The notes under the pieces are model-generated. The model searched no databases and was not told the origin of the DNA. It was given only the letters and a program-made list of their open reading frames with translations. A stretch of 64,000 bases of DNA from Escherichia phage CMSTMSU, in the sequence record MH494197.1; one strand, given 5' to 3'. The translations under genes and the position numbers were made by a program. Numbering within the stretch: position 1 is the first letter of the stretch; every line of letters starts with the position of its first letter. Positions 1 to 64,000 of this stretch are shown piece by piece.

Positions 1-267
1 ACTTTCAGTATCCATAACAGTGACCGAACCGCGTTTAGTACTTGCATCGTAATAAATTGTCGTGCTACCTTTTTCGTCTTCTTCATGGAACGGCCCGTTT
101 TTAAATGCTTCTGGCTGGATCTCTAAATCCTTTAAAACAATCTCGCCAGTACTTTCATTGGTCATCGCTACAGTGCACTGAATGAATTTTTCACTACTTA
201 CATCTAACGACGCATTAACAGCGAAAGAGGAAACAGATAAAGCCGTGGCGATGATTGCAATTTTCAT
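1..267 (-). CDS. secreted hypothetical protein, 3' end outside window
   Basis: Minus-strand ATG (A at 267) preceded by AAGGATAATCAA; N-terminus MKIAIIATALSVSSFAVNA resembles a cleavable signal peptide; frame open to window edge, so absent from ORF track. Confidence 0.5.
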   Translation of the reverse strand, partial: MKIAIIATALSVSSFAVNASLDVSSEKFIQCTVAMTNESTGEIVLKDLEIQPEAFKNGPFHEEDEKGSTTIYYDASTKRGSVTVMDTES

Positions 268-310
268 TTGATTATCCTTAGTTACGGGAACCGCTCTTGC
301 GATGTAAAAT

Positions 311-338
311 ATTATACAGTACTAAAAACTATTATCAA
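311..338 (-). promoter_or_regulatory. sigma70-type early promoter (read on minus strand: TTGATA-16-TATAAT)
   Basis: Member of the repeated element GATGTAAAA(C/T)ATTATAC...TTGCAAGTACTTT seen 7-8 times in 0.3-5 kb; lies just upstream of CDS 1..267. Confidence 0.5.
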
Positions 339-677
339 GTACTTTATGATTTTTATAAAACATTTCAGCAGTGATATTTTACCCGTTGGCTGTACTTTAT
401 CCAGAATTTTTGATGTCCGGCCGTCCAAATGAATATGATCCGTAAACCGTAAACCAGTAGTTACCCTCAGTGTTTACATGTACAGCATAATAGGGAACGC
501 CCGCGATTCATCACTAGTAAAGTGTGCTACCGTTCCGTTACATTCGCAGACGTTGATTTGATTTGTTCAAGCATTTTATTATTCCTTAGTTACCGTGGGA
601 ACTGCTCCTATGCAAAACATTATACGCGTTTAAAACTAATTGCAAGTATTTTAATAAAAGTATTTGAAAAATAGTTG

Positions 678-706
678 TTGACAAGTGCATCCAGTACTGG
701 CATAAT
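678..706 (+). promoter_or_regulatory. sigma70-type promoter, plus strand (TTGACA-17-CATAAT)
   Basis: Hexamers at 678-683 and 701-706 with CAGTACTG in the spacer; no ORF of 60 aa or more downstream before hairpin at 784-817. Confidence 0.45.
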
Positions 707-783
707 TACTACATCAAGACGAAACAGTCACTAACCCACCGGGTGCATAGATCCGTCTATTAAATGATTCAGTACTGAAAAGT

Positions 784-817
784 AACGGGAGTTATTATCT
801 CCCCGTTGTTATTTTGT
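784..817. terminator. hairpin terminator, probably bidirectional
   Basis: ACGGGAG-TTATTAT-CTCCCCGT stem-loop flanked by T/A runs; follows minus-strand ORF 909..1013 and a short plus-strand transcript. Confidence 0.45.
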
Positions 818-908
818 GGTATAAACAGAAGTCGCCTTTATTTGCTACGCCGCCAGTGTAACGCGAGGAATAGTCACCCGACTTCTGCTATTACCAGTGT
901 ATCATCAT

Positions 909-1013
909 TCAATTCGCGCAAACGGCTGGATCTTGTACGCCGATTTTGTCGGCATGTTCCCGCATAGATTTAACCAGTGCTTCCAGTTGGGAAAGAGTAG
1001 TGATATTAGCCAT
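909..1013 (-). CDS. small hypothetical protein (34 aa)
   Basis: Minus-strand ATG directly downstream of promoter 1063..1090; translates MANITTLSQLEALVKSMREHADKIGVQDPAVCAN; below ORF-track length cutoff. Confidence 0.3.
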   Translation of the reverse strand: MANITTLSQLEALVKSMREHADKIGVQDPAVCAN

Positions 1014-1062
1014 TGTATTTTCTCATTACCGTGGAGAACCATTTCTCCCTTTGATGTAAAAC

Positions 1063-1090
1063 ATTATACAGTACTGAAAACTAATTGCAA
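1063..1090 (-). promoter_or_regulatory. sigma70-type early promoter (minus: TTGCAA-16-TATAAT)
   Basis: Plus-strand ATTATA at 1063-1068 and TTGCAA at 1085-1090; followed on the transcript by conserved leader hairpin GGAGAA..TTCTCC. Confidence 0.55.
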
Positions 1091-1097
1091 GTACTTT

Positions 1098-1355
1098 TTA
1101 ATATTGTTTGTCGTCGTCTTCCTCGATGAATTGACCGACGAAATGATCTACTTTCGCTTTGAGGCTTTTATAATCTTCTTCTACTTCCTTTAAACGTTCC
1201 GTAGTATTCCAGTGCCTCAACATATGCGGCCTCAGCCGTTTTCTCACGCATAGCTAAATTCATTCCACGCGTTTCATCAAATAGCCAAAACCATCGGTGC
1301 ATTCACTGATAGACAATGATTTGTTTAACACATTGTACTTTATTACTTTACTCAT
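1098..1355 (-). CDS. hypothetical protein, frame breaks
   Basis: Minus-strand ATG at 1355 after promoter 1405..1432; translates MSKVIKYNVLNKSL...; continues in shifted frames to stop near 1098. Confidence 0.3.
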
Positions 1356-1404
1356 TAGATAACCTCAGTAAAGGCGGGAACTATTACCCGCCTCGATGTA
1401 AAGT

Positions 1405-1432
1405 ATTATACGCTTTTAAACTTAGTTTGCAA
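1405..1432 (-). promoter_or_regulatory. sigma70-type early promoter (minus: TTGCAA-16-TATAAT)
   Basis: Same conserved element; followed by leader hairpin GGCGGGTAATAGTTCCCGCC. Confidence 0.55.
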
Positions 1433-1443
1433 GTACTTTTAAA

Positions 1444-2034
1444 TTAATATTCGATTGATTCTACTACGCCATCAATAACATTGAATTGATACTCGTTTCA
1501 ATCAGTGCCGTAATGTTTTCCAGTAGTGAATTGATCCTCATATGCATTCTCTAAATCACGGTACAACTTGCGGGACAATTCACGAATAGTGTCAGTGAGT
1601 AGTTCCTCAAGCTCATTAACTAACGTTTTTGTTTTGCGGTTAAATCCAGTGTAAGCCGATTCAATGTACCCGCTTACAGTATTCTTGAGTAGTGGGAGTG
1701 CGAACGCTTTACACTCATCGCCAAACCATCTTCATTCAGCAAGTGACGGATTGAGCGATTAGTTAATGCTTTACCTTGCGTAAAACTTCACTGCGTCAAC
1801 GTGGTCAGTACTGATTGATGCACCGTCCCCGGGACCAAAAGCCACTGAATCGTAAATCAGCGTCATTAATGCCATATTCCGGTAGTACTGTTTCAGTATT
1901 CATTTCACTTTCAGAAAAATAATCATCGTTTAAGTTTTTTCACGTTCCCGAACCAGTTCGATAGCTGACGTTTGTTGTTCTGCGTTCAATTCAGAAAAAT
2001 CCATAACGAAAGTAGTAGTAGTGATAGTTTTCAT
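1444..2034 (-). CDS. hypothetical protein (~195 aa), several frame breaks
   Basis: Minus-strand ATG at 2034 behind GAGGG; N-terminus MKTITTTTFVMDFSELNAEQQ; open frames continue in alternating frames to about 1444. Confidence 0.3.
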
Positions 2035-2171
2035 TTTGTAACCCTCATTCAGTAGTTGATGTAAGTATTATACGCTTTAAAAACGTCAAACTATTTTATC
2101 AGGGAGTTTTGTGCCTATTCCTCGGCTACTTAACGGAAGTTACTTATTTGTTCCCCGTCCTGATGTAAAAC

Positions 2172-2199
2172 ATTATACGCCTTTAAACATAGTTTGCAA
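2172..2199 (-). promoter_or_regulatory. sigma70-type early promoter (minus: TTGCAA-16-TATAAT)
   Basis: Conserved element copy. Confidence 0.5.
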
Positions 2200-2241
2200 G
2201 TACTTTTAAAAATAGTTTTCAGTACTGAATATTAAAAAGTA

Positions 2242-2269
2242 TTGACAGCATTATCAGTACTAATATAAT
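2242..2269 (+). promoter_or_regulatory. sigma70-type promoter, plus strand (TTGACA-16-TATAAT)
   Basis: Consensus hexamers; CAGTACT in spacer; a 40-codon Cys-rich ORF (MTTANPRCNCNCN...) follows. Confidence 0.45.
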
Positions 2270-2695
2270 TCCCATGACAACAGCTAACCCACGGTGCAAT
2301 TGTAACTGTAATAAACTTTTTCTAGATACACTTCCGCACCCTATGGGCTACGGCTTATCTGCCAATGAATACATTATGCCAGTACTGACAAAATAAGTCA
2401 ATACCGGCAATTGTAAAGATTTGTAAACTGCTTATACTGCAATCGCGTCCGTGCTATAATAATAATAAGTGCTATGGTGTGACTTACCTTTTATTTCAGT
2501 ACTGAATGAATCCGAACGATTTGCATATGATGTTAATTTAAAGTACTTTGATTTGTTGATACGTTACACCACAGATCCGCGTAAGTAGTTTTATTAGTGG
2601 TAGTATCTTTACGGTTTTAACTTCAGTCATATACATATTAGTCATTTTTATTACTCCGAGTTATAGGGGAACTATTCCCGCTCTCGATGTAAAAC

Positions 2696-2723
2696 ATTAT
2701 ACGCTTTTAAACTTAGTTTGCAA
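2696..2723 (-). promoter_or_regulatory. sigma70-type early promoter (minus: TTGCAA-16-TATAAT)
   Basis: Conserved element copy; followed by leader hairpin GGGAATAGTTCCCC and a 35-codon ORF (MTNMYMTEVKTVK...). Confidence 0.55.
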
Positions 2724-2750
2724 GTACTTTTATTCAAGTACTGCAATCTT

Positions 2751-2991
2751 TTAGTACGGTACACGGTCACGCGGTTGCTTTCGGTCGAGCTTTATTTCTA
2801 CCACTCGACGCGATACACTATCAGGACTTTTCAACGCCGCTAACCAGTACTGTAATGATCTGGCTGTACTACGCTTTACAATGGCCCAACGTTTACCACG
2901 TTCCGATTGTACGCCCATATCTTTAAACGTTGCCCGTCCGGCGTGCTGCGATCCGAGCTTGTTCACGCGTCGCAAAATACTTAATATTCAT
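2751..2991 (-). CDS. hypothetical basic protein in a locally GC-richer segment
   Basis: Track ORF 2751..2975 plus upstream ATG at 2991 (MNIKYFATREQARIAARRTGN...) joined by one frame break; Arg/Lys-rich. Confidence 0.4.
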
Positions 2992-3347
2992 GTTGTTCTT
3001 ATCGTTGGTGTATGAATAAACACTATTATAAAGTACTATCATCGTGCAATAGTACTTTAAATCTATTCTATTACATTCCAACCATTGCAGCACGGATCGA
3101 TAGTGCTATATTTGAATCCGTCCGGTGTTTTTCTTGTCCAGTCTGTTCTAAAAAATAACATCATATGACGGGCCGCATCATTGCGATTAGTGCTATCGTT
3201 AATAAAGTCCCAACTGGTATAATGATTCATCGTTATTAATCCAAAGGCTTACATTCCAATGAGTTTTGTTTTTGTGACCTAAGAACATTTTGATTTAGCC
3301 ATTTTTAATCTTATATAGTGGGGAACTATTTCACCCTGATGTAAAAC

Positions 3348-3375
3348 ATTATACGCTTTTAAACTTAGTTTGCAA
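3348..3375 (-). promoter_or_regulatory. sigma70-type early promoter (minus: TTGCAA-16-TATAAT)
   Basis: Conserved element copy; followed by GGGTGAAATAGTTCCCC leader. Confidence 0.55.
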
Positions 3376-3576
3376 CTTTATTAAACTTATTTGTAATTTT
3401 GCACTGTCAGCCCATACTGTGAAACGATGCATATTATCCCATGCATCTTGTTTTAAATTTAAACTGTGCAATTCCTCAGTAGTTGCTATCCCCATTGGCT
3501 TACTACACACCGCGAAATTTTTCTCCATGTACTGATAAACCATCGTTAAATCATTTGAGATCATTACATGGATCAT
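3349..3576 (-). CDS. hypothetical protein (75 aa)
   Basis: Track ORF on the early strand; a 47-codon ORF (3599..3742) upstream may be the same gene split by a frame break. Confidence 0.35.
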   Translation of the reverse strand: MIHVMISNDLTMVYQYMEKNFAVCSKPMGIATTEELHSLNLKQDAWDNMHRFTVWADSAKLQISLIKLQTKFKSV

Positions 3577-3774
3577 TGAATCAGCTATGAAGTAGCGTAT
3601 TGTTCACGCACGGCAACGGTTCCCGATAAGCTGTAAATGTGAATTTTACAGTTTCAGCCGGAAGACCTTTCATTTCACGGAAGTTAACCGTGTTAAGCAT
3701 GATTTTATTGATTTGAGTCGCCATCGTTTTAATCTCTTAATGTAGCGGGAAGTGTTCCTGCCTCGATGTAAAAC

Positions 3775-3799
3775 ATTATACGCTTTTATCAGTATGCAA
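3775..3799 (-). promoter_or_regulatory. sigma70-type early promoter variant (13-bp spacer)
   Basis: Conserved GATGTAAAACATTATACGCTTTT element with ATGCAA in place of TTGCAA. Confidence 0.35.
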
Positions 3800-4063
3800 G
3801 TACTTTCTACAAATACTTTTAAAATAGTTTTCTCTATATAGGGAACTATTATTCAGTACTGCAACCATCCGTGGGAACTATCTTTCTATAGTAGTACTAT
3901 TATTCAGTACTGAATCAATCCACCAAATCATCCTGATACCCGTAAAACGGCCTCAGACGCATTCTAACGCATTAATACACCTAAGCTATACATTTGCACC
4001 ATTCCAATCTTGGCTGGGCCGTTTAAACGCGTTAAATTATTTTCAATTATTTTGTTTTAGCTA

Positions 4064-4090
4064 TTGACTCAGTACTAAAAAGCGTATAAT
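4064..4090 (+). promoter_or_regulatory. sigma70-type promoter, plus strand (TTGACT-15-TATAAT)
   Basis: Consensus hexamers; downstream transcript has 9-bp inverted repeat AGGGTGCGG...CCGCACCCT and no long ORF. Confidence 0.45.
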
Positions 4091-4096
4091 TACACA

Positions 4097-4270
4097 TAGA
4101 CGCGAGAAAGGAAACCAGAGGGTGCGGAATTACGCCCAAAATTCAAGATATAAAAAAAGGATACACCGCACCCTAGCAGGTTAACGCACTTTCTAGTACT
4201 GAAATATAGTAACATAGTCCGCTGATAGCAAGCAATTAAAACTTTTTCATCCGGTATTGCTTTATTTTTC
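4097..4270 (+). ncRNA. candidate small RNA
   Basis: No ORF between promoter 4064..4090 and stem AGCAAT..ATTGCT followed by TTATTTTT; contains TACGCCCAAAATTC motif. Confidence 0.2.
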
Positions 4271-4284
4271 CAGTACTGTATAAT
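4257..4284 (+). promoter_or_regulatory. promoter, plus strand (TTGCTT-16-TATAAT)
   Basis: ATTGCTTTA upstream also matches my recollection of the T4 MotA-box core; TATAAT at 4279-4284. Confidence 0.4.
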
Positions 4285-4379
4285 AGTTCCATCGTCGAGA
4301 AAGACTCAGCCCACCGTATAGTTACGCCCAAAATTCAGTACTGAAAATTTTAAAAATATCCGTCCGTGCGCGTTGTTCC

Positions 4380-4640
4380 CCCAGTTTATAAGATAATGAT
4401 TCCAGACTCCAGAACGGTTCATCCCACGCGGTAGGGGAACTATTGGAAAACAAAATAAAATTTTGATTTAGCCGTCTATACTTCCAGACGTGTAACCATC
4501 TAGCCGTTTAGCTGTCCAAACGTCAGCCATCCAGCCATCCAGAAATCTAGCCGTTTAGCCGTCCAGATGGATAGCCATTTCCAGACTTCTGAGGGCTAGA
4601 CATATCTACGTCCAAAATCCATCCGTGGTAACTACGCCCA
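4380..4640. repeat. cluster of short direct repeats (TCCAGA; TAGCCGTTTAGCYGTCCA)
   Basis: TCCAGA five times and TAGCCGTTTAGC(C/T)GTCCA twice in ~200 bp; locally GC-richer; no ORF. Confidence 0.5.
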
Positions 4641-4949
4641 AAATCCGTCAGTACTATACCATAGATCATCTTTGGAGTATTCAGTACTGCCATCAGCCCC
4701 TCACATGTTACCCTAGGAGGATGAAGATCACCGCGGTACTGAATACTGTTAGAGGGAATCCACCAGCTTGGTGGTATAATCGTTTAGATTAAAATCAGTA
4801 CTGACACCATTCTGTTAATATCAGTACTGTTATTGATTTTCATATGAGGTTCAAAAAGATGTACCCACCACAGGAGGAACTATCTTTTCTGTACTGTCTC
4901 ACAGGAGGTAGAGTAAATGAATCGTTCGCAACTCATCTCTATGTAGAAC

Positions 4950-4977
4950 ATTATACAGTACTGAATCATAATGTCAA
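4950..4977 (-). promoter_or_regulatory. sigma70-type early promoter (minus: TTGACA-16-TATAAT)
   Basis: Matches the conserved early promoter element; transcript runs leftward into the ORF-free repeat region. Confidence 0.5.
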
Positions 4978-5189
4978 TAGCTTTCTTTCATTATTCAGTA
5001 CTGATATTCTTGAGAACTACCCGACTACAAACATCATTATATCCCACAAATCATAAACGTCCCAACGTAAATTTCAACTTTCGAAGATCCAACTTTATTT
5101 CATAGGTACTCCAAAATTTTAGGATCGAGATTTAGGATGGAGTACTAACCAACTTTTGCTGAGCTCTGGATATTAAGGTGAAAGTAATA

Positions 5190-5500
5190 ATTCAGTAATT
5201 AATCATTGGTGATTACTTTTGATTACATTTGATGTAATTTGCAAAATGGAAAAGGAGCTTGAAACTAGTACGGCAGACTTCCTCTGCCTACTAGGTGCTG
5301 GTTTCATCTATCGGAGGGAAATGGATTAACCTTAGCAATACGTAACTGAATACGTTCTTGATTAAACGTGCACATTCCTGTACTCTATTACACTCTAGTA
5401 CACTCTAGTACTCAATACTGATCACTACAATGATTATAAATGATTACTTAAATGTTTATATATGATTACTTATGACTACATATGATTAGGGTTTACTGGG
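5190..5500. repeat. TGATTAC short-repeat cluster with adjacent direct repeat
   Basis: TGATTAC recurs about seven times in two sub-clusters; TACACTCTAGTAC is duplicated in tandem at 5390-5415. Confidence 0.4.
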
Positions 5501-5816
5501 AGAATCTAGTGATCGCATTTGTCCAGCTGAATTTTAACATATATAACATATGTTAAAGCCTGTCCAATGCTTCTGCGGAGCTTCTGTCTATATGTTGAAT
5601 TACTTCCTATATATAAGCATTAACATATAGTAGTACTGATTATGCTGTACATTCTCTTTAATATTATAAGGGTCTATAGCAATCTCGGTACATCTGTTAA
5701 ATGCATATCTATTAAATGCCAGTACTATTATAGATCTAATCCATGCTTGGTCAGTCGGTGGTAGTTTACTTATATAGTACTCTTTATAGTTTTTATGTTC
5801 TGCATAGTATACCTTA

Positions 5817-5996
5817 TTATTTCAAAGTACCATATAGTACTCTTAATAGGAAGTAGTACGTATTAGAGATATCATTACTAGTTAAAACAATCTTTGTACA
5901 CATATTAAATTCGTATTGAGTCATTGCTGGGATTAAATTGTTAACCCATGCTTGTTCGTTTTCTTTGAGTTTACTTATATAGAAGTCTTTATACAT
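5817..5996 (-). CDS. small-ORF array member
   Basis: Translates MYKDFYISKLKENEQAWVNNLIP...; below ORF-track cutoff; degenerate copies lie further left. Confidence 0.35.
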   Translation of the reverse strand: MYKDFYISKLKENEQAWVNNLIPAMTQYEFNMCTKIVLTSNDISNTYYFLLRVLYGTLK

Positions 5997-6228
5997 AGTA
6001 TTATCTCTATTAATATGATAGTACTAGTGTTAGTACTGAGCACAATTGTTCTTTATAGTTCTTAGGGTATATAGAATCTTTTATGCACTCATTGAAGTGC
6101 CATAGGTATAATCTTGGGTCGCATTCTTTATATATTTTACGCCATAGGTATATATCTTGGGTCGCATTCTTTATATATTTTTTACGGGGACGAATGTTAG
6201 TTTTCTTATATAGAAGTCTTTGTGTTCT

Positions 6229-6438
6229 TTATTCATATAGGAATAGTATACCTATGATGCCTGAGTACATGTTAGTACTGTTATTATTGGCGTTTGCGTT
6301 TAAAGTCATTTGAATACAATTGTTGTAGCATAATCTGCCGAAATATGTATCAGTACTTAAAGGTGCAGTAGTCCTTAGAAACATTTGTTCTGTGGGGCTG
6401 AGGTGTTTGGAGTAGAATTCTTTATGTTCATTATTCAT
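6229..6438 (-). CDS. small-ORF array member (69 aa)
   Basis: Track ORF MNNEHKEFYSKHLSPTEQMFLR...; close paralogue of 7020..7226; start overlaps upstream stop. Confidence 0.5.
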   Translation of the reverse strand: MNNEHKEFYSKHLSPTEQMFLRTTAPLSTDTYFGRLCYNNCIQMTLNANANNNSTNMYSGIIGILFLYE

Positions 6439-6634
6439 AGATATATAGGAGTGCCATTATGTTGGAGTATAGTTTATTGTTGTCATTTTCTTGCAGTGCT
6501 TGTATAGTACTACGTATACAGTTATTATAGCATATTTTTGTGAAATTATTTTGTAATTTCATTTTCATTGGTTTTGCTTTATAGAATGATTGTTTTGTGG
6601 GACTAAGATGATTTATGTAGAACTCTTTATACAT
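6431..6634 (-). CDS. small-ORF array member (67 aa)
   Basis: Track ORF MYKEFYINHLSPTKQ...; shares CYNNCIR and C-terminal hydrophobic YE motif with neighbours. Confidence 0.5.
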   Translation of the reverse strand: MYKEFYINHLSPTKQSFYKAKPMKMKLQNNFTKICYNNCIRSTIQALQENDNNKLYSNIMALLYIYE

Positions 6635-6651
6635 GTTAGTACCTTAGTGCT

Positions 6652-6837
6652 TTAGTGTCTGTATATAAGTAATAGTAAGAATACGTACTGCACCTGTTCA
6701 TCTTTAGTATTGAGTACTGTACGTATTGCGTCATTAAACAAAAATATAGTACTTGGGTCATTAGAATTTAAGGGGTTTACGGGGACGGCGTGTTTGTAGT
6801 TCCCTTTAACAAATTGTATATAGTATTCTCTATGCAT
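6652..6837 (-). CDS. small-ORF array member (61 aa)
   Basis: Track ORF MHREYYIQFVKGNYK... Confidence 0.45.
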   Translation of the reverse strand: MHREYYIQFVKGNYKHAVPVNPLNSNDPSTIFLFNDAIRTVLNTKDEQVQYVFLLLLIYRH

Positions 6838-6838
6838 A

Positions 6839-7027
6839 TCAGTACCTATATATTAGGGCGAGAATGTAGTACAGTTCATATGGAATGTAATTTGGGGTGA
6901 TAGCACACTGTGTATGGTAAATGAATTGTTGGGTATTTTTCTTATCCTTGATATCTATTGGGTTTAGTGGTATAAGCATTTGGGAGTTTAGTTCCAGATG
7001 GTTTAAGTAGAATTCTTTGTTATTCAT
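6839..7027 (-). CDS. small-ORF array member (62 aa)
   Basis: Track ORF MNNKEFYLNHLELNSQ... Confidence 0.45.
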   Translation of the reverse strand: MNNKEFYLNHLELNSQMLIPLNPIDIKDKKNTQQFIYHTQCAITPNYIPYELYYILALIYRY

Positions 7028-7226
7028 AGAAGAATATTAGTCCCATTACGCCTGAGTACTGAATATTTTTGTTATTGTTTTCTAAAGCTTCTAGAGTAAT
7101 ACGTATACAATTATTAAAGCAATCTCTGGCGTGTGGTGTATCTAAACGTAAAGGTGATACACTCCTTAGAAACATTTGTTCTGATGCACTGAGGTGTTTG
7201 GTGTAGAATTCTTTCTGTTCGTTCAT
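7020..7226 (-). CDS. small-ORF array member (68 aa)
   Basis: Track ORF MNEQKEFYTKHLSASEQMFLR...; AAGAGG 6 nt upstream of ATG; paralogue of 6229..6438. Confidence 0.55.
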   Translation of the reverse strand: MNEQKEFYTKHLSASEQMFLRSVSPLRLDTPHARDCFNNCIRITLEALENNNKNIQYSGVMGLIFFYE

Positions 7227-7236
7227 ATTGGCCTCT

Positions 7237-7425
7237 TTAGTACACGAAAGCTAGGTACAGTGTATGATACAGTACTCGATGATAGCTATCAAAATCTAGT
7301 ATACATGCTTTAGTGCACATAGTAAAGTACACTTTATCGTTTTGAGCATTGATACCGCGAGGTTTATCTAATAGATTAGTACTGAGGTACATTGGGAAAT
7401 ATTTTGTGTAGTATTCTTTATGCAT
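7237..7425 (-). CDS. small-ORF array member
   Basis: Track ORF 7237..7470 trimmed to internal Met giving family-type start MHKEYYTKYF. Confidence 0.45.
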   Translation of the reverse strand: MHKEYYTKYFPMYLSTNLLDKPRGINAQNDKVYFTMCTKACILDFDSYHRVLYHTLYLAFVY

Positions 7426-7807
7426 ATTAGTACCTGAATATAAGTAGGATAGTGTTATATAATTGGTCATAGCTACTACTATTTTCTATACTGCGTTCTA
7501 TGCAATTATTGAATCCCAGTACTGCCAAATCGTTATCCGGGGGACTTTATATCTGGCGTAGTGTTCAAATATACTGGGAGAAATTGTGTGTAGTATTCTT
7601 TGTGCATATTAGTACCTATATATTAGTAAAAGGATGTGATACAGTACTCGATTATAGTCTTCAATATATATCGAGGATTTAGTGCACTGAATGAAGTAGT
7701 CTTTTTCGTAGTTTTTTCTATACCCAATGGTTCTGTTGGTAGAAGGTGTTGGAGATACATTGGGAGTTTCTCTATGTAGTATTCTTTGTGGTTATTCATA
7801 TTATGTG

Positions 7808-7981
7808 TTATTTCGTGAAAACAAGGGTTAGTACTGCATAGTACAAGTCATACGTATCTTTAGGGTTAATAGCACCTTTAATACATTCTTTCATTACTTC
7901 ATTATAGATAATTTTAGTACTGAATGTATTGGATGTTACTATATCGGAATTAAGGTACGAGAGGTAGAATTCTTTATACAT
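7808..7981 (-). CDS. small-ORF array member
   Basis: Track ORF 7808..8044 trimmed to internal Met giving MYKEFYLSYL; longer form also possible. Confidence 0.4.
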   Translation of the reverse strand: MYKEFYLSYLNSDIVTSNTFSTKIIYNEVMKECIKGAINPKDTYDLYYAVLTLVFTK

Positions 7982-8080
7982 AGTTTGAAATATACGTAAT
8001 GAGGTGATGAAATTTCTTATCAGTACTGATAAGTTCCTGTACATGTTTTGTTAGTTTGTACGCGTTTTATAGAGTCCGGA

Positions 8081-8458
8081 TTATCGATTACAGTACTGTA
8101 CATGAATAGATCTTCTTCTGATAATTCTTTGCCGGTAATTCTTTGAGGAATTGCAGTACTGTATCAGTTTCGTTAGTACGTTGCTTTTGGAAGAAGTGCA
8201 TGTTATCGTGTATTTTTCTGAACCCATGCAGTACATATCTCCGATTTGGAATTGTGCAGTACTGATATCATGGGTGCTATTACAATTCCCGAAGAAGTAT
8301 ACATTCCCGAAAGATAGAATTATAGTGCACGGGATATTATCCATGTGTATATAGATAGATGCATTCTTTAGTGCTTTTGTGCTGGTATTAGTACTCAATA
8401 CTTTTAAATCAGTATTATAGATATTAATAAAAGCAAGAGCTATATTATTTTTCTTCAA
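8081..8458 (-). CDS. hypothetical protein inside the array (125 aa)
   Basis: Track ORF only; lacks the family motif and is low-complexity. Confidence 0.2.
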   Translation of the reverse strand: MKKNNIALAFINIYNTDLKVLSTNTSTKALKNASIYIHMDNIPCTIILSFGNVYFFGNCNSTHDISTAQFQIGDMYCMGSEKYTITCTSSKSNVLTKLIQYCNSSKNYRQRIIRRRSIHVQYCNR

Positions 8459-9207
8459 GTACGATTTGAGGTTCTTAGATACGAGAACATTTCTGGATTT
8501 TTCTTTTTATTTCGTTTCTTTAGTATATTCGGGTGATACGTATAAGATGATGTAACTGATTCTGCTTGAATACTGTTGAGGTATTTAAAGTGCTTAAGGT
8601 ATTGTTTGCTGTGTGCATTAAGTTTCATTTGGTTTCCTTTATACAGATGCGAGTGCGAGGATTTCCCTGAAGGGATTATCTTTTGTTAGTGCGTGATGAA
8701 TGCAGCTATTGAGATTAATATTTTTAGTACTGTTAGTTGCCGTTGTAGTACTTCACGAAGGTGTCGTACATGAAACGGTCTTTAATGCTTATGTGTTCTA
8801 TATAGTATTCTTGCATATTATTCCTTACATAGAGATGAGTTTCAGTACATCAATATACATATAACGTTCAGATGACTGTACACGGGTAGTGATAATCTCA
8901 ATCGATATATTTTAATTCCATGTGCAGATGATTGATGGTGCTGAATAAATGAGTTGTGCATACTTTGTTCTATGTGGTTTAGTTTATTGAAGTAGTACTC
9001 AAAAGTGTTCATGTCTACCTTAGATTGAGATTAGTTTAAGTACTTCTCTGTATGTGTACTTTTCGTTTTGTGCTTCTACTGTACATGATAGTAGGTATCG
9101 TTTTTTATCTCTTTTGTTCCCGACTGTGTAGTACCTTTGGAATTTATTATAGTTGTATCTATCTTTGTGCTGGAGTTTATAGATATAGAATTCTTGCATA
9201 GAGTACC

Positions 9208-9393
9208 TTAGATTGCTATCAGTTTCAGTACTTCAATATATGTGCGGTACTCTGCTTTAATTAAATTTGTACACACTGTAAGGGAATTTCTTTGTATAAG
9301 TTTATTGCCGCTTTTATACGCATTTCTCCACACATAGAGATGAGATCTTTCAGGCATAGATAGTTTATTTGTATAGTACTCAAATGTATTCAT
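9208..9393 (-). CDS. small-ORF array member (61 aa)
   Basis: Track ORF MNTFEYYTNKLSMPERSHL...; similar broken copy at about 8990. Confidence 0.45.
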   Translation of the reverse strand: MNTFEYYTNKLSMPERSHLYVWRNAYKSGNKLIQRNSLTVCTNLIKAEYRTYIEVLKLIAI

Positions 9394-9995
9394 ATATTAC
9401 CTCAAATAGAGATTAGTTTAAGTACTTCTCTGTATGTGTACTTTTCGTTTTGTGCATCTCTTGTGCTTGTATATAGGTATCCTCGACGATATTTGTTGCT
9501 CCCGTTCTTGTAGTTGAATTCGAACTTATTGTAGATGAATCTATCGCCGCTGTAATTTACTTAAGTACAATTCAATGCTCATAGTATTCTCTTTACATAT
9601 CAATAAGTTTCAGTACTGCTCTGTACGTGTACTTAGTTGTTAGTGCTTCTTTATAGCAATACAGAAGTAATGTTGTTTGTCTCTTATACTACCGCGTTTG
9701 TAGTACCATACATTGGAGTTGTGGGTGTACTTGTCCCTGTCGGATAGATTTTGGTAATAGTATAATATATGATTCATGGTAATGTAATTAGCCTTATTAT
9801 GTTAAAGTACTCGGTCCCCGTACACCTTGTAGAATATTATCAACTACATTTTCTTGGTGCAGGATTAATACATTCGGTGCGGTTCTTTTAAGGTTTTTAA
9901 AGTACTGTATTCTTGTTTAAGGATGAACTGTACATCTTTAGGGAGAATATCTAAGTAGTACTGGTGTATGTTCATAGTTTTCATATAGTACTCTT

Positions 9996-10181
9996 TTAGA
10001 ACTTAAAGATGAGGTTCATGATAGATAAGTACTTAGTTTCAGGAAATTGATGTTCTATTGCATAACGTGTCTCCAGTCTGAAGTCAAATTTATAAAAGGG
10101 ACTATTCATATCCATAGGTTCATTGGGAAATGAATCTCTGTATTGTTTGTGCAGCTTACTACAGTAGAATTCTTTATACAT
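9996..10181 (-). CDS. small-ORF array member (61 aa)
   Basis: Track ORF MYKEFYCSKLHKQYR... Confidence 0.45.
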   Translation of the reverse strand: MYKEFYCSKLHKQYRDSFPNEPMDMNSPFYKFDFRLETRYAIEHQFPETKYLSIMNLIFKF

Positions 10182-10182
10182 A

Positions 10183-10395
10183 TTAGTGCTCGATTAAAAG
10201 GGTTAGGATGTAATAGTATTGCATACTTTCTACCCCTTGTACAGCATTTCTTATTTTATTATTCCTGTACGAGTTCAAGAGTTTAGGACAATGTTTGAAG
10301 TTTATATAATTATTTTGTGTATACAGTAGGCTTTCTCGTAGACCTTTTGTTGGTAGTGCATCGATGTAGTACTGTTCAATGTTCATAGTGTTCAT
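10183..10395 (-). CDS. small-ORF array member, first unit (70 aa)
   Basis: Track ORF MNTMNIEQYYIDALPTKG...; abuts 9996..10181. Confidence 0.4.
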   Translation of the reverse strand: MNTMNIEQYYIDALPTKGLRESLLYTQNNYINFKHCPKLLNSYRNNKIRNAVQGVESMQYYYILTLLIEH

Positions 10396-10719
10396 AGAGC
10401 TACCAGTACTAAGATTTTTGATAATTGTTTGTTTCTATCCCGCAGATGTTGTTGTGTAAAATGCTCACTACAAGGGTATCAAGTGCATTGTTCAGCATAA
10501 GGTTACATCCAGTACTGTTATATTTTTTAGCTCAATTAGCCACGAACAATCCGCGAGAAATTTCCCGTACTCTAGTTCATTTAGCGTATTAATGTAGTAC
10601 TTAAGTGCATTTGTCATGTACAGTTCTCCTTATATTCCTTCTATAGTACATCAGTACTGAAAGGTTGTCAAGGGTTTTCTTTTTGGGGTAAATATGATAT
10701 AATGAATAAAGGAGGAAAT

Positions 10720-11866
10720 ATGTTACCTTTTGTAAGAATGGTTAAGTACGGGAATATTGCACCAGTACCGAAAAAATAAAGAAAGTTATAGCAGGATATG
10801 ATAATTTATATGTACTATATGGTGATGGTTCGCTATATGGTTGTGGAATCAATAACTATCAACAGTTAAATATTGATGGAACTGCTACACAAAATAATTG
10901 GGTACTAATTACCAATGGTGTTAGTAATGCATGGGCTGGTGGATACAATATTTTATATTTGAAAGAAGATAAATTTATAATGCACGGAACTAATGTCTCA
11001 TTAGGTTTAGGAAATACTACAATTCCATTAGGTGGAGTAGATGTAACTTCTTCATTCCCAGATATCTCTAATATTAAAATGATATCCATTGGTTTTGATT
11101 CAATGCACTATGTTAGTGCTGATGGTACAACTGTATATGGAAGAGGTATGAACACAAATGGTTCTGTTGGTTCAGGTAGTACTTACTCACAGAGTACTTT
11201 CACTTCAGTACTGAATAATGGAACTAATCAGGTTATTGATATATTTGGTAACGTTAATAATACAGTGCTTCTAACATCGAATGGTGAGCTTCGAGCATGT
11301 GGGACAAGTGCTTATGGTTCTATAGGAAATGAAACTGGTAAGTGGACATCGTTTGGTTTAAAATTATCTGGCACTAAAATAATGGGTGGTAATGGGTATA
11401 GTACGCTTGCATATACAAATTCGGGAATGTACCACTCAGGGTGGCAGTTAAATGGGGAACTAGGAAATGGTTTAGATACTAACGTACAGGTATATCCATT
11501 TCAATTTAACTCTAAAACGATAGATAGCAAGATAGATAAAATTGCCAAATCATCATCTGGGTCATATGTTAACATGTACTCAACAACAGAAGGAAAGATA
11601 TATACGACAGGTTCGTTTGGTAAAACGGGTCAACTACTGCATTGAATTTGTTCACCAATACATTAACACTTATAAATTACAATCCAGATACCGCCTCGTT
11701 GTATACGTGCACAAACTTCAGTGTTGTGTATGATGGTAATGAAACTATTGCTGTAAGTGGTAGTCCTACATATGTACCGAGGGCGTTGCCGCTAATAGAT
11801 GGACTACAATTCCATTACCCAAGTAATACTATGCCAGTACTTGATGCTGGCTTTTCTTTTGATTAA
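10720..11866 (+). CDS. leader-tagged RCC1-like repeat protein F1 (frame breaks)
   Basis: AAGGAGG then ATG; N-terminus MLPFVRMVKYGN; stop after 19 codons at an A-run (10766-10772), one extra A restores a reading colinear with paralogue 24753..25907; body = track ORFs 10959..11645 and 11642..11866. Confidence 0.7.
11833..11860 (+). terminator. intrinsic terminator between F1 and F2
   Basis: Hairpin GCCAGTA-CTTGA-TGCTGGC followed by TTTTCTTTT; same element recurs after most array genes. Confidence 0.6.
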
Positions 11867-11893
11867 ATATAGTATAATGAATAAGGAGGAATT

Positions 11894-13017
11894 ATGTTAC
11901 CTTTTGTTAGAATGTTTGATTATGGGAATATAATCGAAGTTAATAATATAAAGAAAAGTGTTGTTAGTTACACTCTTGAAATGTTTCTAATGCAAGATGG
12001 CACTGTATATGCACACGGTGAAGATTCAAACTATAATGCGGGTTTAAGTACACAGTTTGTATCGTTAGGAGCAGTTCAACAAATCACAACTGAAGTTGAT
12101 GACTTATGGTTAGGATCGTTTTCCGTTGTTATTAAAGGTGATAAAATATATGGTTCAGGTTCAACATATGCATTCACGAATTCTAATACTTTCCAACAAG
12201 GATATACTGACTGGGCTGTGTATTTCACTGGTATAGATGTTACCCAAATTAAAAAATGTTATGTGGTTATACAGCATTTATATTAATGAAAGACGGAACA
12301 CTTTATGGAAGAGGATGGAATCGAAGTGGTACATTAGGTTTAGGACATAAAAATTATGTTTCAGCGTGGACTGTACTTGACACTAATGTGGATAATATAT
12401 TTGGCGGTTACCTTGGCGATACATTGTTTAAGATTAAAAACGATGGAACTGTATATGGTTCAGGTTCAAATAACAGCTTTCAAGTTAAAGCAACATCGGG
12501 TGATGCAACCACATTTGTTCCGTTGTTTGATGATATATCTTATGATATAAAATGCAGTTTTGTTTCTGGTGTTGGTTTTGTAATGATAACATCTGATAAT
12601 AAAATATATGCAACTGGAACTACTTTTGCTGGTAGTGGTGCACATAGTAAAGTTTTTGATGTTGGTTTTACTATAGGTGATATGAGTAATATATATCATC
12701 CTGATTCGTTGGACTATTCGACTAGTGTTGTATTTTTAATTAATGCAGATACAAACAAACTAATAGCAACTGGGCATACCCATTTACGGAAGTAGTTCAA
12801 GTTCCTTCCATATTTTACAGCATTTCAAGAATTCAATTTTACATCGTTCAATTCGAATACACGATATAGTGGGTCTTTATACTGGAATACATTTTACGAA
12901 GGTAATAATGTATGGATGAATGGATATAATCCTGAAAATACGGGTGGAAAGAATTTCTCATTGTGTTCAATACCGTTAGATACTATTATTACTAAGCAAA
13001 TTGATTTACCTTTTTGA
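11894..13017 (+). CDS. leader-tagged RCC1-like repeat protein F2 (frame breaks)
   Basis: Track ORFs 11894..12286 and 12256..12795 plus tail; N-terminus MLPFVRMFDYGN; C-terminus ...TKQIDLPF matches ...FTKIDLPK of F7. Confidence 0.7.
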
Positions 13018-13087
13018 ATACTATGCCAGTACTCAAGTACTGGCTTTTATTTTATTAAATATAGTATAATGAATAAAGGAGGGAAAT

Positions 13088-14273
13088 ATGTTACCTTTTG
13101 CAAGAATGGTTAAGTACGGGAATAAACAGCCTATTCCTGAACCAGTTGAGTTCACTGATGTTTTACAGCAACATTATACTAATGCTATGTATCTACATAA
13201 GCCCACGAATACACTATACGGTTATGGTGGTAATAACTTGAGCCAATTAGGTCTAGGGAATCAATCGACAGTTTCTACTTTTACAGTACTGGCAACGCAC
13301 TGTGCAGCCTTTTGGTTAGGCGTTCATGGCTCATTGATGATTGACTTGGATAATAGAATATATTTCACAGGGAATACAGTAGCATTCCCCGATTATGGAG
13401 ATGCAACTCCAGTTAATGGTTATTTTAGAACATGGACTGATGTTACTGCCGCATTTGACAAAATAAATGTACACGCTAATTTAATCAAGAGTGTACATAT
13501 AGGTGAAAGTACTAGAATATTACTACACGATGGAAGAGTAGTTGTTTGTGGTAAAATGCAAATGCCGAATGTGGAACAGGTAACCAAAATCCCATACCAG
13601 TACTAACAGTTGTTACTGGTATGGGTGAAGTTCTCAATTGGCGTGTTCATTACAGGGTACGCACTATCTCAAAACAAATAAAGAAGCATGGTTTTGTGGT
13701 AAGGATAACTTTGGTGAAAGTGGTGCTGGGACTAGCTCATACGTTTTACTAATAAGTTAATACGATCCAACGTCGATTATATAAGTGCTACTTATGATGT
13801 TACGGTGGTTCACTGCCGGTAGGGTGTACTGGAGTGGTAGAAACAATTCTGGACAAGCTGGGAATGGTACTACTTCAACCACAAACCAATTAACTACAGT
13901 TCAGAATTCACAGGTTATAGTGAATATTAGTGATGGTTTCCTGTGTCCTAGTAATATGGGTAACTCAACAATTGGTGCACCTATGGCTCAATACCCATCA
14001 TATGTCAGAGTGCAGGCATCAATACATATGGTCAAGAAGGGACGGAAATACAACAGTAATTACTTCGTGGGGGCGTTTTCTTTAAGTGCGATACAGGGTG
14101 GATATGACAATGTTCTTATGGCATCCAAAGACTGGTCCAGAACAATAATTATAACTAAAGATTATAAATTATATGCATGTGGGGGCTTTAACGGTTCAGG
14201 TGGTAACTTACCGGATGGTACTTCCGTAATTAAAACATTAACATTAATGCCAACGCAGTTATGGCAATCATAG
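13088..14273 (+). CDS. leader-tagged RCC1-like repeat protein F3 (frame breaks)
   Basis: Track ORFs 13088..13606 and 13785..14273; N-terminus MLPFARMVKYGN; repeats of type YGxGxNxxGQLG. Confidence 0.7.
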
Positions 14274-14282
14274 GAGAAAATC

Positions 14283-15404
14283 ATGTTACCTTTTGTTAGA
14301 ATGTTTGATTATGGAAATGAAGCACCTGATCCTAGTTCGGGATTTCGAATAATAAGTACAGGAGACGCATTACTATTAATTACTAAGAGTGGTGATTTGT
14401 GGGTGCGTGGTTATAACCGTTATGGCAAGTTAGGTATAGGTAATAACACCACTACCTATGTACTTGATTGGACGAAGGTTAGAAGTGATGTAAAGTTTGC
14501 GTGTGGTAGTGGATTGGTAACAGTTATCTTTACTAAGGGTAATCGCATATTGTACTGTGGTGACAAATGGTTTGAAACGGGTGGTGTTGGTAGTGCACAG
14601 ATTTTCACATGGACAGATGTTACGCACCAATTTGGGGCAGTAGATTTGAGTACAGTAAGGGATATGAAAATGTCTTATTACACGATTGGATTATTGACTA
14701 CTAATAATCAATTATACGCTAAGGGATATGATAATAACCTATCATTTGGTGGGGTTAGTAATAAGGCGACTGCTGTGTTTATTGCGAATAATGTACAAGA
14801 GTTGTATACGAGTTTAGTTAGTACAATCTACGTTGATACAAGTGGTATATTACATCGTTGTGGCATGAGTGATAACGGTTCGTTGGGTAATAATGTTAAT
14901 TTAACTTCGTATCTAAGTTATTCACAGACTGGTATGACGATTAAGGACATTGGAATGATGACTACGAACACTGGGTTATTATATACTGATTCTAGTGCAC
15001 GCACGAGATATTTTATTGCTGGACAGAACTTGAATAAACAGATGGGTAATGCGGCGGCTGCGAGTGCCATTACGAGTACTTACACAGAGCTTTCTGGTAG
15101 TGTTGATAAGTTTTCTTCTTTATGGGCGAATGATGGGATATTGATGACATTTGCTGTGGGTAAGAACACTAATCAGTTATTTTATGCTGGGATGAATACT
15201 TTTCATGCGAGTGGTGGTGTATCTTCATATGCGGATACATATGAGTTAGTCCCGATGGTGTTTAATGACATACAGGAAGTGTTATGTGCACAGCGTTTAT
15301 CGGTGGTACATGATTCTACGAAGTGGTATTACTGTGGTGATGCTAATTCAATGTATGGTTTACCGGACGTAAGTACTTTTACTGAGTTACCGTTGCCCTT
15401 TTAA
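14283..15404 (+). CDS. leader-tagged RCC1-like repeat protein F4 (intact, 373 aa)
   Basis: Uninterrupted track ORF; N-terminus MLPFVRMFDYGN; GGAG upstream; about seven repeats of (D/N)GxhYxxGxNxxGxLG; starts 9 nt after F3 stop with no terminator. Confidence 0.85.
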   Translation: MLPFVRMFDYGNEAPDPSSGFRIISTGDALLLITKSGDLWVRGYNRYGKLGIGNNTTTYVLDWTKVRSDVKFACGSGLVTVIFTKGNRILYCGDKWFETGGVGSAQIFTWTDVTHQFGAVDLSTVRDMKMSYYTIGLLTTNNQLYAKGYDNNLSFGGVSNKATAVFIANNVQELYTSLVSTIYVDTSGILHRCGMSDNGSLGNNVNLTSYLSYSQTGMTIKDIGMMTTNTGLLYTDSSARTRYFIAGQNLNKQMGNAAAASAITSTYTELSGSVDKFSSLWANDGILMTFAVGKNTNQLFYAGMNTFHASGGVSSYADTYELVPMVFNDIQEVLCAQRLSVVHDSTKWYYCGDANSMYGLPDVSTFTELPLPF

Positions 15405-15412
15405 TAATAGGT

Positions 15413-15440
15413 CAGTACTGAAATATGTACTGGTATTTTT
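15413..15440 (+). terminator. intrinsic terminator after F4
   Basis: CAGTAC-TGAAATAT-GTACTG hairpin followed by GTATTTTT. Confidence 0.55.
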
Positions 15441-15476
15441 GTAAATACTATATAATTTAATTACGGAGATTTTATT

Positions 15477-16653
15477 ATGTTACCTTTTGTTAGAATGTTT
15501 GATTATGGGAACGTCGTTGAGCGACCTGTGGGTACACGTTATACCTGTAGTGACTATAGTGCGACTTATAGTTTAATAAAGGATGGTGTGTTATATGTAT
15601 CTGGGATGAATAACTATTATCAGTTAGGTAATAACACTAACGTAACACGTTACAACGAGTGGTTAAAAGTTCCAGAGACTGATAGTGTTAAGTTTTGTAG
15701 TACTGGTTATAGTCAGACAATGTATATTACTAACAATGGGAGGATAATGATAGCTGGTGAAGATCCTACTTCCAGTGCGACGGCGGTAAGTGTTAAGGTA
15801 TGGACTGATATAACTTCTAGATTTAGTGCAGTTGATACAAAGAAGATTGTTTATATTTCAATAGAACGCTTTGGTGTAATGATGATCATGCAAGATGGTT
15901 CAGTATGGGCGTGTGGAGTTGATAATACTGGTTGGAGTGGGCAGGAAGTAAAACTGTTGGTTTCTTTACTTTCAGACAAATATACACCGGAAGTGCAGGA
16001 AGTGCAGTTGCTGGTACTGCTGGTACTGGTACTGCGAGAATTCTGTTAGCTAATGGAACAATCTTGTCCGCTGGTACTAATACATATCATCAATGTAATG
16101 CTAGTACTGATCCGGCTGTTCTAACATTCACTGAATCATTCCACGGGTTGATCCTTCATTGATATATCAAATCAAGATGTGTAATAACAACTGTATTATA
16201 TTTTGAGTGATAAGAGATATTACGGTACTGGCTGGGAAGTTTTGGTGCATTGGGTGATGGTGATATTACGGGTTCGAATAATAAATTCTATGCAGGTACA
16301 TTGTCAGTTGCTCCTAAAACATGCGTGCTTATATGTCGTATCTATGTAGTTCTTCTGGGGATTCTAGTATGTACATAGGCGATGATAATTTCATATACAC
16401 CTGCGGTTATCGTGGGAGGAACTTAATAAATGCCACTACAGATATTGGTACGTTCACGAAATGCATTCAAAGTGCACAAGGATACAAGAATGGACTTATA
16501 TATAGTGGGAATTATTGTGCTGTAGTTTTTGATCCAGATTTGGGTTCAGGAATGTCATATGCGGTTTCATCACCAAAATTGAATGCACCAGCACCACAGG
16601 CGAGTGTTCCAACATTGGGTATGAGTTCGTTACAAGCTATTATTTTACCATAA
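15477..16653 (+). CDS. leader-tagged RCC1-like repeat protein F5 (frame breaks)
   Basis: Track ORFs 15477..16049, 15932..16162, 16321..16653; N-terminus MLPFVRMFDYGN; variant promoter TATATAAT and GGAG. Confidence 0.65.
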
Positions 16654-16736
16654 CATTATACCAGTACTGAAATATGTGCTGGTATTTTTTTAAATACATT
16701 ATAATTATTATATGGAGATTTTAGTTATGTTACCTT

Positions 16737-17851
16737 TTGTAAGAATGTTTGATTATGGGAATACAGTGGCTGCTCCCACTGGTATAAAGGATTTCAAGCA
16801 AATGGAAGCCACTGTATGGCACTAACATATAGTGGTGAGATGTGGGCTTATGGTACAAGTACAAGTGGATCAATGGGAACCGGATTCACGGTGGGTGCTG
16901 CTGATAAGGGTTGGTACAAGTCTAACATTAGTAATGTTAAATCATTCAGTTCTAATATGCAGACTAGCACAGTGGCTTTGACAAATGATGATAGAGTGCT
17001 AGTTTGTGGCTCAACTAGATTTGACAAATTCAGTACTCCAGATATTGCATCATCTAACCTTGATTGGTTGGATGTTACTGATCATATTCCACAGGAAGTT
17101 ATTGATGCTGGGATGAAGCAAGTTATTAACCACGTATATTATGTTGCCATTTTACTGAAAACAATCTATTATATAGTGTGGCATTATCTTTGGGTAATAC
17201 TAGTACTATAATAGATAGAACATGGAGAAGAAATACATTTGGTGATATACAAGTTGAACGTGTTGTTTCGTTGACACAAACCCCAAGTGGTCCTTTGTGT
17301 ATAGTTCAAGATGCAGACGGATACCAGTATGGTATTGGATATAATGGTAATAAGATTATTGATAATACTTCCACTAATTCATATTCTGTATATACCAAAA
17401 TGGGTACACTTCCTTACAATGAATTTGCCATATCGAATAGCGGGAAATTCAGTTCAGCGGTATTATCAGATGGGAGAAGTGTTTATAGTGGTACATTTCC
17501 AAAGTCATTCAATAATAGTTTTGGTTCATTTTGAAAGTTGGTGCGGTATCAGATACTGTGTTTGGTTTAGATGCAAAAATATGCGTGGTCAATATGGTCA
17601 AAATCAATTACCAATTGCGTCGGCTGATAACAATGCAAGTAATGGCGTTGTGAACCTTCGTAATGTTCCAGCGGGAACACAAACGAAAGACATTCGATTT
17701 ATATGCGGAAATGATGTAAAGAACGTTTATATCATATACACAAATGAAGACGGCATTAGCTCATTTTATGGATTGGGACCAAACTTTGATCAAAATTCCT
17801 CAACATATGCACAATTCGTCAAAGTGGATTTGCGGGGCATTATCAAATTAA
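16737..17851 (+). CDS. leader-tagged RCC1-like repeat protein F6 (frame breaks, 3' end approximate)
   Basis: ATG at 16737 after terminator 16661..16690; N-terminus MLPFVRMFDYGN then early stop; body = track ORFs 16816..17211, 17178..17534 and 5' part of 17311..18324. Confidence 0.6.
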
Positions 17852-17861
17852 GGAGAGAAAT

Positions 17862-18960
17862 ATGTTACCTTTTGTTAGATTGTTTGATTATGGGAATATC
17901 ACACGGTCCTAAAAATATAATTAAAGTTGGTGCTTCTACACAGGGTCAATTCTTATTGACAGATTCACATGATTTATATTACATAGGTAGAAATCAAGGT
18001 GGTGAATCTGGAAATGGAAATACCAACACAGTATCCTCATGGATATTAGTAAGTACAGATGTTTCTAATTTTTTCGTGGGTGATCGTACACTTGTTATTA
18101 TTAAAAATGATAATACGATATGGTCATCAGGTCAAACGTACTGGTTCACATCTTCCACAACTACTTCTTACAGTACTGTATTAGTTGATAGAACCAGTTG
18201 GTTTACCAATGCCATACCAGTAAGTGAAATTGCTGATATAGTATGTTCGTATGGTTTAATATTTGTACTTAGCACTAGTTCAGTACTCTATGGTGCAGGG
18301 CTAATGGATATCGTGGTGCTTTAGGTATTGGTTCATCATCAATTTACACATTAACTCAATGTGCTACTAATGTGCGTAAAGTAATGACGAATGCAAATGA
18401 CAGTATGTATATTACATTAGATAATAAGTTATATAGTTCTGGGTGGAATGACCGTGGATTACATGGCACAGGAACAGAACACAAGTTAACATTTGGGGAC
18501 TGCGTAGTTCTGGTGTAATAGATGCAGCTATTGGTGGACATACACTCAATTACTATAATGGTACATCATATTTCACATGTGGTACAACTCCAAACTTTCT
18601 TAGTTCAGATTCAACTACATTCAAAGCAGTTCCTGTAAGTACTTTACCTAATAATTCACCTTTGTTTATGACAAATTCAGAGGCAACAAGCACGGCTACG
18701 CAAATTATATTAACTAGTGCATATCAGAAAGGTATTGGAAACCGTGGTTTGGGATTAAACAATTCTCAAACGGTGCTATCTATAGTGCTGCTAATTTACA
18801 ATTACCTGTAGAAGTTAGTGAGATTAGTGATGTTGCTTTTAGTGACGGATTAACATCATTATTAACCAAAGACGGAATGTATATAGTACTGGATCGTATT
18901 ACGCCATTCCGTGCAAGTGCAGATGTTGCAGTCTTTACTAAAATTGATTTACCAAAATAA
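17862..18960 (+). CDS. leader-tagged RCC1-like repeat protein F7 (frame breaks)
   Basis: AGGAGAGAAAT then ATG; N-terminus MLPFVRLFDYGN then stop; body = 3' part of track ORF 17311..18324 plus downstream frames ending ...FTKIDLPK. Confidence 0.6.
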
Positions 18961-18966
18961 CATAAT

Positions 18967-18993
18967 GCCAGTACTTGATACTGGCTTTTCTTT
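18967..18993 (+). terminator. intrinsic terminator after F7
   Basis: GCCAGTA-CTTGA-TACTGGC hairpin plus TTTTCTTTGG. Confidence 0.6.
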
Positions 18994-19000
18994 GGTTAAA

Positions 19001-19023
19001 TATAGTATAATGAATAAAGGAGG
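19001..19023 (+). promoter_or_regulatory. conserved array promoter/RBS module (-10 TATAAT at 19006-19011, AAGGAGG at 19017-19023)
   Basis: Block TTAAATATAGTATAATGAATAAAGGAGG nearly identical upstream of 12 of the 17 array genes; no convincing -35 hexamer. Confidence 0.5.
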
Positions 19024-19028
19024 GAATT

Positions 19029-20198
19029 ATGTTACCTTTTGCAAGAATGGTTAAGTACGGGAATATTGCACCTGTTCGCCCTGAAATAAAGAAATTGGAT
19101 GGTAGTCAATTACATGTCGGATTACTATATAGTACTGGTAATATGTATATGCGTGGTTCTGGTTCGAACTACAAGTTAGGTACAGGTGATGCTAGTGATG
19201 TATTAGATGGTTGGGTACATGTACCCTATGAAGTTGATGATTTTTGGGCGTGTGTGTCCGGTACATTAATAAAGACTAAAGACAATAAGTTATATTGTGC
19301 AGGACTATACATGGGTGGATATTTTGGTGCTAGTGGTTCATATGTTAACTGGACTGAAGTAACTTCATTATTTGTGGGTATTAACGTCTCACAAATAAAG
19401 AATATAGAATTTACATCAGCGAGTACTTCCGGTAGTACACTAATATTGATGTTAGATGGTAGTTTATATGGGTTCGGTATGAACAGTAGGTCGGAGTTAG
19501 GTGTTAATAACAAAGTCGTATCTCCTATTCTTATAGATACTGGGGTAAGTTCAATAGGAGCACATAAATTAGGTGGTTCATCGTTCCATTATATAAAAGA
19601 CGGTAAGTACTACAGATGTGGGACCGCGATTGGTAGTAATATAGGAAGTTCTTCTTTAACTACATTTACTGAATTGAGTATTGCTGATAATGTTATATCT
19701 ATGCAAATATTATTTGACAACGTACAGTTATTATGTTTTGGTAGTACTGGATATAGTATCTATATGGCTGGTTCTAATGATTATGGTGGAAGAGGTGTTG
19801 GTGGTAGTACTGTTTACACTACATTCAGGAAAATAGATCTTACTGGATTTGGTGTTGTTCCCAGTGAAATACTATTTGAAAATGCAGGGAATGGTTATGT
19901 TAATATATCAACTGATAGTACTGGCATATATACATGTGGTGGTGGTGCTGGTGTTAATGGTTTAGGTAGACCGAGTAATGTTATATCAAGTTCACAGTTG
20001 GGTTTGATTGAGTTCAGTACAGGATTATACCCAGCAAATATAAGTCGTGTATTTTCACAGAGTTCATCTTCTGTTATATATTGTATAGTTAATAATGAAT
20101 TGTACTGGGCTGGGAGTAATTCATATTTTACTGATCAAACTACAAATACTGGTACACAATTTTCATTTATTAAGATGAAGGATATGCCTTCTGCTTAG
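19029..20198 (+). CDS. leader-tagged RCC1-like repeat protein F8 (intact, 389 aa)
   Basis: Uninterrupted track ORF; N-terminus MLPFARMVKYGN; Gly/Ser/Thr/Asn-rich repeats. Confidence 0.85.
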   Translation: MLPFARMVKYGNIAPVRPEIKKLDGSQLHVGLLYSTGNMYMRGSGSNYKLGTGDASDVLDGWVHVPYEVDDFWACVSGTLIKTKDNKLYCAGLYMGGYFGASGSYVNWTEVTSLFVGINVSQIKNIEFTSASTSGSTLILMLDGSLYGFGMNSRSELGVNNKVVSPILIDTGVSSIGAHKLGGSSFHYIKDGKYYRCGTAIGSNIGSSSLTTFTELSIADNVISMQILFDNVQLLCFGSTGYSIYMAGSNDYGGRGVGGSTVYTTFRKIDLTGFGVVPSEILFENAGNGYVNISTDSTGIYTCGGGAGVNGLGRPSNVISSSQLGLIEFSTGLYPANISRVFSQSSSSVIYCIVNNELYWAGSNSYFTDQTTNTGTQFSFIKMKDMPSA

Positions 20199-20205
20199 AT
20201 TTTAT

Positions 20206-20235
20206 GCCAGTACTCTGTACTGGCATTTCTTTATT
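20206..20235 (+). terminator. intrinsic terminator after F8
   Basis: GCCAGTAC-TCT-GTACTGGC hairpin plus ATTTCTTTATT. Confidence 0.6.
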
Positions 20236-20265
20236 AAATATAGTATAATGAATAAAGGAGGAAAT

Positions 20266-21470
20266 ATGTTACCTTTTGTAAGAATGTTTGATTATGGGAA
20301 TGAAGCACCTGTGCCAGTTGGTATAAAGATGGTAAAAGTTTTACAGAATAATGTGTTTATTTTATTAGAAGACGGAAGATTATATGGCAGAGGGCATAAT
20401 TTTTACTATCAATTAGGTACTGGTAGTAGTTCTCCTACTATAGTTGAAGAGTGGGTTTTATGTTTAACTGATGTAAAGGAATTTTGGACTACTGGTGATA
20501 CACAAGGAATATTAGTACGTAAAAATGATGGCACATGGTGGAGTACTGGTACTCAAATCTATCGTGGTGTTAATACTACTTATCGTGTATGGACAGAAAT
20601 ACTTGGTATTTTTAATGATGTGAATGACACATATAGTAAAATAGTTATAGGAAGCGGCGTTACATTATTATTAACAATAGATAATAAATTATATAAGATG
20701 GGTGACAATAACAACGGTGAAGTTTTACTGGGGCTGTTGGTCAAAGAGTATCAGTACTGACATTGACACCAGAAGTTAATGTTAAAGATATTGGTGTAAC
20801 CGCGAATAATGCTTCATTTGTATTATACAATGATGGAACATTAAAGTACAGTGGGAATAAATCTAGTATTGGTTCGACTGGTACGACTAGTACAACTCCC
20901 ACATTGACTACTGTTACTACTGGAGTATTACAGATAAATTCGGAAAATGCATATAGTGCTAATTACGTATTAAAGAGTGATGGGCTATATGTATTCGGTT
21001 CACAAATAGATGGACAGTTGGGTGATGGCACTGATGGCACTATTAACAGTCTTAGAACAATCACAAAGATACCAGCTTCTAGTATTCCTAGTACTGCTAT
21101 TGATTACATAGGTGGTTCTAATTTTGAAGCACACGTTAGAGCAGGTGGTATATGGTATTTCGCTGGGCGTGGAAACGCTTCTGGAGATGGAATAACGAAC
21201 TCTAATGTTATTAAAACATGGCGTGCATGTACTAATATAACTGAACCAGTTCCATATGATAAAATGACACATGGTTATATGATAACATTCATGTTAAAAA
21301 CGGTGAATTATATGGTTCAGGGAATGGTGGTAGAACTGCTGGTATGGGTACAATTCCGTATGAAGAAGAAAATGCCGGAAATACAGGATTATTTAAAAAA
21401 TAGTTACACCGAGTTAAAATTAAAAGCCAGTACTCTGTACTGGCATTTCTTTGTATTAAATATAGTATAA
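20266..21470 (+). CDS. leader-tagged RCC1-like repeat protein F9 (frame break)
   Basis: Track ORF 20248..20760 trimmed to MLPFVRMFDYGN Met, plus track ORF 20763..21470. Confidence 0.65.
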
Positions 21471-21488
21471 TGAATAAAGGAGGGAATT

Positions 21489-22595
21489 ATGTTACCTTTT
21501 GCAAGAATGGTTAAGTACGGGAATATTGCACCAGTTCCGGTAGTTCCTACAATAAAAGATTTTAAGATTGGATTTTCACATGAAGTGTTATTGGACAGTG
21601 CAGGTGATGTATGGGGTATTGGATACAATACAGATGGGCAGTTGGCTTTTTGGATGCAAACACCAATTCATTAGGTGCGTGGTCTAAGATATATACTGAT
21701 GTTCGATTAATTGGAGTTACTGCTAGATATACAGTGGTAGTTACTAATAATAATAGAATACTATACGCAGGAAATAACTTAATTTCTAGTACTACCACTC
21801 TTGGGTGGACCGATATAACTACCAGTATGGGTCCGGTTGCGGTGGATAGCATCGATGCATTATATTGTACAGAGGGTATGATGCATATTAAAACTTCAGA
21901 TGGTTCTTTATATGCATATGGTCGTAACATGAACGCAAACAGTGGTGTTACTGGTGGTGTTATTAGTGTTGCAACTAAGGTTAATTTGCCTTCTGCTGTA
22001 AATGACATGCGATATACGTTTAGTTATGGTTCAGTACTATGTAGATTGGATACGACTTCTATATACGCATGGGGACGAAACATAAATGGTGAATTAGGTC
22101 AGGGTAATGCAACAGCCATTGTTACTCCAAAACTATTGTCTGGTTCTTCTATTGCAATGGGTACTTCGTATAATGCTACTGCAATTGTTTCTGGTTCTGC
22201 ATTGTTGCTTACATGTGGTGGACAAAACAGTGGGCAGTTAGGTAATGGTATTACAACTGATGGTAATGTATACACCTTTGGTGTCAGGACATACCAGCGA
22301 TCTTAATACAATAAGAAGTCCAGTGGATTGCAGTACAACGTACACCTCTGCATTTATGAGTCCAGATGGTATATATTACACTGGTGCTAACCGAAGTATG
22401 TTTGGTGGTATTAGTGGTGGTGCTACCGTTGGAATATATACTAAATGTAGTGATTTACCAATAACATATTCTAATATAATTCAGTGGAGTAGTGGTACTA
22501 TTGGTGGTGCTATATGTAGTAGTACAGAGTTATACCAATGTGGTATAGGTAGATACATTGCTGGTGATGGTGCGAGCACAACCGTATGGATTTAG
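21489..22595 (+). CDS. leader-tagged RCC1-like repeat protein F10 (frame breaks)
   Basis: Track ORFs 21489..21674, 21611..22306, 22245..22595; N-terminus MLPFARMVKYGN; break near a T-run. Confidence 0.65.
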
Positions 22596-22695
22596 GAAGA
22601 CACCATTACCTTGGGATACTTATTGACATTACGCCAGTACTTGATACTGGCTTTTCTTTTGATTAAATATAGTATAATGAATAAAGGAGGGAATT

Positions 22696-23884
22696 ATGTT
22701 ACCTTTTGTTAGAATGTTTGATTATGGGAATATCACACCTGAACCTCTTCAAATTAAGAAAATAATACCAACTGATACTGAGGTTGTTGTACTTTATACC
22801 GACGGTCAACTATACGCACGAGGCAGTAATAGTTATGGGAAGTTTGGTAGAGGAAATAATAATGCAGTAAGGTCGTGGACATTAATTAGAGAAAATGTCA
22901 AAGATTGCTGGATGACACAAGGAACTTTGTTAGTTCAAGATAAGGACTTAAATTATTTTTATTGTGGATATGGTAGTCATATTGGTTTAGAAACTAGTAC
23001 TACATCATTTTTAAGTTATAACCAATATATTGAAAATTTGTACACACAAAGTTCAGGTACTTCAATTAAACAGATGTATGCAGGTACTACTTGGTTTACT
23101 TTCTTAATGGATAATAATACAATATGGAGTACTGGTTGGAGTGGGGCTAGACAATTCGCTGATGGTACTGGTAGTACTCAACAAATAACAGATGGATCAT
23201 TTGTAAAAGCTGTCACGCCTAATGTTGATATTGCACGAATACAGTCAACAAATAGCTGTGTAATGTTTTATGATACACAAAATAATTTATATATTGGTGG
23301 TAGTACATCAGGTATAAGTACTACTGATACATGGACTCCATACAATCAATATACTTTATATCAGCCAAGTACAACATATACAAAAACATTACAATATGTT
23401 GTATGTACAATTGGTGCAGTCAGTGCTTTAGTGGAGAATCCAAGTACAGGAGCACGTCAGTTCCTAGTGGGTGGGAACGCCAATAATGGGGCATGGGGTA
23501 ATAACACTACGTCTAGTACAGCACGAGCAGTATTAGGAAATAATAGTACAACCTTACCACCGTACTTTGTATTCAATTCATACTGGATACCCAGCACAAT
23601 CTAGTATACTAGTTACGAGTTCTGGTGTATATGCAACAGGTTTAAATGCGAGTAGTTATGCTGGTTCATTGGGTGTTGGTTCTAATGTTACCATTGGTAA
23701 ATTTACTGCATGTCCATTGCCGTCAGAAATAACATATTCTATGTATGATAAAATAAAAATATATCGAGGGTCGTTACGTACTTTCCTAACTGCTGATATG
23801 AAAAATATATATTCAACCGGAACTTATGATGATGGTGGTCCTAGTACAAATAGATATGTACTGGATACACCTAGACAATTGTAA
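22696..23884 (+). CDS. leader-tagged RCC1-like repeat protein F11 (frame break)
   Basis: Track ORFs 22696..23604 and 23567..23884; N-terminus MLPFVRMFDYGN. Confidence 0.7.
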
Positions 23885-23948
23885 AAAAGCCAGTATCAAG
23901 TACTGGCTTTTCTTTGTTAAATATAGTATAATGAATAAAGGAGGAATT

Positions 23949-24683
23949 ATGTTACCTTTTGCTAGAATGGTTAAGTACGGGAATAAAATTGAATATAAGC
24001 CACATGGTGAACAATTAATCACGACAATAGGAACAACACAATTTACAGTTCCTGCTGGCGTTACCGAAATATCAGTATGTGTTATTTCGCCGGTGGTCAA
24101 CGTGGTGCTGGCGGCGGCTTATCGTGGCGTAATAATATTCCGGTTTCTGGTGGTGAGTACTTAAGTGTTTCTCTTACATCCCAACACTACTACAGCAGTT
24201 GAAAACGGTTTATATCGTGGAACTGAAAAACTATGTGTTAGCTTCACTGGTGCATATACGGTTGGTGGACTAGGTGGAAAAGCTGCTAACGCTATTAATG
24301 ATGGTGGTGGTAATGGTGGCAACACTGGTTTAAGTGGTGGTGCAGTCATTGGTGGTGGTGCTGGTGGCTACACTGGTAAAGGTGGTAACGGAAATGCAAT
24401 CACTGGTGAAAATGGTGCTGGGGGCGGCGGTGGTGGTGGTGCATTCTATAATACCTCGTTCATTGGTACGGGTGGTGGTACTGGTATCATTGTTCAAGGT
24501 GCTAATGGTATTGGTGGTAGCTACGATGGTTCATATAATGGTGGTGCTGGTAGTGGTGGTGCTGGTAATAGGTATGGTGGTGGTGGTAGTATATGGGATA
24601 ATTCTTCTTATACGGCGGCTGGTGGTGGTGCTGTGCGAATAATATGGGGACGTGGGAGATATTATCCTAATAATTCAGTCTAA
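23949..24683 (+). CDS. leader-tagged glycine-rich domain protein F12 (frame break)
   Basis: Track ORF 23826..24164 trimmed to MLPFARMVKYGN Met, plus track ORF 24165..24683 (GGGNGGNTGLSGG..., GAGGGGGGGAF); alternative frame across the break gives FAGGQRGAGGGLSWRN. Confidence 0.65.
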
Positions 24684-24752
24684 AATATAGGCCAGTACTT
24701 GATACTGGCTTTTCTTTGAATTAAATATAGTATAATGAATAAAGGAGGAAAT

Positions 24753-25907
24753 ATGTTACCTTTTGTTAGAATGTTTGATTACGGGAATATTGCACCTGAA
24801 GCTCCAAAGATAAAGAAAGTACTGTGCGGTCTTGATAATTTGTACGTCCTCTATGACGATGGCTCACTTTATGGTTGTGGGGTTAATTCGTATTTTCAGT
24901 TAAACGTTACAAATACAGCAACAAGAAATACTTGGATATTAATTTCAGAAGGTGTTACTGATGCATGGGCTGGGGCGTACAATATTCTTTATATCAAGGG
25001 TGAAGAATTCATAATGCATGGAGTTACCACACAATTAGGCACAGGAAATACTATGATTCCGTTGGGTGGTTTGAATGTTACTTCTTCATTTCCACATATA
25101 TCTAATATTAAAATGATATCAATCGGTGCAGATACAATGCACTACGTTGATGCTAGTGGTTCGATTGTTTATGGTAGAGGCATGAATGGTAACTATTCAC
25201 TCGGTGGTGGGTATTCCACGGCTCAGAGTACTTTTGTTTCAGTTATTAATACCGGAGCTAATACAGTCCTTGATATATTGGGTACACAGAATAACACATT
25301 AATATTAACATCAAATGGTGAACTTCTCGGTTGTGGGAGTAGTGAGTATGGCTCACTTGGCGTAAGTCAAGGACAGTATACTACACTAGTAAGCAGGTTA
25401 ACCAGTGTTAAACTGTTTGGTGGTAACAGTACTGGTACTCTTGCTTATTCAGCCAGCAATATATACAACGCAGGTTGGCAGTATGTTGGTCAACTTGGTA
25501 ACGGTATTACAACGAACACACTAGTATATCCATTTGCATTTAACTCCACTACTATTGATAGTAACATACATAAAATATCAAAATCAAGTACATCTTCACG
25601 TGTTAATATGTACGCAACAACCGAAGGAAAGATATATAGTACTGGTGAATTTGGTAGAAATGGTTCTGGTGGTAGTTTGAGTAGATTCACCAATACACTA
25701 ACTTTAGATAATTACAACCCAGAAAAATCAGCATTATACACATGTGCACATTTTAGTATAGTATTTGATGGTAATAATCAAATTTATGCTTGTGGTTCTT
25801 TTTGTATGTGCGTTCTATTACCACGAACTCATGGTCTGCAATTACAATGCCGAAATGATACTATAAAACTATGCCAGTACTTGATGCTGGCATTTCTTTT
25901 GTATTAA
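24753..25907 (+). CDS. leader-tagged RCC1-like repeat protein F13 (intact, ~384 aa)
   Basis: Track ORF 24735..25907 trimmed to MLPFVRMFDYGN Met; colinear paralogue of F1. Confidence 0.8.
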   Translation: MLPFVRMFDYGNIAPEAPKIKKVLCGLDNLYVLYDDGSLYGCGVNSYFQLNVTNTATRNTWILISEGVTDAWAGAYNILYIKGEEFIMHGVTTQLGTGNTMIPLGGLNVTSSFPHISNIKMISIGADTMHYVDASGSIVYGRGMNGNYSLGGGYSTAQSTFVSVINTGANTVLDILGTQNNTLILTSNGELLGCGSSEYGSLGVSQGQYTTLVSRLTSVKLFGGNSTGTLAYSASNIYNAGWQYVGQLGNGITTNTLVYPFAFNSTTIDSNIHKISKSSTSSRVNMYATTEGKIYSTGEFGRNGSGGSLSRFTNTLTLDNYNPEKSALYTCAHFSIVFDGNNQIYACGSFCMCVLLPRTHGLQLQCRNDTIKLCQYLMLAFLLY

Positions 25908-25936
25908 ATATAGTATAATGAATAAAGGAGGAAAAT

Positions 25937-27070
25937 ATGTTACCTTTTGCAAGAATGGTTAAGTACGGAAATAAAAGACCATCTAATAATATCAAAAGAT
26001 TTCATGTACAACCAATAACAGTGTTTTGGTGCTCACCGAAAGTGGAGATTTGTATGGTTTTGGATTCAATTCAGGTGGTGAACTTGGCACTGGTGCAAAA
26101 CTAGTGTTACTTCAGTTATTCAAATTGACACTGGAGTTGATGATGTATGGGGTGGTAGTCTATGTGCAATGTACAGAAAAGGCGATGAATTCTTTGGCAG
26201 CGGGACGGTTCTTATTATGGTTCAAGTGCTGTTAACTCAACCACATTTGTAAATGTAACACACATATTCCAAGATATAGATATTCTTAATATTAAGAAAA
26301 TTAAAATGACAACAGGTTTGTTTATATTAATGCAAAACGGCAACTTATATGGATGTGGGGTAAACACCAATTGTCAATTTGGTACTGGTGAGGCAGTGAA
26401 TTTTCGTTATCCTATAGCTACATTAACACAAACGGATGTTGTTGATTTTGATATTTTAGGAAACTCTAGTATAATATTAAAGACCGATGGGTACATGTAC
26501 AGTGCGGGTGATAATGGTCGTGGACAACTTGGTAGTTCTACTGCAACCACACTTCTGGTATATACACAAATTAGTAAATTTCCAAACGTAACCAATTTGG
26601 ATCTGTTCGGACACTCACAAGTTACTTCATTATTCAAAGATAGTGATGGTAAAACGTGGTTGAGTGGTAATAGTTATGGTATTGATTACCCAGTAGTAGC
26701 TACAACATTATTCAGTAAAGAAGCACCAGTACCTGAAGGTACATTTCGTTTTATCAACACAAGGGCAGGGTCAAATACACCAATAATATGTACACCCACT
26801 GGGTATTATGTTGCTGGTACTAACCCTTATGGTGCATATGGTATAGGTACGAATGTAACTCTGACAACATTCACAAGAATGGATTCTATGGATAGATACA
26901 TATCTGATTATAATAATGTTCCTGTTTTCGATGGATGTTTCTATGGGACATATTTTGCAGTTGGGGAACGTCTGTTTGGTGCAGGTAATGGTAATACTGG
27001 TAATGTTCCGGATATACTGGATCACAGCGTAACTATGTGGAAATTAATTATAAAAATAATTAAACCTTAA
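25937..27070 (+). CDS. leader-tagged RCC1-like repeat protein F14 (frame breaks)
   Basis: ATG at 25937 behind AAGGAGG; N-terminus MLPFARMVKYGN; body = track ORFs 26026..26235 and 26306..27070. Confidence 0.65.
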
Positions 27071-27138
27071 TACTATGCCAGTACTTGATACTGGCTTTTC
27101 TTTGGTTAAATATAGTATAAAGAATAAAGGAGGGAATT

Positions 27139-28308
27139 ATGTTACCTTTTGCTAGAATGGTTAAGTACGGGAATACTATACCCAAACCCGCTGGTGTGAA
27201 GAAAATTAGTACTTCCATTAATCACGTTGGGATGTTATTCGATAATGGAAATTTATATCTACGTGGGGTGGTGGTGAGTATAAGTTAGGAAATGACAGTA
27301 CTGGATTCGTACAGAATGGTTGGGTTAAGTGTCCATATAGCGTTGCTGATGTTTGGTGCTTCACTTACGCGACAATTATACTTACTACAAGTGGTGAATT
27401 ATACTTAGCTGGACAATTGGGTTATGTTGGTGTAGTTGCAGCGAGCGTACGGATGGACTAATATTACATCTAATTTATCCTCAATACCTGCACTTAGTAC
27501 TATACAAAACATAGCTTATACTGAGACTACAATTTACAATGGTGCTATATTAATTTTGTTAAGCAACGGGGACTTATATGGTATAGGTCGTAATGGTGGT
27601 GGTGTATTAGGCGTTTCTGGAATCCAATCAACTGCACTTAAGATTGACACAGGTGTTACTTTAATTGCTGGCACAGACCGTTCAGCGGCGTTACATTATG
27701 TGAAAAATGGTCAATACTACAGATGTGGGAATAATTCTCGCTACAACCTAGGAACAAGCTCTTCTGTTTTATCTACATTTACGGTAAGTACAGATATCAC
27801 AGGAACCGTACTGGGATTGCATGTACTACAAATGCGACTTCAGTACTGACATCATATAATGGTACTATTAGAGTGTATAGTGCTGGGACGAATACCGATT
27901 ATACGTTAGGTATTGGTTATGGAGATACCAGTATAATAATGAGTCCATTTAGTGCTACACCTCCAATTTATGGTATTGTACCAGATGCGGCATCACTGAA
28001 TAATTCTTGTATTAATTCTAATATGATTGCGATGACACAGGGTGGTAAATTGTATACATGTGGTAATGGTGTTGCTCTTGGTAGAGAAATCACTGCATCG
28101 ACACCTAGAACGGCGTACTATCCAGTACTATTTGAGGATTCAAATACTGCACTTGATGTTAATGCTTTTGCAGTGCAGGGGGTTCCGGTGTGTTATACGC
28201 ATTAGTGGGGGCAAATGAGGTTTACTGGTGTGGTAGTGGTTCTATGTTCCGGAACAGAGTGCAGGTACACAACAAGTTAAAATGAAGAAAATGATTTTAC
28301 CAGAATAG
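27139..28308 (+). CDS. leader-tagged RCC1-like repeat protein F15 (frame breaks)
   Basis: ATG at 27139; N-terminus MLPFARMVKYGN; body = track ORFs 27436..27849 and 27873..28205; upstream -10 is TATAAA. Confidence 0.6.
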
Positions 28309-28317
28309 GAGGAAAAT

Positions 28318-29449
28318 ATGTTACCTTTTGCAAGAATGGTTAAGTACGGGAATATAAAAGTAAAGAGTACTATCCAAAAAGTTATCCTTGGTGGTGGTGG
28401 TCAATGTGTGGTAACATTACTCAGTGATGGTAGAGTGTATGGACGTGGATACAATACAACATATGGGTTGGGTACTGGTACAACAACATTCGTAAGTGAT
28501 TGGGTATTAATGGGCGATAATATTGTTGATATCCATTCAAATGGTGTTACTGGCACATTCCTTATTACCAAAGAAAATAGAATTTTGTATTCTGGTTTTG
28601 CGACACCAATCAATGGCACAACATCACATTATACACGTTTCACTGATTTAACATCAACTGTATTTGCTGCGGTGGATGTTAGTAATATTAAAACAATTAC
28701 GGGAAATGGTAATGTTACAATGGTTCTTTTGAATGATGGTTCACTTTATGGGAGTGCAAATACAGGGTTATAGGTAATGGTAGTAACGTTGCATTATCAA
28801 CACAAACATATGTGACTAATGATGTGCGTGATGTGAAAACATATCCATCAATGAACACTATAACAAAAATAATAATCAAATATTGGCTAGTGGTATTTTA
28901 TACCAAGGCGTGAACGGTACAAATTCATCAATAAACACGTCTTCATATACATTACTGTACACATTACCGAGTTCTGATTGTTTTCAATTTGCATTTGATA
29001 CATATACATTTGGATATGTTGACCCTAGTACTAACACTTCTTATATAAGAGGTATACCAATAAATGGTTCATTAGGTAATGGCGTTACTAATAATACAGC
29101 AGTTACAACATGGGTTACTAAAGTTTGGAATACACCAATTGATAGTTCTATACCTAATAAATCATATACAACTAACCATGTCTCCTTGTTCAATGATGGA
29201 AACTTATGGACAACTGGTGCATCTAGTGTCGGCTATTCCAATGGTACAAATAGCACAACAGCTAATACATGGACCAGTTCATCTAATTTACCATTCAACA
29301 CTAATAACATAACAGACTATGCTTTTGGTGGTAGTATTACTGTGGTGGTAATCGACTATAGGACTATGTACATACTAGCTAACAACGCCATTGCTGGTAC
29401 TGCTACGACAACTTATAAATTTGAGCCATATAATTCTCCACCAGTTTAA
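28318..29449 (+). CDS. leader-tagged RCC1-like repeat protein F16 (frame break)
   Basis: Track ORFs 28318..28773 and 28883..29449; N-terminus MLPFARMVKYGN; starts 10 nt after F15 stop behind GGAGG. Confidence 0.65.
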
Positions 29450-29479
29450 TATAATGCCAGTACTATGTACTGGCTTTCT

Positions 29480-30128
29480 TTACATATTATATAATGTGAA
29501 TGCTGTCACTTTACCAGTTGTTGTTAGTTCATTATAAAGATACTCCAATATTCTCGCACACTCTAAGTATATCTCGATATCATCATGAATAAGTGAGTAC
29601 TGAAATAGCTGTTCTTCAGATAATTTGTATTGACTTCCTTTTAATGAATTGAGAATATCTTTCACATCATCAAGTACTGGGTAAAGTACGAAATCTTCAT
29701 CATATTTTGAAGCAATAAATTCAAATCCACCACCATCAGTACTAGATATACCAATCAGTACTTTATCAACCAAGTTAATGTTTATATAACGGTTGTGATT
29801 TGGGTGAATTGAAATCTCAAACATACGAGTACTGTTACAATCAACATCAATATACAAATATACATCGTTGAATTTATAAGTTAAGCAACCGTACTCAAGA
29901 AAATCAGAGCAAATAATTGATGAGTTTTTCTCGTCTCTGCGTAATGCATCTTGATATTCTTTTCACGCATAAGTAATTCGAACTTTGCACTAAACTTGCC
30001 ACCAGTAAGATAATTAGTATTAGGACGTTTGTAACTTGCAACTGGTCGGTGGGATGATGTAAAGTATTTTTTGTGAATCGTTTCTGTTTAGTGAAATATT
30101 CTTGATAGAACTTACTTCTTTTATTCAT
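29480..30128 (-). CDS. hypothetical protein encoded antisense within the array (frame break)
   Basis: Track ORFs 29904..30128 and 29480..29857 joined by a shifted frame (GGKFSAKFELLMREKNIKMHY...); sits between F16 and F17. Confidence 0.4.
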
Positions 30129-30205
30129 GAGTACCTCAATTAAATCGCTGTAAAATTGTACATTATAAAATGATTAAATAAAGTATAACACAAGGAGATT
30201 TTATC

Positions 30206-31324
30206 ATGTTACCTTTCGTATTGTTATTTGATTATGGGAACGAAAAACAAGAAAGTTCTTATGATGTTAGTGTATATGGAAACAATAACTACATTTTAAA
30301 TAAACAAACTGGAAACCTTTTTGCATCCGGTGCTGCGCATTCATGGGTGATAACACAGTTAAGTATTATATTACCCAAATAGAATCAAATGTTCATAGCT
30401 GTGAGATAGGTTTCCTATCATCATGGATAATTAAGAAGGACAAAACTGTTTTCATTTTAGGAAACAAAAGCAGTATTGGATTAACTGATTCGACAACATC
30501 ATGGTTCGAAATTACAAACTTATTTTCTGCTGTTCCTGAAATATGGGACAACCTATTTGAATGTAAAGTTCAATTGGGATATAACTGCATACGTGTTATG
30601 ACACCACTAGGATCAATATATGCGATTGGTACAAACACTTATGGTGCATTGGGTACTGGTACTACATCCTCATCCACTTCGTTCGTTAAAAGTGGTGCTG
30701 TGGATGCTGTACGCATGGAATCAACAGAACGTTCAGTGTTCTATCAAAACAGTTCTGGACAATGGTTTGGATGTGGTGATAACACATATGGTATACTAGG
30801 TCTAGGAACTACCGCTAGTCGTGTAAACTCATACACCGCACCAGTATGGACTAATGCAGAAGCTGTTAGCTTCTCTAACCGTGGATCATATACAGCCTCA
30901 ATGGTACTCTATACTCATGTGGTGACAAAGTTAATGGTCAGCTAGGGATGGATATACACAAAGCATAGACGCTGCCGAGCACACCATACACCATAGGAAC
31001 CGCATTCCAAATTGGTAAGGCAATAACATCAGCTACACAAGCATCAGCCAACGTATTCATTGGTAAAGATAATAAGTTCTATGGTACTGGTAGTATTGCT
31101 GCTGGTATAAATGGTAGTACTAGTGCTGCATTAAGTAAAGTTACTGCGTTATCAGCATCACTACCACCTGACATTACATACAATGATATTATATCATTTA
31201 ATACAGGGACCGTAACTTTTATTCAAGCAAAGGACAACTATATTATGTTGGTAGAAGAACTTACATAGATAATAGTTCAGACGTTACCACACAGTTCAGT
31301 GTAATTGGTGGATTAGATAATTAA
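30206..31324 (+). CDS. leader-tagged RCC1-like repeat protein F17, divergent leader (frame breaks)
   Basis: ATG behind AAGGAG; N-terminus MLPFVLLFDYGN; body = track ORF 30343..30945 plus downstream frames ending ...VIGGLDN. Confidence 0.55.
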
Positions 31325-31729
31325 AATTAATCCAGTACTATTATAGTACTGGATTTTTATTATAACATACGTTTTTACGAATAGTATTGTGGATATTTTT
31401 AAGTAGTTCACACCTTTACACAACCCATAAAATACACCAGCACATACACCAAATGCAGGTATCATACATGCAAACATCGTTATCAATTCCCACATCTCCA
31501 TACCATCTTGATTCGGTCCAAGGTCAAAGATAACAACCAAAACCAAACCTGTGATACTTAGCATATAATATGCCATGAAGATAATAAAAGAAACAATACC
31601 AACATCAGAGCGAACTGAATTTAGCATATTATATACTGGGGTTACACAGAAGTAATACAATAACCAAATCAAAGAACCTAAACTAAACACAATAATAGTA
31701 ATGATTGAAAATATTTCACGATAACTCAT
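31313..31729 (-). CDS. small membrane protein (WYFK-motif family)
   Basis: Track ORF with predicted TM helices; start of minus-strand block. Confidence 0.5.
   Translation of the reverse strand: MSYREIFSIITIIVFSLGSLIWLLYYFCVTPVYNMLNSVRSDVGIVSFIIFMAYYMLSITGLVLVVIFDLGPNQDGMEMWELITMFACMIPAFGVCAGVFYGLCKGVNYLKISTILFVKTYVIIKIQYYNSTGLILII
31322..31360. terminator. bidirectional terminator closing the array
   Basis: Perfect 13-bp inverted repeat AATCCAGTACTAT-TA-TAGTACTGGATT flanked by A/T runs. Confidence 0.6.
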
Positions 31730-31730
31730 T

Positions 31731-32093
31731 TTAGTCCCTCGTACCTAAACGATCATGGATTTCGGAAATCTTATGATACAACCACGCCATCAACTCAACT
31801 GATGCACAGAGAATAACCACACACAGTGTTAGTGAACATATCATAATACCAAATGTTATAAAATTCAAACTCGATGTTAATAATGCAACCAGCATTAGAA
31901 TAAAACCAAAATTGAATGCTATACTCAACACAGTATATGCTGGACTATATCTCCTTTGTATTACATCATATATATTTGATAATGGTCGCTTATGGAAGTA
32001 CTTCCCAATGCACACGAATGCATTCAGTGAGAAGATAAATGTATACGCCATTACCATTAATTGACCAATAAAAGATAATTCAATATTATTCAT
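31731..32093 (-). CDS. small membrane protein (WYFK-motif family)
   Basis: Track ORF; hydrophobic; KYFHKRPLSNIY resembles WYFKRQFYKR in 33139..33453. Confidence 0.5.
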   Translation of the reverse strand: MNNIELSFIGQLMVMAYTFIFSLNAFVCIGKYFHKRPLSNIYDVIQRRYSPAYTVLSIAFNFGFILMLVALLTSSLNFITFGIMICSLTLCVVILCASVELMAWLYHKISEIHDRLGTRD

Positions 32094-32249
32094 GTTATCC
32101 TCGTTTGCGGTATTTGATGCTTTGGTGCATTCTCTGAAAATGTGGAACTAATACATATTGTACGGTTTGCCAAATTACCATCAGATTATGGACAGCACCA
32201 CCGAGTAGACCAAACACTACACAGATAATTGCCAGTACTGGATCACCAT

Positions 32250-32465
32250 CTACCATACCCCATTTGAATATATGTAAAATCCATACAGTGATAAGTAGTA
32301 ATAAACTAATCCAATACGTAGTAAAAATCCTGCATGTAATTCATAGTCATCAGCAATTTCATCGTATACGGTTTCCAAGAAGGATACACAGAAGAACTTG
32401 CCAATAATAACAATTGTACTAATAAACAACATAGCAGTTAATATAATAAGTGCAATTTCCATCAC
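32250..32465 (-). CDS. small membrane protein
   Basis: Track ORF; hydrophobic N-terminus then KFFCVSFLETVY. Confidence 0.4.
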   Translation of the reverse strand: MMEIALIILTAMLFISTIVIIGKFFCVSFLETVYDEIADDYELHAGFLLRIGLVYYYLSLYGFYIYSNGVW

Positions 32466-32526
32466 ATCCCTCGTTTACGCTTTTGATTGCGTCTAAATTC
32501 GGTTAGCCCACGACTAATCGGTGGCA

Positions 32527-32775
32527 TCAGACTACATAAAAAATAACAGTTGTTGGCAATAACATGAAATCAATCATAGCTGTATCATCAGGTGGATCAC
32601 ATACCAAATAATACAAACAAGTAATACTAATAATGGTTGACCCAATAAAAGGAATACAAAATTCTTTTATCTGTTTTTCAACATAATCAAACATCTTCAG
32701 TACAAATAAAAATCCAACCCAACACATAATAAAATAGAATGAATACAACGTGTAAATCAATGTTAAGATATCCAT
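32527..32775 (-). CDS. small membrane protein
   Basis: Track ORF; hydrophobic. Confidence 0.4.
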   Translation of the reverse strand: MDILTLIYTLYSFYFIMCWVGFLFVLKMFDYVEKQIKEFCIPFIGSTIISITCLYYLVCDPPDDTAMIDFMLLPTTVIFYVV

Positions 32776-32907
32776 TAGTACCTCGCATCAGGAACTTTAG
32801 CACGTAATTTATGAACGACTGGGAACAACAACAAACTTACATATGCAATAGTTGAACCCCAATAGAATACTAATATAATTGGTTCACCATTGGAACGGAA
32901 CCCTCTA

Positions 32908-33138
32908 CTAATCATTGAGTAGTGAATAATAGGCATAAACATCGCCATAAAACCATGCGTGTAATTTTAATTGCAGCATGTTATCAGAGATGAATACTGA
33001 AATTGGTCGTTTGAAGAACCACATCAGAAAGTAGAATCCAGCACTAAGAATATAGTACATAGTACTAACTTTCATATACCACGGCAGTAAGTGTAAAAAT
33101 ATTCCATCATTCCTCCGGTATCTTGTTTCGAAGTTCAA
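32908..33138 (-). CDS. small membrane protein
   Basis: Track ORF; WFFKRPISVF motif. Confidence 0.4.
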   Translation of the reverse strand: MNFETRYRRNDGIFLHLLPWYMKVSTMYYILSAGFYFLMWFFKRPISVFISDNMLQLKLHAWFYGDVYAYYSLLND

Positions 33139-33453
33139 TCATAACACAACAAAGTTTAATGGCCAAGTAAAAACTACACATATCATACCCAATGTACCGT
33201 AAACTGCGGAGAATGCTGGCAGTACCTTTCCTGTGAGTGTTGCTACAATACATGCTATCAATGTTGATGCAAACAACGATTGATTAATGAAAGAATTCAT
33301 AAAATCTTCACCATTACGCTTATAGAATTGTCGTTTAAAATACCATCCTAGAAACATAACTACCCAAAATGTTACATAACCTGTTAGAATAATCCCTGCA
33401 ATTGAATGTGCAACAGAACTACTCTTTAAAAACTCAAGATAAGCTTCAATCAT
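33139..33453 (-). CDS. small membrane protein
   Basis: Track ORF; several hydrophobic segments; WYFKRQFYKR motif. Confidence 0.5.
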   Translation of the reverse strand: MIEAYLEFLKSSSVAHSIAGIILTGYVTFWVVMFLGWYFKRQFYKRNGEDFMNSFINQSLFASTLIACIVATLTGKVLPAFSAVYGTLGMICVVFTWPLNFVVL

Positions 33454-33856
33454 TAGAAATCTCCACGAATTTTTGCTCTACCATTAATGATGAGATTAAA
33501 CAAGTATATCAGCACCCAAATTAGTAATCCAAGGAATACAATATATTGTGATATTGAGTTCAAGTGAGGATTAGCACAATAAATTAAGTGTGCGATAAGA
33601 CCAACAATTGCAAACATACCTTGGATAATAGTGAAAAGAAGTAGTGAAATGTTTCCATCAGGATACAGTTTGAAAACGATTTTCTTTTTAAAATACCATA
33701 GTACTACAACTAGTGCATGATAAAAGAAAAACCAAACAGATAAATCAAAGTAATACTAAGCATTGTATCTGAATTAAAAACTCAAGCATATCGTATCTCC
33801 GGTGGTGAATATTAAGTTATAGTACTACACTATGGTAGTACTGTCAATACATGTAA

Positions 33857-34626
33857 TTAAATTTTCTCAAGGAACATGTTTTCTGCCATTGACTCCCAAT
33901 CATATGGAAATTTATTATACAGACCAGCGATCAGTACTGGCATACGCAGAGAAGGTGAACGCAGCTTTTCTTCGTTGTTCAGCATCCAGTTTAAGATAGC
34001 TTTACAACCATTTTTATTAACCCCATTGTTCTCAAGAATATTAGTCTTGTTCATGATGTTCTCAATGTGAATCATAACTTCTTCGTTAGTGAACAGTTGA
34101 AGATCAACAAAGATACTACGAGTAATCAGTGCATCAATGTGTGGTGCTAAACTGCTTTTACCTTTAGCAATCTGTGACAGGTTTTGTTCGTCAGGAAGAT
34201 TACCTTCCCACGGAATTCAAACTGCTTAGGAATACCCTGCTGTTCCGTACTTCCCAGAAGTTGCATAAGATACAACCCGCTTCTCTGACGTGTCCAACAC
34301 GGCTTTAAGTAAATCAATATTGGTTTCATCACTGAAGATATCAACGTCATCAAGTAACAGTACTGATGCGGCATGACGTGAACGATACAGTGCTTCGTAC
34401 AGACCCATAGTGGTTACTTTACCGCTGATCTTTTGTAGTCGATTTCAAAGTTATCATCAGCTTTCTGCAAACGCTGGTCAACGTTGTAAGTTTTTCCAAC
34501 ACCACCTTTACCAGATACAATCAGGGAATTGATTGAATTAGCTTGGGTATCAAGTAAACATTCCAAAGCTGCCATCATGCTGTTGAAGTTCTTTTCGATT
34601 TGGATTGCTTTCTCTGTACGGGTCAT
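33857..34626 (-). CDS. P-loop NTPase (frame breaks)
   Basis: ATG at 34626 behind AGAGGA; Walker A SGKGGVGKT, Walker B-like VLLLDDVD, IFLTN; assembled from track ORFs 34414..34773, 34226..34408, 34147..34374, 33857..34075. Confidence 0.55.
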
Positions 34627-34654
34627 GTCTTTATCCTCTTGAGTTGATGAAATG

Positions 34655-34686
34655 ATTATAGCAAAAGGGCTGACTAGTGTCAACCC
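34655..34686 (-). promoter_or_regulatory. composite hairpin terminator with embedded promoter (TTGACA-17-TATAAT)
   Basis: Minus-strand GGGTTGACACTAGTCAGCCC hairpin then TTTTGCTATAAT; -35 lies in the stem. Confidence 0.55.
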
Positions 34687-34813
34687 TTTTGTTTTAGATA
34701 ATTTGTACTTCATCATAGATCTTGCACGATTTGCTTTCCGGGTTATTTGTAAATTTATACCTAGTGGAATCAAGAATTATTTTAAATCTTCTTTCACATA
34801 GTACTCATATAAT

Positions 34814-35011
34814 TTAATTACTTTTGTATATTGAATCACATTGTCTACGCAATAGTTTATAGTATGCTTTACCACGAGGAAATAGTTTACGTGTATGTTC
34901 TCCTTTTCCCCACGGTCCTAAATATGTTTTACGCGTGTCGTGATTATTAAAGTTATTTGATACAGTTGATTTTGTACCAATCGGATCTTCCTTACTAAAA
35001 TAGATAGACAT
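34814..35011 (-). CDS. hypothetical protein (65 aa)
   Basis: Track ORF on early strand. Confidence 0.3.
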   Translation of the reverse strand: MSIYFSKEDPIGTKSTVSNNFNNHDTRKTYLGPWGKGEHTRKLFPRGKAYYKLLRRQCDSIYKSN

Positions 35012-35332
35012 TATAAAGTTCTCTCTTCACTAAGTTTTTGTATTAAACTATTTCGGTAGCTCCATACTTAAAGTAAATTTCCTTAATCATTTCAAGATTA
35101 TGGATGCTTGTAGTTTCAGACCAACCATCCTCCATCAATTCACGTTCAATAATACCTTTCGTATTATGGATTTTAATATTTTCAGTTTGAAACAGTTTCT
35201 TACATTCAGTTTCGGCAGCAATACAATCAACTGGATTTTCAAATTTAAAAGAGCTAATACGTTTTATATCATAATAACATTTTAAGTTTTGTTCATATTC
35301 ACGACGACCGAGGATTGTTTCAATTCCATATT

Positions 35333-36611
35333 TTAGCCCAATATATTCACCTGCATTACATATACCACTAATATATGCAATTTTTGATTGCGATGTGCCT
35401 TACGAGGATTGCCACATCCACGCAAATGTATAGATGGTGTTTGCCAGAATTCATCACCACTTTCTGGATCAATAATACACACATTAGTACGGGCATCAAT
35501 ATACTCTACTTTACTGTAATCATATTGTTCATCGTGAATTTCGTTAGCCCTGTTGATAAATTCATCAATTGACATTTTATTTTTCAGGCCAGTTGATATA
35601 TTAGCACGATCATTATTACCACATCCCATCAAATGTGATGATGGTGTTTGCCAGAATTCACCATATACTGGATCTATAATACATACCTTAGTACTGTTGT
35701 TTACGTATACGACCTTACTATAATCATACAGATTATCATGCACCAAATTGGCCTTCTCGATAAATTCATCAAGTGTTAAGCGTTTACTCTGTGCCGTTTT
35801 TCAAAACCACGGATTGGGTTTCCATGACCTTTCCAATGGTAGATTGGTTCTTGCCAGAATTCACCATATACTGGATCTACAATACATACCTTAGTCCATG
35901 CACCAGTATACTCCACTTTACTGTAGTCATATAAATGACCATGTACTGCACGAGAACGTTCAATAAAACTTCGTTGGTGAATGTTTTATTTACTGAAGTT
36001 CCTATACGCCCACGTTCCATGTTACCATGCTTGGATTTTAAATGGTCATATGGCGTTTGCCAGAATTCACCATACACTGGATCAATAATGCATACTGGAG
36101 TTTTACTATTAACATATTCTACGTTTGAATAATCGAACGTATTTCCAAAACGTTCGATAGCTTCAGCTATAAATGTTTCAGTTGTTTTTGATTTAAGTTT
36201 TTACCATTTTCAATGGCACGTTGTGGGCTACCTGCACCTTTTAAATGGGAGCTGGGTTCTTGCCAGAATTCACCATACACTGGATCAATAATACATACCT
36301 TAGTGCTATTATTTTTATAAACAACTTTACTATAATCATAGAGGTTGTTATGAACTTTTTCTGCTCGTTCTATAAACGTTTGGGTGGTTAATTTGCCAAC
36401 ACCTGAACGATATGGATTCCTGACCGCGAATGTGATGTGACGGAGTTTGCCAGAATTCACCATACACCGGATCAATAATGCATACTGGTTCTTTAGCTTT
36501 TACATACACTGCTTTTTCGTAATTATAGAGATCACCATGTACATTTCGTGCAGCAATTAAAAAGTTTCTTGGTCGGTAACACGCATTTTCTTTATCCCTA
36601 GTACGTTTCAT
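35333..36611 (-). CDS. tandem-repeat protein(s), ~45-aa module repeated at least six times (frame breaks)
   Basis: Track ORFs 35333..35746, 35877..36077, 36167..36475, 36348..36611 and shifted frames repeat the module (F)IxRAxxVHxNLYDYSKVxYxxxxTKVCIIDPVYGEFWQTPxxHLxGxG. Confidence 0.5.
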
Positions 36612-36875
36612 TTCGATAGAGCTATAATAGCAAAGGGCTGACCGAAGTCAACTCTTTGATATGATAATATAATCATTCCATAAATTATATATATTGTTTT
36701 CAACACAATCATCATCGCTTAATTCTATAATTGACGAGATAAGTTCTGATAAGGTTTGTGTGTTCAAAACCGTATCACGATGTCTCAACCACCATTTCAT
36801 GGTGAGTGTTCGGATTTTGTACGGATTGTTTGAAAACTTGTATCTAGAAGTGTCAAGTATCATTTTAATCTCTAT

Positions 36876-37310
36876 TTACTTAATCATCTCGGTATAGTAC
36901 TCAGGTAACTCAACATCAGTAAATTTATACCACTTAGGCTTCATTTGGAGCTTCTCAATCAAGCGTTCACGAGACATTTTAATCTCTGAATCAGATGGTA
37001 CATAGTCCGCAAAACTCCGCAGGAAGCCGCTAATGTCGTTTAATTCAATGTTTTGAATCTTCATACCACGACGCAAACATTCGTTAACAATTTCAATATG
37101 ACGCTTCTGTAAGTACAATAACTTGTTGTAGAAGAATGTTACATGACCTGAACCTAACAGGTAAGTACTGTTAATTTTGAAATCACGTACACGCTTACGT
37201 GCTTGAACATGTTTTTGTACAGCACCAAATACACGTGGAAGTTCACGATATTCAGCCATCAGATGTTGGTCAGCAAGTTCTTTAACGTGTACTAAGTTAA
37301 TGCGGGTCAT
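36876..37310 (-). CDS. denV: pyrimidine dimer DNA glycosylase (T4 endonuclease V-like)
   Basis: Track ORF 36876..37367 trimmed to Met behind GAGAGGA; [35 protein letters not shown]...VRDFKI...GHVTFFY closely parallels T4 DenV as recalled from memory. Confidence 0.85.
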
Positions 37311-37314
37311 GTAT

Positions 37315-37533
37315 TCATCCTCTCGTCTTGATGAAATAATTATAGCAAAAGGGCTGACCGAAGTCAACCCGTTTTGAAAGGATTTTTAATGGTTTTCGTA
37401 CTGTATGTATTTTGCTTTGTAGTTCTTCTTCCCACAAAACATTTATATTATAAACTAAATCATTGTAGTCACTGTTCACAAAGATAAAATCATACTTCTC
37501 ATTAAAAGTATGAGAAATCAATTTCATTTTCAT
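37315..37533 (-). CDS. hypothetical protein (72 aa)
   Basis: Track ORF; 3' codons overlap the hairpin element, true stop uncertain. Confidence 0.3.
37339..37370 (-). promoter_or_regulatory. composite hairpin terminator with embedded promoter (TTGACT-17-TATAAT), promoter of denV
   Basis: Minus-strand GGGTTGACTTCGGTCAGCCCTTTTGCTATAAT. Confidence 0.65.
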
Positions 37534-37720
37534 AAGTATTATTGAACTTTTAAATTTATATGTTTCTTTTTCTTCTCCAGTTTTTGAACTTTGTATATTT
37601 TTATAAATTCCATGAATTCATCATTGGTCATTGTTTCAGCATCCAACAATACCCAACTTCACAATCTCATACCCGTCCAGATATCCGTAGGAACACTCAG
37701 GTGTTTCATAAGATGAACCA

Positions 37721-37907
37721 TCATAGATGCCCGCATTGGCTTTTGGAATTCTCAAGCAATCGTTGCAGTACTGATACGTCATCAAGAACGTAATACAAGT
37801 TAGCATATAAATCCGTTACAATACAGTACTCCAACATGTCAAATGTATCAATCGAAATTTCAACCTTAGCAAATCGTTTCTTTTCTTTATTATACAATGC
37901 GTACATA
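37721..37907 (-). CDS. hypothetical protein (62 aa)
   Basis: Track ORF 37721..37972 trimmed to internal ATG (MYALYNKEKKRFAKVE...). Confidence 0.3.
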
Positions 37908-37908
37908 T

Positions 37909-38278
37909 TAATCTCCATAATCAAGTTTAACCAACTTACCACACAGATACCCAAAGTTTTCTGGCTTCGCATCTGAATAGAAGAAGTCAGTACTCAACTC
38001 TGAATCCAATGCTAAAGCACACAACTCCACCCAAAATAAACCCTATGTTGTACTGGCTTACAACGTTTCTGTACAGTTACTAGTCCAGTACATGATGACC
38101 ACAACGTAGGGCAGATACCACTATCACTACGCTTGGAGTACTGCATCCAAGAACGTTCATTGAGGTTAGCTATCATCCCTGTTAAGAATAGCTTCCAACT
38201 TTTAAAGGTTGGAATCTTGATAGCATATTCCCCAATGAGTATGACAGTTCGTGTTGCACCTTTCAAATCTATATTCAT
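37909..38278 (-). CDS. small protein-kinase-like protein (frame break)
   Basis: Track ORF 38012..38323 gives Gly-loop/Lys region (NIDLKGATRTVILIGEYAIKIP); shifted frame gives catalytic-loop-like DAKPENFG and DFG-like KLDYGD. Confidence 0.4.
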
Positions 38279-38286
38279 ATTTTTAA

Positions 38287-38538
38287 TTAGAAGAACACAA
38301 ACCAAGTCCAGAATAAATTCCACACTACAAATAAAGACATAGTGGTTTTATGTACAATATCAGCAGTACTGGTCCATCCTCCACCGTGTCCTATTCCATT
38401 TATGAATAGAACTAAGAACAAGATACCATTTACTACAATAGTACATAGTAAGTACACAAACACATTCCATGCAAGTTCAGGAGATACTAACGTAAATGGT
38501 AAAACAATTAGTAGTATTAGAACTAATAAAATTTTCAT
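38287..38538 (-). CDS. small membrane protein (83 aa)
   Basis: Track ORF; strongly hydrophobic. Confidence 0.45.
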   Translation of the reverse strand: MKILLVLILLIVLPFTLVSPELAWNVFVYLLCTIVVNGILFLVLFINGIGHGGGWTSTADIVHKTTMSLFVVWNLFWTWFVFF

Positions 38539-38571
38539 TTATCGCCTCACTTAATTAACGTGACAATTAGT

Positions 38572-38751
38572 ACGAATCAGATTCCCAGTACTCGATTGCT
38601 TCTTTCAGCAATTCTTTAGCACGTTGTTTTGCAATGCGAGCGGGTAACAGATATGTGTACATTAACTGACGCTTCACTTCATTCAGTGAAAGCTGTTCAT
38701 GGTACAGTGCATCCATCAGTCGATTACGAGTACGTAGTTTCATATAAGTTA
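38572..38751 (-). CDS. hypothetical protein (59 aa)
   Basis: Minus-strand ATG to TAA, below track cutoff; translates MKLRTRNRLMDALYHEQLSLNEVKRQLMYTYLL... Confidence 0.4.
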
Positions 38752-38754
38752 TCC

Positions 38755-39309
38755 TTATTTCAAAGAATCATAGTAAGCAGTGTCAAAGATTGGAGTCATA
38801 ATAACATAGTCAATACGGTCAATGTAAGTTGAACTCCACATTTCTGGTTTGTCATAAAATTGACGCTCGCGTTCATTCATACGAGTCAGTACTTCTTCCA
38901 ATTTACTACGTGAAGCCATCAATGTATTACGCGATCCATAAGTGAAGTACTCAGTCCATTGATATTCATATTCAGTACTGATAGATTGAATAGTACCATC
39001 TTTGAAATGAGCTAAGGCATATCCTTTCTCTACAAAGTTATCAGGTGGAAGAACACCATCTGGATTAGTTTTCAATGCTTTGGTTAACTTTTCTTTAATT
39101 TCAGTTAACGTGCATACTGAACGAATGTTCTTCAGGTTTGATACTTGAAAATCACTGTACTTTCCAAAGAAAAATACACGCCAATCTTTAGGTTCATTAT
39201 CAGATACGGTAATATTCGGATGATGGGCGAGTAAACGAAGAAGGCCAGCTTTGTGACCGTTAATGTAGATCTCATGGATGTGGTTAGCAGTTTTCTTAAA
39301 AGTAATCAT
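38755..39309 (-). CDS. hypothetical protein (184 aa)
   Basis: Uninterrupted track ORF; no motif recognised. Confidence 0.6.
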   Translation of the reverse strand: MITFKKTANHIHEIYINGHKAGLLRLLAHHPNITVSDNEPKDWRVFFFGKYSDFQVSNLKNIRSVCTLTEIKEKLTKALKTNPDGVLPPDNFVEKGYALAHFKDGTIQSISTEYEYQWTEYFTYGSRNTLMASRSKLEEVLTRMNERERQFYDKPEMWSSTYIDRIDYVIMTPIFDTAYYDSLK

Positions 39310-39384
39310 GACAATTCCTCGATTGTGGGGATGAGAAGTTCATCCCTTGATAAACATTATACAGTACTGAATGAGTTTGTCAAC

Positions 39385-39762
39385 TCAAAATAAATTCATT
39401 TCATGTGCGTATTGTGGTTCAAGATGCGATAAGTTTTTGAAGCTTTCTTTCAACTCAGCATCATCTACATACACCGTGCGTACATTCCCCATAGTGAAAC
39501 CTACCCACACAGTCATGTCACCAGTCCCTAAGCGTGGCATTGATAGCGAACCATCAGGTGAAACATCAAACGCTACACTGAAGTCATCAGTAACAACGTC
39601 TGAACCATTTTCGAGAATAATACATCCACTATCTTTAAGCTTCTGAATGTGGATAGCAGCCTCTACAGCACGTTTGAAGTTATAGTAAGACTCTTTATCC
39701 TCAAACATTGATTGTTTAATCAGACGCTTGTTTAGCTCGGTTACTTTGTGCATTTGACGCAT
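39385..39762 (-). CDS. hypothetical protein (125 aa)
   Basis: Uninterrupted track ORF. Confidence 0.55.
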   Translation of the reverse strand: MRQMHKVTELNKRLIKQSMFEDKESYYNFKRAVEAAIHIQKLKDSGCIILENGSDVVTDDFSVAFDVSPDGSLSMPRLGTGDMTVWVGFTMGNVRTVYVDDAELKESFKNLSHLEPQYAHEMNLF

Positions 39763-39792
39763 TACTTATCCATCTCCCACAGTTGTAGAATT

Positions 39793-40017
39793 TCATAAGA
39801 GCCGGTGGTGCTGGATTCCTGATCTCAGGAATTGAGTACTTTTAGGATTACCACCAGCATTAAATTCGTCAAGTAATGATTCCAGTTCGCGACGATCCTG
39901 AACAACATAAACACAATCACCTGAACCTTCTTCGAGAATCATTTCACTTCCTGCACAATCCCATACTGTTGAGATACATAGAATCTCTTTTGTATTTTTA
40001 TTACGCAATGCAAACAT
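39793..40017 (-). CDS. hypothetical protein (74 aa)
   Basis: Track ORF. Confidence 0.4.
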   Translation of the reverse strand: MFALRNKNTKEILCISTVWDCAGSEMILEEGSGDCVYVVQDRRELESLLDEFNAGGNPKSTQFLRSGIQHHRLL

Positions 40018-40025
40018 AGTAATCC

Positions 40026-40229
40026 CTATCGATTTGGCATTTTATCTCGTAATTTCACAAGATAATCAATCACGGTACATCCTGAAATAAAGGTAATATA
40101 AGTACTGAAAAATCCTACCAGAATAAAGGCAACAAGCGTACTCCCATTTGGTTCTTCAGCTTTAATACCAATGATACCATCAGATGCAGTGAAAAATGTA
40201 GACATAAACGTTAGACAGATGTACATCAC
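40026..40229 (-). CDS. small membrane protein with basic C-terminal tail
   Basis: Track ORF; ends ...LVKLRDKMPNR. Confidence 0.5.
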   Translation of the reverse strand: MMYICLTFMSTFFTASDGIIGIKAEEPNGSTLVAFILVGFFSTYITFISGCTVIDYLVKLRDKMPNR

Positions 40230-40369
40230 TAATAAGAATTCATGTTCTAATGACGGATAAAACGGTCAAAAGTTTATAAAATTTAAAGTACAGTAGGAGT
40301 ATACCAACAAAGGCATAGAAAGTAAACAGTGTTGTTATGATATATGATATTAAATTTAAATTATACATC

Positions 40370-40660
40370 TCAACGCTCCGGTAGATTATCACGTAATGTT
40401 TTGATTCGATTATACAATTTCATTGCTACATTCCCAAATAAACCAGAACCCATTACTAAAATGTATGCGATGATCATAGTAATAATTACAATAGTACCTA
40501 GACTGTAATGTACTGCACTGATACCCATTATTGTTTCTACAATGATGTGAGCAACAGAAATCACCAAAAGTACTACTACAATTGGATGATTTGGATACAT
40601 TCGGTTAAACAATGTTTTGTACTTAAAGAAGTACAGTACTCCACCAAATAAGAAGTACAC
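40370..40660 (-). CDS. small membrane protein with basic C-terminal tail
   Basis: Track ORF; ends ...YNRIKTLRDNLPER. Confidence 0.5.
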   Translation of the reverse strand: MYFLFGGVLYFFKYKTLFNRMYPNHPIVVVLLVISVAHIIVETIMGISAVHYSLGTIVIITMIIAYILVMGSGLFGNVAMKLYNRIKTLRDNLPER

Positions 40661-40719
40661 AATGTAGATTGATGCAACGGCATAAGCAAACGCATTAGTG
40701 TAAAAATCATTATCAATCC

Positions 40720-40983
40720 TTACTTTTCAGGGATTTTATTACGCCACTCATCGATGCGATGAAGCAGTTTAAAGAGCAAAAATATTGGAACTGTAGCTAT
40801 CATAGTAGCAATTGTTAGTAATGTCAACACCGATACGAGATTTAATTCGTCCGTACTATATCCACATACCAGTGCTTCAATTATCCCCACGTACATGCAC
40901 AGAACATCAAAATGAAATTGGTGCATCGTAGTATATGCGTTGATACAAGGTCGTGTATCGGAAGAATGCAATAATGTAACCAA
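40720..40983 (-). CDS. small membrane protein with basic C-terminal tail
   Basis: Track ORF; ends ...LLHRIDEWRNKIPEK. Confidence 0.5.
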   Translation of the reverse strand: MVTLLHSSDTRPCINAYTTMHQFHFDVLCMYVGIIEALVCGYSTDELNLVSVLTLLTIATMIATVPIFLLFKLLHRIDEWRNKIPEK

Positions 40984-41063
40984 ACATGTAATACACCCAA
41001 ACTAACGATACTATATAAAATGATACCTTATTAATTAATTCAAAATGATGTTCCATTTTACCC

Positions 41064-41366
41064 CTACATATATTCTAAGAATAATGTATTAGCTTCGTCT
41101 ATGTTCTTAAGATAATACATGTAATACAGATTTGGTTGTCCGTCTTTTGAACTCAAATCAAAGTACTTTAAACTATGCACCTTCATGACAAAAACAAATA
41201 ATGACTTAAAACCAATCTCACCGTACTTAATAAACAGTTCATCTAAATGAATGTAACTCTTAGTTTCAGATAATTCCTTCACATCAGCTTCAATTTCTTG
41301 TAAGCGAAGTTTACCGATTAAGTTTTCAAATGAACGCATGATCTTGTTCCTTATGCTGGTACACAA
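41064..41366 (-). CDS. hypothetical protein (100 aa)
   Basis: Track ORF. Confidence 0.45.
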   Translation of the reverse strand: MCTSIRNKIMRSFENLIGKLRLQEIEADVKELSETKSYIHLDELFIKYGEIGFKSLFVFVMKVHSLKYFDLSSKDGQPNLYYMYYLKNIDEANTLFLEYM

Positions 41367-41520
41367 TTTTTTATAATGAATACACGTTTCATGAATGAAC
41401 TTTCATATACGTACTTCAGTTTACCATTTTCACGCATACGATGAAACACATCTTTACCGCTAGTACTCCATGTTGAACCAGTCTCTGCATCAACATTGTT
41501 CATTACACCAGATGTTACGT

Positions 41521-41763
41521 TTACCCGTACTTGAAGCTAAAGGTACTACCTTCTTCTACCAGAGGGATTGGTGTACTACGTTCATGTTCCAGTACAAGTT
41601 TACTGCCGATGATGTTGTACGAAGTTATCTTGCATTTTAAAACACCCATCTCTTGTGCAGTTGGGTAATTCTTCTCAAACAAATCAGATACTTCATTTGC
41701 ATAACAAACTGAACTAATCATAAGAAGTAATGAACTGATAGAACGGAAAATAACTTTTAACAT
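41521..41763 (-). CDS. secreted hypothetical protein (80 aa)
   Basis: Track ORF; signal-peptide-like MLKVIFRSISSLLLMISSVCYA; GGAGG upstream. Confidence 0.55.
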   Translation of the reverse strand: MLKVIFRSISSLLLMISSVCYANEVSDLFEKNYPTAQEMGVLKCKITSYNIIGSKLVLEHERSTPIPLVEEGSTFSFKYG

Positions 41764-41789
41764 GTTTGCCTCCAGTAGTTGATGAAATG

Positions 41790-41821
41790 ATTATAGCAAA
41801 AGGGCCGACCGAAGTCAACCC
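41790..41821 (-). promoter_or_regulatory. composite hairpin terminator with embedded promoter (TTGACT-17-TATAAT)
   Basis: Minus-strand GGGTTGACTTCGGTCGGCCCTTTTGCTATAAT upstream of 41521..41763. Confidence 0.6.
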
Positions 41822-41842
41822 TTTTCTTTTATATTTTACATG

Positions 41843-42440
41843 TCATGTCTGGTTTTGGCTTTTCATTCTTTGGCTTTTCAAATGGATTTGGCTTAGGGAC
41901 TTTTTATCTTTGTCATCTTTAGCTTTCTTTTTGTTTTCTTTTTTATCCGATTTGTCAGCTTTGTCTTTCTTATCTTTTGAATCTTTGTCAGCTTTAGATT
42001 GTGGTTCCTCACATACAGCAGCTTTTGGCTCCGGCATATCACATGAGTTATCCACAGGTTTAATGAACTCTTTACAGTTGTAGAAGTATAAACTTTCATT
42101 GGTAGTAAGATTGTGGAATCTAAAGGTATTTTCACCATTAGTATATACTTTCTTAGTACTCTCAATATCATTACACATTGCAACCGTGTCACCGGAATTC
42201 ACGCTCGATACCTATTACATCCGACTTACGTTCAGATAGTATTCCAGACGTATATCGATCTTTGTTATCAAATGCATTGAACCCTATAGTTTTATTATTG
42301 TCATGTACCAATCCTCTAGTGTAAGACTTCGTATAGAACTCACCGTTTCTAAACTCCTGTCTAGCAATGGAGCACTGGTATTCAGTACTATAAACTATAT
42401 CAGTAAACAATACAAGTGAAAATAAAACATATTTAAACAT
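41843..42440 (-). CDS. secreted protein with Lys/Asp-rich tail (frame break)
   Basis: Track ORF 42189..42440 (signal-peptide-like MFKYVLFSLVLFTDIVYS) continues by one frame break into 41843..42202 (..KDSKDKKDKADKSDKKENKKKAKDDKDKK). Confidence 0.4.
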
Positions 42441-42480
42441 TGCATTACCTCTTATAAAACCCTCAACAATATTTACAAAA

Positions 42481-42498
42481 GGTTGACCGAAGTCAACC
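42481..42498 (-). terminator. hairpin terminator (GGTTGAC-CGAA-GTCAACC)
   Basis: Palindromic copy of the recurring hairpin flanked by A/T runs. Confidence 0.5.
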
Positions 42499-42849
42499 TT
42501 TTAAATGTTTATTTTTATCTTTTCCAACACCACGGTCGTACTCTTTGAATGAGTTATCAAGTGTAGTTAGTGCATACTCATATGCTTCTGGTGATTCAAT
42601 GTCAACATCATCTGCACCATTTACTAAATCAGCCCACGCCTTTTGAAGTTTACGAGCATTGTTACCAACATTATCTTTAATCCAACTAATGTTTTGTTGA
42701 TACTTTTACTATCAGCACCTGCTTTTTACCAATCTCGGATATCCACATCATTAGCTTTTGAAGTTCATGAATTGATTTATCGGTCATTTCAAGATGTTCT
42801 TCTTCCATACCTTCGGAATCAGATGAACTAACGTCAATTCCATGTTTAG

Positions 42850-44014
42850 CTAATAGTTTACCAAGTTCAAAGAATGCAGCTTCAGCAGGAAGTCATAACC
42901 TTTCTCTTTGTAGTTATTCCATGCACTATCAAACTCGTCAACAAAACGGTTAGCATAATCTGGATTTTTAACTAATGCTTTATATACTGCCATTGCATGT
43001 TCAAAACCTTCTTTATCTGACCCAAACTCTTCCATCTCAGGACGATGAATGTATCCATCCATATCAACGGTATCAGGTAGATCTTCTTGCTCAGGCTCAA
43101 CATCTTTCTGTTCAACTGCACCTTCTTCATCTGCACGCTTTAGATAACCATCTGGTGTTACCTTCTCACCATGTTCGGCTTCATACTTTTTCATAGTGTT
43201 GAATGCAGCATCCATAGCTGTTACGAAGCGACTTTTCTCACCTTGTACATAAGATTTAAGTGCACTGTTAACTGCATCTGATACGAGCTTAACCTTATCG
43301 TCTTTACCTTCTAAACGGTTTTCAAGTTTAGCCAGTACATTCTTGACTTGCTGGGCATTAGCACGGTCTGCTTTACCAATACTATCAAAAGTTTTAAGAA
43401 TACCATCAAGACTTGCTTCACCCTGTTCAGGTTCTTTGGAATCTTCTTTGTGTGTACCTTCAAGTGCACGCATGATAGTACTGAATACTTCAGTAGGTTC
43501 AGTGCTCTTATTACCTTTCATTGCATCAAGTACAGCTTGTGCTTTACCTTTGAGTTCTTCTTTAGGAACTGCCTGTAGTGCTTTGACAATACCCTGAATC
43601 AACTGTGGTTTGTTAGCAAAGATCTTACCTAAGTTATCAGATAACTCTTTAACAGGGTTAGCTGCTTTAGGAGCTTCTGGTTTTGGTTCTTCTTTAGGAA
43701 CTGCTTGTTCTTTCTCAGCACGTTCCATATCAGCAAGGCGTTGTTTCTGTGTTGCGTTAAGAAGACCTAATGAGTTAACATAACGTAGCTTTTCTAGCTC
43801 AGTCATGTTCTCAGTACTCTTAACTTCACCTGCTTCTGCGTTTGCCTTACCAGCTAAACCTGTCCCTTGATTACGTGAACCACGTGACCCTGTCCTGCTT
43901 GGTAGCTATTTTGACGACGATTGCGTTCACTCCATTTATCAGAGTGACCTGCCATGTTCCCGCCATTTTTATCAGTAAATTGACGGCATTTGATTTCTCT
44001 CCATAGATTTCATA
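42850..44014 (-). CDS. highly charged Lys/Glu-rich protein (frame breaks at 5' end)
   Basis: Track ORF 42850..43806 extended upstream through shifted frames to ATG near 44014; contains LRYVNSLGLL. Confidence 0.45.
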
Positions 44015-44041
44015 TTGTTTATTCTCTATGACTATATTTAT

Positions 44042-44073
44042 AGTATAAAGAAAAGGTTGACCGAAGTCAACCC
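44042..44073 (-). promoter_or_regulatory. composite hairpin terminator with embedded promoter (TTGACT-17-TATACT)
   Basis: Minus-strand GGGTTGACTTCGGTCAACC hairpin then TTTTCTTTATACT. Confidence 0.5.
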
Positions 44074-44094
44074 TATTTTCACTGTACTATACCA

Positions 44095-44391
44095 TTAGTA
44101 GTTACAGTCAGCTTTCGCTGTGAATGTTTTACTTTCTCCGCGTTGTGTGGTGATTCGTCCGAGTAAAGTAGTTTTGTCAATAGTCATTGTAGTTAGTACT
44201 GGAACATTACCTTCAAAGTCAATAGCTTTGAAATTGTAGGTGGTTTCATTCTCCACTACACTTGGACCAAAGAGTTCATATGTGTTGATTTCAAGTGTGT
44301 CACCATCCGAACGCATCAGTGTACAGTCCAGATTAGGAGTAGCCAGTACAGGGAAAGCCAAACACATCATCATTGCAATAATTAATTTCAT
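44095..44391 (-). CDS. secreted hypothetical protein
   Basis: Track ORF 44095..44421 trimmed to MKLIIAMMMCLAFPVLA signal-peptide-like start. Confidence 0.5.
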   Translation of the reverse strand: MKLIIAMMMCLAFPVLATPNLDCTLMRSDGDTLEINTYELFGPSVVENETTYNFKAIDFEGNVPVLTTMTIDKTTLLGRITTQRGESKTFTAKADCNY

Positions 44392-44810
44392 TTCACTTCT
44401 CCTGTTTTTTCTTAGGATCAACCAATGACCAAATGAAGAATCCGAGAATTACAAGTACCCACAGAATCATGATAAAGAAAGCAAACAGTACAATAGTATT
44501 TGTCAAAAGAAATACAATAGAATGTTCGACCCAATACTACATACAATCAATGCAGCTTCATGTTTAACAACACGAATGGCTGTAATGAGTGCGGGAAGAA
44601 ATCCGACAAATAACAGTACTAACGCATATAGTGATAATGTTTCAGCCATGATATCCCTTATTTGGTTTGTTCAGCACTAGGTGTATTGATATAGGTGTCA
44701 ATTGAATAACATACTGTACCCACTACAACAGCAGCGATTAGGGCAGCGATGATGAATTTAGTACCTTGCATAATTTAATACCTCACGTTGTTTGTATTTT
44801 GTATCACTTG

Positions 44811-44843
44811 ATGAAAATATTATACGACAAAGGGCTGACCAAA
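44811..44843 (-). promoter_or_regulatory. composite hairpin terminator with embedded promoter (TTGACT-18-TATAAT)
   Basis: Minus-strand GGGTTGACTTTGGTCAGCCCTTTGTCGTATAAT; small membrane ORFs follow. Confidence 0.55.
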
Positions 44844-44936
44844 GTCAACCCTTTTAATTATTTTTAAACTTATGTTTTTCGCCTTCAATAGAGTTCACGA
44901 TGTCATCATGAATCTTGCGAAGGTTATGAGTTTTCT

Positions 44937-45239
44937 TTAGTGCTTCATGTAGTGCACGGAATGCTGCGTGTACTGTTGCCTTGAAGTGCTCTTTAGAGTC
45001 ACTTTAAGTTTCTCAATGATATCACGTACATAAATTGGATGTTCTTCAAATACACGATTCAATTCATGGCCTAGTGATTCTAAACTGAAAGCTTTTTCGC
45101 GTGAAGGACGATCATGTGCAAGACTTTGGTCAGGCTTTAGTAGACCTAGTGAATCAAGATACTTATGCTTATGTGCATTATCAATTCCAGAAATATCCAC
45201 ATCATGCGATGGATCTTTCTTATTCCATTTATCAACCAT
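44937..45239 (-). CDS. hypothetical charged protein (100 aa)
   Basis: Track ORF; contains YLDSLGLL, as in 42850..44014. Confidence 0.5.
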   Translation of the reverse strand: MVDKWNKKDPSHDVDISGIDNAHKHKYLDSLGLLKPDQSLAHDRPSREKAFSLESLGHELNRVFEEHPIYVRDIIEKLKVTLKSTSRQQYTQHSVHYMKH

Positions 45240-45354
45240 TTCATACTCCTTAAAGAGATAAATTACTTTAATATTTATACTTCATGTGCTGTTTATTTCT
45301 ACAGACACTTAAGATTATATCACGTAAGAAATGGTTGTCCCAAAGTCAAATCAG

Positions 45355-45790
45355 TACTGTTTAAGTTCTGAACTGAAGATAAAGGAATCCATATCTTCTA
45401 GTGTTAACTTCAAGTCCGGTGTGTACTTTAATATCACACATTCAGGTTTCTTAATGGCAGCTTGATAGGCAGCAATTGCCAACTGTTGAAGCTGCTCTGG
45501 CGTGTAGTTCATGCGTTCTGCATTGAATACGATGTTCTTAATATCACCACCGGCAGCTTCTCGAACTCACGCATAACAGCAGCCATCACATCATCAGATG
45601 TATTCTTATAAGCCCAATGAGGTAGTTGCATAACGTCATAAATCTCGCCATTGTCGTTCATAAGAGAGATCCATTTTTACCGTCCGATGAACTAAACAGA
45701 CGACCTTTAATAGCAATGTTCTCTACCAAATTAACAAAGGCAAATATGTCTTGCTCATTTAGCTCAATGCTATTAACGTTAATCCAACCC
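45355..45790 (-). CDS. hypothetical protein (frame breaks)
   Basis: Minus-strand ATG at 45790 (MGWINVNSIELNEQDIF...) continuing through two shifted frames to ...SSELKQY. Confidence 0.3.
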
Positions 45791-46375
45791 ATACTACATC
45801 TCCAGTTATAAATCACGAACGACATTCATTAAACACAATTTGGGCTTTATCGCATTCAAAACCCATATGCATTCTTTGTAAGTTGCTATTATAGCATCTA
45901 AATGCTCAGTTACAATGCTTTCTTGAAAATATTCTTCTTCATTGAGCTTTGCTAAATTAGTCACATCACATGTAGGTACTATAGTTCTGGATTGTACACC
46001 CATTCCATTATTGATATTGGTAAAATGTAAAATTTGTACTTCACCACACCGTTATCTACACTTATGATACATGTCAAATGTTCCAACTCAGTTAGTTCGG
46101 TATTACAAGTGACATGGATGAATCCAGCATTATAGGCTCTATAATCATCTACTAATATCTCAAAATCATTACGTTCAAATATAAGTGAAATGAGTTTGTC
46201 TTGTGGTTTAACCTTCTGAAATTTTAACGAATTTACGTATGATACTTTAATCTTAGATGAAATTATCTTTTACTAAGTGCAGTTAATTCTTCTTTAGCCT
46301 TAAAAGTTAAAGTTATAGGTCTAAATCTAGAACTTTTGTTCTTCTTTGATACTTTGAACTTACCTTTTCTATTCA

Positions 46376-46666
46376 TTAATTAAACCCCACATAAAGTAAA
46401 AGGGATGGCATATTACCAACCCTATATCTTTTATTTTTAATAGATTCATAAAGCAGAAACAACCAAATAAACATTGATGAACAAACTACTACTGGGATTA
46501 ATGTAAATTCAGTAAAGAATAAAAGTATTCCATAAGTTAGTATGCAACATAAGTTTACGTACATAATTGCTTCTGCATTTTTATTTTTCATTTTATATGC
46601 AATGAATGTTGGTGACCACATTACCAAAAATGCAAACAACGCACATATGATGATTATAGTTTCCAT
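46376..46666 (-). CDS. small membrane protein
   Basis: Track ORF; hydrophobic. Confidence 0.45.
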   Translation of the reverse strand: METIIIICALFAFLVMWSPTFIAYKMKNKNAEAIMYVNLCCILTYGILLFFTEFTLIPVVVCSSMFIWLFLLYESIKNKRYRVGNMPSLLLYVGFN

Positions 46667-46746
46667 ATTACACCTCCGTAAAATAATGTTCTGTACTGCT
46701 ATTATTTACAGAGAATATCTGAAAAATTGATCTGATCAATTTTTAG

Positions 46747-46959
46747 TCACTTTACAATTTGAATCTTTTTGTACTGAACAATCACATTGTTCTTAAGGAA
46801 GATGATGGTCCCATAGGAACCTTGGGCTGCAACTTCAACAATATGGTTCTTATATGTTTCAGTATATCCTTCCATCTCGTTGATACACACTACATGATAC
46901 TTTGGTTTAGCACATACAACAGTACTCAAGAATAGCAGTACTAGTACTAGATATTTCAT
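46747..46959 (-). CDS. secreted hypothetical protein (70 aa)
   Basis: Track ORF; signal-peptide-like MKYLVLVLLFLSTVVCA. Confidence 0.5.
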   Translation of the reverse strand: MKYLVLVLLFLSTVVCAKPKYHVVCINEMEGYTETYKNHIVEVAAQGSYGTIIFLKNNVIVQYKKIQIVK

Positions 46960-47009
46960 TTTATTACCTTATAAACAAGAACAGGAATCCTTTTACGGAT
47001 TCCTATAAT

Positions 47010-47303
47010 TTAGTCCTTTAATGTACCATTGTGTAAACGATTATACACATCATTGCGACGCAACTCAACAATATCTTCAGCGTACTTCATTGTAAACGCC
47101 CATGCTTTTGGATGCACATTAAGCTTCATACGAATGCGATTCTTCATCAATTCACCGCTTAGGCGAACAAACTCATGAACACCACGACTTCCGTACTCTG
47201 AAATCAAATCATTGATGTACATGTTGCGAAGGGTTTCGTCTGTACATTCTTTAACCATTTCTACGTCTGCCACGATGCTTGCATTTACTGAAGTACTGAT
47301 CAT
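47010..47303 (-). CDS. hypothetical protein (97 aa)
   Basis: Track ORF; AAGGT upstream of ATG. Confidence 0.5.
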   Translation of the reverse strand: MISTSVNASIVADVEMVKECTDETLRNMYINDLISEYGSRGVHEFVRLSGELMKNRIRMKLNVHPKAWAFTMKYAEDIVELRRNDVYNRLHNGTLKD

Positions 47304-47349
47304 TTTAAGTTACCTTATTTGAATTGGACTGTAATTTTATCACCTTCAA

Positions 47350-47577
47350 CTACGAACTTACAGTCGTAGCGACGGCCATATCCATGTACATATGCTCAGA
47401 ATACCACGGAACATCAATCTCAGGATGCTCTGCGTATTGTAGCACTTCACGGTCACCAACAGTAGTGATGACAAAGGAATGTTCATCTCTCGCAAAACAA
47501 CTCAGCACCGGTGAACGATTGACAAACTCAGTGTCGTTACGCAAAGTAAAACCATTGTATTGTAATTTAAGCTTCAT
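47350..47577 (-). CDS. hypothetical protein (75 aa)
   Basis: Track ORF; AGAGGA upstream of ATG. Confidence 0.45.
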   Translation of the reverse strand: MKLKLQYNGFTLRNDTEFVNRSPVLSCFARDEHSFVITTVGDREVLQYAEHPEIDVPWYSEHMYMDMAVATTVSS

Positions 47578-47591
47578 GATTATCCTCTAAG

Positions 47592-47825
47592 TTAATACCA
47601 TTCTTTTAAACCATCAAGTTCGGCTATGTGAGTAATTATAACACAGATAACACTCAGGTCAAGCATTATTTGCTCATAATTTAATTTTATTCTATCATCA
47701 TTGTATGCTCGAAAAACAACATCAAAGTCAAAGTAGTTATCGTTTTCATCATTCATTGGAATGATTCTATATCTACGTCTACCATCATCATTGAATACAG
47801 TCAAACACTGTTTGAATTTCTTCAT
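47592..47825 (-). CDS. hypothetical protein
   Basis: Track ORF 47592..47840 begins at a TTG; trimmed to first ATG (MKKFKQCLTVF...). Confidence 0.35.
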   Translation of the reverse strand: MKKFKQCLTVFNDDGRRRYRIIPMNDENDNYFDFDVVFRAYNDDRIKLNYEQIMLDLSVICVIITHIAELDGLKEWY

Positions 47826-47927
47826 TAACTGTGTAGTCAATGCATTGTAATATGCAACATCATATTGTGTACAACGTGGGTCATTGGGTAGATAAAACGA
47901 TACAAATTTTTTAATTCTATTTGAGTC

Positions 47928-48368
47928 TTATCCATATACAGCCTCATGTATTACTCTTTTACTTTGGCGGTACTCATCCTTTGCTTCTTTCACTGACATG
48001 ATACGAACCAGTTTAGCACTACCACAATAGTACTGAACCTGACTACGACCAATGTCAACATGACTATCAGGAACTTCATATACTGATACAGCAAACCCTG
48101 CACGATGTAATTTACCCAAGTCCATAGTAAAGAACTTAAACAAATCATTCAAACTCTGACAGCCAAATGCCCAGCCACGTTTGATTGAATAGATTCCATC
48201 TTCAGTTGGTTCTGGTTGGAATTGCGAAGGCGTGGTCATGCACAAACGGTCAAATCCATTTTTAGTACTGTATCGTGAAGAGTACCGTGCGAACGGACCT
48301 ACTGTTTTGCTGGATCTAAGTTAGGTTCAATATAACTGAATTTAAGTTCAAAACGATATACGTACATA
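47928..48368 (-). CDS. hypothetical protein (frame break)
   Basis: Track ORF 47928..48245 plus upstream ATG at 48368 (MYVYRFELKF...) in a shifted frame. Confidence 0.35.
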
Positions 48369-48395
48369 ATTAAAATCCCAGTATTTGATGAAATA

Positions 48396-48427
48396 ATTAT
48401 AACAAAAAGGCTGACCGAAGTCAACCT
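48396..48427 (-). promoter_or_regulatory. composite hairpin terminator with embedded promoter (TTGACT-17-TATAAT)
   Basis: Minus-strand AGGTTGACTTCGGTCAGCCTTTTTGTTATAAT. Confidence 0.55.
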
Positions 48428-48928
48428 TTATTTTGAAGTTCTTGAACTAATTGTCGTACTTCTTTGATGTTACGACACTGCTTTACAGTGAAGTAATCAT
48501 ACTTACGACCATAGGTTCTTGGATCATCACCTTCCATATACTGCTGCACATCAAAGATTTGTAAGTAGGGATGCTGCATAACACGAATGTTACCACATTG
48601 ATAAATCAACATATGTTTAGTCCTCATATTTACACAAGCCACCGAATGTTGCCTGTTTTGCTGCCTTACGCATCATCACAAGTTTAACATACTGTTCGCC
48701 ATTACTATCTTCATATACATCAACTTGAAGAAATGCAAGCATATTGGGATCAGTATCGTTCGAGTACTGCGTAAAACTAATGTCACCTACGGTATGTTCT
48801 TTAACAAAATTATACACTTCACCGTCGATATAAACGATAGTATGGTCATCGCTATCACCTTGGTAAATGTGTTTAATATCACCTTCAGTACAGACTAGTC
48901 CGTAATGGTTCTGCATAAGACATACCAC
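48421..48928 (-). CDS. hypothetical protein (frame break)
   Basis: Track ORFs 48617..48928 (starts at GTG) and 48421..48642 overlap in different frames and probably form one gene. Confidence 0.35.
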
Positions 48929-49018
48929 ATATAATCATACAAACAAAAACAAAATTACTTTCATGATTTGTTTCCTTTGGATAAAATGGATTTCTTCACT
49001 TTGTACTGCTTGTAGTTA

Positions 49019-49342
49019 TTATACCAAACATCGGTTACATAAATCAAGTACCAAAGTGATGGATATAATGATAGACCAATAAAACTGAAAAATACTTGTA
49101 TTAATAAAACCAATACAGTGCAGTGTAAATGCAACGATTAGAATACCAATCGTAATCATACTAGCTGAATATGGTACACTATCAGATGCGAACCATGAAT
49201 CAACCTTACTAATTAAAGTATACTTTCCAGTACTGACAGCATAAACAATTGCTGCTATACCAAATAATGCCATTGAAATAGTTATTACTGAGTTAATAAG
49301 AATCGGAGTAATTAATACATAAAGCATTACATCGTTTATCAT
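49019..49342 (-). CDS. small membrane protein (107 aa)
   Basis: Track ORF; multiple hydrophobic segments. Confidence 0.5.
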   Translation of the reverse strand: MINDVMLYVLITPILINSVITISMALFGIAAIVYAVSTGKYTLISKVDSWFASDSVPYSASMITIGILIVAFTLHCIGFINTSIFQFYWSIIISITLVLDLCNRCLV

Positions 49343-49525
49343 TTGTTATACCTTACAGTTCACAATGAATATTCAATTTATCAATGTCCTGATCGCGTTT
49401 ATTCGACGAATCTTGATAAATGACTATGTAAATATCCCCATCCTTTGTCTTGGGGTCCACTATCAATATTACATTTGCTATTATACCAGCATCTGATTTA
49501 TATGTCGATACCTTTTTATTCCCAA

Positions 49526-49747
49526 TCAAACTCTCGGCCTGAAACGGTAAACCTCATCATCTACGACAATATTGTTTCCATTTTGTGGGTCATTAGAAAG
49601 TACATGCCATGTTCCATCGTTTCCCATACAATCAAGGTAAGCAGGTACGGCTGTACTGAACCTTGAATAAAGCATGAATACTACAAACACCATTATCATT
49701 CTTATATATTTTTTCATTATAACCTCTAACGAGCAATACTTCTGCAC
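49526..49747 (-). CDS. secreted or membrane-anchored hypothetical protein (73 aa)
   Basis: Track ORF; hydrophobic N-terminus MKKYIRMIMVFVVFMLYS. Confidence 0.45.
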   Translation of the reverse strand: MQKYCSLEVIMKKYIRMIMVFVVFMLYSRFSTAVPAYLDCMGNDGTWHVLSNDPQNGNNIVVDDEVYRFRPRV

Positions 49748-49794
49748 ATATTATTTGTACAGAAGTATTTAATACTATTAGAGACTTTTGAACG

Positions 49795-50121
49795 TTACTT
49801 CTTACTAGTTAGTTTATCTTTCAAGATATCAACCCAAATGGAAACTTTACCAGCAAACAATGCATTAGTAAACCATACAATACCAACAATGTTCTCAACT
49901 AAATTCATAATTGAAACAAATGGTCCAATTGGTAATACAAAACTTACTAACCATGACAGTACTGAAATAAGTACTACAACGAAGAAGATTCGTGCAATGG
50001 GTGAGTCTAACATAAACAACTCACGAAACTCATCACGCTCGGTTTCGTCTTTAATGAAGAATTCGAAAACCATAACCCATAACAGAATTAGAGCAGGAAT
50101 TGAAATTAGAACTGATAACAT
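49795..50121 (-). CDS. small membrane protein (108 aa)
   Basis: Track ORF; hydrophobic. Confidence 0.5.
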   Translation of the reverse strand: MLSVLISIPALILLWVMVFEFFIKDETERDEFRELFMLDSPIARIFFVVVLISVLSWLVSFVLPIGPFVSIMNLVENIVGIVWFTNALFAGKVSIWVDILKDKLTSKK

Positions 50122-50179
50122 GTTTTATATCCTCAAGTTTAAGTGTTAAGTTTCAGACTACAAGAACCATTATACAGTA

Positions 50180-50422
50180 CTACAAACGTTTGTCAACAGG
50201 TTTTTCTTCAATAAGCATAAGATAACTGAAGACGAATAGTAATACAGATGCCATGTCAATAACCGTAAAGTTCACGGGAATGATAATAGACACTAGAACG
50301 AGTGCCACGTTTAGCAAGAATACCGTAGTGATATCCACCAGCTTTCGTTTAGTGGCTACTGCTACTAGTGTAGGGTAGAACATAAACAATAATGCGACTA
50401 CAAAACTCAATACTAGATACAT
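50180..50422 (-). CDS. small membrane protein (80 aa)
   Basis: Track ORF; ends ...LIEEKPVDKRL. Confidence 0.45.
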   Translation of the reverse strand: MYLVLSFVVALLFMFYPTLVAVATKRKLVDITTVFLLNVALVLVSIIIPVNFTVIDMASVLLFVFSYLMLIEEKPVDKRL

Positions 50423-50429
50423 TTCTTTT

Positions 50430-51072
50430 CACCTTAAGAAAATTATAACATAAAACAACCTCAACATCTGGCTCATCATACAAGTACTCAAAGCGTTCTT
50501 TACTACGCTTAGTACCGATGTACTCACCATTCTTATGCCAACGCCACCCACCACTCTCTGGTTGGTCAGACTTCAGTACTGGATGATAGCACAAGACAAT
50601 TTCTTCTGGACCTTCAATAAGGTTCTTGTACTTCGTCAAAATCTGTTCAAGCGTATCTGCTACACCATAAGATGGGTGCATAAGATAAGACTCAGGGCGT
50701 GCACGACCACTTGGTAGAATGTCATCAGTACTATTAAAGATAGCACGGAAGTCTTCTGACGTGTATAAACTTCCATCTTCATGGATCATGGGATACTCAT
50801 CCACTACATCATAATCAGTGAAGTGTTCAATCGCATGTCCGGTCTGTAACCTGCGAGGATACCTGTATGTTTCGTCTGTACAATAGTCATAACAGATGTA
50901 CTATTGTTTACATTAGGATCATGAATTTCAGCCCAAAAGGATGATGAGGATCAAATGTAGCATTAACTAAAGTACAATCACCAATGTAGTCGAAATTAGT
51001 TTCTTTAAAGTTTAAAGAAACACCACGCAATGCCCAATCAGGAGAAGTGATGAAATTAAGATTAACTAACAT
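50430..51072 (-). CDS. hypothetical protein (frame break, 3' end approximate)
   Basis: ATG at 51072 behind GAGGA (MLVNLNFITSPDWALRGVSL...) continues by frame break into track ORF 50349..50804. Confidence 0.4.
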
Positions 51073-51310
51073 AGTATCCTCAGTTGCGGTTGTTTTGATA
51101 CAGTTATTATATCAAAGACGTGTCAATTTGTACAACATTTATTGTAACTATTTCGTACATAAAATCAATTGCATTGAACTCTGCATACCACTCTACAATC
51201 TCACAAGCAGCATCAACTTGGTTTTCGCATTAACACGTCTGGCATAGGTGCTGCTCATTTTGAATCTACCATATTCATAGACATTGTAGACACCATGACA
51301 CCACCACATT

Positions 51311-51529
51311 TTAGTCATTAATGCTAGGCCATACAGTGAATTGTAAGTTCTGGTATTCGAATTTACCAATATCATTCTTCTTACGGAATGATTCTTCAAC
51401 CTGAATTTCTGCGTCGTACTGACCATCGGCCTTTACTACGTACTTAAAATTTTCTACATGTGAAAAACGATACCCGTCTCCGTCTTGCTTGGATACTTGA
51501 ACTGACCCTTCAACTAGATATAAATTCAT
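51311..51529 (-). CDS. hypothetical protein (72 aa)
   Basis: Track ORF; overlapping track ORF 51193..51426 may be its continuation. Confidence 0.4.
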   Translation of the reverse strand: MNLYLVEGSVQVSKQDGDGYRFSHVENFKYVVKADGQYDAEIQVEESFRKKNDIGKFEYQNLQFTVWPSIND

Positions 51530-51558
51530 TTGTCATTCTCCATCATATTCAGTGAGTA

Positions 51559-51753
51559 TTACACTATGTACTGTTTCAACATAGCGTTGTGTTTTGGTGT
51601 GTTGTACTTAGTTACTTCATCAAACAATTTAAATAGTGCATGTGTTGGACTTAATGCACGAACAAACACATCAATCTTCTGTACTTCTTTCTTATAGCCA
51701 CGTACATTATTAAACTCAGACACATGCTCATAAACAATGTAGTAACGATTCAT
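51559..51753 (-). CDS. hypothetical protein (64 aa)
   Basis: Track ORF. Confidence 0.4.
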   Translation of the reverse strand: MNRYYIVYEHVSEFNNVRGYKKEVQKIDVFVRALSPTHALFKLFDEVTKYNTPKHNAMLKQYIV

Positions 51754-52007
51754 ATATTAAGTAGTTCCATAAATTCATCGATCAAGGAAGTTCTAATGCA
51801 CATAACAAATTCAAAATCAACATCGATAGTATCGAGTAGTTTGAACAACTTTGGTACATTTGGGTCATTCAACTGGAAGTTATGAATCAAGCTCTGTTGA
51901 AACACACTTTCTTCAGTACTGTAATCAATAACAAAATATTCAGCTACACGGTGGTGAATAAACATCATATAATATCTGACGTTTATTGTGTGTTTCTGAA
52001 CCGACAA
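51750..52007 (-). CDS. hypothetical protein (85 aa)
   Basis: Track ORF; start overlaps upstream stop. Confidence 0.4.
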   Translation of the reverse strand: MSVQKHTINVRYYMMFIHHRVAEYFVIDYSTEESVFQQSLIHNFQLNDPNVPKLFKLLDTIDVDFEFVMCIRTSLIDEFMELLNI

Positions 52008-52261
52008 TATATAAGTTCTATTTCATACGAACCTGCCGAGGATCTATCATAAAACACAATTTCAGTACTGATTATTTCACTACCATCACTTCGTTCATGA
52101 AAACATACATCGGCATATCGTTTACCATTGGGCTTCAAAATCTCATGAGTTGTTTTACCATAACATTTATCAGTTTCAATGTGAATTTTGTCTTGATATT
52201 CAGAACGTCTTACATCATTTCCACGATTAAACAATAAGATCAACAACTCATTAATATCCAT
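51983..52261 (-). CDS. hypothetical protein (92 aa)
   Basis: Track ORF. Confidence 0.4.
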   Translation of the reverse strand: MDINELLILLFNRGNDVRRSEYQDKIHIETDKCYGKTTHEILKPNGKRYADVCFHERSDGSEIISTEIVFYDRSSAGSYEIELIYCRFRNTQ

Positions 52262-52515
52262 TATTTCGCCTCGATAACCTTAAGGTTAACAAAATCACCT
52301 TTTACTTTCATGCATTTGAATTCAGTGCGAGTTTCATCCCCACTATCGCGAGGCCAATGAGTAGCAGAGTAGCACTGGTCAGGCGTTTTATATACACCTT
52401 CACCAATAGTACGAGTGATCTCACCATTGGTGAGAACTACTGCGAGATATAAAGTAAGCATGGGAATTCCTATAAAATTTATTAATAATAATAGCACCCA
52501 AACCAAGTACTGCAA
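52261..52515 (-). CDS. membrane-anchored hypothetical protein (84 aa)
   Basis: Track ORF; hydrophobic N-terminus. Confidence 0.45.
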   Translation of the reverse strand: MQYLVWVLLLLINFIGIPMLTLYLAVVLTNGEITRTIGEGVYKTPDQCYSATHWPRDSGDETRTEFKCMKVKGDFVNLKVIEAK

Positions 52516-52610
52516 TAATTGAAGATACCCACATTACCGCATTCACTGCACCAGTAAGTTCTTTATCAAACTCCTGCACTTCTTGCGGTAATCTTCCCAC
52601 TCTTTGTTAT

Positions 52611-52826
52611 TCACACTGCCACTCCTAATAGGTCGGTAGCTTTCTTCAGTACTACGTCAATTGTTTCCAGTACTGCACCTTTGTGTTCAATTGATACAAT
52701 ATTATTATAAGTATCAAGGTCCAAGTACTCCATGTATTCAGTTTTGAATACACGAACATCAGTACTAGTGATTTTAATATCACAACCTTTATCCCAAATA
52801 ACCTGCATCATTTCATTGGTAGTCAT
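52611..52826 (-). CDS. hypothetical protein (71 aa)
   Basis: Track ORF. Confidence 0.4.
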   Translation of the reverse strand: MTTNEMMQVIWDKGCDIKITSTDVRVFKTEYMEYLDLDTYNNIVSIEHKGAVLETIDVVLKKATDLLGVAV

Positions 52827-53083
52827 TATTCAACCTTATCATAAACAAGTTTGTGTGTGCTTAGTACTTTGTTGAGATGTCGGGCATTCATATACATACA
52901 ATCGCTCTGACGTTTTTCCCAACCACCACAGATACGACCTGATTGTGTACATATTTCATACTCGTTAATAAAAGACTTACCTGTGAATGTACAATCCTGA
53001 CGAACTAAGTCTTTTGCACTAAACCTGCCGTCATCATTACATGCTGTAAGAAACATTGTACAGAATACAAAGACCACAGTCAA
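52826..53083 (-). CDS. putative lipoprotein (85 aa)
   Basis: Track ORF; N-terminus MTVVFVFCTMFLTAC has a lipobox-like LTAC. Confidence 0.45.
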   Translation of the reverse strand: MTVVFVFCTMFLTACNDDGRFSAKDLVRQDCTFTGKSFINEYEICTQSGRICGGWEKRQSDCMYMNARHLNKVLSTHKLVYDKVE

Positions 53084-53460
53084 TAGTTTTTAATCATTGA
53101 ACATCACCCCAACGGAAGCCCTTCATATAATTCAAATTCACCTCAACTAGTTCATGTGTTTTGTACACCAAATTGAGAGAGTTTTTGTAACATCACCGGT
53201 TCAGATTCATAATTCACACAATACCCTTCGATTCGGAGAACATTGTTAGTCCATGACTCCACTCAATCCAAATTTCATTTGGATAATAAACCATATCTTC
53301 GTTGAACGTATGGAATTGGTCCATTGGTAAGTGACCTTCAACTTCAATTACTTCAGCACTTCGTGCCAGTTTTCAAGCTTGTACTTTATTTCAGCAAGAA
53401 ATTCTTCATTATTCAGACGAGTTAAATCACCTGCTACACGTGTTGTATCAAGGCTCATTG

Positions 53461-53706
53461 TTATTCTCCATGAATTACGGAAGTGTTGATTCGTGTTTTA
53501 CCGCTAGTGTATCCAGTACTTGTATTTGCATTAGGACAATAAACTGTATACAAGGTTACGTCAGCACCGTCCTTTTGCATACGATAAATCTTACATCCGG
53601 CTTCTTTTAATTCAGTCGGGAGAATAAAATCACTTGTGCGTTCTTTGGTTGAAGCATCACATGCAGTGAGTAAAAATGCGACGAGTACTGCTACGATATA
53701 TTTCAT
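53461..53706 (-). CDS. putative lipoprotein (81 aa)
   Basis: Track ORF; N-terminus MKYIVAVLVAFLLTAC has a lipobox-like LTAC. Confidence 0.5.
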   Translation of the reverse strand: MKYIVAVLVAFLLTACDASTKERTSDFILPTELKEAGCKIYRMQKDGADVTLYTVYCPNANTSTGYTSGKTRINTSVIHGE

Positions 53707-54014
53707 TAACGAACCTCCACTTCTTGAGAAAGAGCATGAGTCAGTGCATTTGAATTCGAACCATTCATTTCACGCTGACATACAAACATAATGGCATCTT
53801 GTACTGAACCTGCGATTTCATACTCACGACCTTCTGGATCAGTTACCAGATGTTCAACGATACAACCACCTCTCAGTACAGAAGCACCAGTACTTACACT
53901 AATTCTGTAACCTAAGAAATCAAACTGCATACATGCGTCAGTAGGTTTCATCCAATAACCGCTGTTTTGATTCAAATCGATGATTACAAAACCTTGAGTG
54001 TTAGTTTGAAACAT
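53706..54014 (-). CDS. hypothetical protein (102 aa)
   Basis: Track ORF. Confidence 0.45.
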   Translation of the reverse strand: MFQTNTQGFVIIDLNQNSGYWMKPTDACMQFDFLGYRISVSTGASVLRGGCIVEHLVTDPEGREYEIAGSVQDAIMFVCQREMNGSNSNALTHALSQEVEVR

Positions 54015-54230
54015 AGTTAATTCCTCATTTAATTTAAAGGGCGGGAACGCAGTGACGAGTACGATTATGCTGTCTTTCCTTTCACTGCATTCCCTTTGAT
54101 ATAAACATTATACAGTACTGATATCTTATGTCAAGTATTAATCACCAAAAATCATCAGATACCCAAACCAACCCACACAGATGACTAAGCTAACAATACC
54201 AAAGATAATCTCTAAAGTCATGTTACATCC

Positions 54231-54431
54231 TTAATCAATGATTTTATATTCACGATGACCATAGAATCCAGCCTCAAGGATGCGATTACCGTCAGCATCT
54301 TCTAAATCCCACCCACGGGATGTTTCGGCAATAATAGTCATGATGTGACCTCTTGGGAAAATTCCACTCAAGGTGGATACATCCTCAAGTAATTGAACCT
54401 TCTTACCAACATTCGAATTTGATTTAAACAT
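54231..54431 (-). CDS. hypothetical protein (66 aa)
   Basis: Track ORF. Confidence 0.4.
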   Translation of the reverse strand: MFKSNSNVGKKVQLLEDVSTLSGIFPRGHIMTIIAETSRGWDLEDADGNRILEAGFYGHREYKIID

Positions 54432-54635
54432 ACTTTACCCTTATTCGTTGATTACGTCAAGTACTTTGTCCAGTTTCTTACCAATACTATCCTTTGGTTT
54501 ATCACTATTCTGGAATACATTAGTACTGCAATACTCAGGACGGGTATTAGGAAACTTCTCGTTCATCCGAGTGACCATATACACCAAGAATGATACCTAC
54601 GATAAGAATGATGATTTGCATGATATATCCTCTAA

Positions 54636-55428
54636 TTAAATTACATACGGTTTATAGTAATGAATCTCGTTTGCGATTGCAGTGAAAACTTTATTATTAA
54701 ATCTTTCACCATAATCACGAAGTGATTCACCTTCTTCGCTTTCAATGAAGTAATTATATACTGGTAGACGTGCGGTGTCAACACCTATAAATGATTTCAT
54801 GTAAATTTGTACTAAACGATTCATTCCTTCATTTAAGCATTGCACCTCAAAGTGCTTGATACCTTTGTCTAAGTGTTTGAATGCATTCATGATACCACGT
54901 TTAAAATCACGCTGCATAGTACTGAATAGATTCTCAGGAACACTGTAATAGGTGACATTGATTTAAGAATGTATGTATCTTTAGCATTCTTAATATACTC
55001 AATAAAGCAGTAGTTAACGTCAGGCTCGATAGAACGATCAGCGTTATGATACCAGTGTTTAAACTCACTGTACTCAGCGAACTTATGCTGGCGTAATGCG
55101 TTACAATCTTCACACAGTGCAGTCATGTTCTCTTTATCATTACCGCCCTGAAGACAGTCCAGTACATTATGGTCTAACGTCATGCGTACAAGGCGTTTCC
55201 TTTAAGTACATAAGGTCTGAATTTATAACGGTCTTTAGTACTGTGTTTATGTAAAGTGAATACCACATTGGATTCACCACAACAATCACATTTAAAGCCA
55301 TCACGTGACATTACATGAATGAGTTTTCGAGTATTTGGGCCGAACTCAGATTTAGTAATGTTGCCAACAATTTCTGATGGGTCGTAGTATTTTGAATTCC
55401 GGCGAATCAATTCATCTATAGTGCTCAT
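54636..55428 (-). CDS. HNH endonuclease (frame breaks)
   Basis: Track ORFs 55180..55428, 54887..55183, 54636..54917 are consecutive; contain KCDCCGES...HKH and DHNVLDCLQGGNDKENMTALCEDCN. Confidence 0.55.
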
Positions 55429-55964
55429 TTTATATTATTCCTTCTATGTTACAACCTATAATTATTTTTGTAACTTCGATAACTCTTACCAAATGGTATC
55501 CGTGAAAAAGTTAAAACCATACATTTGTGCTAATGCATCGGCTTCAGATTTTGCACGGATACATGATAGATATAGTTCTCGTATATCGTCATCCAACGAT
55601 GCTTGTTTCTCGTCATTGATAACAATAGAACGAATCTCAAAACGAACACCATAACTCATTTAGTTTGTCCAACAATTAGTTTCTCTCTAGTATTACTATT
55701 GTAACACCACATTAATTCTTCACCAACTGTTCTAAGTGAAACGCTGTTTACTTGTTCATAAGTACTGTCACGTACTGCAATGCATTGATTCATTGAATTC
55801 ATTGGGGTGATTTGTACACCAGATTGTGGTGAAAGAGCAATAATTAAAAGATTACTGAATTCATTAGATATTCCTTAGTGGTTAATCATCCATCTCTTCG
55901 AGATGTCTGTTCGCTTCTAATACTACGTATTCTACGCGAATGAATCATAACTGTCAAGGACTTT

Positions 55965-56490
55965 TAATATTGACGGGATTTGAGGAAGGATTTTTCTTCC
56001 CCACATGGAGGGAATTTGACGCTGATGGTATCAGAGCTATTGCATTGAAGATTACTCATAATGAGTGCGAAAGCGGGTCATCCTGTTTCTCTCTACTTCA
56101 GTTTCATATGACGGTCTACACTTTTAAACATAGTGTATCTTCATTAAGTATCTATGCAATCAAATACTTAATGTGAGTACTCAAATTTTGGACGCAACTT
56201 TCCTGTACAAAATTCGATAACTCTCCTTAGATAATTCGTAAGGTGTTATCCTTATATGTCTATCGAGGAACCATCAGCTATCCTAACGTGGTTCTTTATA
56301 CAGCCGCATTGCCGTGAGGGGTTCAAACTATGCCCACATCTAACGGGTTTCTTTTGCTGTTCGCTACAATGAAAAGCTCATCTATCCTTTACATTTTCAA
56401 GTGAAGTAGGGGAAGATTGTCAGTACCAGTACTGTCATTGTGATTGTACATAGATCATTGTATCACCATTAATAAATTTGTCCCATAAAA
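55965..56490 (-). ncRNA. candidate structured non-coding region
   Basis: ~500 bp with no minus-strand ORF over 30 codons between terminator 56488..56515 and a TTGACA-17-TAGAAT promoter at about 55935-55963; locally GC-richer; 9-bp stem CATTAAGTA..TACTTAATG. Confidence 0.25.
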
Positions 56491-56515
56491 AGGCTGACCG
56501 AAGTCAACCCTTTAA
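56488..56515 (-). terminator. hairpin terminator after the sigma factor gene
   Basis: Copy of the recurring GGGTTGAC-TTCG-GTCAGCC hairpin with T-run; no TATAAT here. Confidence 0.5.
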
Positions 56516-56517
56516 TC

Positions 56518-57480
56518 TTAAAAATCTTCGAACTCGTAACCTTGCATCTTCACCATCTTACGCAGTCGTTCCATTGCTTCAGAGTACTTACGGTGCAATG
56601 AAGAACGAGCAGTCATGACCTTACCCTTCTCATCTTCAAAACCACTCTCAATGATTTCTCGTAGCGTTTCTGGTTCAGAATAAGAACCAATACCATGTAC
56701 ACGTTCAATCAATTCACGGTCTTTGGCAGATAGGTTACTCATCATTTCTGCAATACTTTGTACCAGTGGGTACTGACAGTTTCTACGCCTAAGTTGTAAT
56801 CAGGTTCAACTGAAGTAACAATGTCAGATAATGTACTTTCTGAATCATTACTCATTTTCATATTCAATGCTACATAAGTGTTATTGTAAGTTAGACAATT
56901 CTTAACGTGTTGAATCTCAATACCAGTCTCTTTTGACACCATCTCAGGAGTTGGGTATTTACCATGTTTCCTTTGATACTCTTCTACACAACGTTTCACA
57001 TAAATGTTATTAACACTCATATAACGTGGGAAATGCACTAGATAATTAGCATCTGCACTTTCGTTATAGATTGTCATGTACACAGTTGTTGTTGCATATG
57101 TAATGAACTTAACATTTTGGTAGTGTCGAACGTATGAATTGCTCGCATTAAACCTTCAACACCATAAGAAATCTTATCTTCAAATGGGATGAAACATGTA
57201 CACTTACGTGCAACACTTACTACCATTGGATAGTTGTAGCGAACCAAAAGGTCAATATTCTTTTCAACGTCAATACCATCACGCACTGCTTGGATGAGCA
57301 TTTCATTCGTTATCCCTTTAGGGCGAGTTAAGCTGATACCTGTTTTGGTTTCTCAAACTTGTGACCGTCATGTTCTTCTTCTTCGACGGAATCAAGAGCC
57401 TCTAATACGTTGACTTCTTCACTAGCAAAACACTCATCCAGTACTTCTTCAGAAATTGCATTTAAATCAAGCTTTTTCAC
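56518..57480 (-). CDS. sigma-70 family sigma factor (frame breaks)
   Basis: Track ORFs 57074..57301, 56742..57083, 56518..56745 plus a GTG-initiated N-terminal piece behind GGAGAAG; region-2-like YGVEGLMRAIHTFD, region-4-like LSAKDRELIERVHGIG...TLREI...ARSSLHRKYSEAMERLRK. Confidence 0.6.
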
Positions 57481-57602
57481 TTACTTCTCCTAATGAATGA
57501 AATCAAAAACGGTATACATTAATATTATCATCGGTATAGATATCATGGTTATGAACATCCATGAAGGTATCAAATACCTTATCAAGAAGAGTATTATACT
57601 CT

Positions 57603-57860
57603 TCATGTACTGCTATCAAGCATGTATTCACCACCACTACCCATAAAGAATGTATAATCATTATGGAGATAATCAATCTTCTTGGTAAACTTACCCTTAT
57701 TAACGATTAAGTGAATGATGTAATCTTTTGACACAAGAACACAGTGACAACTCGCCTTGCGGTCTGGTATCACAGTCTCTTGTGAAATCAAGTATCTCAG
57801 TACTTTGTTAATTTCACTAACCTCACCGCAAGCACTAAACAGTCGGTCGTGTACATACAA
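57603..57860 (-). CDS. hypothetical protein (85 aa)
   Basis: Track ORF. Confidence 0.35.
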   Translation of the reverse strand: MYVHDRLFSACGEVSEINKVLRYLISQETVIPDRKASCHCVLVSKDYIIHLIVNKGKFTKKIDYLHNDYTFFMGSGGEYMLDSST

Positions 57861-58416
57861 TGTTTTTGTGAAACTACACCATAACTAAGTTTTGGTTTCA
57901 ACGGGAATAGGTTCAAAATGAACGTTGCTCAGTTGATGTCACTTTTGAATCAGTAAGTAATACTCCCAAGCGTTTATCAATATAAACAGTCGTCATATTA
58001 AACCTTATCTAAAATTTATCATAGATATAATATTCTTTATCGTTGAATACATTAATTCCGGATCGAAGCGTTGAAGTGTATTCATGTATAATGAACTTTT
58101 AAATAAAAATACAATGCAACAAATTCAGATATATGCATATTCTTTTTATTATTACATAAATTCTTTAGCATTTTAATGCTATCAAAATCATCTTTATCAT
58201 ATCTGTACTGGTAAAATTATATCTATTGAACTGACACTCATAGATACGAAGTGCCATTATGTCAATACATGCTTTAGATTTACAGTACTTATTCAATACG
58301 TCATAATCACCCACACATAATGCTACAAAGATTTTATGCAAGCGTAGCTTTACCTTCAATAGTATAATAACCAAAGAACTTACTGATTAAGTAATGTATA
58401 AATCTAAGCATTGGAT

Positions 58417-58674
58417 TTAGAATTTCTCCGAAATTACCAGTGTATCATCATAGTCATCAGCAACCGTATTCAGTACTTCCAAATTACTTTCACCAGAAAT
58501 ACTTTGTACTTCGTTCAAAAGATAGTTTAGATCAACTTTAGTTACTTTTTCTGAATCAAACACACAGAAAGTCAATTCAGCGTTTGGACAGATCTTCTTC
58601 AGATTATCAGCAACAACTTGTTTGAAGTTAAAAGATGGGAAGCAACGGTTAACTGCAACGAGAATAGATTTCAT
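58417..58674 (-). CDS. hypothetical protein (85 aa)
   Basis: Track ORF. Confidence 0.45.
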   Translation of the reverse strand: MKSILVAVNRCFPSFNFKQVVADNLKKICPNAELTFCVFDSEKVTKVDLNYLLNEVQSISGESNLEVLNTVADDYDDTLVISEKF

Positions 58675-58748
58675 AATGTTTTCCTTTTTAGCTGATAATT
58701 AAATTAGGAGCACATTGTACTCCATGTTATTGGTTAAGTCAAATACTT

Positions 58749-59000
58749 TTAGATACCGAGTGCCGAATTTAATTCTTTACGCTTATTGTATGAATCAGAT
58801 TCAATCTTACTTTTCTTGTTGAAAAGGGATTCGATATCCTTATAGATTGCTTCGATAGATTTAGTTACTACCCATTCGGATTCCTGAAGCATAGCTTGAA
58901 GACGTGCGTACTCAACTTTGATAGTACTGCGAAGTTCTTCACAAGCTTCTTCGTTCTTAATTAGTGCTTCACTAAGTTCTTTGACCTTATCGATGTTCAT
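58749..59000 (-). CDS. hypothetical protein (83 aa)
   Basis: Track ORF; charged, helical-looking (MNIDKVKELSEALIKNEEACEELR...). Confidence 0.45.
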   Translation of the reverse strand: MNIDKVKELSEALIKNEEACEELRSTIKVEYARLQAMLQESEWVVTKSIEAIYKDIESLFNKKSKIESDSYNKRKELNSALGI

Positions 59001-59054
59001 AAGTTCCTTACCATTTCCCAGTTTTGATGTAATAATTATATATCTCTCAATAAC

Positions 59055-59378
59055 TCACGTCAACTGTTTTCCGTACCTTTCTCTGCCATTTTTGTGATGT
59101 GCCATTTGAGTACTGATTTGTGTACCATAAAAATGTGAATGCAAAGACTGTAATGGCTGCTGAAGTAACACTATTAGATAAAGACCAAGTTGGATGTTAG
59201 TACCTAAAATAACAATAAATGGATATAACACAATCAATCTACTGTAAGGTTCGTCTCCAGTATCACGGATAAATCCAAGCCTTTCATGATCAGTATCCAT
59301 AGTGACAATTGGACAGAACATAAGTGCAGACATAACAGCAATACCAATTTGTGCTACATTGGCAATTGTAAACCACAA
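59055..59378 (-). CDS. small membrane protein (107 aa)
   Basis: Track ORF; hydrophobic. Confidence 0.4.
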   Translation of the reverse strand: MWFTIANVAQIGIAVMSALMFCPIVTMDTDHERLGFIRDTGDEPYSRLIVLYPFIVILGTNIQLGLYLIVLLQQPLQSLHSHFYGTQISTQMAHHKNGRERYGKQLT

Positions 59379-59478
59379 AGGATTTAAACCATATGAAATG
59401 TTGTTTTCAGTACAGTAATACCCAAATGTATTGATTGCACAAACTAAAAATACAAAAATACAAATCTTATTGTATCCC

Positions 59479-59754
59479 TCATTTGTTTAGCTCCGTTAAT
59501 TTTCGTTTAACTTCAAGATCATAATACTCATCAGCATATGAGTTTTGAACAGTTCTTGTATATTCCAACATAACAAACATAGAACCACACACCCACAGAT
59601 AAGTATAGTAATCAAATACAAAAGCATAGATAATACATGGTATTAAAATAAATGTAAACACAAAACTATATCTCTTAGTACCGAATACTTTAACAAAAAG
59701 CAGACGGCGGCAATCACGTGCAAATGTATGAATACATATAGAAAATATAATCAA
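59479..59754 (-). CDS. small membrane protein (91 aa)
   Basis: Track ORF; hydrophobic core. Confidence 0.4.
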   Translation of the reverse strand: MIIFSICIHTFARDCRRLLFVKVFGTKRYSFVFTFILIPCIIYAFVFDYYTYLWVCGSMFVMLEYTRTVQNSYADEYYDLEVKRKLTELNK

Positions 59755-59899
59755 TGAATACCATGAAATGCCCGGATTACACCTGAAACATTTACAAGTT
59801 TATGTCCGTCTGAAACCCCAGTGCATTAAGCACTGGAGCCATAACCCAATAATAGCAATAAGAAATAGATACTTTGCATTGCTAAGTGTGAACATTATT

Positions 59900-60351
59900 T
59901 CAGTCCCCATGCCTTTTAATAGCATCCACTGCGTTCTGGTCTACGACTTCCTGTTTAGTAGCACTGGTTTGTAGTTTATCAATTACATAGTTCTTAGCAT
60001 CTTTTTCAATCATAAACTTACCATCAACTAAACACCCAAATACTTTAGAGTTACGTGCTGGATATGTCCCGATTTCATCAAGAGTACGAACTTTCTTATC
60101 AACTACAATTGCTTTGATGTAACCAGTTTCCAGTACTGTAGTAATGACAGTCATTTCGATTGCAATTGGTGACTCTTCCCAGAATGCAATCCACTTGGTG
60201 AAGCTGCGATCCGGTGAATCTTTGTTGGCTTCAGTTTAATTGCACTGTTGAAAATGTACTGCTTGAATCCATCTTCAACCACTTCACTGATACTTAGGTA
60301 TCCTTCACGTTCTTCTGCGTTGCGTTTGAATTGAGTAGCTAATACGTCCAT
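59900..60351 (-). CDS. hypothetical protein (frame break)
   Basis: Track ORFs 60151..60351 and 59900..60154 abut in different frames. Confidence 0.4.
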
Positions 60352-60404
60352 CGTTAAATCCTCTTGTCAGTTATTGCGGTACGAAGCTATTATACTGCCA
60401 TTTA

Positions 60405-60716
60405 CTATTTGGAGTCAACACATTTCAACAAGTATTTTTCTATGTATCTTATATGTGATGGTGGTAACAGTAAGTTTTCGTATCTAACCCTGTACACACT
60501 ACAATCGCCTAGATGAAAGTGACTGGTAGGATACAAGTCAGTTCTAATACTAACACGTTTACGATTATCAGTAAAGTTAATTAATGATTTTGGATTGTTA
60601 TTAGCATGAGTTCTTACAAAGTATTCAATTTCATTGAGTGCTTTTTCGTCGTATACATACTTGTCAAACACACCTAGTGTAAAGTACCTTGGATGGTACA
60701 TATATGAGAATAACAA
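60405..60716 (-). CDS. hypothetical protein (103 aa)
   Basis: Track ORF. Confidence 0.45.
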   Translation of the reverse strand: MLFSYMYHPRYFTLGVFDKYVYDEKALNEIEYFVRTHANNNPKSLINFTDNRKRVSIRTDLYPTSHFHLGDCSVYRVRYENLLLPPSHIRYIEKYLLKCVDSK

Positions 60717-60843
60717 TGCAGGAATATACTTCTTTATCCTTCGTGTTTTGCAATAGCTGACGCATATGCAAAATGTGATGCATCAGAGAAGATGTTAAGA
60801 AAAATGAAATATGACACTAATAAACCTAGAATCAGCAAAAGTG

Positions 60844-61301
60844 TCATTCAAAACCTCTGTATTTTTCATATACTTCAACACATTCCATGATCTTGTCATC
60901 ATCGGTCATGTCATAACCCTGAAGAAATTCTTCTTTATCAACCTTAGCAGCCATCATGTCACCATCCGAGATCCTCGAATCATAGAATGTGTACATATCT
61001 TTATAGTACTGCTTGTTGTGCTGTTCATCCTTAACCTTAGCATACCCAGCACAAAACGATGGCGATTTGACTACATTCCATTTATGCTTTTTGATAGGCT
61101 TATCATTAGCATGTTTTTCACGGTATTGCTGGCGGTAACGTTCACGCATCTCAGGCATGTATTCTTCAGCAGTACGTTTTGGTTGGGCTTTCCTGTTCCA
61201 ATCGTCTTGATTGTTTGACGCTGGTCTTCCGCATGTGCTGGTGCAACAAAGCAGGAAGTACTGAATACAACAGCAGTGATTACTAGAAAGTGTTTAAACA
61301 T
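60844..61301 (-). CDS. secreted hypothetical protein (frame break)
   Basis: Track ORF 61071..61307 gives signal-peptide-like MFKHFLVITAVVFSTSCFVAPAHA, continuing by frame break into 60844..61158. Confidence 0.45.
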
Positions 61302-61893
61302 AATCAAACCTCTTTTACAATAATGTCGATTTGCACAGGAATAGCAATCTCACTGTTGCATGAATAAACATCTGCACAGTACTCAATATCTAGTACTTCA
61401 TAGTATTTTTCAAAGCCACAGATTGTAAGATTCAACGTAGCACCAATAGCTGGCAATACGGGAAAGGATAAAATGCAATTTTAGAATTAAATTCTTCATT
61501 AATATCTTGATATACAGTTGCTTGAATCATAATGGTAACTCCTGAAGTGGTTTAATAATACTCAGTACTGGGTGATTTTCAATCATTGGTCGCCCGTACA
61601 CCTGTTAGCACAACTGGAATCGAACTAATGTCTTTTACATAGTTGAATCCCTCAAATGTGAATTCTTGCTTTTTCTCATTATACAATACCCACAGAATAA
61701 CGTCAGCTTTTTTCTGTATATTTTTAACTGTCGAGTACTAACACATGGTCCAAAGTCGGTCCACGATTTGTACTTGATACCTTTCACTTCAATTCTTAAG
61801 TTGTTTACTTTGATATCACATTCCCCATCACGTCCATCACTTTGGAACGCTGGATCGATGTTAAGTGCAATACCTGAATAGTTTTCAATTTCA

Positions 61894-62103
61894 TTAAAAG
61901 TACAAATGACGCATGTTCACATACCATACCAACAAAATGACTGTGAGCGTGATTAAACCCATACGGCGATTTGCAGGTGCAAGAATTTTATATCGTTCGG
62001 ATTTCTCAATTGCTTTAGCCATAAAAGAATCAGCTTCATCTTTGTATAGCTTAACAGTCATTTTACCATTTTTCAGTACTAAACGTTTTTCTACAACACT
62101 CAT
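61894..62103 (-). CDS. small tail-anchored membrane protein
   Basis: Track ORF 61894..62157 trimmed to Met after AAGGGA (MSVVEKRLVLKNGK...); C-terminal hydrophobic helix; TTGACT-16-TATACT upstream. Confidence 0.45.
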   Translation of the reverse strand: MSVVEKRLVLKNGKMTVKLYKDEADSFMAKAIEKSERYKILAPANRRMGLITLTVILLVWYVNMRHLYF

Positions 62104-62216
62104 AAAATCCCTTATTGATATTCCATTTAAGTATACGTCAAAACACAACTCAGTCAAGGTGCTTTTTACCTATCTAGAATAAATACGTTATAATAATTAT
62201 ACCAATGGAGGGATGA

Positions 62217-62489
62217 ATGTCAAGATCGATTGCTGCTGCTGGACGATATAAGTTCGGTGAATGTGGTTATATAGTCGATGGTGCAATTCTCAACGATGGG
62301 ACTAAACTCAAAAATGTTCGAATCTATCGTCAGAGAAGCCATAGATTATATGATTTACTTGATCCTGTAAGTAATGTAATTTATCGTAAAGTACAAATTA
62401 CAACAAAGGATATACAAGGATATCAATTAAACTACAACAAAACTAATGACCAAATCCTAAGTGAAATAAGAAAGAACTCTTTTTCGTAA
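62217..62489 (+). CDS. hypothetical protein (90 aa), plus strand
   Basis: Track ORF; GGAGGG upstream of ATG; AATAAATA and TATAAT-like boxes just upstream. Confidence 0.5.
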   Translation: MSRSIAAAGRYKFGECGYIVDGAILNDGTKLKNVRIYRQRSHRLYDLLDPVSNVIYRKVQITTKDIQGYQLNYNKTNDQILSEIRKNSFS

Positions 62490-62548
62490 GAGGATACTCA
62501 GATGCTAAACTTGAATCAGATCCTACTGGGTTTGTTTATAAGTTTCTT

Positions 62549-63373
62549 TTGCACAAAACAATTCTAGGTAGTTCACAAACACTATATAATATGTACACCC
62601 CTGAATGCGGGATTATAGATAGAGATATAGACAACATCCTTATGTTCCCAACGTTCGTAGGTGATGATTTGGTAGGTGGTCGCCTATTCAACGCAGGTTC
62701 AGCCATTGATACAACTGGAATGCGTATTACCGTTATACTTCCTGACGGAACCGAGTACTTCACAACTGAAATAATTGATGATGTTTTTAGTATTCCAGTT
62801 GATCCAATTACTCAATCCGGTAAAGGAACCATCATACTCACTTCTGACATATATAATACCAAAACTATTGAATTTGATATACTAGAAAGCGGCGAAGATA
62901 TTGACTTCGTTACTTCAGTACTTCTATCTCAGTTTGAGTACACGTCTGATGGTATGTACATGGCAACTGTACCAGCTACTGTGCATGAACGTGGTGAGTA
63001 TCTTGCTCTACAAGCATACAGTGGTGATTTATTCCAAATTGGAGTAGACCTCATTGTAGATCCTAGCGGTAATATTACTGTGTACCAAACTGATGATGCT
63101 CCAATCTCATTGAGTATTATTGGTAAAACCTTACACACCACTCCATATCACAACACGTATACTGATAGTGATTGGGTAGATGATGGTGATTCTATGTACA
63201 CACTGTCCATTCCTGCCAGTGAACATGGTAAAATCCTCCCACAAGTTCAAGTCTATGCTGAAGACAATCACGTTGTACTAAGTGAAGTTGAACTAGATGC
63301 CGATGATAATGTTGTATTAAAAGTTGTTGAACCATTTGGCTGTACTGTAGTCATTGTTGGTTATAACGCATAA
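62549..63373 (+). CDS. hypothetical protein (274 aa), plus strand, possibly structural
   Basis: Uninterrupted track ORF, acidic and Thr/Val/Asp-rich; followed by terminator 63379..63408. Confidence 0.6.
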   Translation: MHKTILGSSQTLYNMYTPECGIIDRDIDNILMFPTFVGDDLVGGRLFNAGSAIDTTGMRITVILPDGTEYFTTEIIDDVFSIPVDPITQSGKGTIILTSDIYNTKTIEFDILESGEDIDFVTSVLLSQFEYTSDGMYMATVPATVHERGEYLALQAYSGDLFQIGVDLIVDPSGNITVYQTDDAPISLSIIGKTLHTTPYHNTYTDSDWVDDGDSMYTLSIPASEHGKILPQVQVYAEDNHVVLSEVELDADDNVVLKVVEPFGCTVVIVGYNA

Positions 63374-63378
63374 CAAAA

Positions 63379-63408
63379 AGCCACTACATTGTAGTGGCTT
63401 TTCTTTAT
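63379..63408. terminator. bidirectional hairpin terminator
   Basis: AGCCACTAC-ATT-GTAGTGGCT then TTTCTTTAT; lies between converging plus and minus genes. Confidence 0.55.
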
Positions 63409-63419
63409 CTATATCTTAT

Positions 63420-64000
63420 TTGAAGTTTTACGTAGAACTTCTTCCAGTGTTTGTTCTGGATTAGCAATTGCAACAGTGTAAATCAAATCTTTGAATGCCT
63501 GTACTGCTTGCTCAGTTGCTTCTTTACCGAAGTTAGCTGAAATACTGCTAAACATATTTTCAGCACGTTCAGAACTAATTAGTTCATTAACAAAGGTATC
63601 AATCTCTTTTTGAGTTGACCAGTGGTCATGTCACCAATTAGCATTTCATCAACTTCTGGCTTTTCATCAGTACTAACACGTACATTTGTAAAACCAAATA
63701 CATCATCCAGTGAACCAAAACTATGTTTAACTTTAGTAACAATAGATGGCTTAGTGCGTTCTACTGGTTCTTCTTGTTTCTCTTCAGAATCAGTACTTGA
63801 TTCGTATGGCTTGTGAACATATGAGTGAGAACGTCATCAATGTTTTTAATCATACCTTCAACACGTTCTTCAGTTTTCTTAGTAACTTCTTTGAATGCTT
63901 GCTCAAGTAGACGATCTTGAACTGTAGTACGTACATCACCAACAACACCACGTAATTTTTCATTACACTGGTCTAGAATTGATAATAGTTCACCACTTTT
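63420..64000 (-). CDS. hypothetical protein, 5' end outside window (frame breaks)
   Basis: Minus-strand frame ends ...AIANPEQTLEEVLRKTSNK with stop at 63420; open frames continue to window edge. Confidence 0.4.

What the first reader, a model, noticed from the sequence alone, without database searches (positions are those of the whole stretch)
280..4460. Early promoter family with a conserved leader hairpin (GGGAACTATT motif)
Seven to eight minus-strand promoters share GATGTAAAACATTATACGCTTTTAAACTTAGTTTGCAAGTACTTT almost verbatim. About 10-25 nt into each transcript comes a short hairpin built around AATAGTTCCC. Further isolated copies of GGGAACTAT occur at about 3841, 3873 and 4435. This placement fits an operator or an RNA-level control site.
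Basis: partly seen in the sequence, partly recalled or inferred. Interest (0 to 1): 0.55.

Follow-up and report, generated by a model that had tools for sequence, protein, structure and literature searches.

The report
Phage early promoters with leader RNA hairpins
The start of this window is the early-gene block of a giant E. coli phage, where each small gene has its own strong host-type promoter followed by a short GC-rich RNA hairpin just ahead of the ribosome-binding site; the hairpin is real, conserved by compensating mutations across several phage genera, undescribed, and most likely protects or insulates the early messenger RNAs.

Summary
Window 1-5290 is the inner end of the ~20.7-kb direct terminal repeat of an Asteriusvirus-like (Rak2-like) jumbo coliphage. 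It is packed with small minus-strand early genes.

The promoter family is real. There are ten sigma-70-type promoters, and nine share TATAATRYTTTRCAT. The 45-mer is near-verbatim in only four.

The leader hairpin is also real, but the window shows it poorly. The window sequence is riddled with deletions, mostly in homopolymers, that truncate the G and C runs and break ORFs.

In related phages (G17, A4, EJP2, a Klebsiella RaK2-like phage, Salmonella PHA46, and rV5-like slur16) the hairpins are 7-12 bp with 3-5-nt loops. They start about 12 nt after the -10 hexamer and end 18-23 nt before the AUG. They occur on the sense strand only and never without a promoter. There are 48 distinct complementary arm pairs and 53 G·U pairs, with no A·C mismatches in the 80 family stems. 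That points to RNA rather than a DNA operator.

AATAGTTCCC is the loop plus the 3' arm. The three isolated GGGAACTAT copies are not members.

The most likely function is a 5'-UTR stabiliser/insulator. A regulator-binding or antitermination role is not excluded. No Rfam family matched, and none of the phage genome papers I checked describes it.

The parts
311..338 (-). Early promoter 1 (TTGATA-16-TATAAT, AGTACT next to both hexamers)
267..303 (-). Leader 1. The hairpin is degraded in the window (G17 orthologue GGGGGAgcggtTCCCCC). ATG at 267.
619..646 (-). Early promoter 2 (TTGCAA-16-TATAAT)
574..611 (-). Leader 2. The hairpin is degraded in the window (relatives GGGGAgcggtTCCCC). ATG at 574.
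1063..1090 (-). Early promoter 3 (TTGCAA-16-TATAAT with CAGTACTG in the spacer)
1029..1051 (-). Leader hairpin 3, GGAGAAatggTTCTCC (variant arms that still pair)
   Evidence: (20.5 bits)
1405..1432 (-).
1371..1394 (-). Leader hairpin 4, GAGGCGGGtaatagttCCCGCCTT. This is the best-preserved copy in the window and contains AATAGTTCCC.
   Evidence: -15.3 kcal/mol, z -2.9; 22.3 bits
2034..2095 (-). Promoter 5 and its short hairpin-less leader ('class B': TATAATACTTACATCAAC...). The spacer is shortened in the window compared with G17.
2172..2199 (-). Early promoter 6 (2 mismatches to the 45-mer). It lies in tandem upstream of promoter 5.
2104..2164 (-). Long leader 6 with a different, interrupted hairpin (ACGGGGAAC...CUUCCGU)
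2696..2723 (-).
2657..2686 (-). Leader hairpin 7, GGGAAtagTTCCC inside a longer interrupted stem. ATG at 2645.
3348..3375 (-). Early promoter 8 (4 mismatches to the 45-mer)
3320..3336 (-). Leader hairpin 8, degraded in the window (G17 GGTGGGGAAtagTTCCCCACT)
3775..3799 (-). Early promoter 9. The spacer is 3 nt shorter than in G17, probably a deletion error.
3744..3762 (-). Leader hairpin 9, GCAGGAAcacTTCCCGC (G17 AGCGGGAAcacTTCCCGCT)
3841..3881 (+). Two isolated GGGAACTAT copies, upstream of promoter 9, inside a roughly 50-bp direct duplication that G17 and A4 lack. They have no pairing partner and are not part of a leader.
4435..4443 (+). Isolated GGGAACTAT copy in the non-coding region. In relatives it forms the 5' arm of a different small hairpin (UCCCCuaccgcguGGGGA).
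4950..4977 (-). Consensus promoter (TTGACA-16-TATAAT, 12/12) nearest the inner end of the terminal repeat. Its leader carries an unrelated hairpin (4941-4909).
3800..5292 (.). Conserved non-coding end of the direct terminal repeat. The G17 repeat boundary (record position 20668) maps to window position ~5292.
39328..39369 (-). Extra family member outside the repeat: CAGTACTG-TATAAT promoter plus leader hairpin GGGATGAacttcTCATCCC
54043..54120 (-). Extra CAGTACTG-TATAAT promoter with a longer leader hairpin (GGGAAUGCAGUGA...UCACUGCGUUCCC, -24 kcal/mol)

Best explanation
The region is the early-gene block in the terminal repeat of a Rak2-like jumbo coliphage. Each small gene is a cassette with these parts, in order:
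- an A-rich upstream tract;
- AGTACT-TTGCAA/TTGACA as the -35;
- a 16-nt spacer, often ending in CAGTACTG;
- TATAAT;
- a conserved start region GTTTTACAT(C/A);
- a 3-7-nt 5' tail;
- a 7-12-bp GC-rich stem-loop with a purine-rich 5' arm (GGGGAGAA type) and a pyrimidine-rich 3' arm (UUCUCCCC type);
- a 4-12-nt A/U-rich linker;
- the Shine-Dalgarno sequence and the AUG.

Shown here: the hairpin is a structure of the sense-strand RNA that is kept by selection.

Inferred: it works as a protective and insulating 5'-UTR stem-loop. By sitting a few nucleotides from the 5' end and directly against the ribosome-binding site, it would hinder 5'-end-dependent attack and scanning by RNase E (and RppH). Together with a bound ribosome it would cover the whole short leader. 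It would also lock away the C/U-rich segment that could otherwise pair with the Shine-Dalgarno sequence. The result would be that dozens of very short early mRNAs are stable and uniformly translatable from the first minute of infection. The motif AATAGTTCCC is simply the commonest loop (AUAG/UAG) plus 3' arm (UUCCC).
For: Identity and context.
- Window 1-6000 is 86-90% identical to Asteriusvirus genomes.
- The G17 terminal repeat is 1-20668, the same length as published for Sharanji (PMC11895373).
- Terminal-repeat genes of the related phage PA5oct are highly transcribed early (PMC7318152).
- RpoD-like promoters with UP-like elements have been predicted in this block in Rak2-like phages (PMC5259590).

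Position.
- GC-rich hairpins start 8-17 nt (mode 12) after a -10 hexamer. Counts, sense strand versus antisense: G17 26 of 56 versus 1 of 45; A4 22 versus 2; EJP2 22 versus 1; Klebsiella phage 12 versus 2; PHA46 11 versus 0. These raw counts include a few non-family hairpins, which were removed for the curated set.
- Hairpins end 4-12 nt before the Shine-Dalgarno core and mostly 18-23 nt before the AUG (n=81).
- All strong sense-strand model hits in G17, checked by inspection, are promoter-proximal. None stands alone between genes.

Structure under selection.
- 80 unique hairpins give 48 distinct complementary arm pairs. Every one of the 8 inner pair positions shows three or more standard pair types.
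- Own arms pair at 100% (by construction) against 79 +/- 1% after swapping arms between copies.
- On an ungapped alignment of 21 hairpins, 8 of 10 pairs change on both sides. 86.7% of cells pair versus 77.5% in shuffles (0 of 500 reach it) and 60-70% when partners are slid.

RNA, not DNA.
- There are 53 G·U/U·G pairs and no A·C 1x1 mismatches in the 80 family stems.
- 49 of 80 fold better as sense than as antisense.
- Loops and distal stems are unrelated between genera, for example GGGGAUACAuagUGUAUCCCU and GGGAAUGAAucaUUCAUUCCC in the Klebsiella phage.

Insulation.
- The mean unpaired probability of the SD-to-AUG segment is 0.74 with the full leader and 0.62 when the 5' arm is removed.

Established knowledge (recalled, not retrieved): 5'-terminal stem-loops stabilise E. 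coli mRNAs (ompA 5' UTR; Emory, Bouvet and Belasco 1992), and structures obstruct RNase E scanning from the 5' end (Richards and Belasco 2019). RNase E is a major actor in T4 early mRNA decay (PMC3014915).
Against: - No transcription start, half-life or expression data exist for these phages. The 5' tail of 3-7 nt is predicted only, and it is at or beyond the 2-4 unpaired nucleotides reported to be compatible with full protection by a 5' stem-loop.
- A hairpin-less promoter class works next to it (window 2072; most early promoters of GAP32 and many of PHA46). The hairpin is therefore not required for early expression.
- The strong bias to a purine 5' arm and a GGGG.../...CCCC base, conserved across genera, is more sequence conservation than a purely structural role needs. 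It could mark a binding site.
- Individual folding z-scores are modest, -1.1 to -4.6.
- The insulation effect in silico is small.
- A mismatch test that treated G:T and A:C equally gave only 37 versus 22 (p = 0.07). However, the 22 came almost entirely from unrelated AT-rich hairpins and from bulges miscounted as mismatches.
Confidence: 0.5

Rival explanations
1. The hairpin is the binding site of a phage-encoded (or host) RNA-binding protein. That protein would time the shut-off or decay of early messages, in the way T4 RegA represses translation, T4 gp43 binds an operator hairpin, or T4 RegB directs cleavage. All early genes would then be switched together.
For: - The base of the stem (GGGG(A)/(U)CCCC) and the purine/pyrimidine asymmetry of the arms are conserved across genera (GC 385 versus CG 36; AU 222 versus UA 25).
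- The hairpin sits directly next to the ribosome-binding site at a fixed distance, where a bound protein would block the 30S subunit.
- 20-30 copies per genome would form a regulon.
- T4 uses such post-transcriptional control of early mRNAs (PMC3014915).
Against: - Loops and upper stems are not conserved between genera. No candidate protein was identified.
- Hairpin-less early promoters coexist in the same block.
- GGAG, where present, is base-paired, and pairing protects against RegB in T4 (PMC3014915).
Confidence: 0.2
2. The hairpin acts during transcription. It would be either a nascent-RNA pause signal or an antitermination signal (like lambda nut/boxB or HK022 put). As a pause signal it would couple the first ribosome to RNA polymerase. 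As an antitermination signal it would let polymerase read through the terminators scattered in the early block.
For: - The hairpin is strictly tied to promoters and never found alone between genes.
- Intrinsic terminators lie between some early genes.
- The hairpin would emerge from polymerase as it reaches the Shine-Dalgarno region (geometry).
Against: - There is no boxA-like element and no conserved GNRA-like pentaloop. Loops are 3-5 nt with free sequence.
- The element is far smaller than put.
- Almost every gene has its own promoter, so read-through is not needed.
- No N-like protein was identified.
Confidence: 0.1
3. The inverted repeat is a DNA operator at +5 to +25. It would be bound by a dimeric phage repressor that blocks early transcription later in infection.
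For: It is an inverted repeat just downstream of the transcription start of every promoter in the class, a classic roadblock position.
Against: - 53 G·U-type positions break the DNA symmetry but not the RNA helix, while no A·C is seen in the 80 family stems.
- Arm sequence, arm length (7-12 bp) and spacing (3-5 nt, rarely more) vary from copy to copy. A single DNA-binding protein could not tolerate that.
- Distal arms differ completely between genera.
Confidence: 0.05
4. The hairpin has no function of its own. It is carried along because the whole promoter-leader cassette has been copied repeatedly in front of new early genes.
For: - Promoter, start region, hairpin and linker are copied as one block. 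Many copies within a genome are near-identical, for example 21 of 80 with inner arm GGGGGAA.
- Relatedness inflates shuffle statistics, as the tool itself warns.
Against: - 48 distinct arm pairs remain complementary.
- Changes on both sides occur at 8 of 10 pair positions.
- The architecture persists with unrelated stem sequences in Klebsiella, Salmonella and rV5-like phages at the same distances.
Confidence: 0.1

Closest known systems
5'-terminal stabilising stem-loops of E. coli mRNAs (ompA 5' UTR hp1; synthetic 5' hairpins)
   Same: A short, stable hairpin near the 5' end of the message, with sequence largely free. It is combined with a strong ribosome-binding site as a second protective element, and it acts in the RNA.
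   Different: - Here it is a multi-copy cassette (20-30 per genome) fused to one promoter family.
- The predicted 5' tail is 3-7 nt rather than 0-2 nt.
- The arms are strongly purine (5') and pyrimidine (3').
- The distance to the Shine-Dalgarno sequence is fixed.
- No stabilisation has been measured.
Predicted RpoD-like early promoters of Rak2-like jumbo phages (CBB, GAP32; PMC5259590) and sigma-70 promoters of rV5 (PMC3606486)
   Same: The same phage group and the same genome block of short hypothetical genes. Near-consensus -35/-10 hexamers with an upstream A-rich element.
   Different: Those papers list promoters only. Neither mentions the leader hairpin or the AGTACT flanks. GAP32 itself mostly has the hairpin-less leader.
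T4 early promoter family and T4 post-transcriptional control of early mRNAs (RegB, RegA; PMC3014915)
   Same: Dozens of early promoters with conservation far beyond the two hexamers. Early messages are treated as a class at the RNA level, and RNase E is important for their decay.
   Different: T4 early leaders are not known (to my recollection) to carry a common hairpin. RegB needs an unpaired GGAG, and here GGAG, where present, is in the stem.
Lambda nut boxB / N antitermination
   Same: A small hairpin in the early transcript shortly after an early promoter.
   Different: boxB has a 5-bp stem with a conserved pentaloop, an adjacent boxA, and two or three copies per genome. None of these features is seen here.
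Polypurine 'STAB-SD' / SP82 5' stabilisers of Bacillus (recalled from memory)
   Same: A purine-rich, Shine-Dalgarno-like sequence close to the 5' end of a phage early RNA or another stable mRNA.
   Different: Those act unpaired, by binding a 30S subunit. Here the purine run is base-paired.

Membership tests
Sigma-70 (RpoD-type) early phage promoter | -35 TTGACA-like and -10 TATAAT-like hexamers 16-18 nt apart | tested here: met
   Window: 10-12 of 12 matches with a 16-nt spacer at 338, 1090, 1432, 2199, 2723, 3375 and 4977. G17: ten 12/12 promoters on the gene strand in 1-20 kb.
Sigma-70 (RpoD-type) early phage promoter | Transcribed early by unmodified host polymerase | not testable with these tools
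   Supported only by analogy: RNA-seq of terminal-repeat genes in PA5oct (PMC7318152) and a prediction for CBB (PMC5259590).
5'-terminal mRNA-stabilising stem-loop (ompA hp1 type) | Stable stem-loop within a few (0-4) unpaired nucleotides of the RNA 5' end | tested here: inconclusive
   The hairpin base lies 12 nt (mode) after the -10 hexamer. That gives a tail of 3-7 nt if +1 is the A of the C-A step 8 nt downstream. No mapped start site exists.
5'-terminal mRNA-stabilising stem-loop (ompA hp1 type) | Structure rather than sequence matters | tested here: met
   48 distinct arm pairs, changes on both sides at 8 of 10 pairs, and unrelated stems in other genera. The GGGG/CCCC base, however, is conserved.
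5'-terminal mRNA-stabilising stem-loop (ompA hp1 type) | Lengthens mRNA half-life in an RNase E-dependent way | not testable with these tools
   Needs half-life measurements.
Lambda-type nut site (boxA + boxB) | 5-bp stem with a conserved GNRA-like pentaloop and an adjacent boxA | tested here: not met
   Stems are 7-12 bp. Loops are 3 nt (35 cases), 4 nt (28) or 5 nt (15) with many different sequences. No conserved flanking box exists other than the transcription-start region.
Intrinsic terminator / attenuator | GC-rich hairpin followed directly by a U tract | tested here: not met
   Hairpins are followed by ACUAA.../CUGGUAA..., not by U runs. The terminator scan does not report them as minus-strand terminators; one plus-strand (antisense) call overlaps leader hairpin 3 at 1033-1048. 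A similar hairpin that does have a T run serves as a true terminator at G17 5713-5731.
RNase III processing site | About 20 bp or more of double-stranded RNA | tested here: not met
   7-12 bp.
DNA operator (palindrome bound by a dimeric repressor) | Conserved half-site sequence and spacing, with symmetry at the DNA level | tested here: not met
   Arm sequences, lengths and spacing vary. There are 53 G·U positions and no A·C in the 80 family stems. The test that treated both mismatch types equally was confounded by non-family hairpins.
Any curated RNA family (Rfam 15) | Match to a covariance model | tested here: not met
   No hit at gathering score in the window. In G17 1-32 kb at E <= 1 there was only a chance tmRNA fragment.

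The most novel reading that the evidence does not exclude
The hairpin is a recognition tag that marks the whole early-gene class. A phage protein (or a host factor recruited by the phage) would read the GGGG/CCCC-based stem next to the ribosome-binding site. That would let it switch all early messages off together, protect them while host mRNA is destroyed, or modify polymerase so that it reads through terminators. This would be a regulon defined by an RNA structure, shared by Rak2-like and rV5-like phages.
Probability: 0.2. Interest if true: 0.65.

Novelty: new variant of a known kind. Interest (0 to 1): 0.4.

Why it matters
Jumbo phages of the Rak2 group, and the rV5-like phages, are being developed for therapy. 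Yet how they take over the cell is unknown, and their early genes are almost all 'hypothetical'.

A defined promoter-leader cassette gives three things:
- A precise annotation rule for early transcription units, covering start site, leader and true start codon.
- A testable idea of how a phage keeps its own very short early messages alive and evenly translated while host RNA is degraded.
- A compact natural part (strong promoter, insulating hairpin, ribosome-binding site) that could be reused in expression design.

If the hairpin turns out to be a protein-binding tag, it would identify the regulator of the early-to-middle switch.

Tried and rejected
- **Rfam**: nothing.
- **First alignment of 80 leaders with MAFFT** (A1): the 5' arms were out of register for 3-nt versus 4-nt loops, so RNAalifold recovered only 5 pairs. 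I replaced it with a loop-anchored ungapped alignment (A3) and a loop-anchored count in Python.
- **Alignment A4 from the model search**: it mixes sense and antisense hits of the same sites, so I did not use it for pair counts.
- **Symmetric mismatch test** (G:T versus A:C treated alike): it gave 37 versus 22, which looked weak. Inspection showed the A:C cases were unrelated AT-rich hairpins after chance TATAATs, or bulges forced into a gapless stem. The test as built is not decisive and I report it as such.
- **Isolated GGGAACTAT copies as extra hairpins**: rejected. They have no 5' partner, no promoter and no model hit.
- **Terminator, RNase III site, nut site, N4-type promoter hairpin**: rejected on anatomy (see the membership table).
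- **GAP32 as a further source of covariation**: its early leaders are mostly hairpin-less.
- **Literature**: no description of the leader hairpin or of the AGTACT excess was found.
- **Not attempted**: a search for Srd-, RegB- or N-like proteins in the phage, scans of IMG/VR or metagenomes, and structure prediction of early proteins.

Full report
**What the sequence is.**
- Window 1-6000 matches Asteriusvirus jumbo coliphages (A4, Ecwhy_1, G17, Sharanji, phAPEC6) at 86-90% identity.
- In G17 the homologous stretch is part of a block of about 53 small, leftward-transcribed hypothetical genes filling record positions 1-19,040. A 1.9-kb non-coding gap follows.
- The first 20,668 bp of the G17 record recur at its right end. 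This is the direct terminal repeat, the same length as published for Sharanji (PMC11895373).
- The G17 repeat boundary maps to window position ~5292. The finding therefore lies in the inner end of the terminal repeat.
- In the related phage PA5oct, terminal-repeat genes are highly transcribed early (PMC7318152). RpoD-like promoters with UP-like elements have been predicted in this block in Rak2-like phages (PMC5259590).
- Calling these 'early promoters' is thus a well-founded inference, not a measurement.

**Quality of the window.**
- Compared with G17 and A4, the window carries 110 single-base deletions against 14 insertions. Of the 110, 73 are in homopolymers, and there are also many 2-5-base deletions.
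- ORFs in 1-7000 are fragments of 25-98 aa where relatives have intact genes of 30-200 aa.
- Over the whole window only 30% lies in stop-free stretches of 150 codons or more.
- The window is therefore an error-rich, deletion-biased copy. This matters because the element consists of G runs and C runs.

**The promoters.**
- TATAATRYTTTRCAT occurs nine times, all on the minus strand (0.44 expected). A tenth, variant promoter has its -10 at 2072.
- The consensus scan scores them 10-12 of 12 with a 16-nt spacer. G17 has ten perfect 12/12 promoters on the gene strand.
- The shared features are an A-rich upstream tract, AGTACT immediately before the -35, often a second (C)AGTACT(G) immediately before the -10, and the start region GTTTTACAT(C/A).

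**The hairpin, in the window.**
- GGGAACTAT is enriched, 6 against 0.38 expected. In three leaders it is the loop plus 3' arm of a hairpin.
- Only three of the nine family leaders fold well: 1394-1371 at -15.3 kcal/mol (z -2.9), 2686-2657 at -9.9, and 1048-1033 at -7.2 to -7.6.
- The covariance model built later finds just two sites in the window.

**The hairpin, in relatives.**
- The same leaders in G17 and A4 carry clean stems. Examples are GGGGAGAAauggUUCUCCCC, GGUGGGGAAuagUUCCCCACU, GAGGCGGGGAauggUUCCCGCCUU and AGCGGGAAcacUUCCCGCU, at -10 to -17 kcal/mol.
- I collected early regions from G17, A4, the divergent Asteriusvirus EJP2, a Klebsiella RaK2-like phage (RCIP0023), Salmonella PHA46, Cronobacter GAP32 and the rV5-like phage slur16. 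They were found through a shared 203-aa early protein.

I enumerated every GC-rich hairpin (at least 6 consecutive pairs) on both strands and asked how many start 8-30 nt after a TATAAT or TACAAT.

| Phage | Sense strand | Antisense strand |
|---|---|---|
| G17 | 26 (of 56) | 1 (of 45) |
| A4 | 22 | 2 |
| EJP2 | 22 | 1 |
| Klebsiella RCIP0023 | 12 | 2 |
| PHA46 | 11 | 0 |

- These raw counts include a few hairpins that are not family members. I removed those before building the curated set.
- Distances cluster at 10-14 nt, with a mode of 12.
- Downstream, the hairpin ends 4-12 nt before the Shine-Dalgarno core and mostly 18-23 nt before the AUG. The median leader is 45 nt (n=81).
- All strong sense-strand model hits in G17, checked by inspection, are promoter-proximal. 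Genes without their own promoter have no hairpin.
- The motif is therefore both enriched and strongly position-biased.

**Covariation.**
- Eighty unique hairpins have stems of 7-12 bp and loops of 3-5 nt, with two exceptions. Mean energy is -13.5 kcal/mol, and there are 48 distinct arm pairs.
- Counting pairs outward from the loop, every one of the eight inner positions shows three or more standard pair types, including GC to AU, CG and UA exchanges.
- Swapping 3' arms between copies lowers pairing from 100% (by construction) to 79 +/- 1%, with a maximum of 83% in 2000 permutations.
- On an ungapped alignment of the 21 four-loop hairpins, 8 of 10 pairs have changes on both sides. 86.7% of cells pair, against 77.5% in shuffles (0 of 500 reach it) and 60-70% with slid partners.
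- Relatedness of the copies inflates such figures. But the Klebsiella phage keeps the same architecture with unrelated distal stems: GGGGAUACAuagUGUAUCCCU, GGGAAUGAAucaUUCAUUCCC and GGAGAUUCCAuuauucUGGAAUCUCC.
- The rV5-like phage slur16 has promoter-hairpin-SD leaders as well, for example GGCGGGAAaaaUUCCCGCC 29 nt before the AUG of the homologous gene.

**RNA or DNA?**
- The stems contain 53 G·U/U·G pairs and no A·C 1x1 mismatches. A symmetric DNA site would collect both kinds equally.
- 49 of 80 hairpins fold better as sense RNA, against 29 that fold better as antisense.
- A second test that treated both mismatch kinds alike gave only 37 versus 22. Those A:C cases were almost all unrelated hairpins or bulges, so that test is uninformative rather than contrary.
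- Variable arm length and spacing also argue against a single DNA-binding protein.

**Further anatomy.**
- The 5' arm is almost pure purine and the 3' arm almost pure pyrimidine (GC 385 versus CG 36; AU 222 versus UA 25).
- The base of the stem is GGGG(A)/(U)CCCC in all genera.
- The 3' arm is complementary to Shine-Dalgarno sequences. Removing the 5' arm in silico lowers the unpaired probability of the SD-to-AUG segment from 0.74 to 0.62, a small effect.
- A hairpin-less leader class (TATAATACTTACATCAA..., about 25 nt) coexists with the hairpin class. It is seen at window 2072, in many PHA46 promoters and in most GAP32 promoters. The hairpin therefore modulates expression rather than enabling it.

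**The isolated copies.**
- The copies at 3841 and 3873 lie 60-100 bp upstream of promoter 9, inside a roughly 50-bp direct duplication that G17 and A4 lack.
- The copy at 4435 lies in the conserved non-coding stretch. In relatives it is the 5' arm of a different small hairpin.
- None has the family promoter or pairing partner, and none matches the model.

**Mechanism.**
- Shown: a sense-strand RNA hairpin under purifying and compensatory selection, fixed between the 5' end and the ribosome-binding site of early messages.
- Inferred: it protects and insulates. Known biology makes this the most economical reading. 5' stem-loops stabilise E. coli mRNAs and obstruct RNase E (recalled from the ompA work and from RNase E scanning studies). 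RNase E drives the decay of T4 early mRNA (PMC3014915).
- Against it: the predicted 5' tail of 3-7 nt is borderline for full protection, and the conserved stem base hints at recognition by a factor.
- Rough weights: stabiliser/insulator 0.5, regulator-binding site 0.2, pause or antitermination signal 0.1, passenger of cassette duplication 0.1, DNA operator 0.05.

**Known or new.**
- No Rfam family matches.
- The genome papers I checked for CBB, Sharanji, PA5oct and rV5 list promoters and terminators but no leader hairpin.
- The element is a new variant of a known kind, the 5'-UTR stem-loop. What is unusual is that it is a promoter-linked cassette present 20-30 times per genome and shared across several genera of large virulent enterobacterial phages.

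Noticed in passing
whole window; also L001-L006, L008: The palindrome AGTACT is 10-17 times over-represented in every Rak2-like phage sampled. In the window it occurs 231 times against 21.7 expected, and CAGTACTG 52 times against about 1. It is found in coding sequence in all three frames as well as in non-coding DNA. In the rV5-like phage slur16 it is not enriched (5 against 7.4). GGTACC and CGTACG are almost absent. Early promoters carry AGTACT twice, just upstream of the -35 and just upstream of the -10. I found no published description.
   Followed up: partly
window 1-64000: The window looks like an error-rich sequence. It has 110 single-base deletions against 14 insertions relative to its relatives, mostly in homopolymers. 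ORFs are fragmented, and only 30% of the window lies in stop-free stretches of 150 codons or more. Promoter spacers at 2072 and 3780 are also shortened.
   Followed up: yes
window 3800-5292: This is the conserved 1.5-kb non-coding inner end of the direct terminal repeat. It holds iteron-like repeats (GACGGCTAAA/GACGGCTAGA, TCTGGATGGCT), four copies of AATTTTGG(G/A)CGTA, many CAGTACTG sites, a 12/12 consensus promoter at 4977-4950, and a conserved plus-strand promoter with its -10 near 4279. The G17 repeat boundary maps to ~5292, where homology to G17 breaks for about 110 bp. It may be a packaging site or an origin region.
   Followed up: partly
window 2330-2375 (-); G17 17537-17553; EJP2; GAP32 x2; Klebsiella RCIP0023: A non-coding core of about 45 nt, TTCATTGGCAGATAAGCCGTAGCCCATAGGGTGC, is nearly invariant across three genera. 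It sits just downstream of an extended -10 promoter (TTGACT-17-CATAAT). The predicted small hairpins show no covariation because the sequence does not vary. It is a candidate small RNA or binding site, with no Rfam match.
   Followed up: partly
window -10 hexamers at 34660, 37344, 41795, 44824, 48401 (-); 59040 less clearly: A second promoter class has its -35 TTGAC inside the stem of a terminator-like hairpin (GGGTTGACTTCGGTCAGCCCTTTTGC-TATAAT). These are terminator-promoter fusions with short, hairpin-less leaders. GAP32 and G17 have the same arrangement.
   Followed up: no
L007 (slur16) 12430, 14954, 15671, 19050, 20399: rV5-like (Vequintavirus) phages share homologous early genes with Rak2-like phages. 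They also carry the same promoter, GC-hairpin, Shine-Dalgarno leader architecture, for example GCGGGAAtacTTCCCGC.
   Followed up: partly
window 39328-39369 and 54043-54120 (-): Two further CAGTACTG-TATAAT promoters with leader hairpins lie outside the terminal repeat. The hairpin at 54094-54043 is much longer (-24 kcal/mol). I did not examine the genes they drive.
   Followed up: no
window 2104-2199 (-) and G17 17229-17369: Tandem promoters sit in front of the conserved 203-aa early gene. The upstream promoter has a leader of about 110 nt with two different hairpins, and that leader runs through the downstream promoter.
   Followed up: no
window 3841-3912: A direct duplication of roughly 50 bp (CAGTACTGAATAATAGT...) is absent from G17 and A4. 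It creates the two neighbouring GGGAACTAT copies.
   Followed up: partly

What the first reader, a model, noticed from the sequence alone, without database searches (positions are those of the whole stretch)
3800..5100. ORF-poor hub with promoters on both strands and three repeat families
This 1.3 kb has no convincing gene but has consensus promoters on both strands. It also holds three copies of TACGCCCAAAAT(T/C)C each preceded by CCG(T)GG, the TCCAGA / TAGCCGTTTAGCYGTCCA cluster, and frequent CAGTACTG. It could be a replication origin, a packaging or recombination site, or a cluster of small RNAs.
Basis: seen in the sequence. Interest (0 to 1): 0.6.

Follow-up and report, generated by a model that had tools for sequence, protein, structure and literature searches.

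The report
Genome-end control region of jumbo phage
This gene-free 2 kb stretch holds one physical end of a giant E. coli phage genome, at the edge of its ~21 kb terminal repeat; it carries early promoters and an 8-base repeat array that also occurs at phage T5's unidentified "injection stop" region.

Summary
The window comes from an Asteriusvirus, a 121Q/PBECO4/G17-like jumbo coliphage.

**What the region is**
- Window 3725-~5816 is a non-coding gap. It is also non-coding in eight relatives from independent genome records.
- By homology to termini determined experimentally in relatives, one boundary of the ~21 kb direct terminal repeat (DTR) lies at 5292|5293. This boundary is a physical genome end.
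- The finding (3800-5100) therefore lies 190-1490 bp inside that end.

**What it contains**
- Conserved sigma-70 promoters on both strands, including a perfect TTGACA-16-TATAAT at 4977->4950.
- Hairpins, five oriented CCAAAAT motifs and a Chi remnant.
- A terminus-proximal block that is fully conserved across the genus.
- The "TCCAGA/TAGCCGTTTAGC" cluster, which is a degenerate tandem array with an 8-bp period and a conserved lead sequence.

**Wider distribution**
- The whole layout is collinear in jumbo phages of at least four lineages.
- The array also occurs in T5-family phages. There it sits next to the homologue of T5's 7.9% nick, inside Repeat Region 3, the candidate injection-stop region.

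**Interpretation**
- Most likely this is a cis-acting genome-end region that combines the terminase cut or packaging site with an early-promoter launch pad.
- The array is probably a protein-binding or translocation-pause cassette. This is inferred, not shown.
- Replication origin is not supported. Non-coding RNAs cannot be excluded.
- I found no published description of this region.

The parts
3725..5292 (.). Non-coding terminal segment of the direct terminal repeat (the hub); the finding interval lies inside it
   Evidence: There are no conserved ORFs. It aligns over 98% of its length to 34 related records at 78-86% overall identity. Conserved blocks reach 90-100%.
5265..5295 (+). Terminal inverted repeat CTAGTAC-GGCAGA-cttcc-TCTGCC-TACT|AGG. 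The DTR boundary, a physical genome end, falls at 5292|5293.
   Evidence: The last 400 nt of G17 and the reverse-complemented first 400 nt of fEgEco12 both align to window 4943-5292. Both end in ...GGCAGACTTCCTCTGCCTACT. The termini were called by PhageTerm plus restriction digests and by coverage. The fold has dG -16.4 and z -5.3.
5293..5816 (.). Non-coding continuation just outside the DTR: a hypervariable segment (5293-5425), ACTCTAGTAC x3 (5382-5411), and TGATTA(C) repeats (5419-5490)
   Evidence: Column identity drops to 0.29-0.6 immediately after 5292. No ORF of 60 aa or more is present.
3775..3815 (-). Early promoter of the AAAGTAC-TTGCA...AAAAGCG-TATAAT-GTTTTACATC class, upstream of the first DTR gene (ATG at 3724)
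   Evidence: It belongs to a set of 7 near-identical minus-strand promoters in window 1-5292. The repeat family is D10/D15.
3943..3973 (+). Element TAAAACGGCCTCAGACGCATTCTAACGCATT, resembling T5 Repeat Region 3 (T5 9267-9297) and T5 IRB' (6189-6213)
   Evidence: 87.5% identity over 32 nt. None of 100 dinucleotide shuffles reached this score. The surrounding block (3950-3999) is 97-100% conserved in the genus.
4064..4090 (+). Outward-facing promoter P(+)1 (TTGACT-15-TATAAT), followed by the leader ATAGACGCGAGAAAGG
   Evidence: Sequence. It is 91-100% conserved in the genus. The same promoter plus leader is present in Munch and XbC2.
4120..4173 (.). Long hairpin GGGTGCGG...CCGCACCC whose loop carries TACGCCCAAAATTC copy 1. 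A minus-strand terminator-like site lies at 4174->4158.
   Evidence: Fold dG is -19.8 on the plus strand and -24.0 on the minus strand. The stem is conserved in BF, Yen9-04, GAP32, XbC2 and Munch, with different cassettes in the loop.
4257..4284 (+). Outward-facing promoter P(+)2 (TTGCTT-16-TATAAT, with CAGTACTG in the spacer), followed by the leader ATCGTCGAGAAAGAC
   Evidence: (I2, I19).
4323..4336 (+). TACGCCCAAAATTC copy 2. Copy 1 is at 4131-4144, copy 3 at 4633-4646, and a degenerate copy at 4607-4620. Five oriented CCAAAAT motifs occur in total.
   Evidence: (D5). In G17, 5 of the 6 CCAAAAT in 30 kb lie in the hub, all on one strand. GTACACCCAAAATTCAG follows the array in BF, GAP32 and L025.
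4425..4451 (+). Conserved lead CACGCGGTAGGGGAACTATTGGAAAAC immediately upstream of the array
   Evidence: 99% conserved in the genus. The consensus CGCGGWAGGGGARCTAWTGGAAAA is shared with BF, Yen9-04, GAP32, XbC2 and L025.
4467..4582 (+). Degenerate tandem array with an 8-bp period, about 14 units (TCTAGCCG / TTTAGCCG / TCCAGACG / TCCAAACG)
   Evidence: Autocorrelation z = 6.8, 6.0 and 5.8 at lags 8, 16 and 24. Relatives differ by 8, 16 or 24 bp, in register. It is shared with other jumbo genera and with T5-family phages.
4676..4747 (.). Inverted repeat AGTATTCAGTACTGC / GCGGTACTGAATACT (15-nt arms, 42-nt spacer)
   Evidence: I16. Fold dG -26.6, z -2.9.
4760..4774 (.). Remnant of a Chi palindrome: CCACCAGC (Chi on the minus strand) followed by ttGGTGG. 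The plus-strand Chi was lost through a 5-nt deletion.
   Evidence: An intact CCACCAGC-N4-GCTGGTGG is present in 6 of 8 relatives and in Munch, against about 0.01 expected per strand.
4796..4829 (.). Hairpin CAGTACTGA...TCAGTACTG, terminator-like on the minus strand
   Evidence: 14 pairs, then ATTTTAAT. Fold dG -17.8, z -5.2. It is 98% conserved.
4950..4977 (-). Perfect sigma-70 consensus promoter (TTGACA-16-TATAAT) facing inward, 315 nt from the genome end, with no gene for about 1.2 kb downstream
   Evidence: 12 of 12. It is 97% conserved. Inward promoter-like sites lie 188-330 nt from the end in Munch, XbC2 and BF.
5075..5150 (+). Terminus-proximal conserved block, including GGTACTCCAAAATTTTAGGATCGAGATTTAGGATGGAGTACT (5105-5146)
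   Evidence: 97-100% column identity in 9 phages. It is 86-93% identical in Munch, XbC2 and GAP32, at 70-170 nt from their record starts in Munch and XbC2. It is absent from the other DTR boundary in G17.
5210..5237 (+). TGATTAC TTT TGATTAC ATT TGATGTAA repeats, 55-80 nt inside the end, mirrored by TGATTA(C) copies outside it
   Evidence: They are conserved in relatives.

Best explanation
The region is the cis-acting, non-coding control region at one boundary of the phage's ~21 kb direct terminal repeat. In the virion it is the first or last ~1.6 kb of the linear genome.

**Shown, by homology to experimentally determined termini:**
- The mature genome end lies at 5292|5293, at the base of a conserved inverted repeat.

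**Strongly predicted:**
- Conserved sigma-70 promoters sit here. Minus-strand promoters fire inward, towards the run of small DTR genes.
- One of them is a perfect consensus promoter 315 nt from the end.
- Two plus-strand promoters fire outward into non-coding leaders.

**Inferred:**
- The terminus-proximal conserved block, the TGATTAC repeats and the terminal hairpin guide the terminase cut that creates the end.
- The lead plus 8-bp array is a polar cassette, probably protein-binding, that pauses DNA translocation during ejection or packaging. Alternatively it acts on transcription crossing it.
- It is the counterpart of the repeat cassettes in T5's Repeat Region 3, the candidate injection-stop region.
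- In most relatives a Chi palindrome near the end would blunt RecBCD attack and favour recombination between the two DTR copies.
For: **Identity and terminus**
- The window is an Asteriusvirus.
- G17's DTR is 1-20668 and equals 350150-370817.
- The identical terminal 21-mer in G17 and fEgEco12 maps to window 5272-5292.
- fEgEco12's termini were called by PhageTerm and confirmed by restriction digests. Sharanji's were called by PhageTerm and G17's were inferred from coverage.
- Six related records start at this exact point.
- Conservation collapses immediately outside it.

**Non-coding status**
-.

**Promoters**
-.
- Inward promoter-like sites lie 188-330 nt from the end in three other genera.

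**Collinear architecture in other jumbo phages**
- The layout is shared by GAP32, XbC2, BF, Yen9-04 and Munch.
- The Munch record was reopened at its PhageTerm DTR boundary.

**The array**
- Its period is 8 bp.
- Relatives differ by gain or loss of whole units, in register.
- The end-to-array distance is 793-817 bp in all eight relatives.

**Links to the T5 family**
- The array lies in the ORF-poor repeat region about 3 kb from A1/A2 homologues in AhSzq-1 and AhSzw-1.
- In Thalassavirus it sits between T5-type DRD repeats and the DnaA-box palindromes. It adjoins the homologue of T5's nick-1/DRD1 sequence.
- The Munch and BF hubs carry T5 DRC-like repeats in the same slots.
- Window 3943-3973 matches T5 Repeat Region 3 beyond all 100 shuffles.
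- T5 has a 1662-bp non-coding region at the same DTR boundary.

**Chi palindrome**
-.
Against: - No read data exist for this particular phage, so the terminus is inferred from relatives that are 80-89% identical.
- Promoter calls are consensus matches only, and their number is not above chance.
- Nothing tests what binds the array or whether DNA movement pauses there.
- The array's orientation relative to the nearest DTR boundary is opposite in Asteriusvirus and in the T5 family.
- The T5 hallmarks are absent here: no DnaA boxes, no DRD repeats and no A1/A2 genes.
- Sequence matches to T5 proper are short (32 nt). For BF they are not better than shuffles.
- The other DTR boundary has no comparable hub. 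The hub therefore cannot be the whole story of how the DTR is cut.
Confidence: 0.6

Rival explanations
1. **T5-like or T7-like staged genome delivery.** On this reading the lead plus array is an injection stop signal. Two versions are possible.
- About 20 kb of DTR enters first from the far end and stops at the hub, as in T5's first-step transfer.
- The hub end leads, about 0.8 kb enters, and the perfect inward promoter lets host RNA polymerase pull the rest in, as in T7.
For: - In T5-family phages the array occupies the slot of T5's shear point and 7.9% nick.
- The array lies at about 96% of the DTR length in G17, compared with about 95% in T5.
- The DTR is packed with small genes, each with its own sigma-70 promoter.
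- A perfect inward promoter with no gene for about 1.2 kb downstream lies between the end and the array.
- Matching the array's polarity to the T5 family favours the version in which the hub end leads (my inference).
Against: - There are no A1/A2 homologues and no DnaA boxes.
- T5's own stop signal has never been defined, so the analogy rests on position only.
- No experiment on staged entry in any Rak2-like phage turned up in the literature searches.
Confidence: 0.25
2. **Non-coding RNA genes.** On this reading the hub encodes early non-coding RNAs. One candidate is a plus-strand RNA running from the promoter through the structured leader, the lead and about 14 tandem 8-nt repeats. This RNA is richer in C than G, with a YC dinucleotide every 8 nt, so it could be a Rho-loading or sponge RNA. 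The other candidate is the antisense minus-strand RNA from the perfect promoter.
For: - Strong promoters lie immediately upstream of the leader and array in BF, Yen9-04, GAP32 and XbC2.
- The leader hairpin keeps its pairing through compensatory changes, such as CTAG/CTAG becoming CTGG/CCAG.
- C exceeds G on the array strand in all six phages examined.
- A hairpin followed by a U-run lies at the array edge on the minus strand in BF, GAP32, XbC2 and L025.
- No ORF lies downstream of the perfect promoter.
Against: - There is no Rfam match.
- No convincing terminator exists for the plus-strand RNAs in this phage.
- In Asteriusvirus the equivalent promoter is about 150 nt further upstream than in the other genera.
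- T5-family arrays lack an obvious promoter.
- Covariation rests on only 5 sequences, and it would equally fit a DNA cruciform.
Confidence: 0.2
3. **Replication origin.** On this reading the repeats are iterons for an initiator, and the promoters prime or activate replication.
For: - An iteron-like array is flanked by promoters.
- The cumulative GC skew reaches its minimum at about 5-6 kb.
Against: - The hub has no DnaA boxes.
- It has no AT-rich unwinding element; its GC content is 0.40 against 0.32-0.36 in the flanks.
- The skew change sits near 6 kb rather than in the hub. It coincides with a block of paralogous small genes of atypical composition.
- The array is shared with T5-family phages. 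A preprint states that T5's origins map near the genome centre.
Confidence: 0.08
4. **Ordinary genes hidden by sequencing errors or frameshifts.** This is the reader's own refutation criterion.
For: - The neighbouring gene, a phrog_7352 homologue, is split into two ORFs in this window.
- This phage carries many small deletions relative to its relatives.
Against: - Eight independently sequenced relatives have the same ORF-free structure, and annotators made no consistent CDS calls.
- Indel lengths are not multiples of three.
- None of the ORFs tested in the region matches a PHROG family.
Confidence: 0.02

Closest known systems
Phage T5 / Demerecviridae 'Repeat Region 3', the 1.2-1.7 kb untranslated region at the inner end of the left terminal repeat that holds the presumed injection stop signal (iss)
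   Same: - It is a long non-coding region straddling one boundary of a long DTR.
[quoted passage not shown]
- The 8-bp array of this window occurs inside this region in T5-family genera (Shenzhenvirus, Thalassavirus), next to the homologue of T5's nick-1/DRD1.
- T5 DRC-like repeats occupy the same slots in the Munch, BF and Yen9-04 hubs.
- A 32-nt element matches T5 9267-9297.
   Different: - The hub has no DnaA-box pairs, no DRD repeats and no IRC/IRD arms.
- The DTR has no A1/A2/dmp genes.
- Here the DTR genes are transcribed away from the region. In T5 the adjacent genes ORF011-017 run towards it.
- The array's orientation relative to the boundary is reversed.
- T5 proper lacks the 8-bp array.
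- The host phage is a ~350 kb myovirus, not a siphovirus.
Phage T7 genome ends: the terminal repeat flanked by short repeat arrays, host-polymerase promoters A1-A3 within ~750 bp of the leading end, and the outward promoter phiOR about 700 bp from the right end (recalled from memory, not checked here)
   Same: - Strong host-type promoters lie within a few hundred bp of a genome end and point inward.
- Another promoter points outward towards the end.
- Short repeats flank the cut site.
- Early genes are arranged co-directionally from that end.
   Different: - T7's repeat is 160 bp, not ~21 kb.
- There is no sequence similarity.
- Which end of this phage enters first is unknown.
P1 pac site: clusters of short hexamer repeats on both sides of the terminase cut (recalled from memory, not checked here)
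   Same: TGATTA(C) heptamer clusters lie on both sides of the cut at 5292|5293.
   Different: - P1 packages by the headful mechanism and has no fixed second end.
- Binding of a small terminase subunit here is untested.
- The copies outside the DTR are only partly conserved in relatives.

Membership tests
T5-family Repeat Region 3 / injection-stop region | Long untranslated region straddling the inner boundary of a long direct terminal repeat | tested here: met
   The gap at 3725-~5816 spans the DTR boundary at 5292|5293. The T5 equivalent is 9194-10409, with the boundary at 10139.
T5-family Repeat Region 3 / injection-stop region | Conserved dense set of direct repeats, inverted repeats and palindromes | tested here: met
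   31 direct-repeat families and 66 inverted-repeat pairs were found. Blocks are 90-100% conserved.
T5-family Repeat Region 3 / injection-stop region | Paired DnaA boxes in the IRD'/IRC' arms | tested here: not met
   No TTWTNCACA occurs on either strand within 3300-5900.
T5-family Repeat Region 3 / injection-stop region | DRD repeats (GTGCAAATCCGAC) flanking the boundary | tested here: not met
   None was seen in the hub sequence, and blastn of the hub against T5 1-11000 returned no DRD match. They are present in Thalassavirus.
T5-family Repeat Region 3 / injection-stop region | Sequence homology to Repeat Region 3 of T5-family phages | tested here: inconclusive
   The 8-bp array is shared with AhSzq-1, Thalassavirus and L031 (E values 1e-6 to 1e-12). 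Only a 32-nt match to T5 itself was found.
T5-family Repeat Region 3 / injection-stop region | A1 and A2 genes, needed to restart transfer, in the same DTR | tested here: not met
   tblastn of T5 A1, A2 and dmp against the window and the G17 DTR gave no meaningful hit. They are present about 3 kb from the array in AhSzq-1 and AhSzw-1.
T5-family Repeat Region 3 / injection-stop region | DNA transfer actually stops there | not testable with these tools
   This needs infection experiments.
Terminase recognition/cleavage (pac/cos-type) site | Coincides with a physical genome end | tested here: met
   Met by homology to termini determined in relatives. It was not tested on this phage's own reads.
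Terminase recognition/cleavage (pac/cos-type) site | Conserved short repeats or structure next to the cut | tested here: met
   The evidence is the terminal inverted repeat, the TGATTAC clusters and the fully conserved block at 5075-5150 shared across genera.
Terminase recognition/cleavage (pac/cos-type) site | Bound and cut by the phage terminase | not testable with these tools
   This needs biochemistry.
Replication origin | Initiator boxes plus an AT-rich unwinding element, with a strand-skew switch at the site | tested here: not met
   There are no DnaA boxes and no AT-rich segment. The skew minimum is about 0.5-1 kb away and is confounded.
Known RNA families (Rfam 15) | Covariance-model match | tested here: not met
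   No match at E <= 1 over 3000-6500 on either strand.

The most novel reading that the evidence does not exclude
The lead plus 8-bp array may be a portable, polar "stop" cassette for DNA translocation. It would be shared by two unrelated groups of long-DTR phages, the T5-family siphoviruses and the Rak2-like jumbo myoviruses, and interchangeable with T5's DRC-type repeats.

If so, it would be the physical basis of the T5-type injection stop signal, which is still undefined. It would also imply that ~350 kb jumbo phages deliver their genome in stages.
Probability: 0.2. Interest if true: 0.85.

Novelty: new variant of a known kind. Interest (0 to 1): 0.6.

Why it matters
- **Annotation.** Jumbo-phage papers report the ~20 kb terminal repeats but leave this 2 kb end region blank. 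This analysis gives it a map: the end itself, early promoters, Chi, a terminus-proximal conserved block and a repeat cassette.
- **Conservation.** The map holds across at least four jumbo-phage lineages.
- **The T5 link.** The same 8-bp array sits in T5-family phages where T5's first-step transfer stops. The injection stop signal of T5 is still undefined. Two unrelated phage groups now offer natural cassette swaps: the 8-bp array, DRC-type repeats and CCAAAAT-type loops. These can be tested directly.
- **Practical uses.** Knowing the exact end and its cis-elements helps with engineering these phages, judging genome completeness, and understanding how 20 kb repeats are made and how very long genomes enter cells.

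Tried and rejected
- **Rfam** at E <= 1 over the hub: nothing.
- **Pfam and PHROGs** on the hub ORFs and on the flanking genes: only unknown-function phage families for the flanks, nothing for the hub ORFs.
- **DnaA boxes, the SlmA-type site GTGAGTACTCAC, and T5 A1/A2/dmp homologues:** all absent.
- **BLAST of the array against 5,426 E. coli genomes and PLSDB plasmids:** no match. A host or plasmid source for the array is therefore not supported.
- **Tandem Repeats Finder:** it picked up only 2.4 units of the window's array because the units are degenerate. Autocorrelation was needed instead.
- **Origin hypothesis:** rejected for lack of supporting features.
- **Hidden-gene hypothesis:** rejected on comparative grounds.
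- **IMG/VR pattern scan:** returned only 9 loci.
- **Literature searches:** no description of this region in jumbo phages. Two searches were unproductive. Davison's 2015 review is not in the held library.
- **Lead versus T5 nick-1:** I considered whether the lead is homologous to T5's nick-1 site. This is convincing for Thalassavirus. For the jumbo-phage lead it is only a weak resemblance, about 9 of 12 positions, and I do not claim it.
Full report
**Identity of the window**

Megablast of 3300-5700 hits 40 phage records. All are ~350-380 kb Asteriusvirus-type jumbo phages (121Q, PBECO4, G17, phAPEC6, fEgEco12 and others) at 84-89% identity. The source is therefore a member of this group that is not itself in the collection. 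The window has no tRNA genes. Small ORFs on the minus strand fill 1-3724 and about 5.8-10.2 kb.

**Checking the observation**

- *ORF-poor.* The stretch 3725-~5816 has no ORF of 75 aa or more; the longest is 70 aa.
- *Promoters.* A perfect TTGACA-16-TATAAT lies on the minus strand at 4977->4950. Near-consensus plus-strand promoters lie at 4064-4090 and 4257-4284. The total number of promoter-like sites is not above the shuffle expectation.
- *TACGCCCAAAATYC.* It occurs three times, at 4131, 4323 and 4633, and nowhere else in the 64 kb. A degenerate fourth copy lies at 4607. Only the third copy is preceded by CCGTGG.
- *CAGTACTG.* Nine of its 52 copies lie in 3800-5100. However, AGTACT is 10.6-fold over-represented across the whole window, 231 observed against 21.7 expected.
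- *Non-coding status.* None of the ORFs tested in the region matches a PHROG family. Eight relatives show indels of 1-9 nt that are not multiples of three. Their annotators placed no consistent CDS there.

**The region abuts a physical genome end**

- G17's record carries both copies of a 20,668-bp direct terminal repeat, at 1-20668 and 350150-370817.
- Published work reports the G17 repeat from sequence coverage. A 20,993-bp repeat in fEgEco12 was called by PhageTerm and confirmed by restriction digests. Sharanji has a 20,668-bp repeat called by PhageTerm.
- The last 400 nt of G17 and the reverse-complemented first 400 nt of fEgEco12 end in the same sequence...GGCAGACTTCCTCTGCCTACT. Both align to window 4943-5292.
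- Six further records (CRJP21, ELP-22, BF17, vB_Ec-M-J, fEgEco12, E9.1) begin at position 1 with this region. All align up to window 5292.
- The homologous boundary therefore lies at 5292|5293, and the finding occupies the 190-1490 bp inside it.
- The cut falls in the 3' arm of an inverted repeat at 5265-5295 (dG -16.4, z -5.3).
- Column identity among nine phages falls from 0.83-0.84 just inside the boundary to 0.29-0.35 just outside it.
- The DTR genes all run away from this end.

**Anatomy and conservation within the genus**

A nine-genome alignment shows blocks of 90-100% identity. In window orientation the elements are:

- A minus-strand early promoter at 3775-3815. It belongs to a class of seven near-identical promoters, AAAGTAC-TTGCAA...TATAAT-GTTTTACATC, that recur throughout the DTR part of the window, roughly one per small gene or two.
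- Outward promoter P(+)1, followed by the leader ATAGACGCGAGAAAGG.
- A long hairpin, GGGTGCGG...CCGCACCC, whose loop holds TACGCCCAAAATTC copy 1.
- Outward promoter P(+)2 and motif copy 2.
- A 27-nt lead at 4425-4451.
- The repeat cluster at 4467-4582.
- Two more CCAAAAT motifs, two long hairpins and a Chi remnant at 4760.
- The perfect inward promoter.
- A block at 5075-5150 that is 97-100% identical in all nine phages.
- TGATTAC repeats, then the end.

**The repeat cluster is an 8-bp array**

- Autocorrelation peaks at lags 8, 16 and 24 (z = 6.8, 6.0, 5.8), against negative or much smaller values (≤2.4) at other lags.
- The units are TCTAGCCG, TTTAGCCG, TCCAGACG and TCCAAACG.
- In the eight relatives the array is 97, 113 or 121 nt long. 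The differences are whole units, in register.
- This window has a 1-nt deletion in unit 8.
- The distance from the array to the end is 793-817 bp in all eight relatives, and 714 bp here because of deletions.

**Conservation beyond the genus**

- A sensitive BLAST search shows that the lead plus array is the most widely shared hub segment in other jumbo genera. It appears in GAP32 and XbC2 (Mimasvirus), in BF and Yen9-04 (Eneladusvirus), and in Erwinia jumbo phages. Most of these matches lie 38-850 bp from the record start.
- Reading those loci shows a collinear layout:
  - a promoter, the ATAGACGCGAGAAAG leader and the GGGTGCGG hairpin;
  - a second strong promoter (TTGCAA-17-TAATAT), a leader and the lead CGCGGWAGGGGARCTAWTGGAAAA;
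  - the array;
  - GTACACCCAAAATTCAG;
  - an AGTACT-rich stretch;
  - the GATTTAGGATGGAGTACT block;
  - the record start.
- The Munch record was reopened at its PhageTerm boundary, with a 21,296-bp DTR. The hub therefore abuts a determined terminus in a second lineage.
- Two slots hold alternative cassettes:
  - the hairpin loop carries either CCAAAATTC or a T5-like AATGATAATCATTCGCATT;
  - the array slot in Munch holds GAGAATCATT-type repeats instead of the array.
- Inward promoter-like sites lie 188-330 nt from the end in Munch, XbC2 and BF.
- A leader hairpin keeps its pairing through compensatory changes, although only five sequences were available.

**Link to the T5 family**

- The array matches Aeromonas phage AhSzq-1 of the Demerecviridae. 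That phage has about 29 units in a 950-bp ORF-free gap.
- Using the AhSzq-1 array as a query finds 97 records. They include 33 Vibrio records, the sampled ones being Thalassavirus, mostly with the match near a record start or about 8 kb from the end.
- In Thalassavirus the order is: T5-type DRD repeats (GTCGGATTTGCAC), then GGCGCAGGAGGG, then the array, then the block of DnaA boxes and palindromes.
- The Thalassavirus sequence TGTCGGATTTGCACCCAGGCGCAGG aligns to T5 9662-9686. That stretch is the annotated 7.9% nick plus DRD copy 1.
- The array therefore sits inside the T5-family equivalent of Repeat Region 3. This is the 1.2-1.7 kb untranslated region that holds T5's DTR boundary and its presumed, still undefined, injection stop signal.
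- True A1 and A2 homologues lie about 3 kb from the array in AhSzq-1 and AhSzw-1.
- Window 3943-3973 matches T5 9267-9297 at 87.5% over 32 nt, better than all 100 dinucleotide shuffles. The Munch match exceeded 97 of 100 shuffles and the AhSzq-1 match 99 of 100. The BF match was no better than shuffles.
- The array has no match in E. coli genomes or in plasmids.
- An IMG/VR pattern scan adds a 120-kb T5-like contig with a ~260-bp array and a 355-kb jumbo contig.

**Differences from T5**

- The hub has no DnaA boxes and no DRD repeats.
- The G17 DTR and this window have no A1/A2/dmp homologues.
- The array's orientation relative to the nearest DTR boundary is opposite in the two groups.
- I therefore do not file the region as a member of the T5 system. 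I describe it as a variant of the same kind of element that shares cassettes with it.

**How it most likely works**

*Shown by homology:* a genome end lies at 5292|5293.

*Predicted:* sigma-70 promoters sit here, with the minus-strand ones firing inward towards the DTR genes.

*Inferred:*

- The terminal inverted repeat, the TGATTAC clusters on both sides of the cut and the invariant block at 5075-5150 guide the terminase. That block is absent from the other DTR boundary.
- The Chi palindrome is intact in 6 of 8 relatives and in Munch, against about 0.01 expected per strand. It would attenuate RecBCD entering at this end and promote recombination between the DTR copies. This phage has lost the correctly oriented copy.
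- The lead plus array is a polar cassette, probably protein-binding, that pauses DNA translocation or acts on transcription.

Matching the array's polarity to the T5 family, where the left end enters first, favours the hub end leading at infection. About 0.8 kb would then enter, including the perfect inward promoter, before the array is reached. This resembles T7, which I recall from memory and did not check. The alternative is a T5-like ~20 kb first step from the far end.

**Rivals**

- *Replication origin.* Not supported. There are no initiator boxes and no AT-rich element, and the skew minimum is offset and confounded.
- *Non-coding RNAs.* Still possible. In favour are the conserved promoters, the structured leader, C exceeding G on the array strand, and a minus-strand hairpin with a U-run at the array edge in other genera. 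Against are the lack of any Rfam match and of clear terminators in this phage.
- *Hidden genes.* Effectively refuted.

**Novelty**

The DTRs of these phages are published. I found no description of the hub, the 8-bp array or the T5 link in the searchable literature.

Verdict: a real feature, and a new variant of a known kind of element.

Noticed in passing
whole window; also L002, L003 (G17), L007 (Yen9-04), L008 (BF), L009 (GAP32): The palindrome AGTACT is 10.6-fold over-represented across the window (231 observed, 21.7 expected), and is densest in 0-10 kb. It is 15-21-fold over-represented in the early/DTR regions of all the Rak2-like phages examined, but not in T5-family loci. Its flanks are symmetric (C at -1, G at +6). 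Only a subset of sites is explained by promoters (AAAGTAC|TTGCAA at the -35 element, CAGTACTG|TATAAT in the spacer). No binding protein is known. It differs from the SlmA site, which I recalled from memory.
   Followed up: partly
window 624, 1068, 2177, 2701, 3353, 3780, 4955 (minus strand); also 13178, 16660, 39361, 54112: All 11 TATAATGTT in the window lie on the minus strand. Seven of them form a near-identical early-promoter class (AAAGTAC-TTGCAA-N16-TATAAT-GTTTTACATC), spaced 430-1180 bp apart through the DTR.
   Followed up: partly
window 4760-4774; L001 9526-9545 (G17); L020 2623-2642 (Munch): A Chi palindrome, CCACCAGC-N4-GCTGGTGG, lies about 520 bp from the genome end in 6 of 8 Asteriusviruses and in Munch. 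G17's annotators marked it as a terminator. This window lost the plus-strand Chi through a 5-nt deletion, and phage A4 lost both copies. T5 has plus-strand Chi sites at 8048 and 8610 in its terminal repeat.
   Followed up: partly
window 3349-3576 and 3581-3724 (minus strand): The gene next to the hub is a single 120-139 aa ORF (phrog_7352, function unknown) in relatives. In this window it is split into ORFs of 75 and 47 aa. This could be a frameshift, a pseudogene or a sequencing error.
   Followed up: no
window 3725-5292 compared with eight relatives: This phage carries many private small deletions in the hub. Examples are 9 nt near 4016, about 25 nt near 4415, about 59 nt at 5158 that removes a GGGGTAAT...TACCCC hairpin, 1 nt inside array unit 8, and 1 nt in the P(+)1 spacer.
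   Followed up: no
window 5293-5425: A hypervariable segment starts exactly at the DTR boundary, with column identity of 0.29-0.6. It is followed by a re-conserved TGATTAC repeat block at 5450-5475 that is fully identical across the genus.
   Followed up: no
window 6000-10000: The tandem small minus-strand genes here (about 60 aa each, start and stop codons coupled, apparently paralogous) have more C than G on their coding strand. Every other gene block in the window shows the opposite. This places the minimum of cumulative GC skew at about 5-6 kb.
   Followed up: no
L020 2040-2430 (Munch), L008 2780-2810 (BF), L007 2785-2805 (Yen9-04), L017 970-1140 (T5): The T5 DRC/palindrome repeats (AATGAGAATCATTATCATTCG) and their jumbo-phage counterparts resemble the E. 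coli Fur-box consensus GATAATGATAATCATTATC. I recalled that consensus from memory and did not test the resemblance.
   Followed up: no
L008 3040-3057, L009 ~4041, L021 ~2302, L025: On the minus strand, the first two array units form a hairpin (GUUUAG-ACGG-CUAAAC) followed by a run of 5-6 U in BF, GAP32, XbC2 and an IMG/VR jumbo contig. This would terminate inward transcripts at the far edge of the array. The equivalent in Asteriusvirus is weak.
   Followed up: partly
L027 / L028 (IMG/VR contigs of 4.7 and 29.7 kb): A short run of 8-bp units (GACGGCTA GACGCATA AACGTCTA GCCGTCTA AACGTCTA) sits in the intergenic region of a GC-rich contig that is neither jumbo nor T5-sized. The unit may therefore be more widespread than long-DTR phages.
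   Followed up: no
L002 1-300 / L003 9030-9630 (G17, the other DTR boundary): The opposite DTR boundary (…GAAGTCGCTA|AGGTTACCCGCC…) lies in an ordinary ~250-bp intergenic gap. It has none of the hub elements, so the two ends of the repeat are marked very differently.
   Followed up: partly

What the first reader, a model, noticed from the sequence alone, without database searches (positions are those of the whole stretch)
5100..5620. TGATTAC repeats and palindromes next to the small-gene array
TGATTAC recurs about seven times in two clusters, TACACTCTAGTAC is tandemly duplicated, and there is a 9-bp-arm palindrome TTAACATAT-ATAAC-ATATGTTAA. These are iteron-like and sit at the downstream end of the array.
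Basis: seen in the sequence. Interest (0 to 1): 0.45.

Follow-up and report, generated by a model that had tools for sequence, protein, structure and literature searches.

The report
Jumbo phage chromosome end and flanking repeats
The short repeats flank the exact spot where this giant E. coli phage's DNA molecule ends (the edge of its ~20-kb terminal repeat), so they are most likely part of the signal that the DNA-packaging enzyme reads, and a leftover nanopore sequencing adapter sits in the assembly right at that end.

Summary
There are 4 exact TGATTAC copies plus about 5 one-mismatch copies, in two same-strand clusters with 10-bp phasing. There is also a 3-copy ACTCTAGTAC tandem and a palindrome with 10-bp arms.

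The window comes from an Asteriusvirus, a PBECO4/121Q/G17-like jumbo coliphage. Position 5292|5293 is the physical right end of the chromosome, which is the inner boundary of the 20-21.5 kb direct terminal repeat (DTR). Six related records begin or end at the homologous nucleotide (...GGCAGACTTCCTCTGCCTACT|). One of them was confirmed by PhageTerm plus restriction digests.

The window's own assembly still carries an Oxford Nanopore barcode-11 adapter at 5293-5350, ligated exactly there. That stretch is an artefact.

The TGATTAC clusters lie on either side of the cut, at -87/-77 and at +123 to +143 in clean relatives. The stretch 5369-5478 has the strongest 10-bp periodicity in the whole 64 kb. 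Other elements here are shared with other Rak2-like genera:
- the TTTAGGAT tandem;
- an inverted repeat abutting the cut;
- the |TAGYGG cut context.

The best reading is a multi-part terminus or packaging recognition site. It works like P1 pac or the T7 junction but is not a member of either family. A replication origin, a transcription control region and neutral slippage repeats remain possible. Interest is moderate.

The parts
1..5292 (.). Terminal 5.3 kb of the long direct terminal repeat (DTR). It carries minus-strand early-type small genes and, at about 3.8-5.29 kb, a noncoding end segment. In this assembly the stretch is riddled with 1-nt deletions.
   Evidence: It is collinear with G17 positions about 14.4-20.67 kb, inside G17's 20,668-bp DTR. 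Gap openings against BF17 run at about 35 per kb here and 4.5 per kb beyond 6.1 kb. The genes are frameshifted relative to G17.
4950..4977 (-). Perfect-consensus sigma-70-type promoter (TTGACA-16-TATAAT) that faces inward, leftward into the DTR, about 315 bp from the DNA end.
   Evidence: scores it 12 of 12. This is a consensus match only; its function is inferred.
5105..5146 (.). Element conserved across genera. A tandem TTTAGGATCGAGA / TTTAGGATGGAG (5118-5142) is bracketed by the inverted repeat GGTACTCC ... GGAGTACT.
   Evidence: Searches give the coordinates. The same element lies within about 70-200 bp of the homologous end in fENko-Kae01, Munch, 7t3, XbC2, GAP32 and Hallingskeid.
5184..5236 (+). 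TGATTAC cluster 1, on the DTR side. It is a 10-bp tandem TGATTACWTT: exact copies at 5210 and 5220, then a decaying unit TGATGTAATT. It is preceded by TAATCA-type units in the opposite orientation.
   Evidence: In clean relatives the copies are fixed at -87 and -77 from the cut, and vB_Ec-M-J has a third unit at -97.
5268..5291 (.). Inverted repeat abutting the cut: GTAcGGCAGA-cttcc-TCTGCCTAC.
   Evidence: Its DNA hairpin has a free energy of -6.0 kcal/mol, z = -5.35. CTCTGCCTACT is exact in all 13 Asteriusvirus loci. Inverted repeats of different sequence occupy the same position in fENko-Kae01 (TATCTTCT-N7-AGAAGATA) and Hallingskeid.
5292..5293 (.). Physical right end of the chromosome, which is the inner boundary of the DTR. 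The cut falls after ...CCTACT.
   Evidence: G17's record ends here. The records of fEgEco12, CRJP21, E9.1 and ELP-22 start here. The 21,525-bp DTR of vB_Ec-M-J starts here. [quoted passage not shown] In the window the ONT adapter is joined at exactly this base.
5293..5350 (+). ARTEFACT: an Oxford Nanopore native-barcoding adapter left in the assembly. It reads AGGTGCTG + barcode BC11 (with 1 extra A) + TTAACCTT + AGCAATACGTAACTGAA, and it replaces about 21-51 nt of genuine sequence (TTAGTGG...).
   Evidence: BC11 is GTTTCATCTATCGGAGGGAATGGA (PMC10170163). The ONT read-end adapter is GCAATACGTAACTGAACGAAGT (10.1101/2022.07.07.499093). The same string sits at the extreme ends of unrelated phage records from 9 host genera. 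It is absent from all relatives.
5369..5490 (+). 10-bp-periodic array on the unique side. It consists of ACTCTAGTAC x3 (5382-5411), then TGATTAC-type units at 5419, 5431, 5441, (5452), 5463, 5473 and 5483. The right half is 78% A+T.
   Evidence: It has the strongest lag-10 periodicity in the window. In 8 of 9 relatives the top lag-10 stretch of the locus starts +29 to +66 from the cut, including genomes in which the sequence is replaced by a different cassette. An invariant triple TGATTAC/TGACTAC/TGATTAC is present in all relatives.
5493..5531 (.). Conserved block GGGTTTA(G)C..GGGAGAATC(C)TAGTGATCGCATTTGTCCAG.
   Evidence: It is nearly invariant among the Asteriusvirus genomes. A similar GAATCCTTTCGATA block lies about +130 to +150 from the cut in fENko-Kae01, 7t3, Hallingskeid and GAP32.
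5533..5557 (.). Palindrome TTTAACATAT-ATAAC-ATATGTTAAA, followed by a direct repeat GCTTCTG x2 at 5569-5587.
   Evidence: -6.3 kcal/mol, z = -5.7. In 8 of 13 genomes the hairpin is kept; fEgEco12 and EC.P1 show two compensatory pair changes (ATAT to AATT). In 5 genomes of the 121Q group it is replaced by other sequence.
5600..5788 (-). Last, degenerate copy of the small-gene array (phrog_11711 family). It has no start codon in the window.
   Evidence: tblastn gives 82.5% identity to G17_00054. The translation is and the family assignment of the paralogues.

Best explanation
Shown. The region straddles the physical right end of the phage chromosome at 5292|5293, which is the inner edge of a 20-21.5 kb direct terminal repeat. 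Positions 5293-5350 are an Oxford Nanopore barcode-11 adapter that was ligated to that DNA end and survived into the consensus.

Inferred. The short repeats belong to a multi-part, non-coding 'terminus module' that lets the packaging machinery cut replicated concatemers at one fixed nucleotide and regenerate the terminal repeat.

Proposed working:
1. A sequence-specific protein loads on the helically phased TGATTAC units on both sides of the cut. This would be the small terminase subunit or an accessory DNA-bending protein. The units lie at -87/-77 and from about +70 or +123 to +143, all in one orientation. The protein also loads on the cross-genus TTTAGGAT element.
2. The 10-bp phasing puts all sites on one face of the helix, so the DNA wraps or bends.
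3. That geometry presents the inverted repeat GGCAGA/TCTGCC and the ...CTACT|TAGTGG junction to the large terminase nuclease.
4. The hairpin-capable repeat next to the cut may help prime or protect the end while the repeat is duplicated, as proposed for T7.

The palindrome at 5533-5557 is probably a separate element. It may be a hairpin at the 3' end of the small-gene array transcripts or a dyad binding site. It is dispensable for end formation, because 5 of 13 relatives lack it.
For: Terminus position:
- The G17 record ends at the base homologous to 5292, and its DTR is 20,668 bp.
- fEgEco12 starts with the reverse complement AGTAGGCAGAGG... Its ends were determined with PhageTerm and confirmed by restriction digests.
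- The 21,525-bp repeat of vB_Ec-M-J begins at the same base.
- The CRJP21, E9.1 and ELP-22 records start there too.
- The window's own adapter junction is at the same base.

Across genera, the records of fENko-Kae01 (PhageTerm), Munch and XbC2 start at the homologous nucleotide. The context ...GATA|TAGYGG followed by (C/A)AGTACTG is shared.

Repeats flank the cut. The copies at -87 and -77 are invariant. The triple at +123/+133/+143 is invariant as well; it shifts by 30-31 bp in genomes with an insertion.

Periodicity is unique in the window. It is retained next to the cut in 8 of 9 relatives, even where the sequence has been swapped for cassette B.

The inverted repeat at the cut folds significantly. 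Inverted repeats of different sequence replace it in two other genera.

The other DTR boundary has no such repeats or periodicity. That fits a single elaborate recognition or initiation site.

Precedent: P1 pac has 4 + 3 TGATCA/G hexamers flanking the cleavage site, bound by PacA/PacB with IHF/HU-induced bending (PMC10028697). A T7 hairpin intermediate in DTR processing was proposed by Chung et al. 1990, cited in PMC4925675.
Against: - No binding or cleavage data exist, so the functional link between the repeats and the cut rests on position only.
- TGATTAC repeats are specific to this genus. fENko-Kae01 has AAAGTACT repeats instead and no clear 10-bp periodicity.
- The whole 1.4 kb on the DTR side is 0.9-1.0 conserved, so conservation of cluster 1 is not specific to it.
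- The first ~120 bp on the unique side are mosaic, and the distance from the cut to the right-hand triple varies (123, 143-144 or 153-154 bp).
- Several records that start at this base may have been re-oriented to match earlier ones, so they are not all independent.
- The GC-skew sign switch at about 5.5 kb and the AT-rich array would also suit an origin.
Confidence: 0.5

Rival explanations
1. Replication origin. The phased TGATTAC units would act as iterons for an initiator, and the 78% A+T stretch at 5419-5490 would be the unwinding element. The origin would simply happen to lie next to the DTR boundary.
For: - The repeats are direct, in one orientation and phased at one helical turn, next to an AT-rich stretch.
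- GC skew changes sign at about 5.5 kb, from about -0.1 to +0.2/+0.28, although genes stay on the minus strand on both sides. Cumulative skew has its minimum here.
Against: - No initiator-like gene is adjacent. The neighbours are phrog_11711 and phrog_7352 proteins of unknown function with no Pfam domain.
- There is no DnaA box and no IHF consensus.
- Rak2-like phages encode a T4-type replisome (PMC5259590). From general knowledge, such replisomes start from promoter/R-loop or recombination intermediates rather than from iterons.
- The units have a 7-bp core, much shorter than classical 17-22 bp iterons.
- The repeats are split by the chromosome end, so the right-hand DTR copy would carry only half of the 'origin'.
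- Elsewhere in the window the skew follows gene orientation.
Confidence: 0.13
2. Transcription control region. The repeats and the palindrome would be operators, UP-like elements or terminators. They would separate leftward transcription of the small-gene array from the early DTR genes, or regulate the early promoters near the DNA end.
For: - Several sigma-70-like promoters lie within 220-340 bp of the end and face inward, including a 12/12 consensus at 4977->4950.
- The palindrome lies about 45 nt downstream of the last array gene, and its stem shows two compensatory changes.
- CBB, a related phage, has RpoD-like early promoters with UP-like elements in and next to its terminal repeat.
Against: - No promoter-like hexamers overlap the TGATTAC clusters.
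- The palindrome is all A-T and is not followed by a T-run on either strand, so it is not a canonical intrinsic terminator.
- The palindrome is missing from 5 of 13 genomes.
- No Rfam family matches.
- This reading does not explain why the repeats bracket the cut at fixed positions.
Confidence: 0.17
3. No dedicated function. The 10-bp tandem units arose by replication slippage in non-coding DNA next to a recombinogenic DNA end and persist neutrally. Only the cut-site core (the inverted repeat plus TAGYGG) and the TTTAGGAT element matter for end formation.
For: - Copy number varies: vB_Ec-M-J has an extra TGATTACTTT unit, and ACTCTAGTAC occurs 2 or 3 times.
- The unique-side flank is mosaic, with two alternative cassettes, and conservation drops to 0.5 there.
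- TGATTAC is absent from the homologous ends of other genera.
Against: - The pair at -87/-77 and the triple TGATTAC/TGACTAC/TGATTAC are present in every Asteriusvirus examined.
- Ten-bp periodicity is kept even where the sequence is replaced.
- The insertion that moves the triple is 30-31 bp, about three helical turns.
Confidence: 0.2

Closest known systems
Bacteriophage P1 pac site (HEX4/HEX3 TGATCA/G hexamers; PacA/PacB with IHF and HU)
   Same: Both have a short repeat with a similar core (TGAT...). In both, the repeat is clustered on both sides of the terminase cleavage site and the site lies in a ~160-300 bp segment. In P1 the clusters are thought to be brought together by DNA bending (PMC10028697).
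   Different: - P1 hexamers each carry a Dam GATC site that regulates cleavage; TGATTAC has none. GATC occurs only at 5086, 5123, 5420 and 5511.
- P1 packages by headful from pac and gives permuted ends; here both ends are fixed and form a ~20-kb exact repeat.
- No IHF consensus was found.
- The cut is placed asymmetrically between the clusters.
T7/T3 concatemer junction processing (exact direct terminal repeats, hairpin intermediate)
   Same: Both have exact direct terminal repeats with cuts at fixed nucleotides. Both have an inverted repeat able to form a hairpin next to a repeat boundary. In both, the repeat has to be duplicated during packaging.
   Different: The repeat here is about 100 times longer (20-21.5 kb against 160 bp). 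The terminase lineage is reported as T4-like in the related phage CBB. There is no sequence similarity.
Long-DTR phages (T5-like 10-11 kb repeats; Rak2-like jumbo phages CBB, fENko-Kae01, G17, fEgEco12)
   Same: They share the same genome architecture, with early small genes inside a long terminal repeat. For the Rak2-like group the cut site is homologous.
   Different: In the papers I could search, these phages are described only by repeat length. I found no description of the repeat and palindrome anatomy around the boundary.
Iteron-type plasmid/phage origins
   Same: Both show direct repeats phased with the helix next to an AT-rich stretch.
   Different: Here there is no adjacent initiator gene, the units are much shorter, and the array is split by the chromosome end.

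Membership tests
Physical terminus / boundary of a long direct terminal repeat (Asteriusvirus) | Homologous position is the end of the repeat in genomes whose ends were determined | tested here: met
   G17, fEgEco12 (PhageTerm plus restriction digests), vB_Ec-M-J, CRJP21, E9.1 and ELP-22 all begin or end at ...CTCTGCCTACT|.
Physical terminus / boundary of a long direct terminal repeat (Asteriusvirus) | Direct evidence of a free DNA end in this very genome | tested here: met
   An ONT ligation adapter with barcode 11 is joined exactly after base 5292.
Physical terminus / boundary of a long direct terminal repeat (Asteriusvirus) | Second copy of the repeat present at the other end of this genome | not testable with these tools
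   The window covers only 64 kb. The other boundary motif, AGGTTACCCGCC..., is not in it.
Sequencing-adapter contamination (5293-5350 only) | Match to a published ONT barcode, its flanks and the adapter | tested here: met
   The string is AGGTGCTG + BC11 (24 nt, with 1 extra A) + TTAACCTT + AGCAATACGTAACTGAA.
Sequencing-adapter contamination (5293-5350 only) | Same string at the ends of unrelated records and absent from close relatives | tested here: met
   It lies at the record ends of phages of Enterobacter, Klebsiella, Xanthomonas, Pseudomonas, Yersinia, Staphylococcus, Bacillus and Acinetobacter. It is absent from 33 related loci.
P1-type pac site | Clusters of one short direct repeat on both sides of the cleavage site | tested here: met
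   TGATTAC lies at -87/-77 and at +123/+133/+143, with more copies in cassette A.
P1-type pac site | Each repeat carries a Dam GATC site | tested here: not met
   TGATTAC has no GATC. Only one degenerate unit, TGATCAC at 5419, has one.
P1-type pac site | Headful packaging with permuted, imprecise downstream ends | tested here: not met
   Relatives have exact ends and a fixed 20-21.5 kb repeat.
P1-type pac site | Binding by PacA/PacB-like terminase and by IHF/HU | not testable with these tools
   No IHF consensus was found in 5000-5700. Protein binding needs experiments.
T7-type terminal-repeat processing | Exact direct terminal repeats with fixed cut positions | tested here: met
T7-type terminal-repeat processing | Hairpin-forming inverted repeat next to a repeat boundary | tested here: met
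   GTAcGGCAGA-cttcc-TCTGCCTAC ends 1 nt before the cut, with z = -5.35. Analogues occur in fENko-Kae01 and Hallingskeid. This establishes the sequence feature only; a role in repeat duplication is not testable here.
T7-type terminal-repeat processing | Short repeat (about 150-250 bp) and a T7-family terminase | tested here: not met
   The repeat is 20-21.5 kb. A T4-like terminase is reported for the related phage CBB.
Iteron-type replication origin | Multiple direct repeats at helical spacing | tested here: inconclusive
   The phasing is present, but the units are 10 bp with a 7-bp core rather than 17-22 bp.
Iteron-type replication origin | Cognate initiator gene adjacent | tested here: not met
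   The neighbours are phrog_11711 and phrog_7352 proteins of unknown function with no Pfam domains.
Iteron-type replication origin | DnaA boxes or host-factor sites plus an AT-rich unwinding element | tested here: inconclusive
   There are no DnaA boxes and no IHF sites, but 5419-5490 is 78% A+T.
Degenerate remnants of small-gene array units | Detectable similarity of 5100-5600 to the array units | tested here: not met
   blastn at word size 7 finds only 11-14 nt chance matches, E >= 0.02. Array homology begins at 5600.

The most novel reading that the evidence does not exclude
Rak2-like jumbo phages carry a T4-lineage terminase yet make exact ends with ~20-kb terminal repeats. They may do so through a previously undescribed, cross-genus conserved cut-site module. 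Its parts would be a TTTAGGAT tandem inside an inverted repeat, a hairpin-forming repeat abutting ...|TAGYGG, and a downstream GAATCC..GAT block. Genus-specific, helically phased short repeats (TGATTAC in Asteriusvirus) would be the landing pads that recruit and wrap the recognition protein on both sides of the cut. That would be a P1-pac-like logic re-used for site-specific generation of long terminal repeats.
Probability: 0.35. Interest if true: 0.6.

Novelty: new member of a known kind. Interest (0 to 1): 0.42.

Why it matters
How long-terminal-repeat phages cut concatemers at fixed nucleotides and duplicate a 20-kb repeat is poorly understood. For the Rak2-like jumbo phages the papers I could search report only the repeat lengths.

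Pinning the end to one nucleotide gives concrete targets for terminase binding, cleavage and mutational tests. So does listing the elements around it that are conserved (cross-genus) and those that are genus-specific. The same information helps to set correct genome starts for this group.

There are practical points too:
- The window's record contains a nanopore adapter, and its terminal repeat is unpolished, so its genes there are frameshifted. Both should be corrected.
- The same adapter contamination marks the ends of many unrelated public phage records.
- An adapter junction can be read as a free, built-in marker of a physical DNA end.

Tried and rejected
- Array remnants: rejected. There is no similarity between 5100-5600 and the array.
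- Structured RNA: an Rfam scan of 3500-6500 at E <= 1 found nothing. No tRNA was found.
- Coding potential: the two small ORFs across the site (5203-5307 on the minus strand, 5219-5329 on the plus strand) span the chromosome end and the adapter, so I dismissed them.
- Genome-wide enrichment of TGATTAC: rejected. The count is at chance level; only the local clustering is significant.
- Matching repeats at the other DTR boundary: none. There is no TGATTA within 400 bp on either side and no periodicity.
- Canonical terminator for the palindrome: rejected. The stem is A-T only, there is no T-run, and 5 of 13 relatives lack it.
- DnaA boxes and IHF sites: none.
- IMG/VR scan for the terminus 17-mer: it returned 121Q plus five unrelated contigs that share only 18 nt, which was not informative.
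- The window-specific 62 nt after the cut: I first treated it as a divergent cut-site variant. I rejected that once it matched ONT barcode 11 and the adapter.
- Literature: two searches failed on term length. A search for an AGTACT motif in jumbo phages found nothing.
Full report
**What the window is.** Megablast of 4000-7000 finds 40 phage records. All are jumbo coliphages or Salmonella and Enterobacter phages of the PBECO4/121Q/G17 group (genus Asteriusvirus, about 350 kb), at 84-92.5% identity. Records of 366-384 kb hold the match twice, which shows that they include a long direct terminal repeat (DTR).

**The observation.**
- TGATTAC occurs exactly four times in the region (5210, 5220, 5441, 5463), all on the + strand.
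- One-mismatch copies on the same strand lie at 5419, 5431, 5473 and 5483, with a further one at 5359.
- Window-wide the motif is at chance level: 19 against 17.3 expected for exact matches, and 334 against 320 at one mismatch or fewer.
- Locally it is strongly clustered, with 8 TGATTA in one 2-kb bin against about 1.2 elsewhere. The units are spaced 10-12 bp apart.
- The 'TACACTCTAGTAC duplication' is a 10-bp unit, ACTCTAGTAC, in three copies at 5382-5411.
- The palindrome has 10-bp arms and lies at 5533-5557. It is one of about 9 such perfect inverted repeats in the window, against about 1.6 expected.
- Units of both kinds form one continuous 10-bp-periodic array. The 110 bp from 5369 have lag-10 self-identity 0.618, the maximum of the whole 64 kb (mean 0.272, sd 0.046, runner-up 0.436).

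- In G17 (a linear record of 370,817 bp), gene 1 at position 153 recurs at 350,302, so the DTR is 20,668 bp.
- The last 126 nt of the G17 record align to window 5172-5292. The record ends ...GGCAGACTTCCTCTGCCTACT.
- fEgEco12's ends were determined with PhageTerm and confirmed with restriction digests; its DTR is 20,993 bp (PMC13070987). It starts with the exact reverse complement, AGTAGGCAGAGGAAG....
- The 21,525-bp repeat of vB_Ec-M-J starts at the same base.
- The records of CRJP21, E9.1 and ELP-22 start there as well.
- CTCTGCCTACT is exact in all 13 Asteriusvirus loci examined.

The window equivalent of this end is 5292|5293, between the two TGATTAC clusters.

**An artefact that doubles as evidence.** The 62 nt after 5292 differ from every relative. 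Searched on their own, they match the extreme ends of unrelated phage records from nine host genera, in a modular way: some records share everything, some only the last 25-28 nt, and one only the first part.

The string is AGGTGCTG + GTTTCATCTATCGGAGGGA(A)ATGGA + TTAACCTT + AGCAATACGTAACTGAA.
- The middle part is Oxford Nanopore barcode BC11 with one extra A (PMC10170163).
- The last part is the start of the ONT read-end adapter GCAATACGTAACTGAACGAAGT (10.1101/2022.07.07.499093).
- An Enterobacter T7-like phage record ends with the identical string.

So 5293-5350 is adapter. Such adapters are ligated to free DNA ends, so this one shows, in this very sample, that molecules end at base 5292.

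Consistent with an unpolished nanopore consensus, the DTR part of the window has about 35 gap openings per kb against BF17, and 4.5 per kb beyond 6.1 kb. Most are 1-nt deletions and half lie in homopolymers. The DTR genes are frameshifted relative to G17. Small deviations of motifs in the window are therefore probably errors. An example is TGATTAG, where relatives read TGATTACG.

**Anatomy around the cut, in clean relatives**.

DTR side:
- a TTTAGGATCGAGA/TTTAGGATGGAG tandem inside the inverted repeat GGTACTCC...GGAGTACT (window 5105-5146);
- TGATTAC at -87 and -77, with a third unit in vB_Ec-M-J;
- an inverted repeat, GTAcGGCAGA-cttcc-TCTGCCTAC, ending 1 nt before the cut (DNA hairpin -6.0 kcal/mol, z = -5.35).

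Unique side:
- TAGTGG, then CAGTACTG motifs;
- a mosaic segment with two alternative cassettes: cassette A in the window, BF17, 121Q, EcMJ, EC.P1, TH47 and UE-S1, and cassette B in G17, fEgEco12, phAPEC6, WPEC3, UB and SD-6;
- an invariant triple TGATTAC/TGACTAC/TGATTAC at +123/133/143, or +143/153/173-type offsets where a 30-31 bp insertion is present;
- a conserved GGGG..GAGAATCCTAGTGATCGC block;
- the palindrome.

In 8 of 9 relatives the most 10-bp-periodic 110-bp stretch of the locus starts +29 to +66 after the cut, including the cassette B genomes.

Mean pairwise identity among 12 genomes is 0.9-1.0 throughout the last 1.4 kb of the DTR. It falls to 0.50 at exactly the cut.

**Other genera.** A sensitive search with the G17 junction finds the TTTAGGAT element in fENko-Kae01, Munch, 7t3, SE_PL, PHA46, XbC2, GAP32 and Hallingskeid.
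- In fENko-Kae01 (DTR of 19,736 bp by PhageTerm), Munch and XbC2, the element lies 54-128 nt from the first base of the record.
- The cut context is shared...AGAAGATA|TAGCGGAAGGGGG in fENko-Kae01 and 7t3...ACAGATA|TAGTGGAAGGGG in GAP32 (XbC2's record stops at the bar)...AAGAAGATA TAGTTGCAGGGG in Hallingskeid, and ...CCTACT|TAGTGGCATAT in Asteriusvirus.
- fENko-Kae01 (TATCTTCT-N7-AGAAGATA) and Hallingskeid (CTTCTTGTA-N9-TACAAGAAG) have an inverted repeat of unrelated sequence at the same place.
- TGATTAC repeats are not found there; fENko-Kae01 has AAAGTACT repeats instead.
- A GAATCCTTTCGATA block sits about +130 to +150 in these genera.
- The opposite DTR boundary (G17 350,150) has no TGATTA cluster and no periodicity.

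**Interpretation.** It is shown that the region contains the chromosome end, which is the DTR boundary. It is inferred that the repeats are part of the recognition and cutting site used by the packaging machinery. The arrangement recalls three known systems:
- P1 pac, whose 4 + 3 TGATCA/G hexamers flank the cleavage site and are bound by PacA/PacB with IHF/HU bending;
- phased binding sites in other pac and cos sites (general knowledge);
- the hairpin intermediate proposed for T7 repeat processing (Chung et al. 1990, cited).

It is not a member of the P1 family, because there are no GATC sites in the repeats, no headful permutation and no IHF consensus. It is not a member of the T7 family either, because the repeat is 100 times longer and a T4-like terminase is reported for the related phage CBB.

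**Rivals.**
- Iteron origin. In favour: the phased repeats, an A+T content of 78% at 5419-5490, and a GC-skew sign switch at about 5.5 kb without a change of gene strand. Against: no initiator next door, no DnaA boxes, a T4-type replisome in the group, and an array split by the DNA end.
- Transcription control. In favour: inward-facing consensus promoters 220-340 bp from the end, and compensatory changes in the palindrome stem. Against: no promoter hexamers over the repeats, and a palindrome that has no T-run and is missing in 5 of 13 genomes.
- Neutral slippage repeats. In favour: copy-number variation and mosaicism. Against: the invariant pair and triple, and periodicity that persists after cassette replacement.

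**Novelty and score.** The position of the DTR boundary is already implicit in public records and in one 2026 paper. The anatomy around it, its conservation across genera and the adapter artefact were not described in the literature I could search. It is best filed as a new member of a known kind, a phage end-formation or packaging site. Interest is moderate.

Noticed in passing
window 5293-5350; also the record ends of OP272491-3, PQ039555, OQ790078, OP583595, OQ378339, OR809231, OR670591 and others: Oxford Nanopore native-barcode and adapter sequence is left inside the assembly. In the window it is BC11. The same contamination sits at the ends of many unrelated public phage records.
   Followed up: yes
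window 1-6141: There are about 35 gap openings per kb against BF17, and 4.5 per kb further right. They are mostly 1-nt deletions, half of them in homopolymers. The DTR genes (homologues of G17_00050-53) are frameshifted. This looks like an unpolished nanopore consensus confined to the terminal repeat and its edge.
   Followed up: partly
whole window, densest in 1-12 kb: AGTACT occurs 231 times against about 22 expected from base composition. It often appears as CAGTACTG inside or beside sigma-70-like promoters, and 12-20 nt after the cut in all genera. I found no published description.
   Followed up: partly
window 1376-1440, 2149-2207, 2664-2731, 3335-3375, 3745-3806: A ~65-nt cassette is repeated upstream of each minus-strand DTR gene. 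On the minus strand it reads AGTACTTGCAAACTAAGTTTAAAAGCGTATAATGTTTTACATCGAG.... It carries a near-consensus -35/-10 pair, which suggests one early promoter per small gene.
   Followed up: no
window ~5500 (profile 1-12000): GC skew flips from about -0.1 to +0.2/+0.28 at the DTR boundary, although genes stay on the minus strand. The small-gene array therefore has a C-rich coding strand, unlike the rest of the window.
   Followed up: no
window 5600-11000, minus strand: The small-gene array consists of many paralogues of one family of unknown function (phrog_11711, about 60-77 aa). The copy nearest the chromosome end (5600-5788) has lost its start codon.
   Followed up: partly
window 5157/5158: The window lacks a 43-nt element present in all 12 relatives: GCTGGAGCCTCAAGGGGTAATTGAATTTTACCCCGAAGGGTAAAAGGGTAATTG. 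The element holds a 7-bp hairpin and three GGGTAA repeats. The absence could be a real deletion or an assembly error.
   Followed up: no
12 Asteriusvirus loci aligned, -1400 to +1300 around the cut: There is a conservation cliff exactly at the chromosome end. Mean pairwise identity is 0.97 just inside the repeat and 0.50 just outside. Alternative sequence cassettes lie beyond it, which suggests that the DNA end is a recombination hotspot.
   Followed up: partly
window 3800-5000: The last ~1.4 kb of the repeat is non-coding but 0.9-1.0 conserved. It holds several promoter-like sites on both strands and hairpins with CAGTACTG arms (for example 4829->4796). Small early RNAs are possible.
   Followed up: no
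window 6099-6181: A 43-nt tandem repeat in 2.0 copies with 97% matches lies inside the array region.
   Followed up: no
L010-L014 (IMG/VR contigs): Five unrelated viral contigs share an exact 18-mer, AGACTTCCTCTGCCTACT, with the terminus and nothing else. This is probably chance.
   Followed up: no
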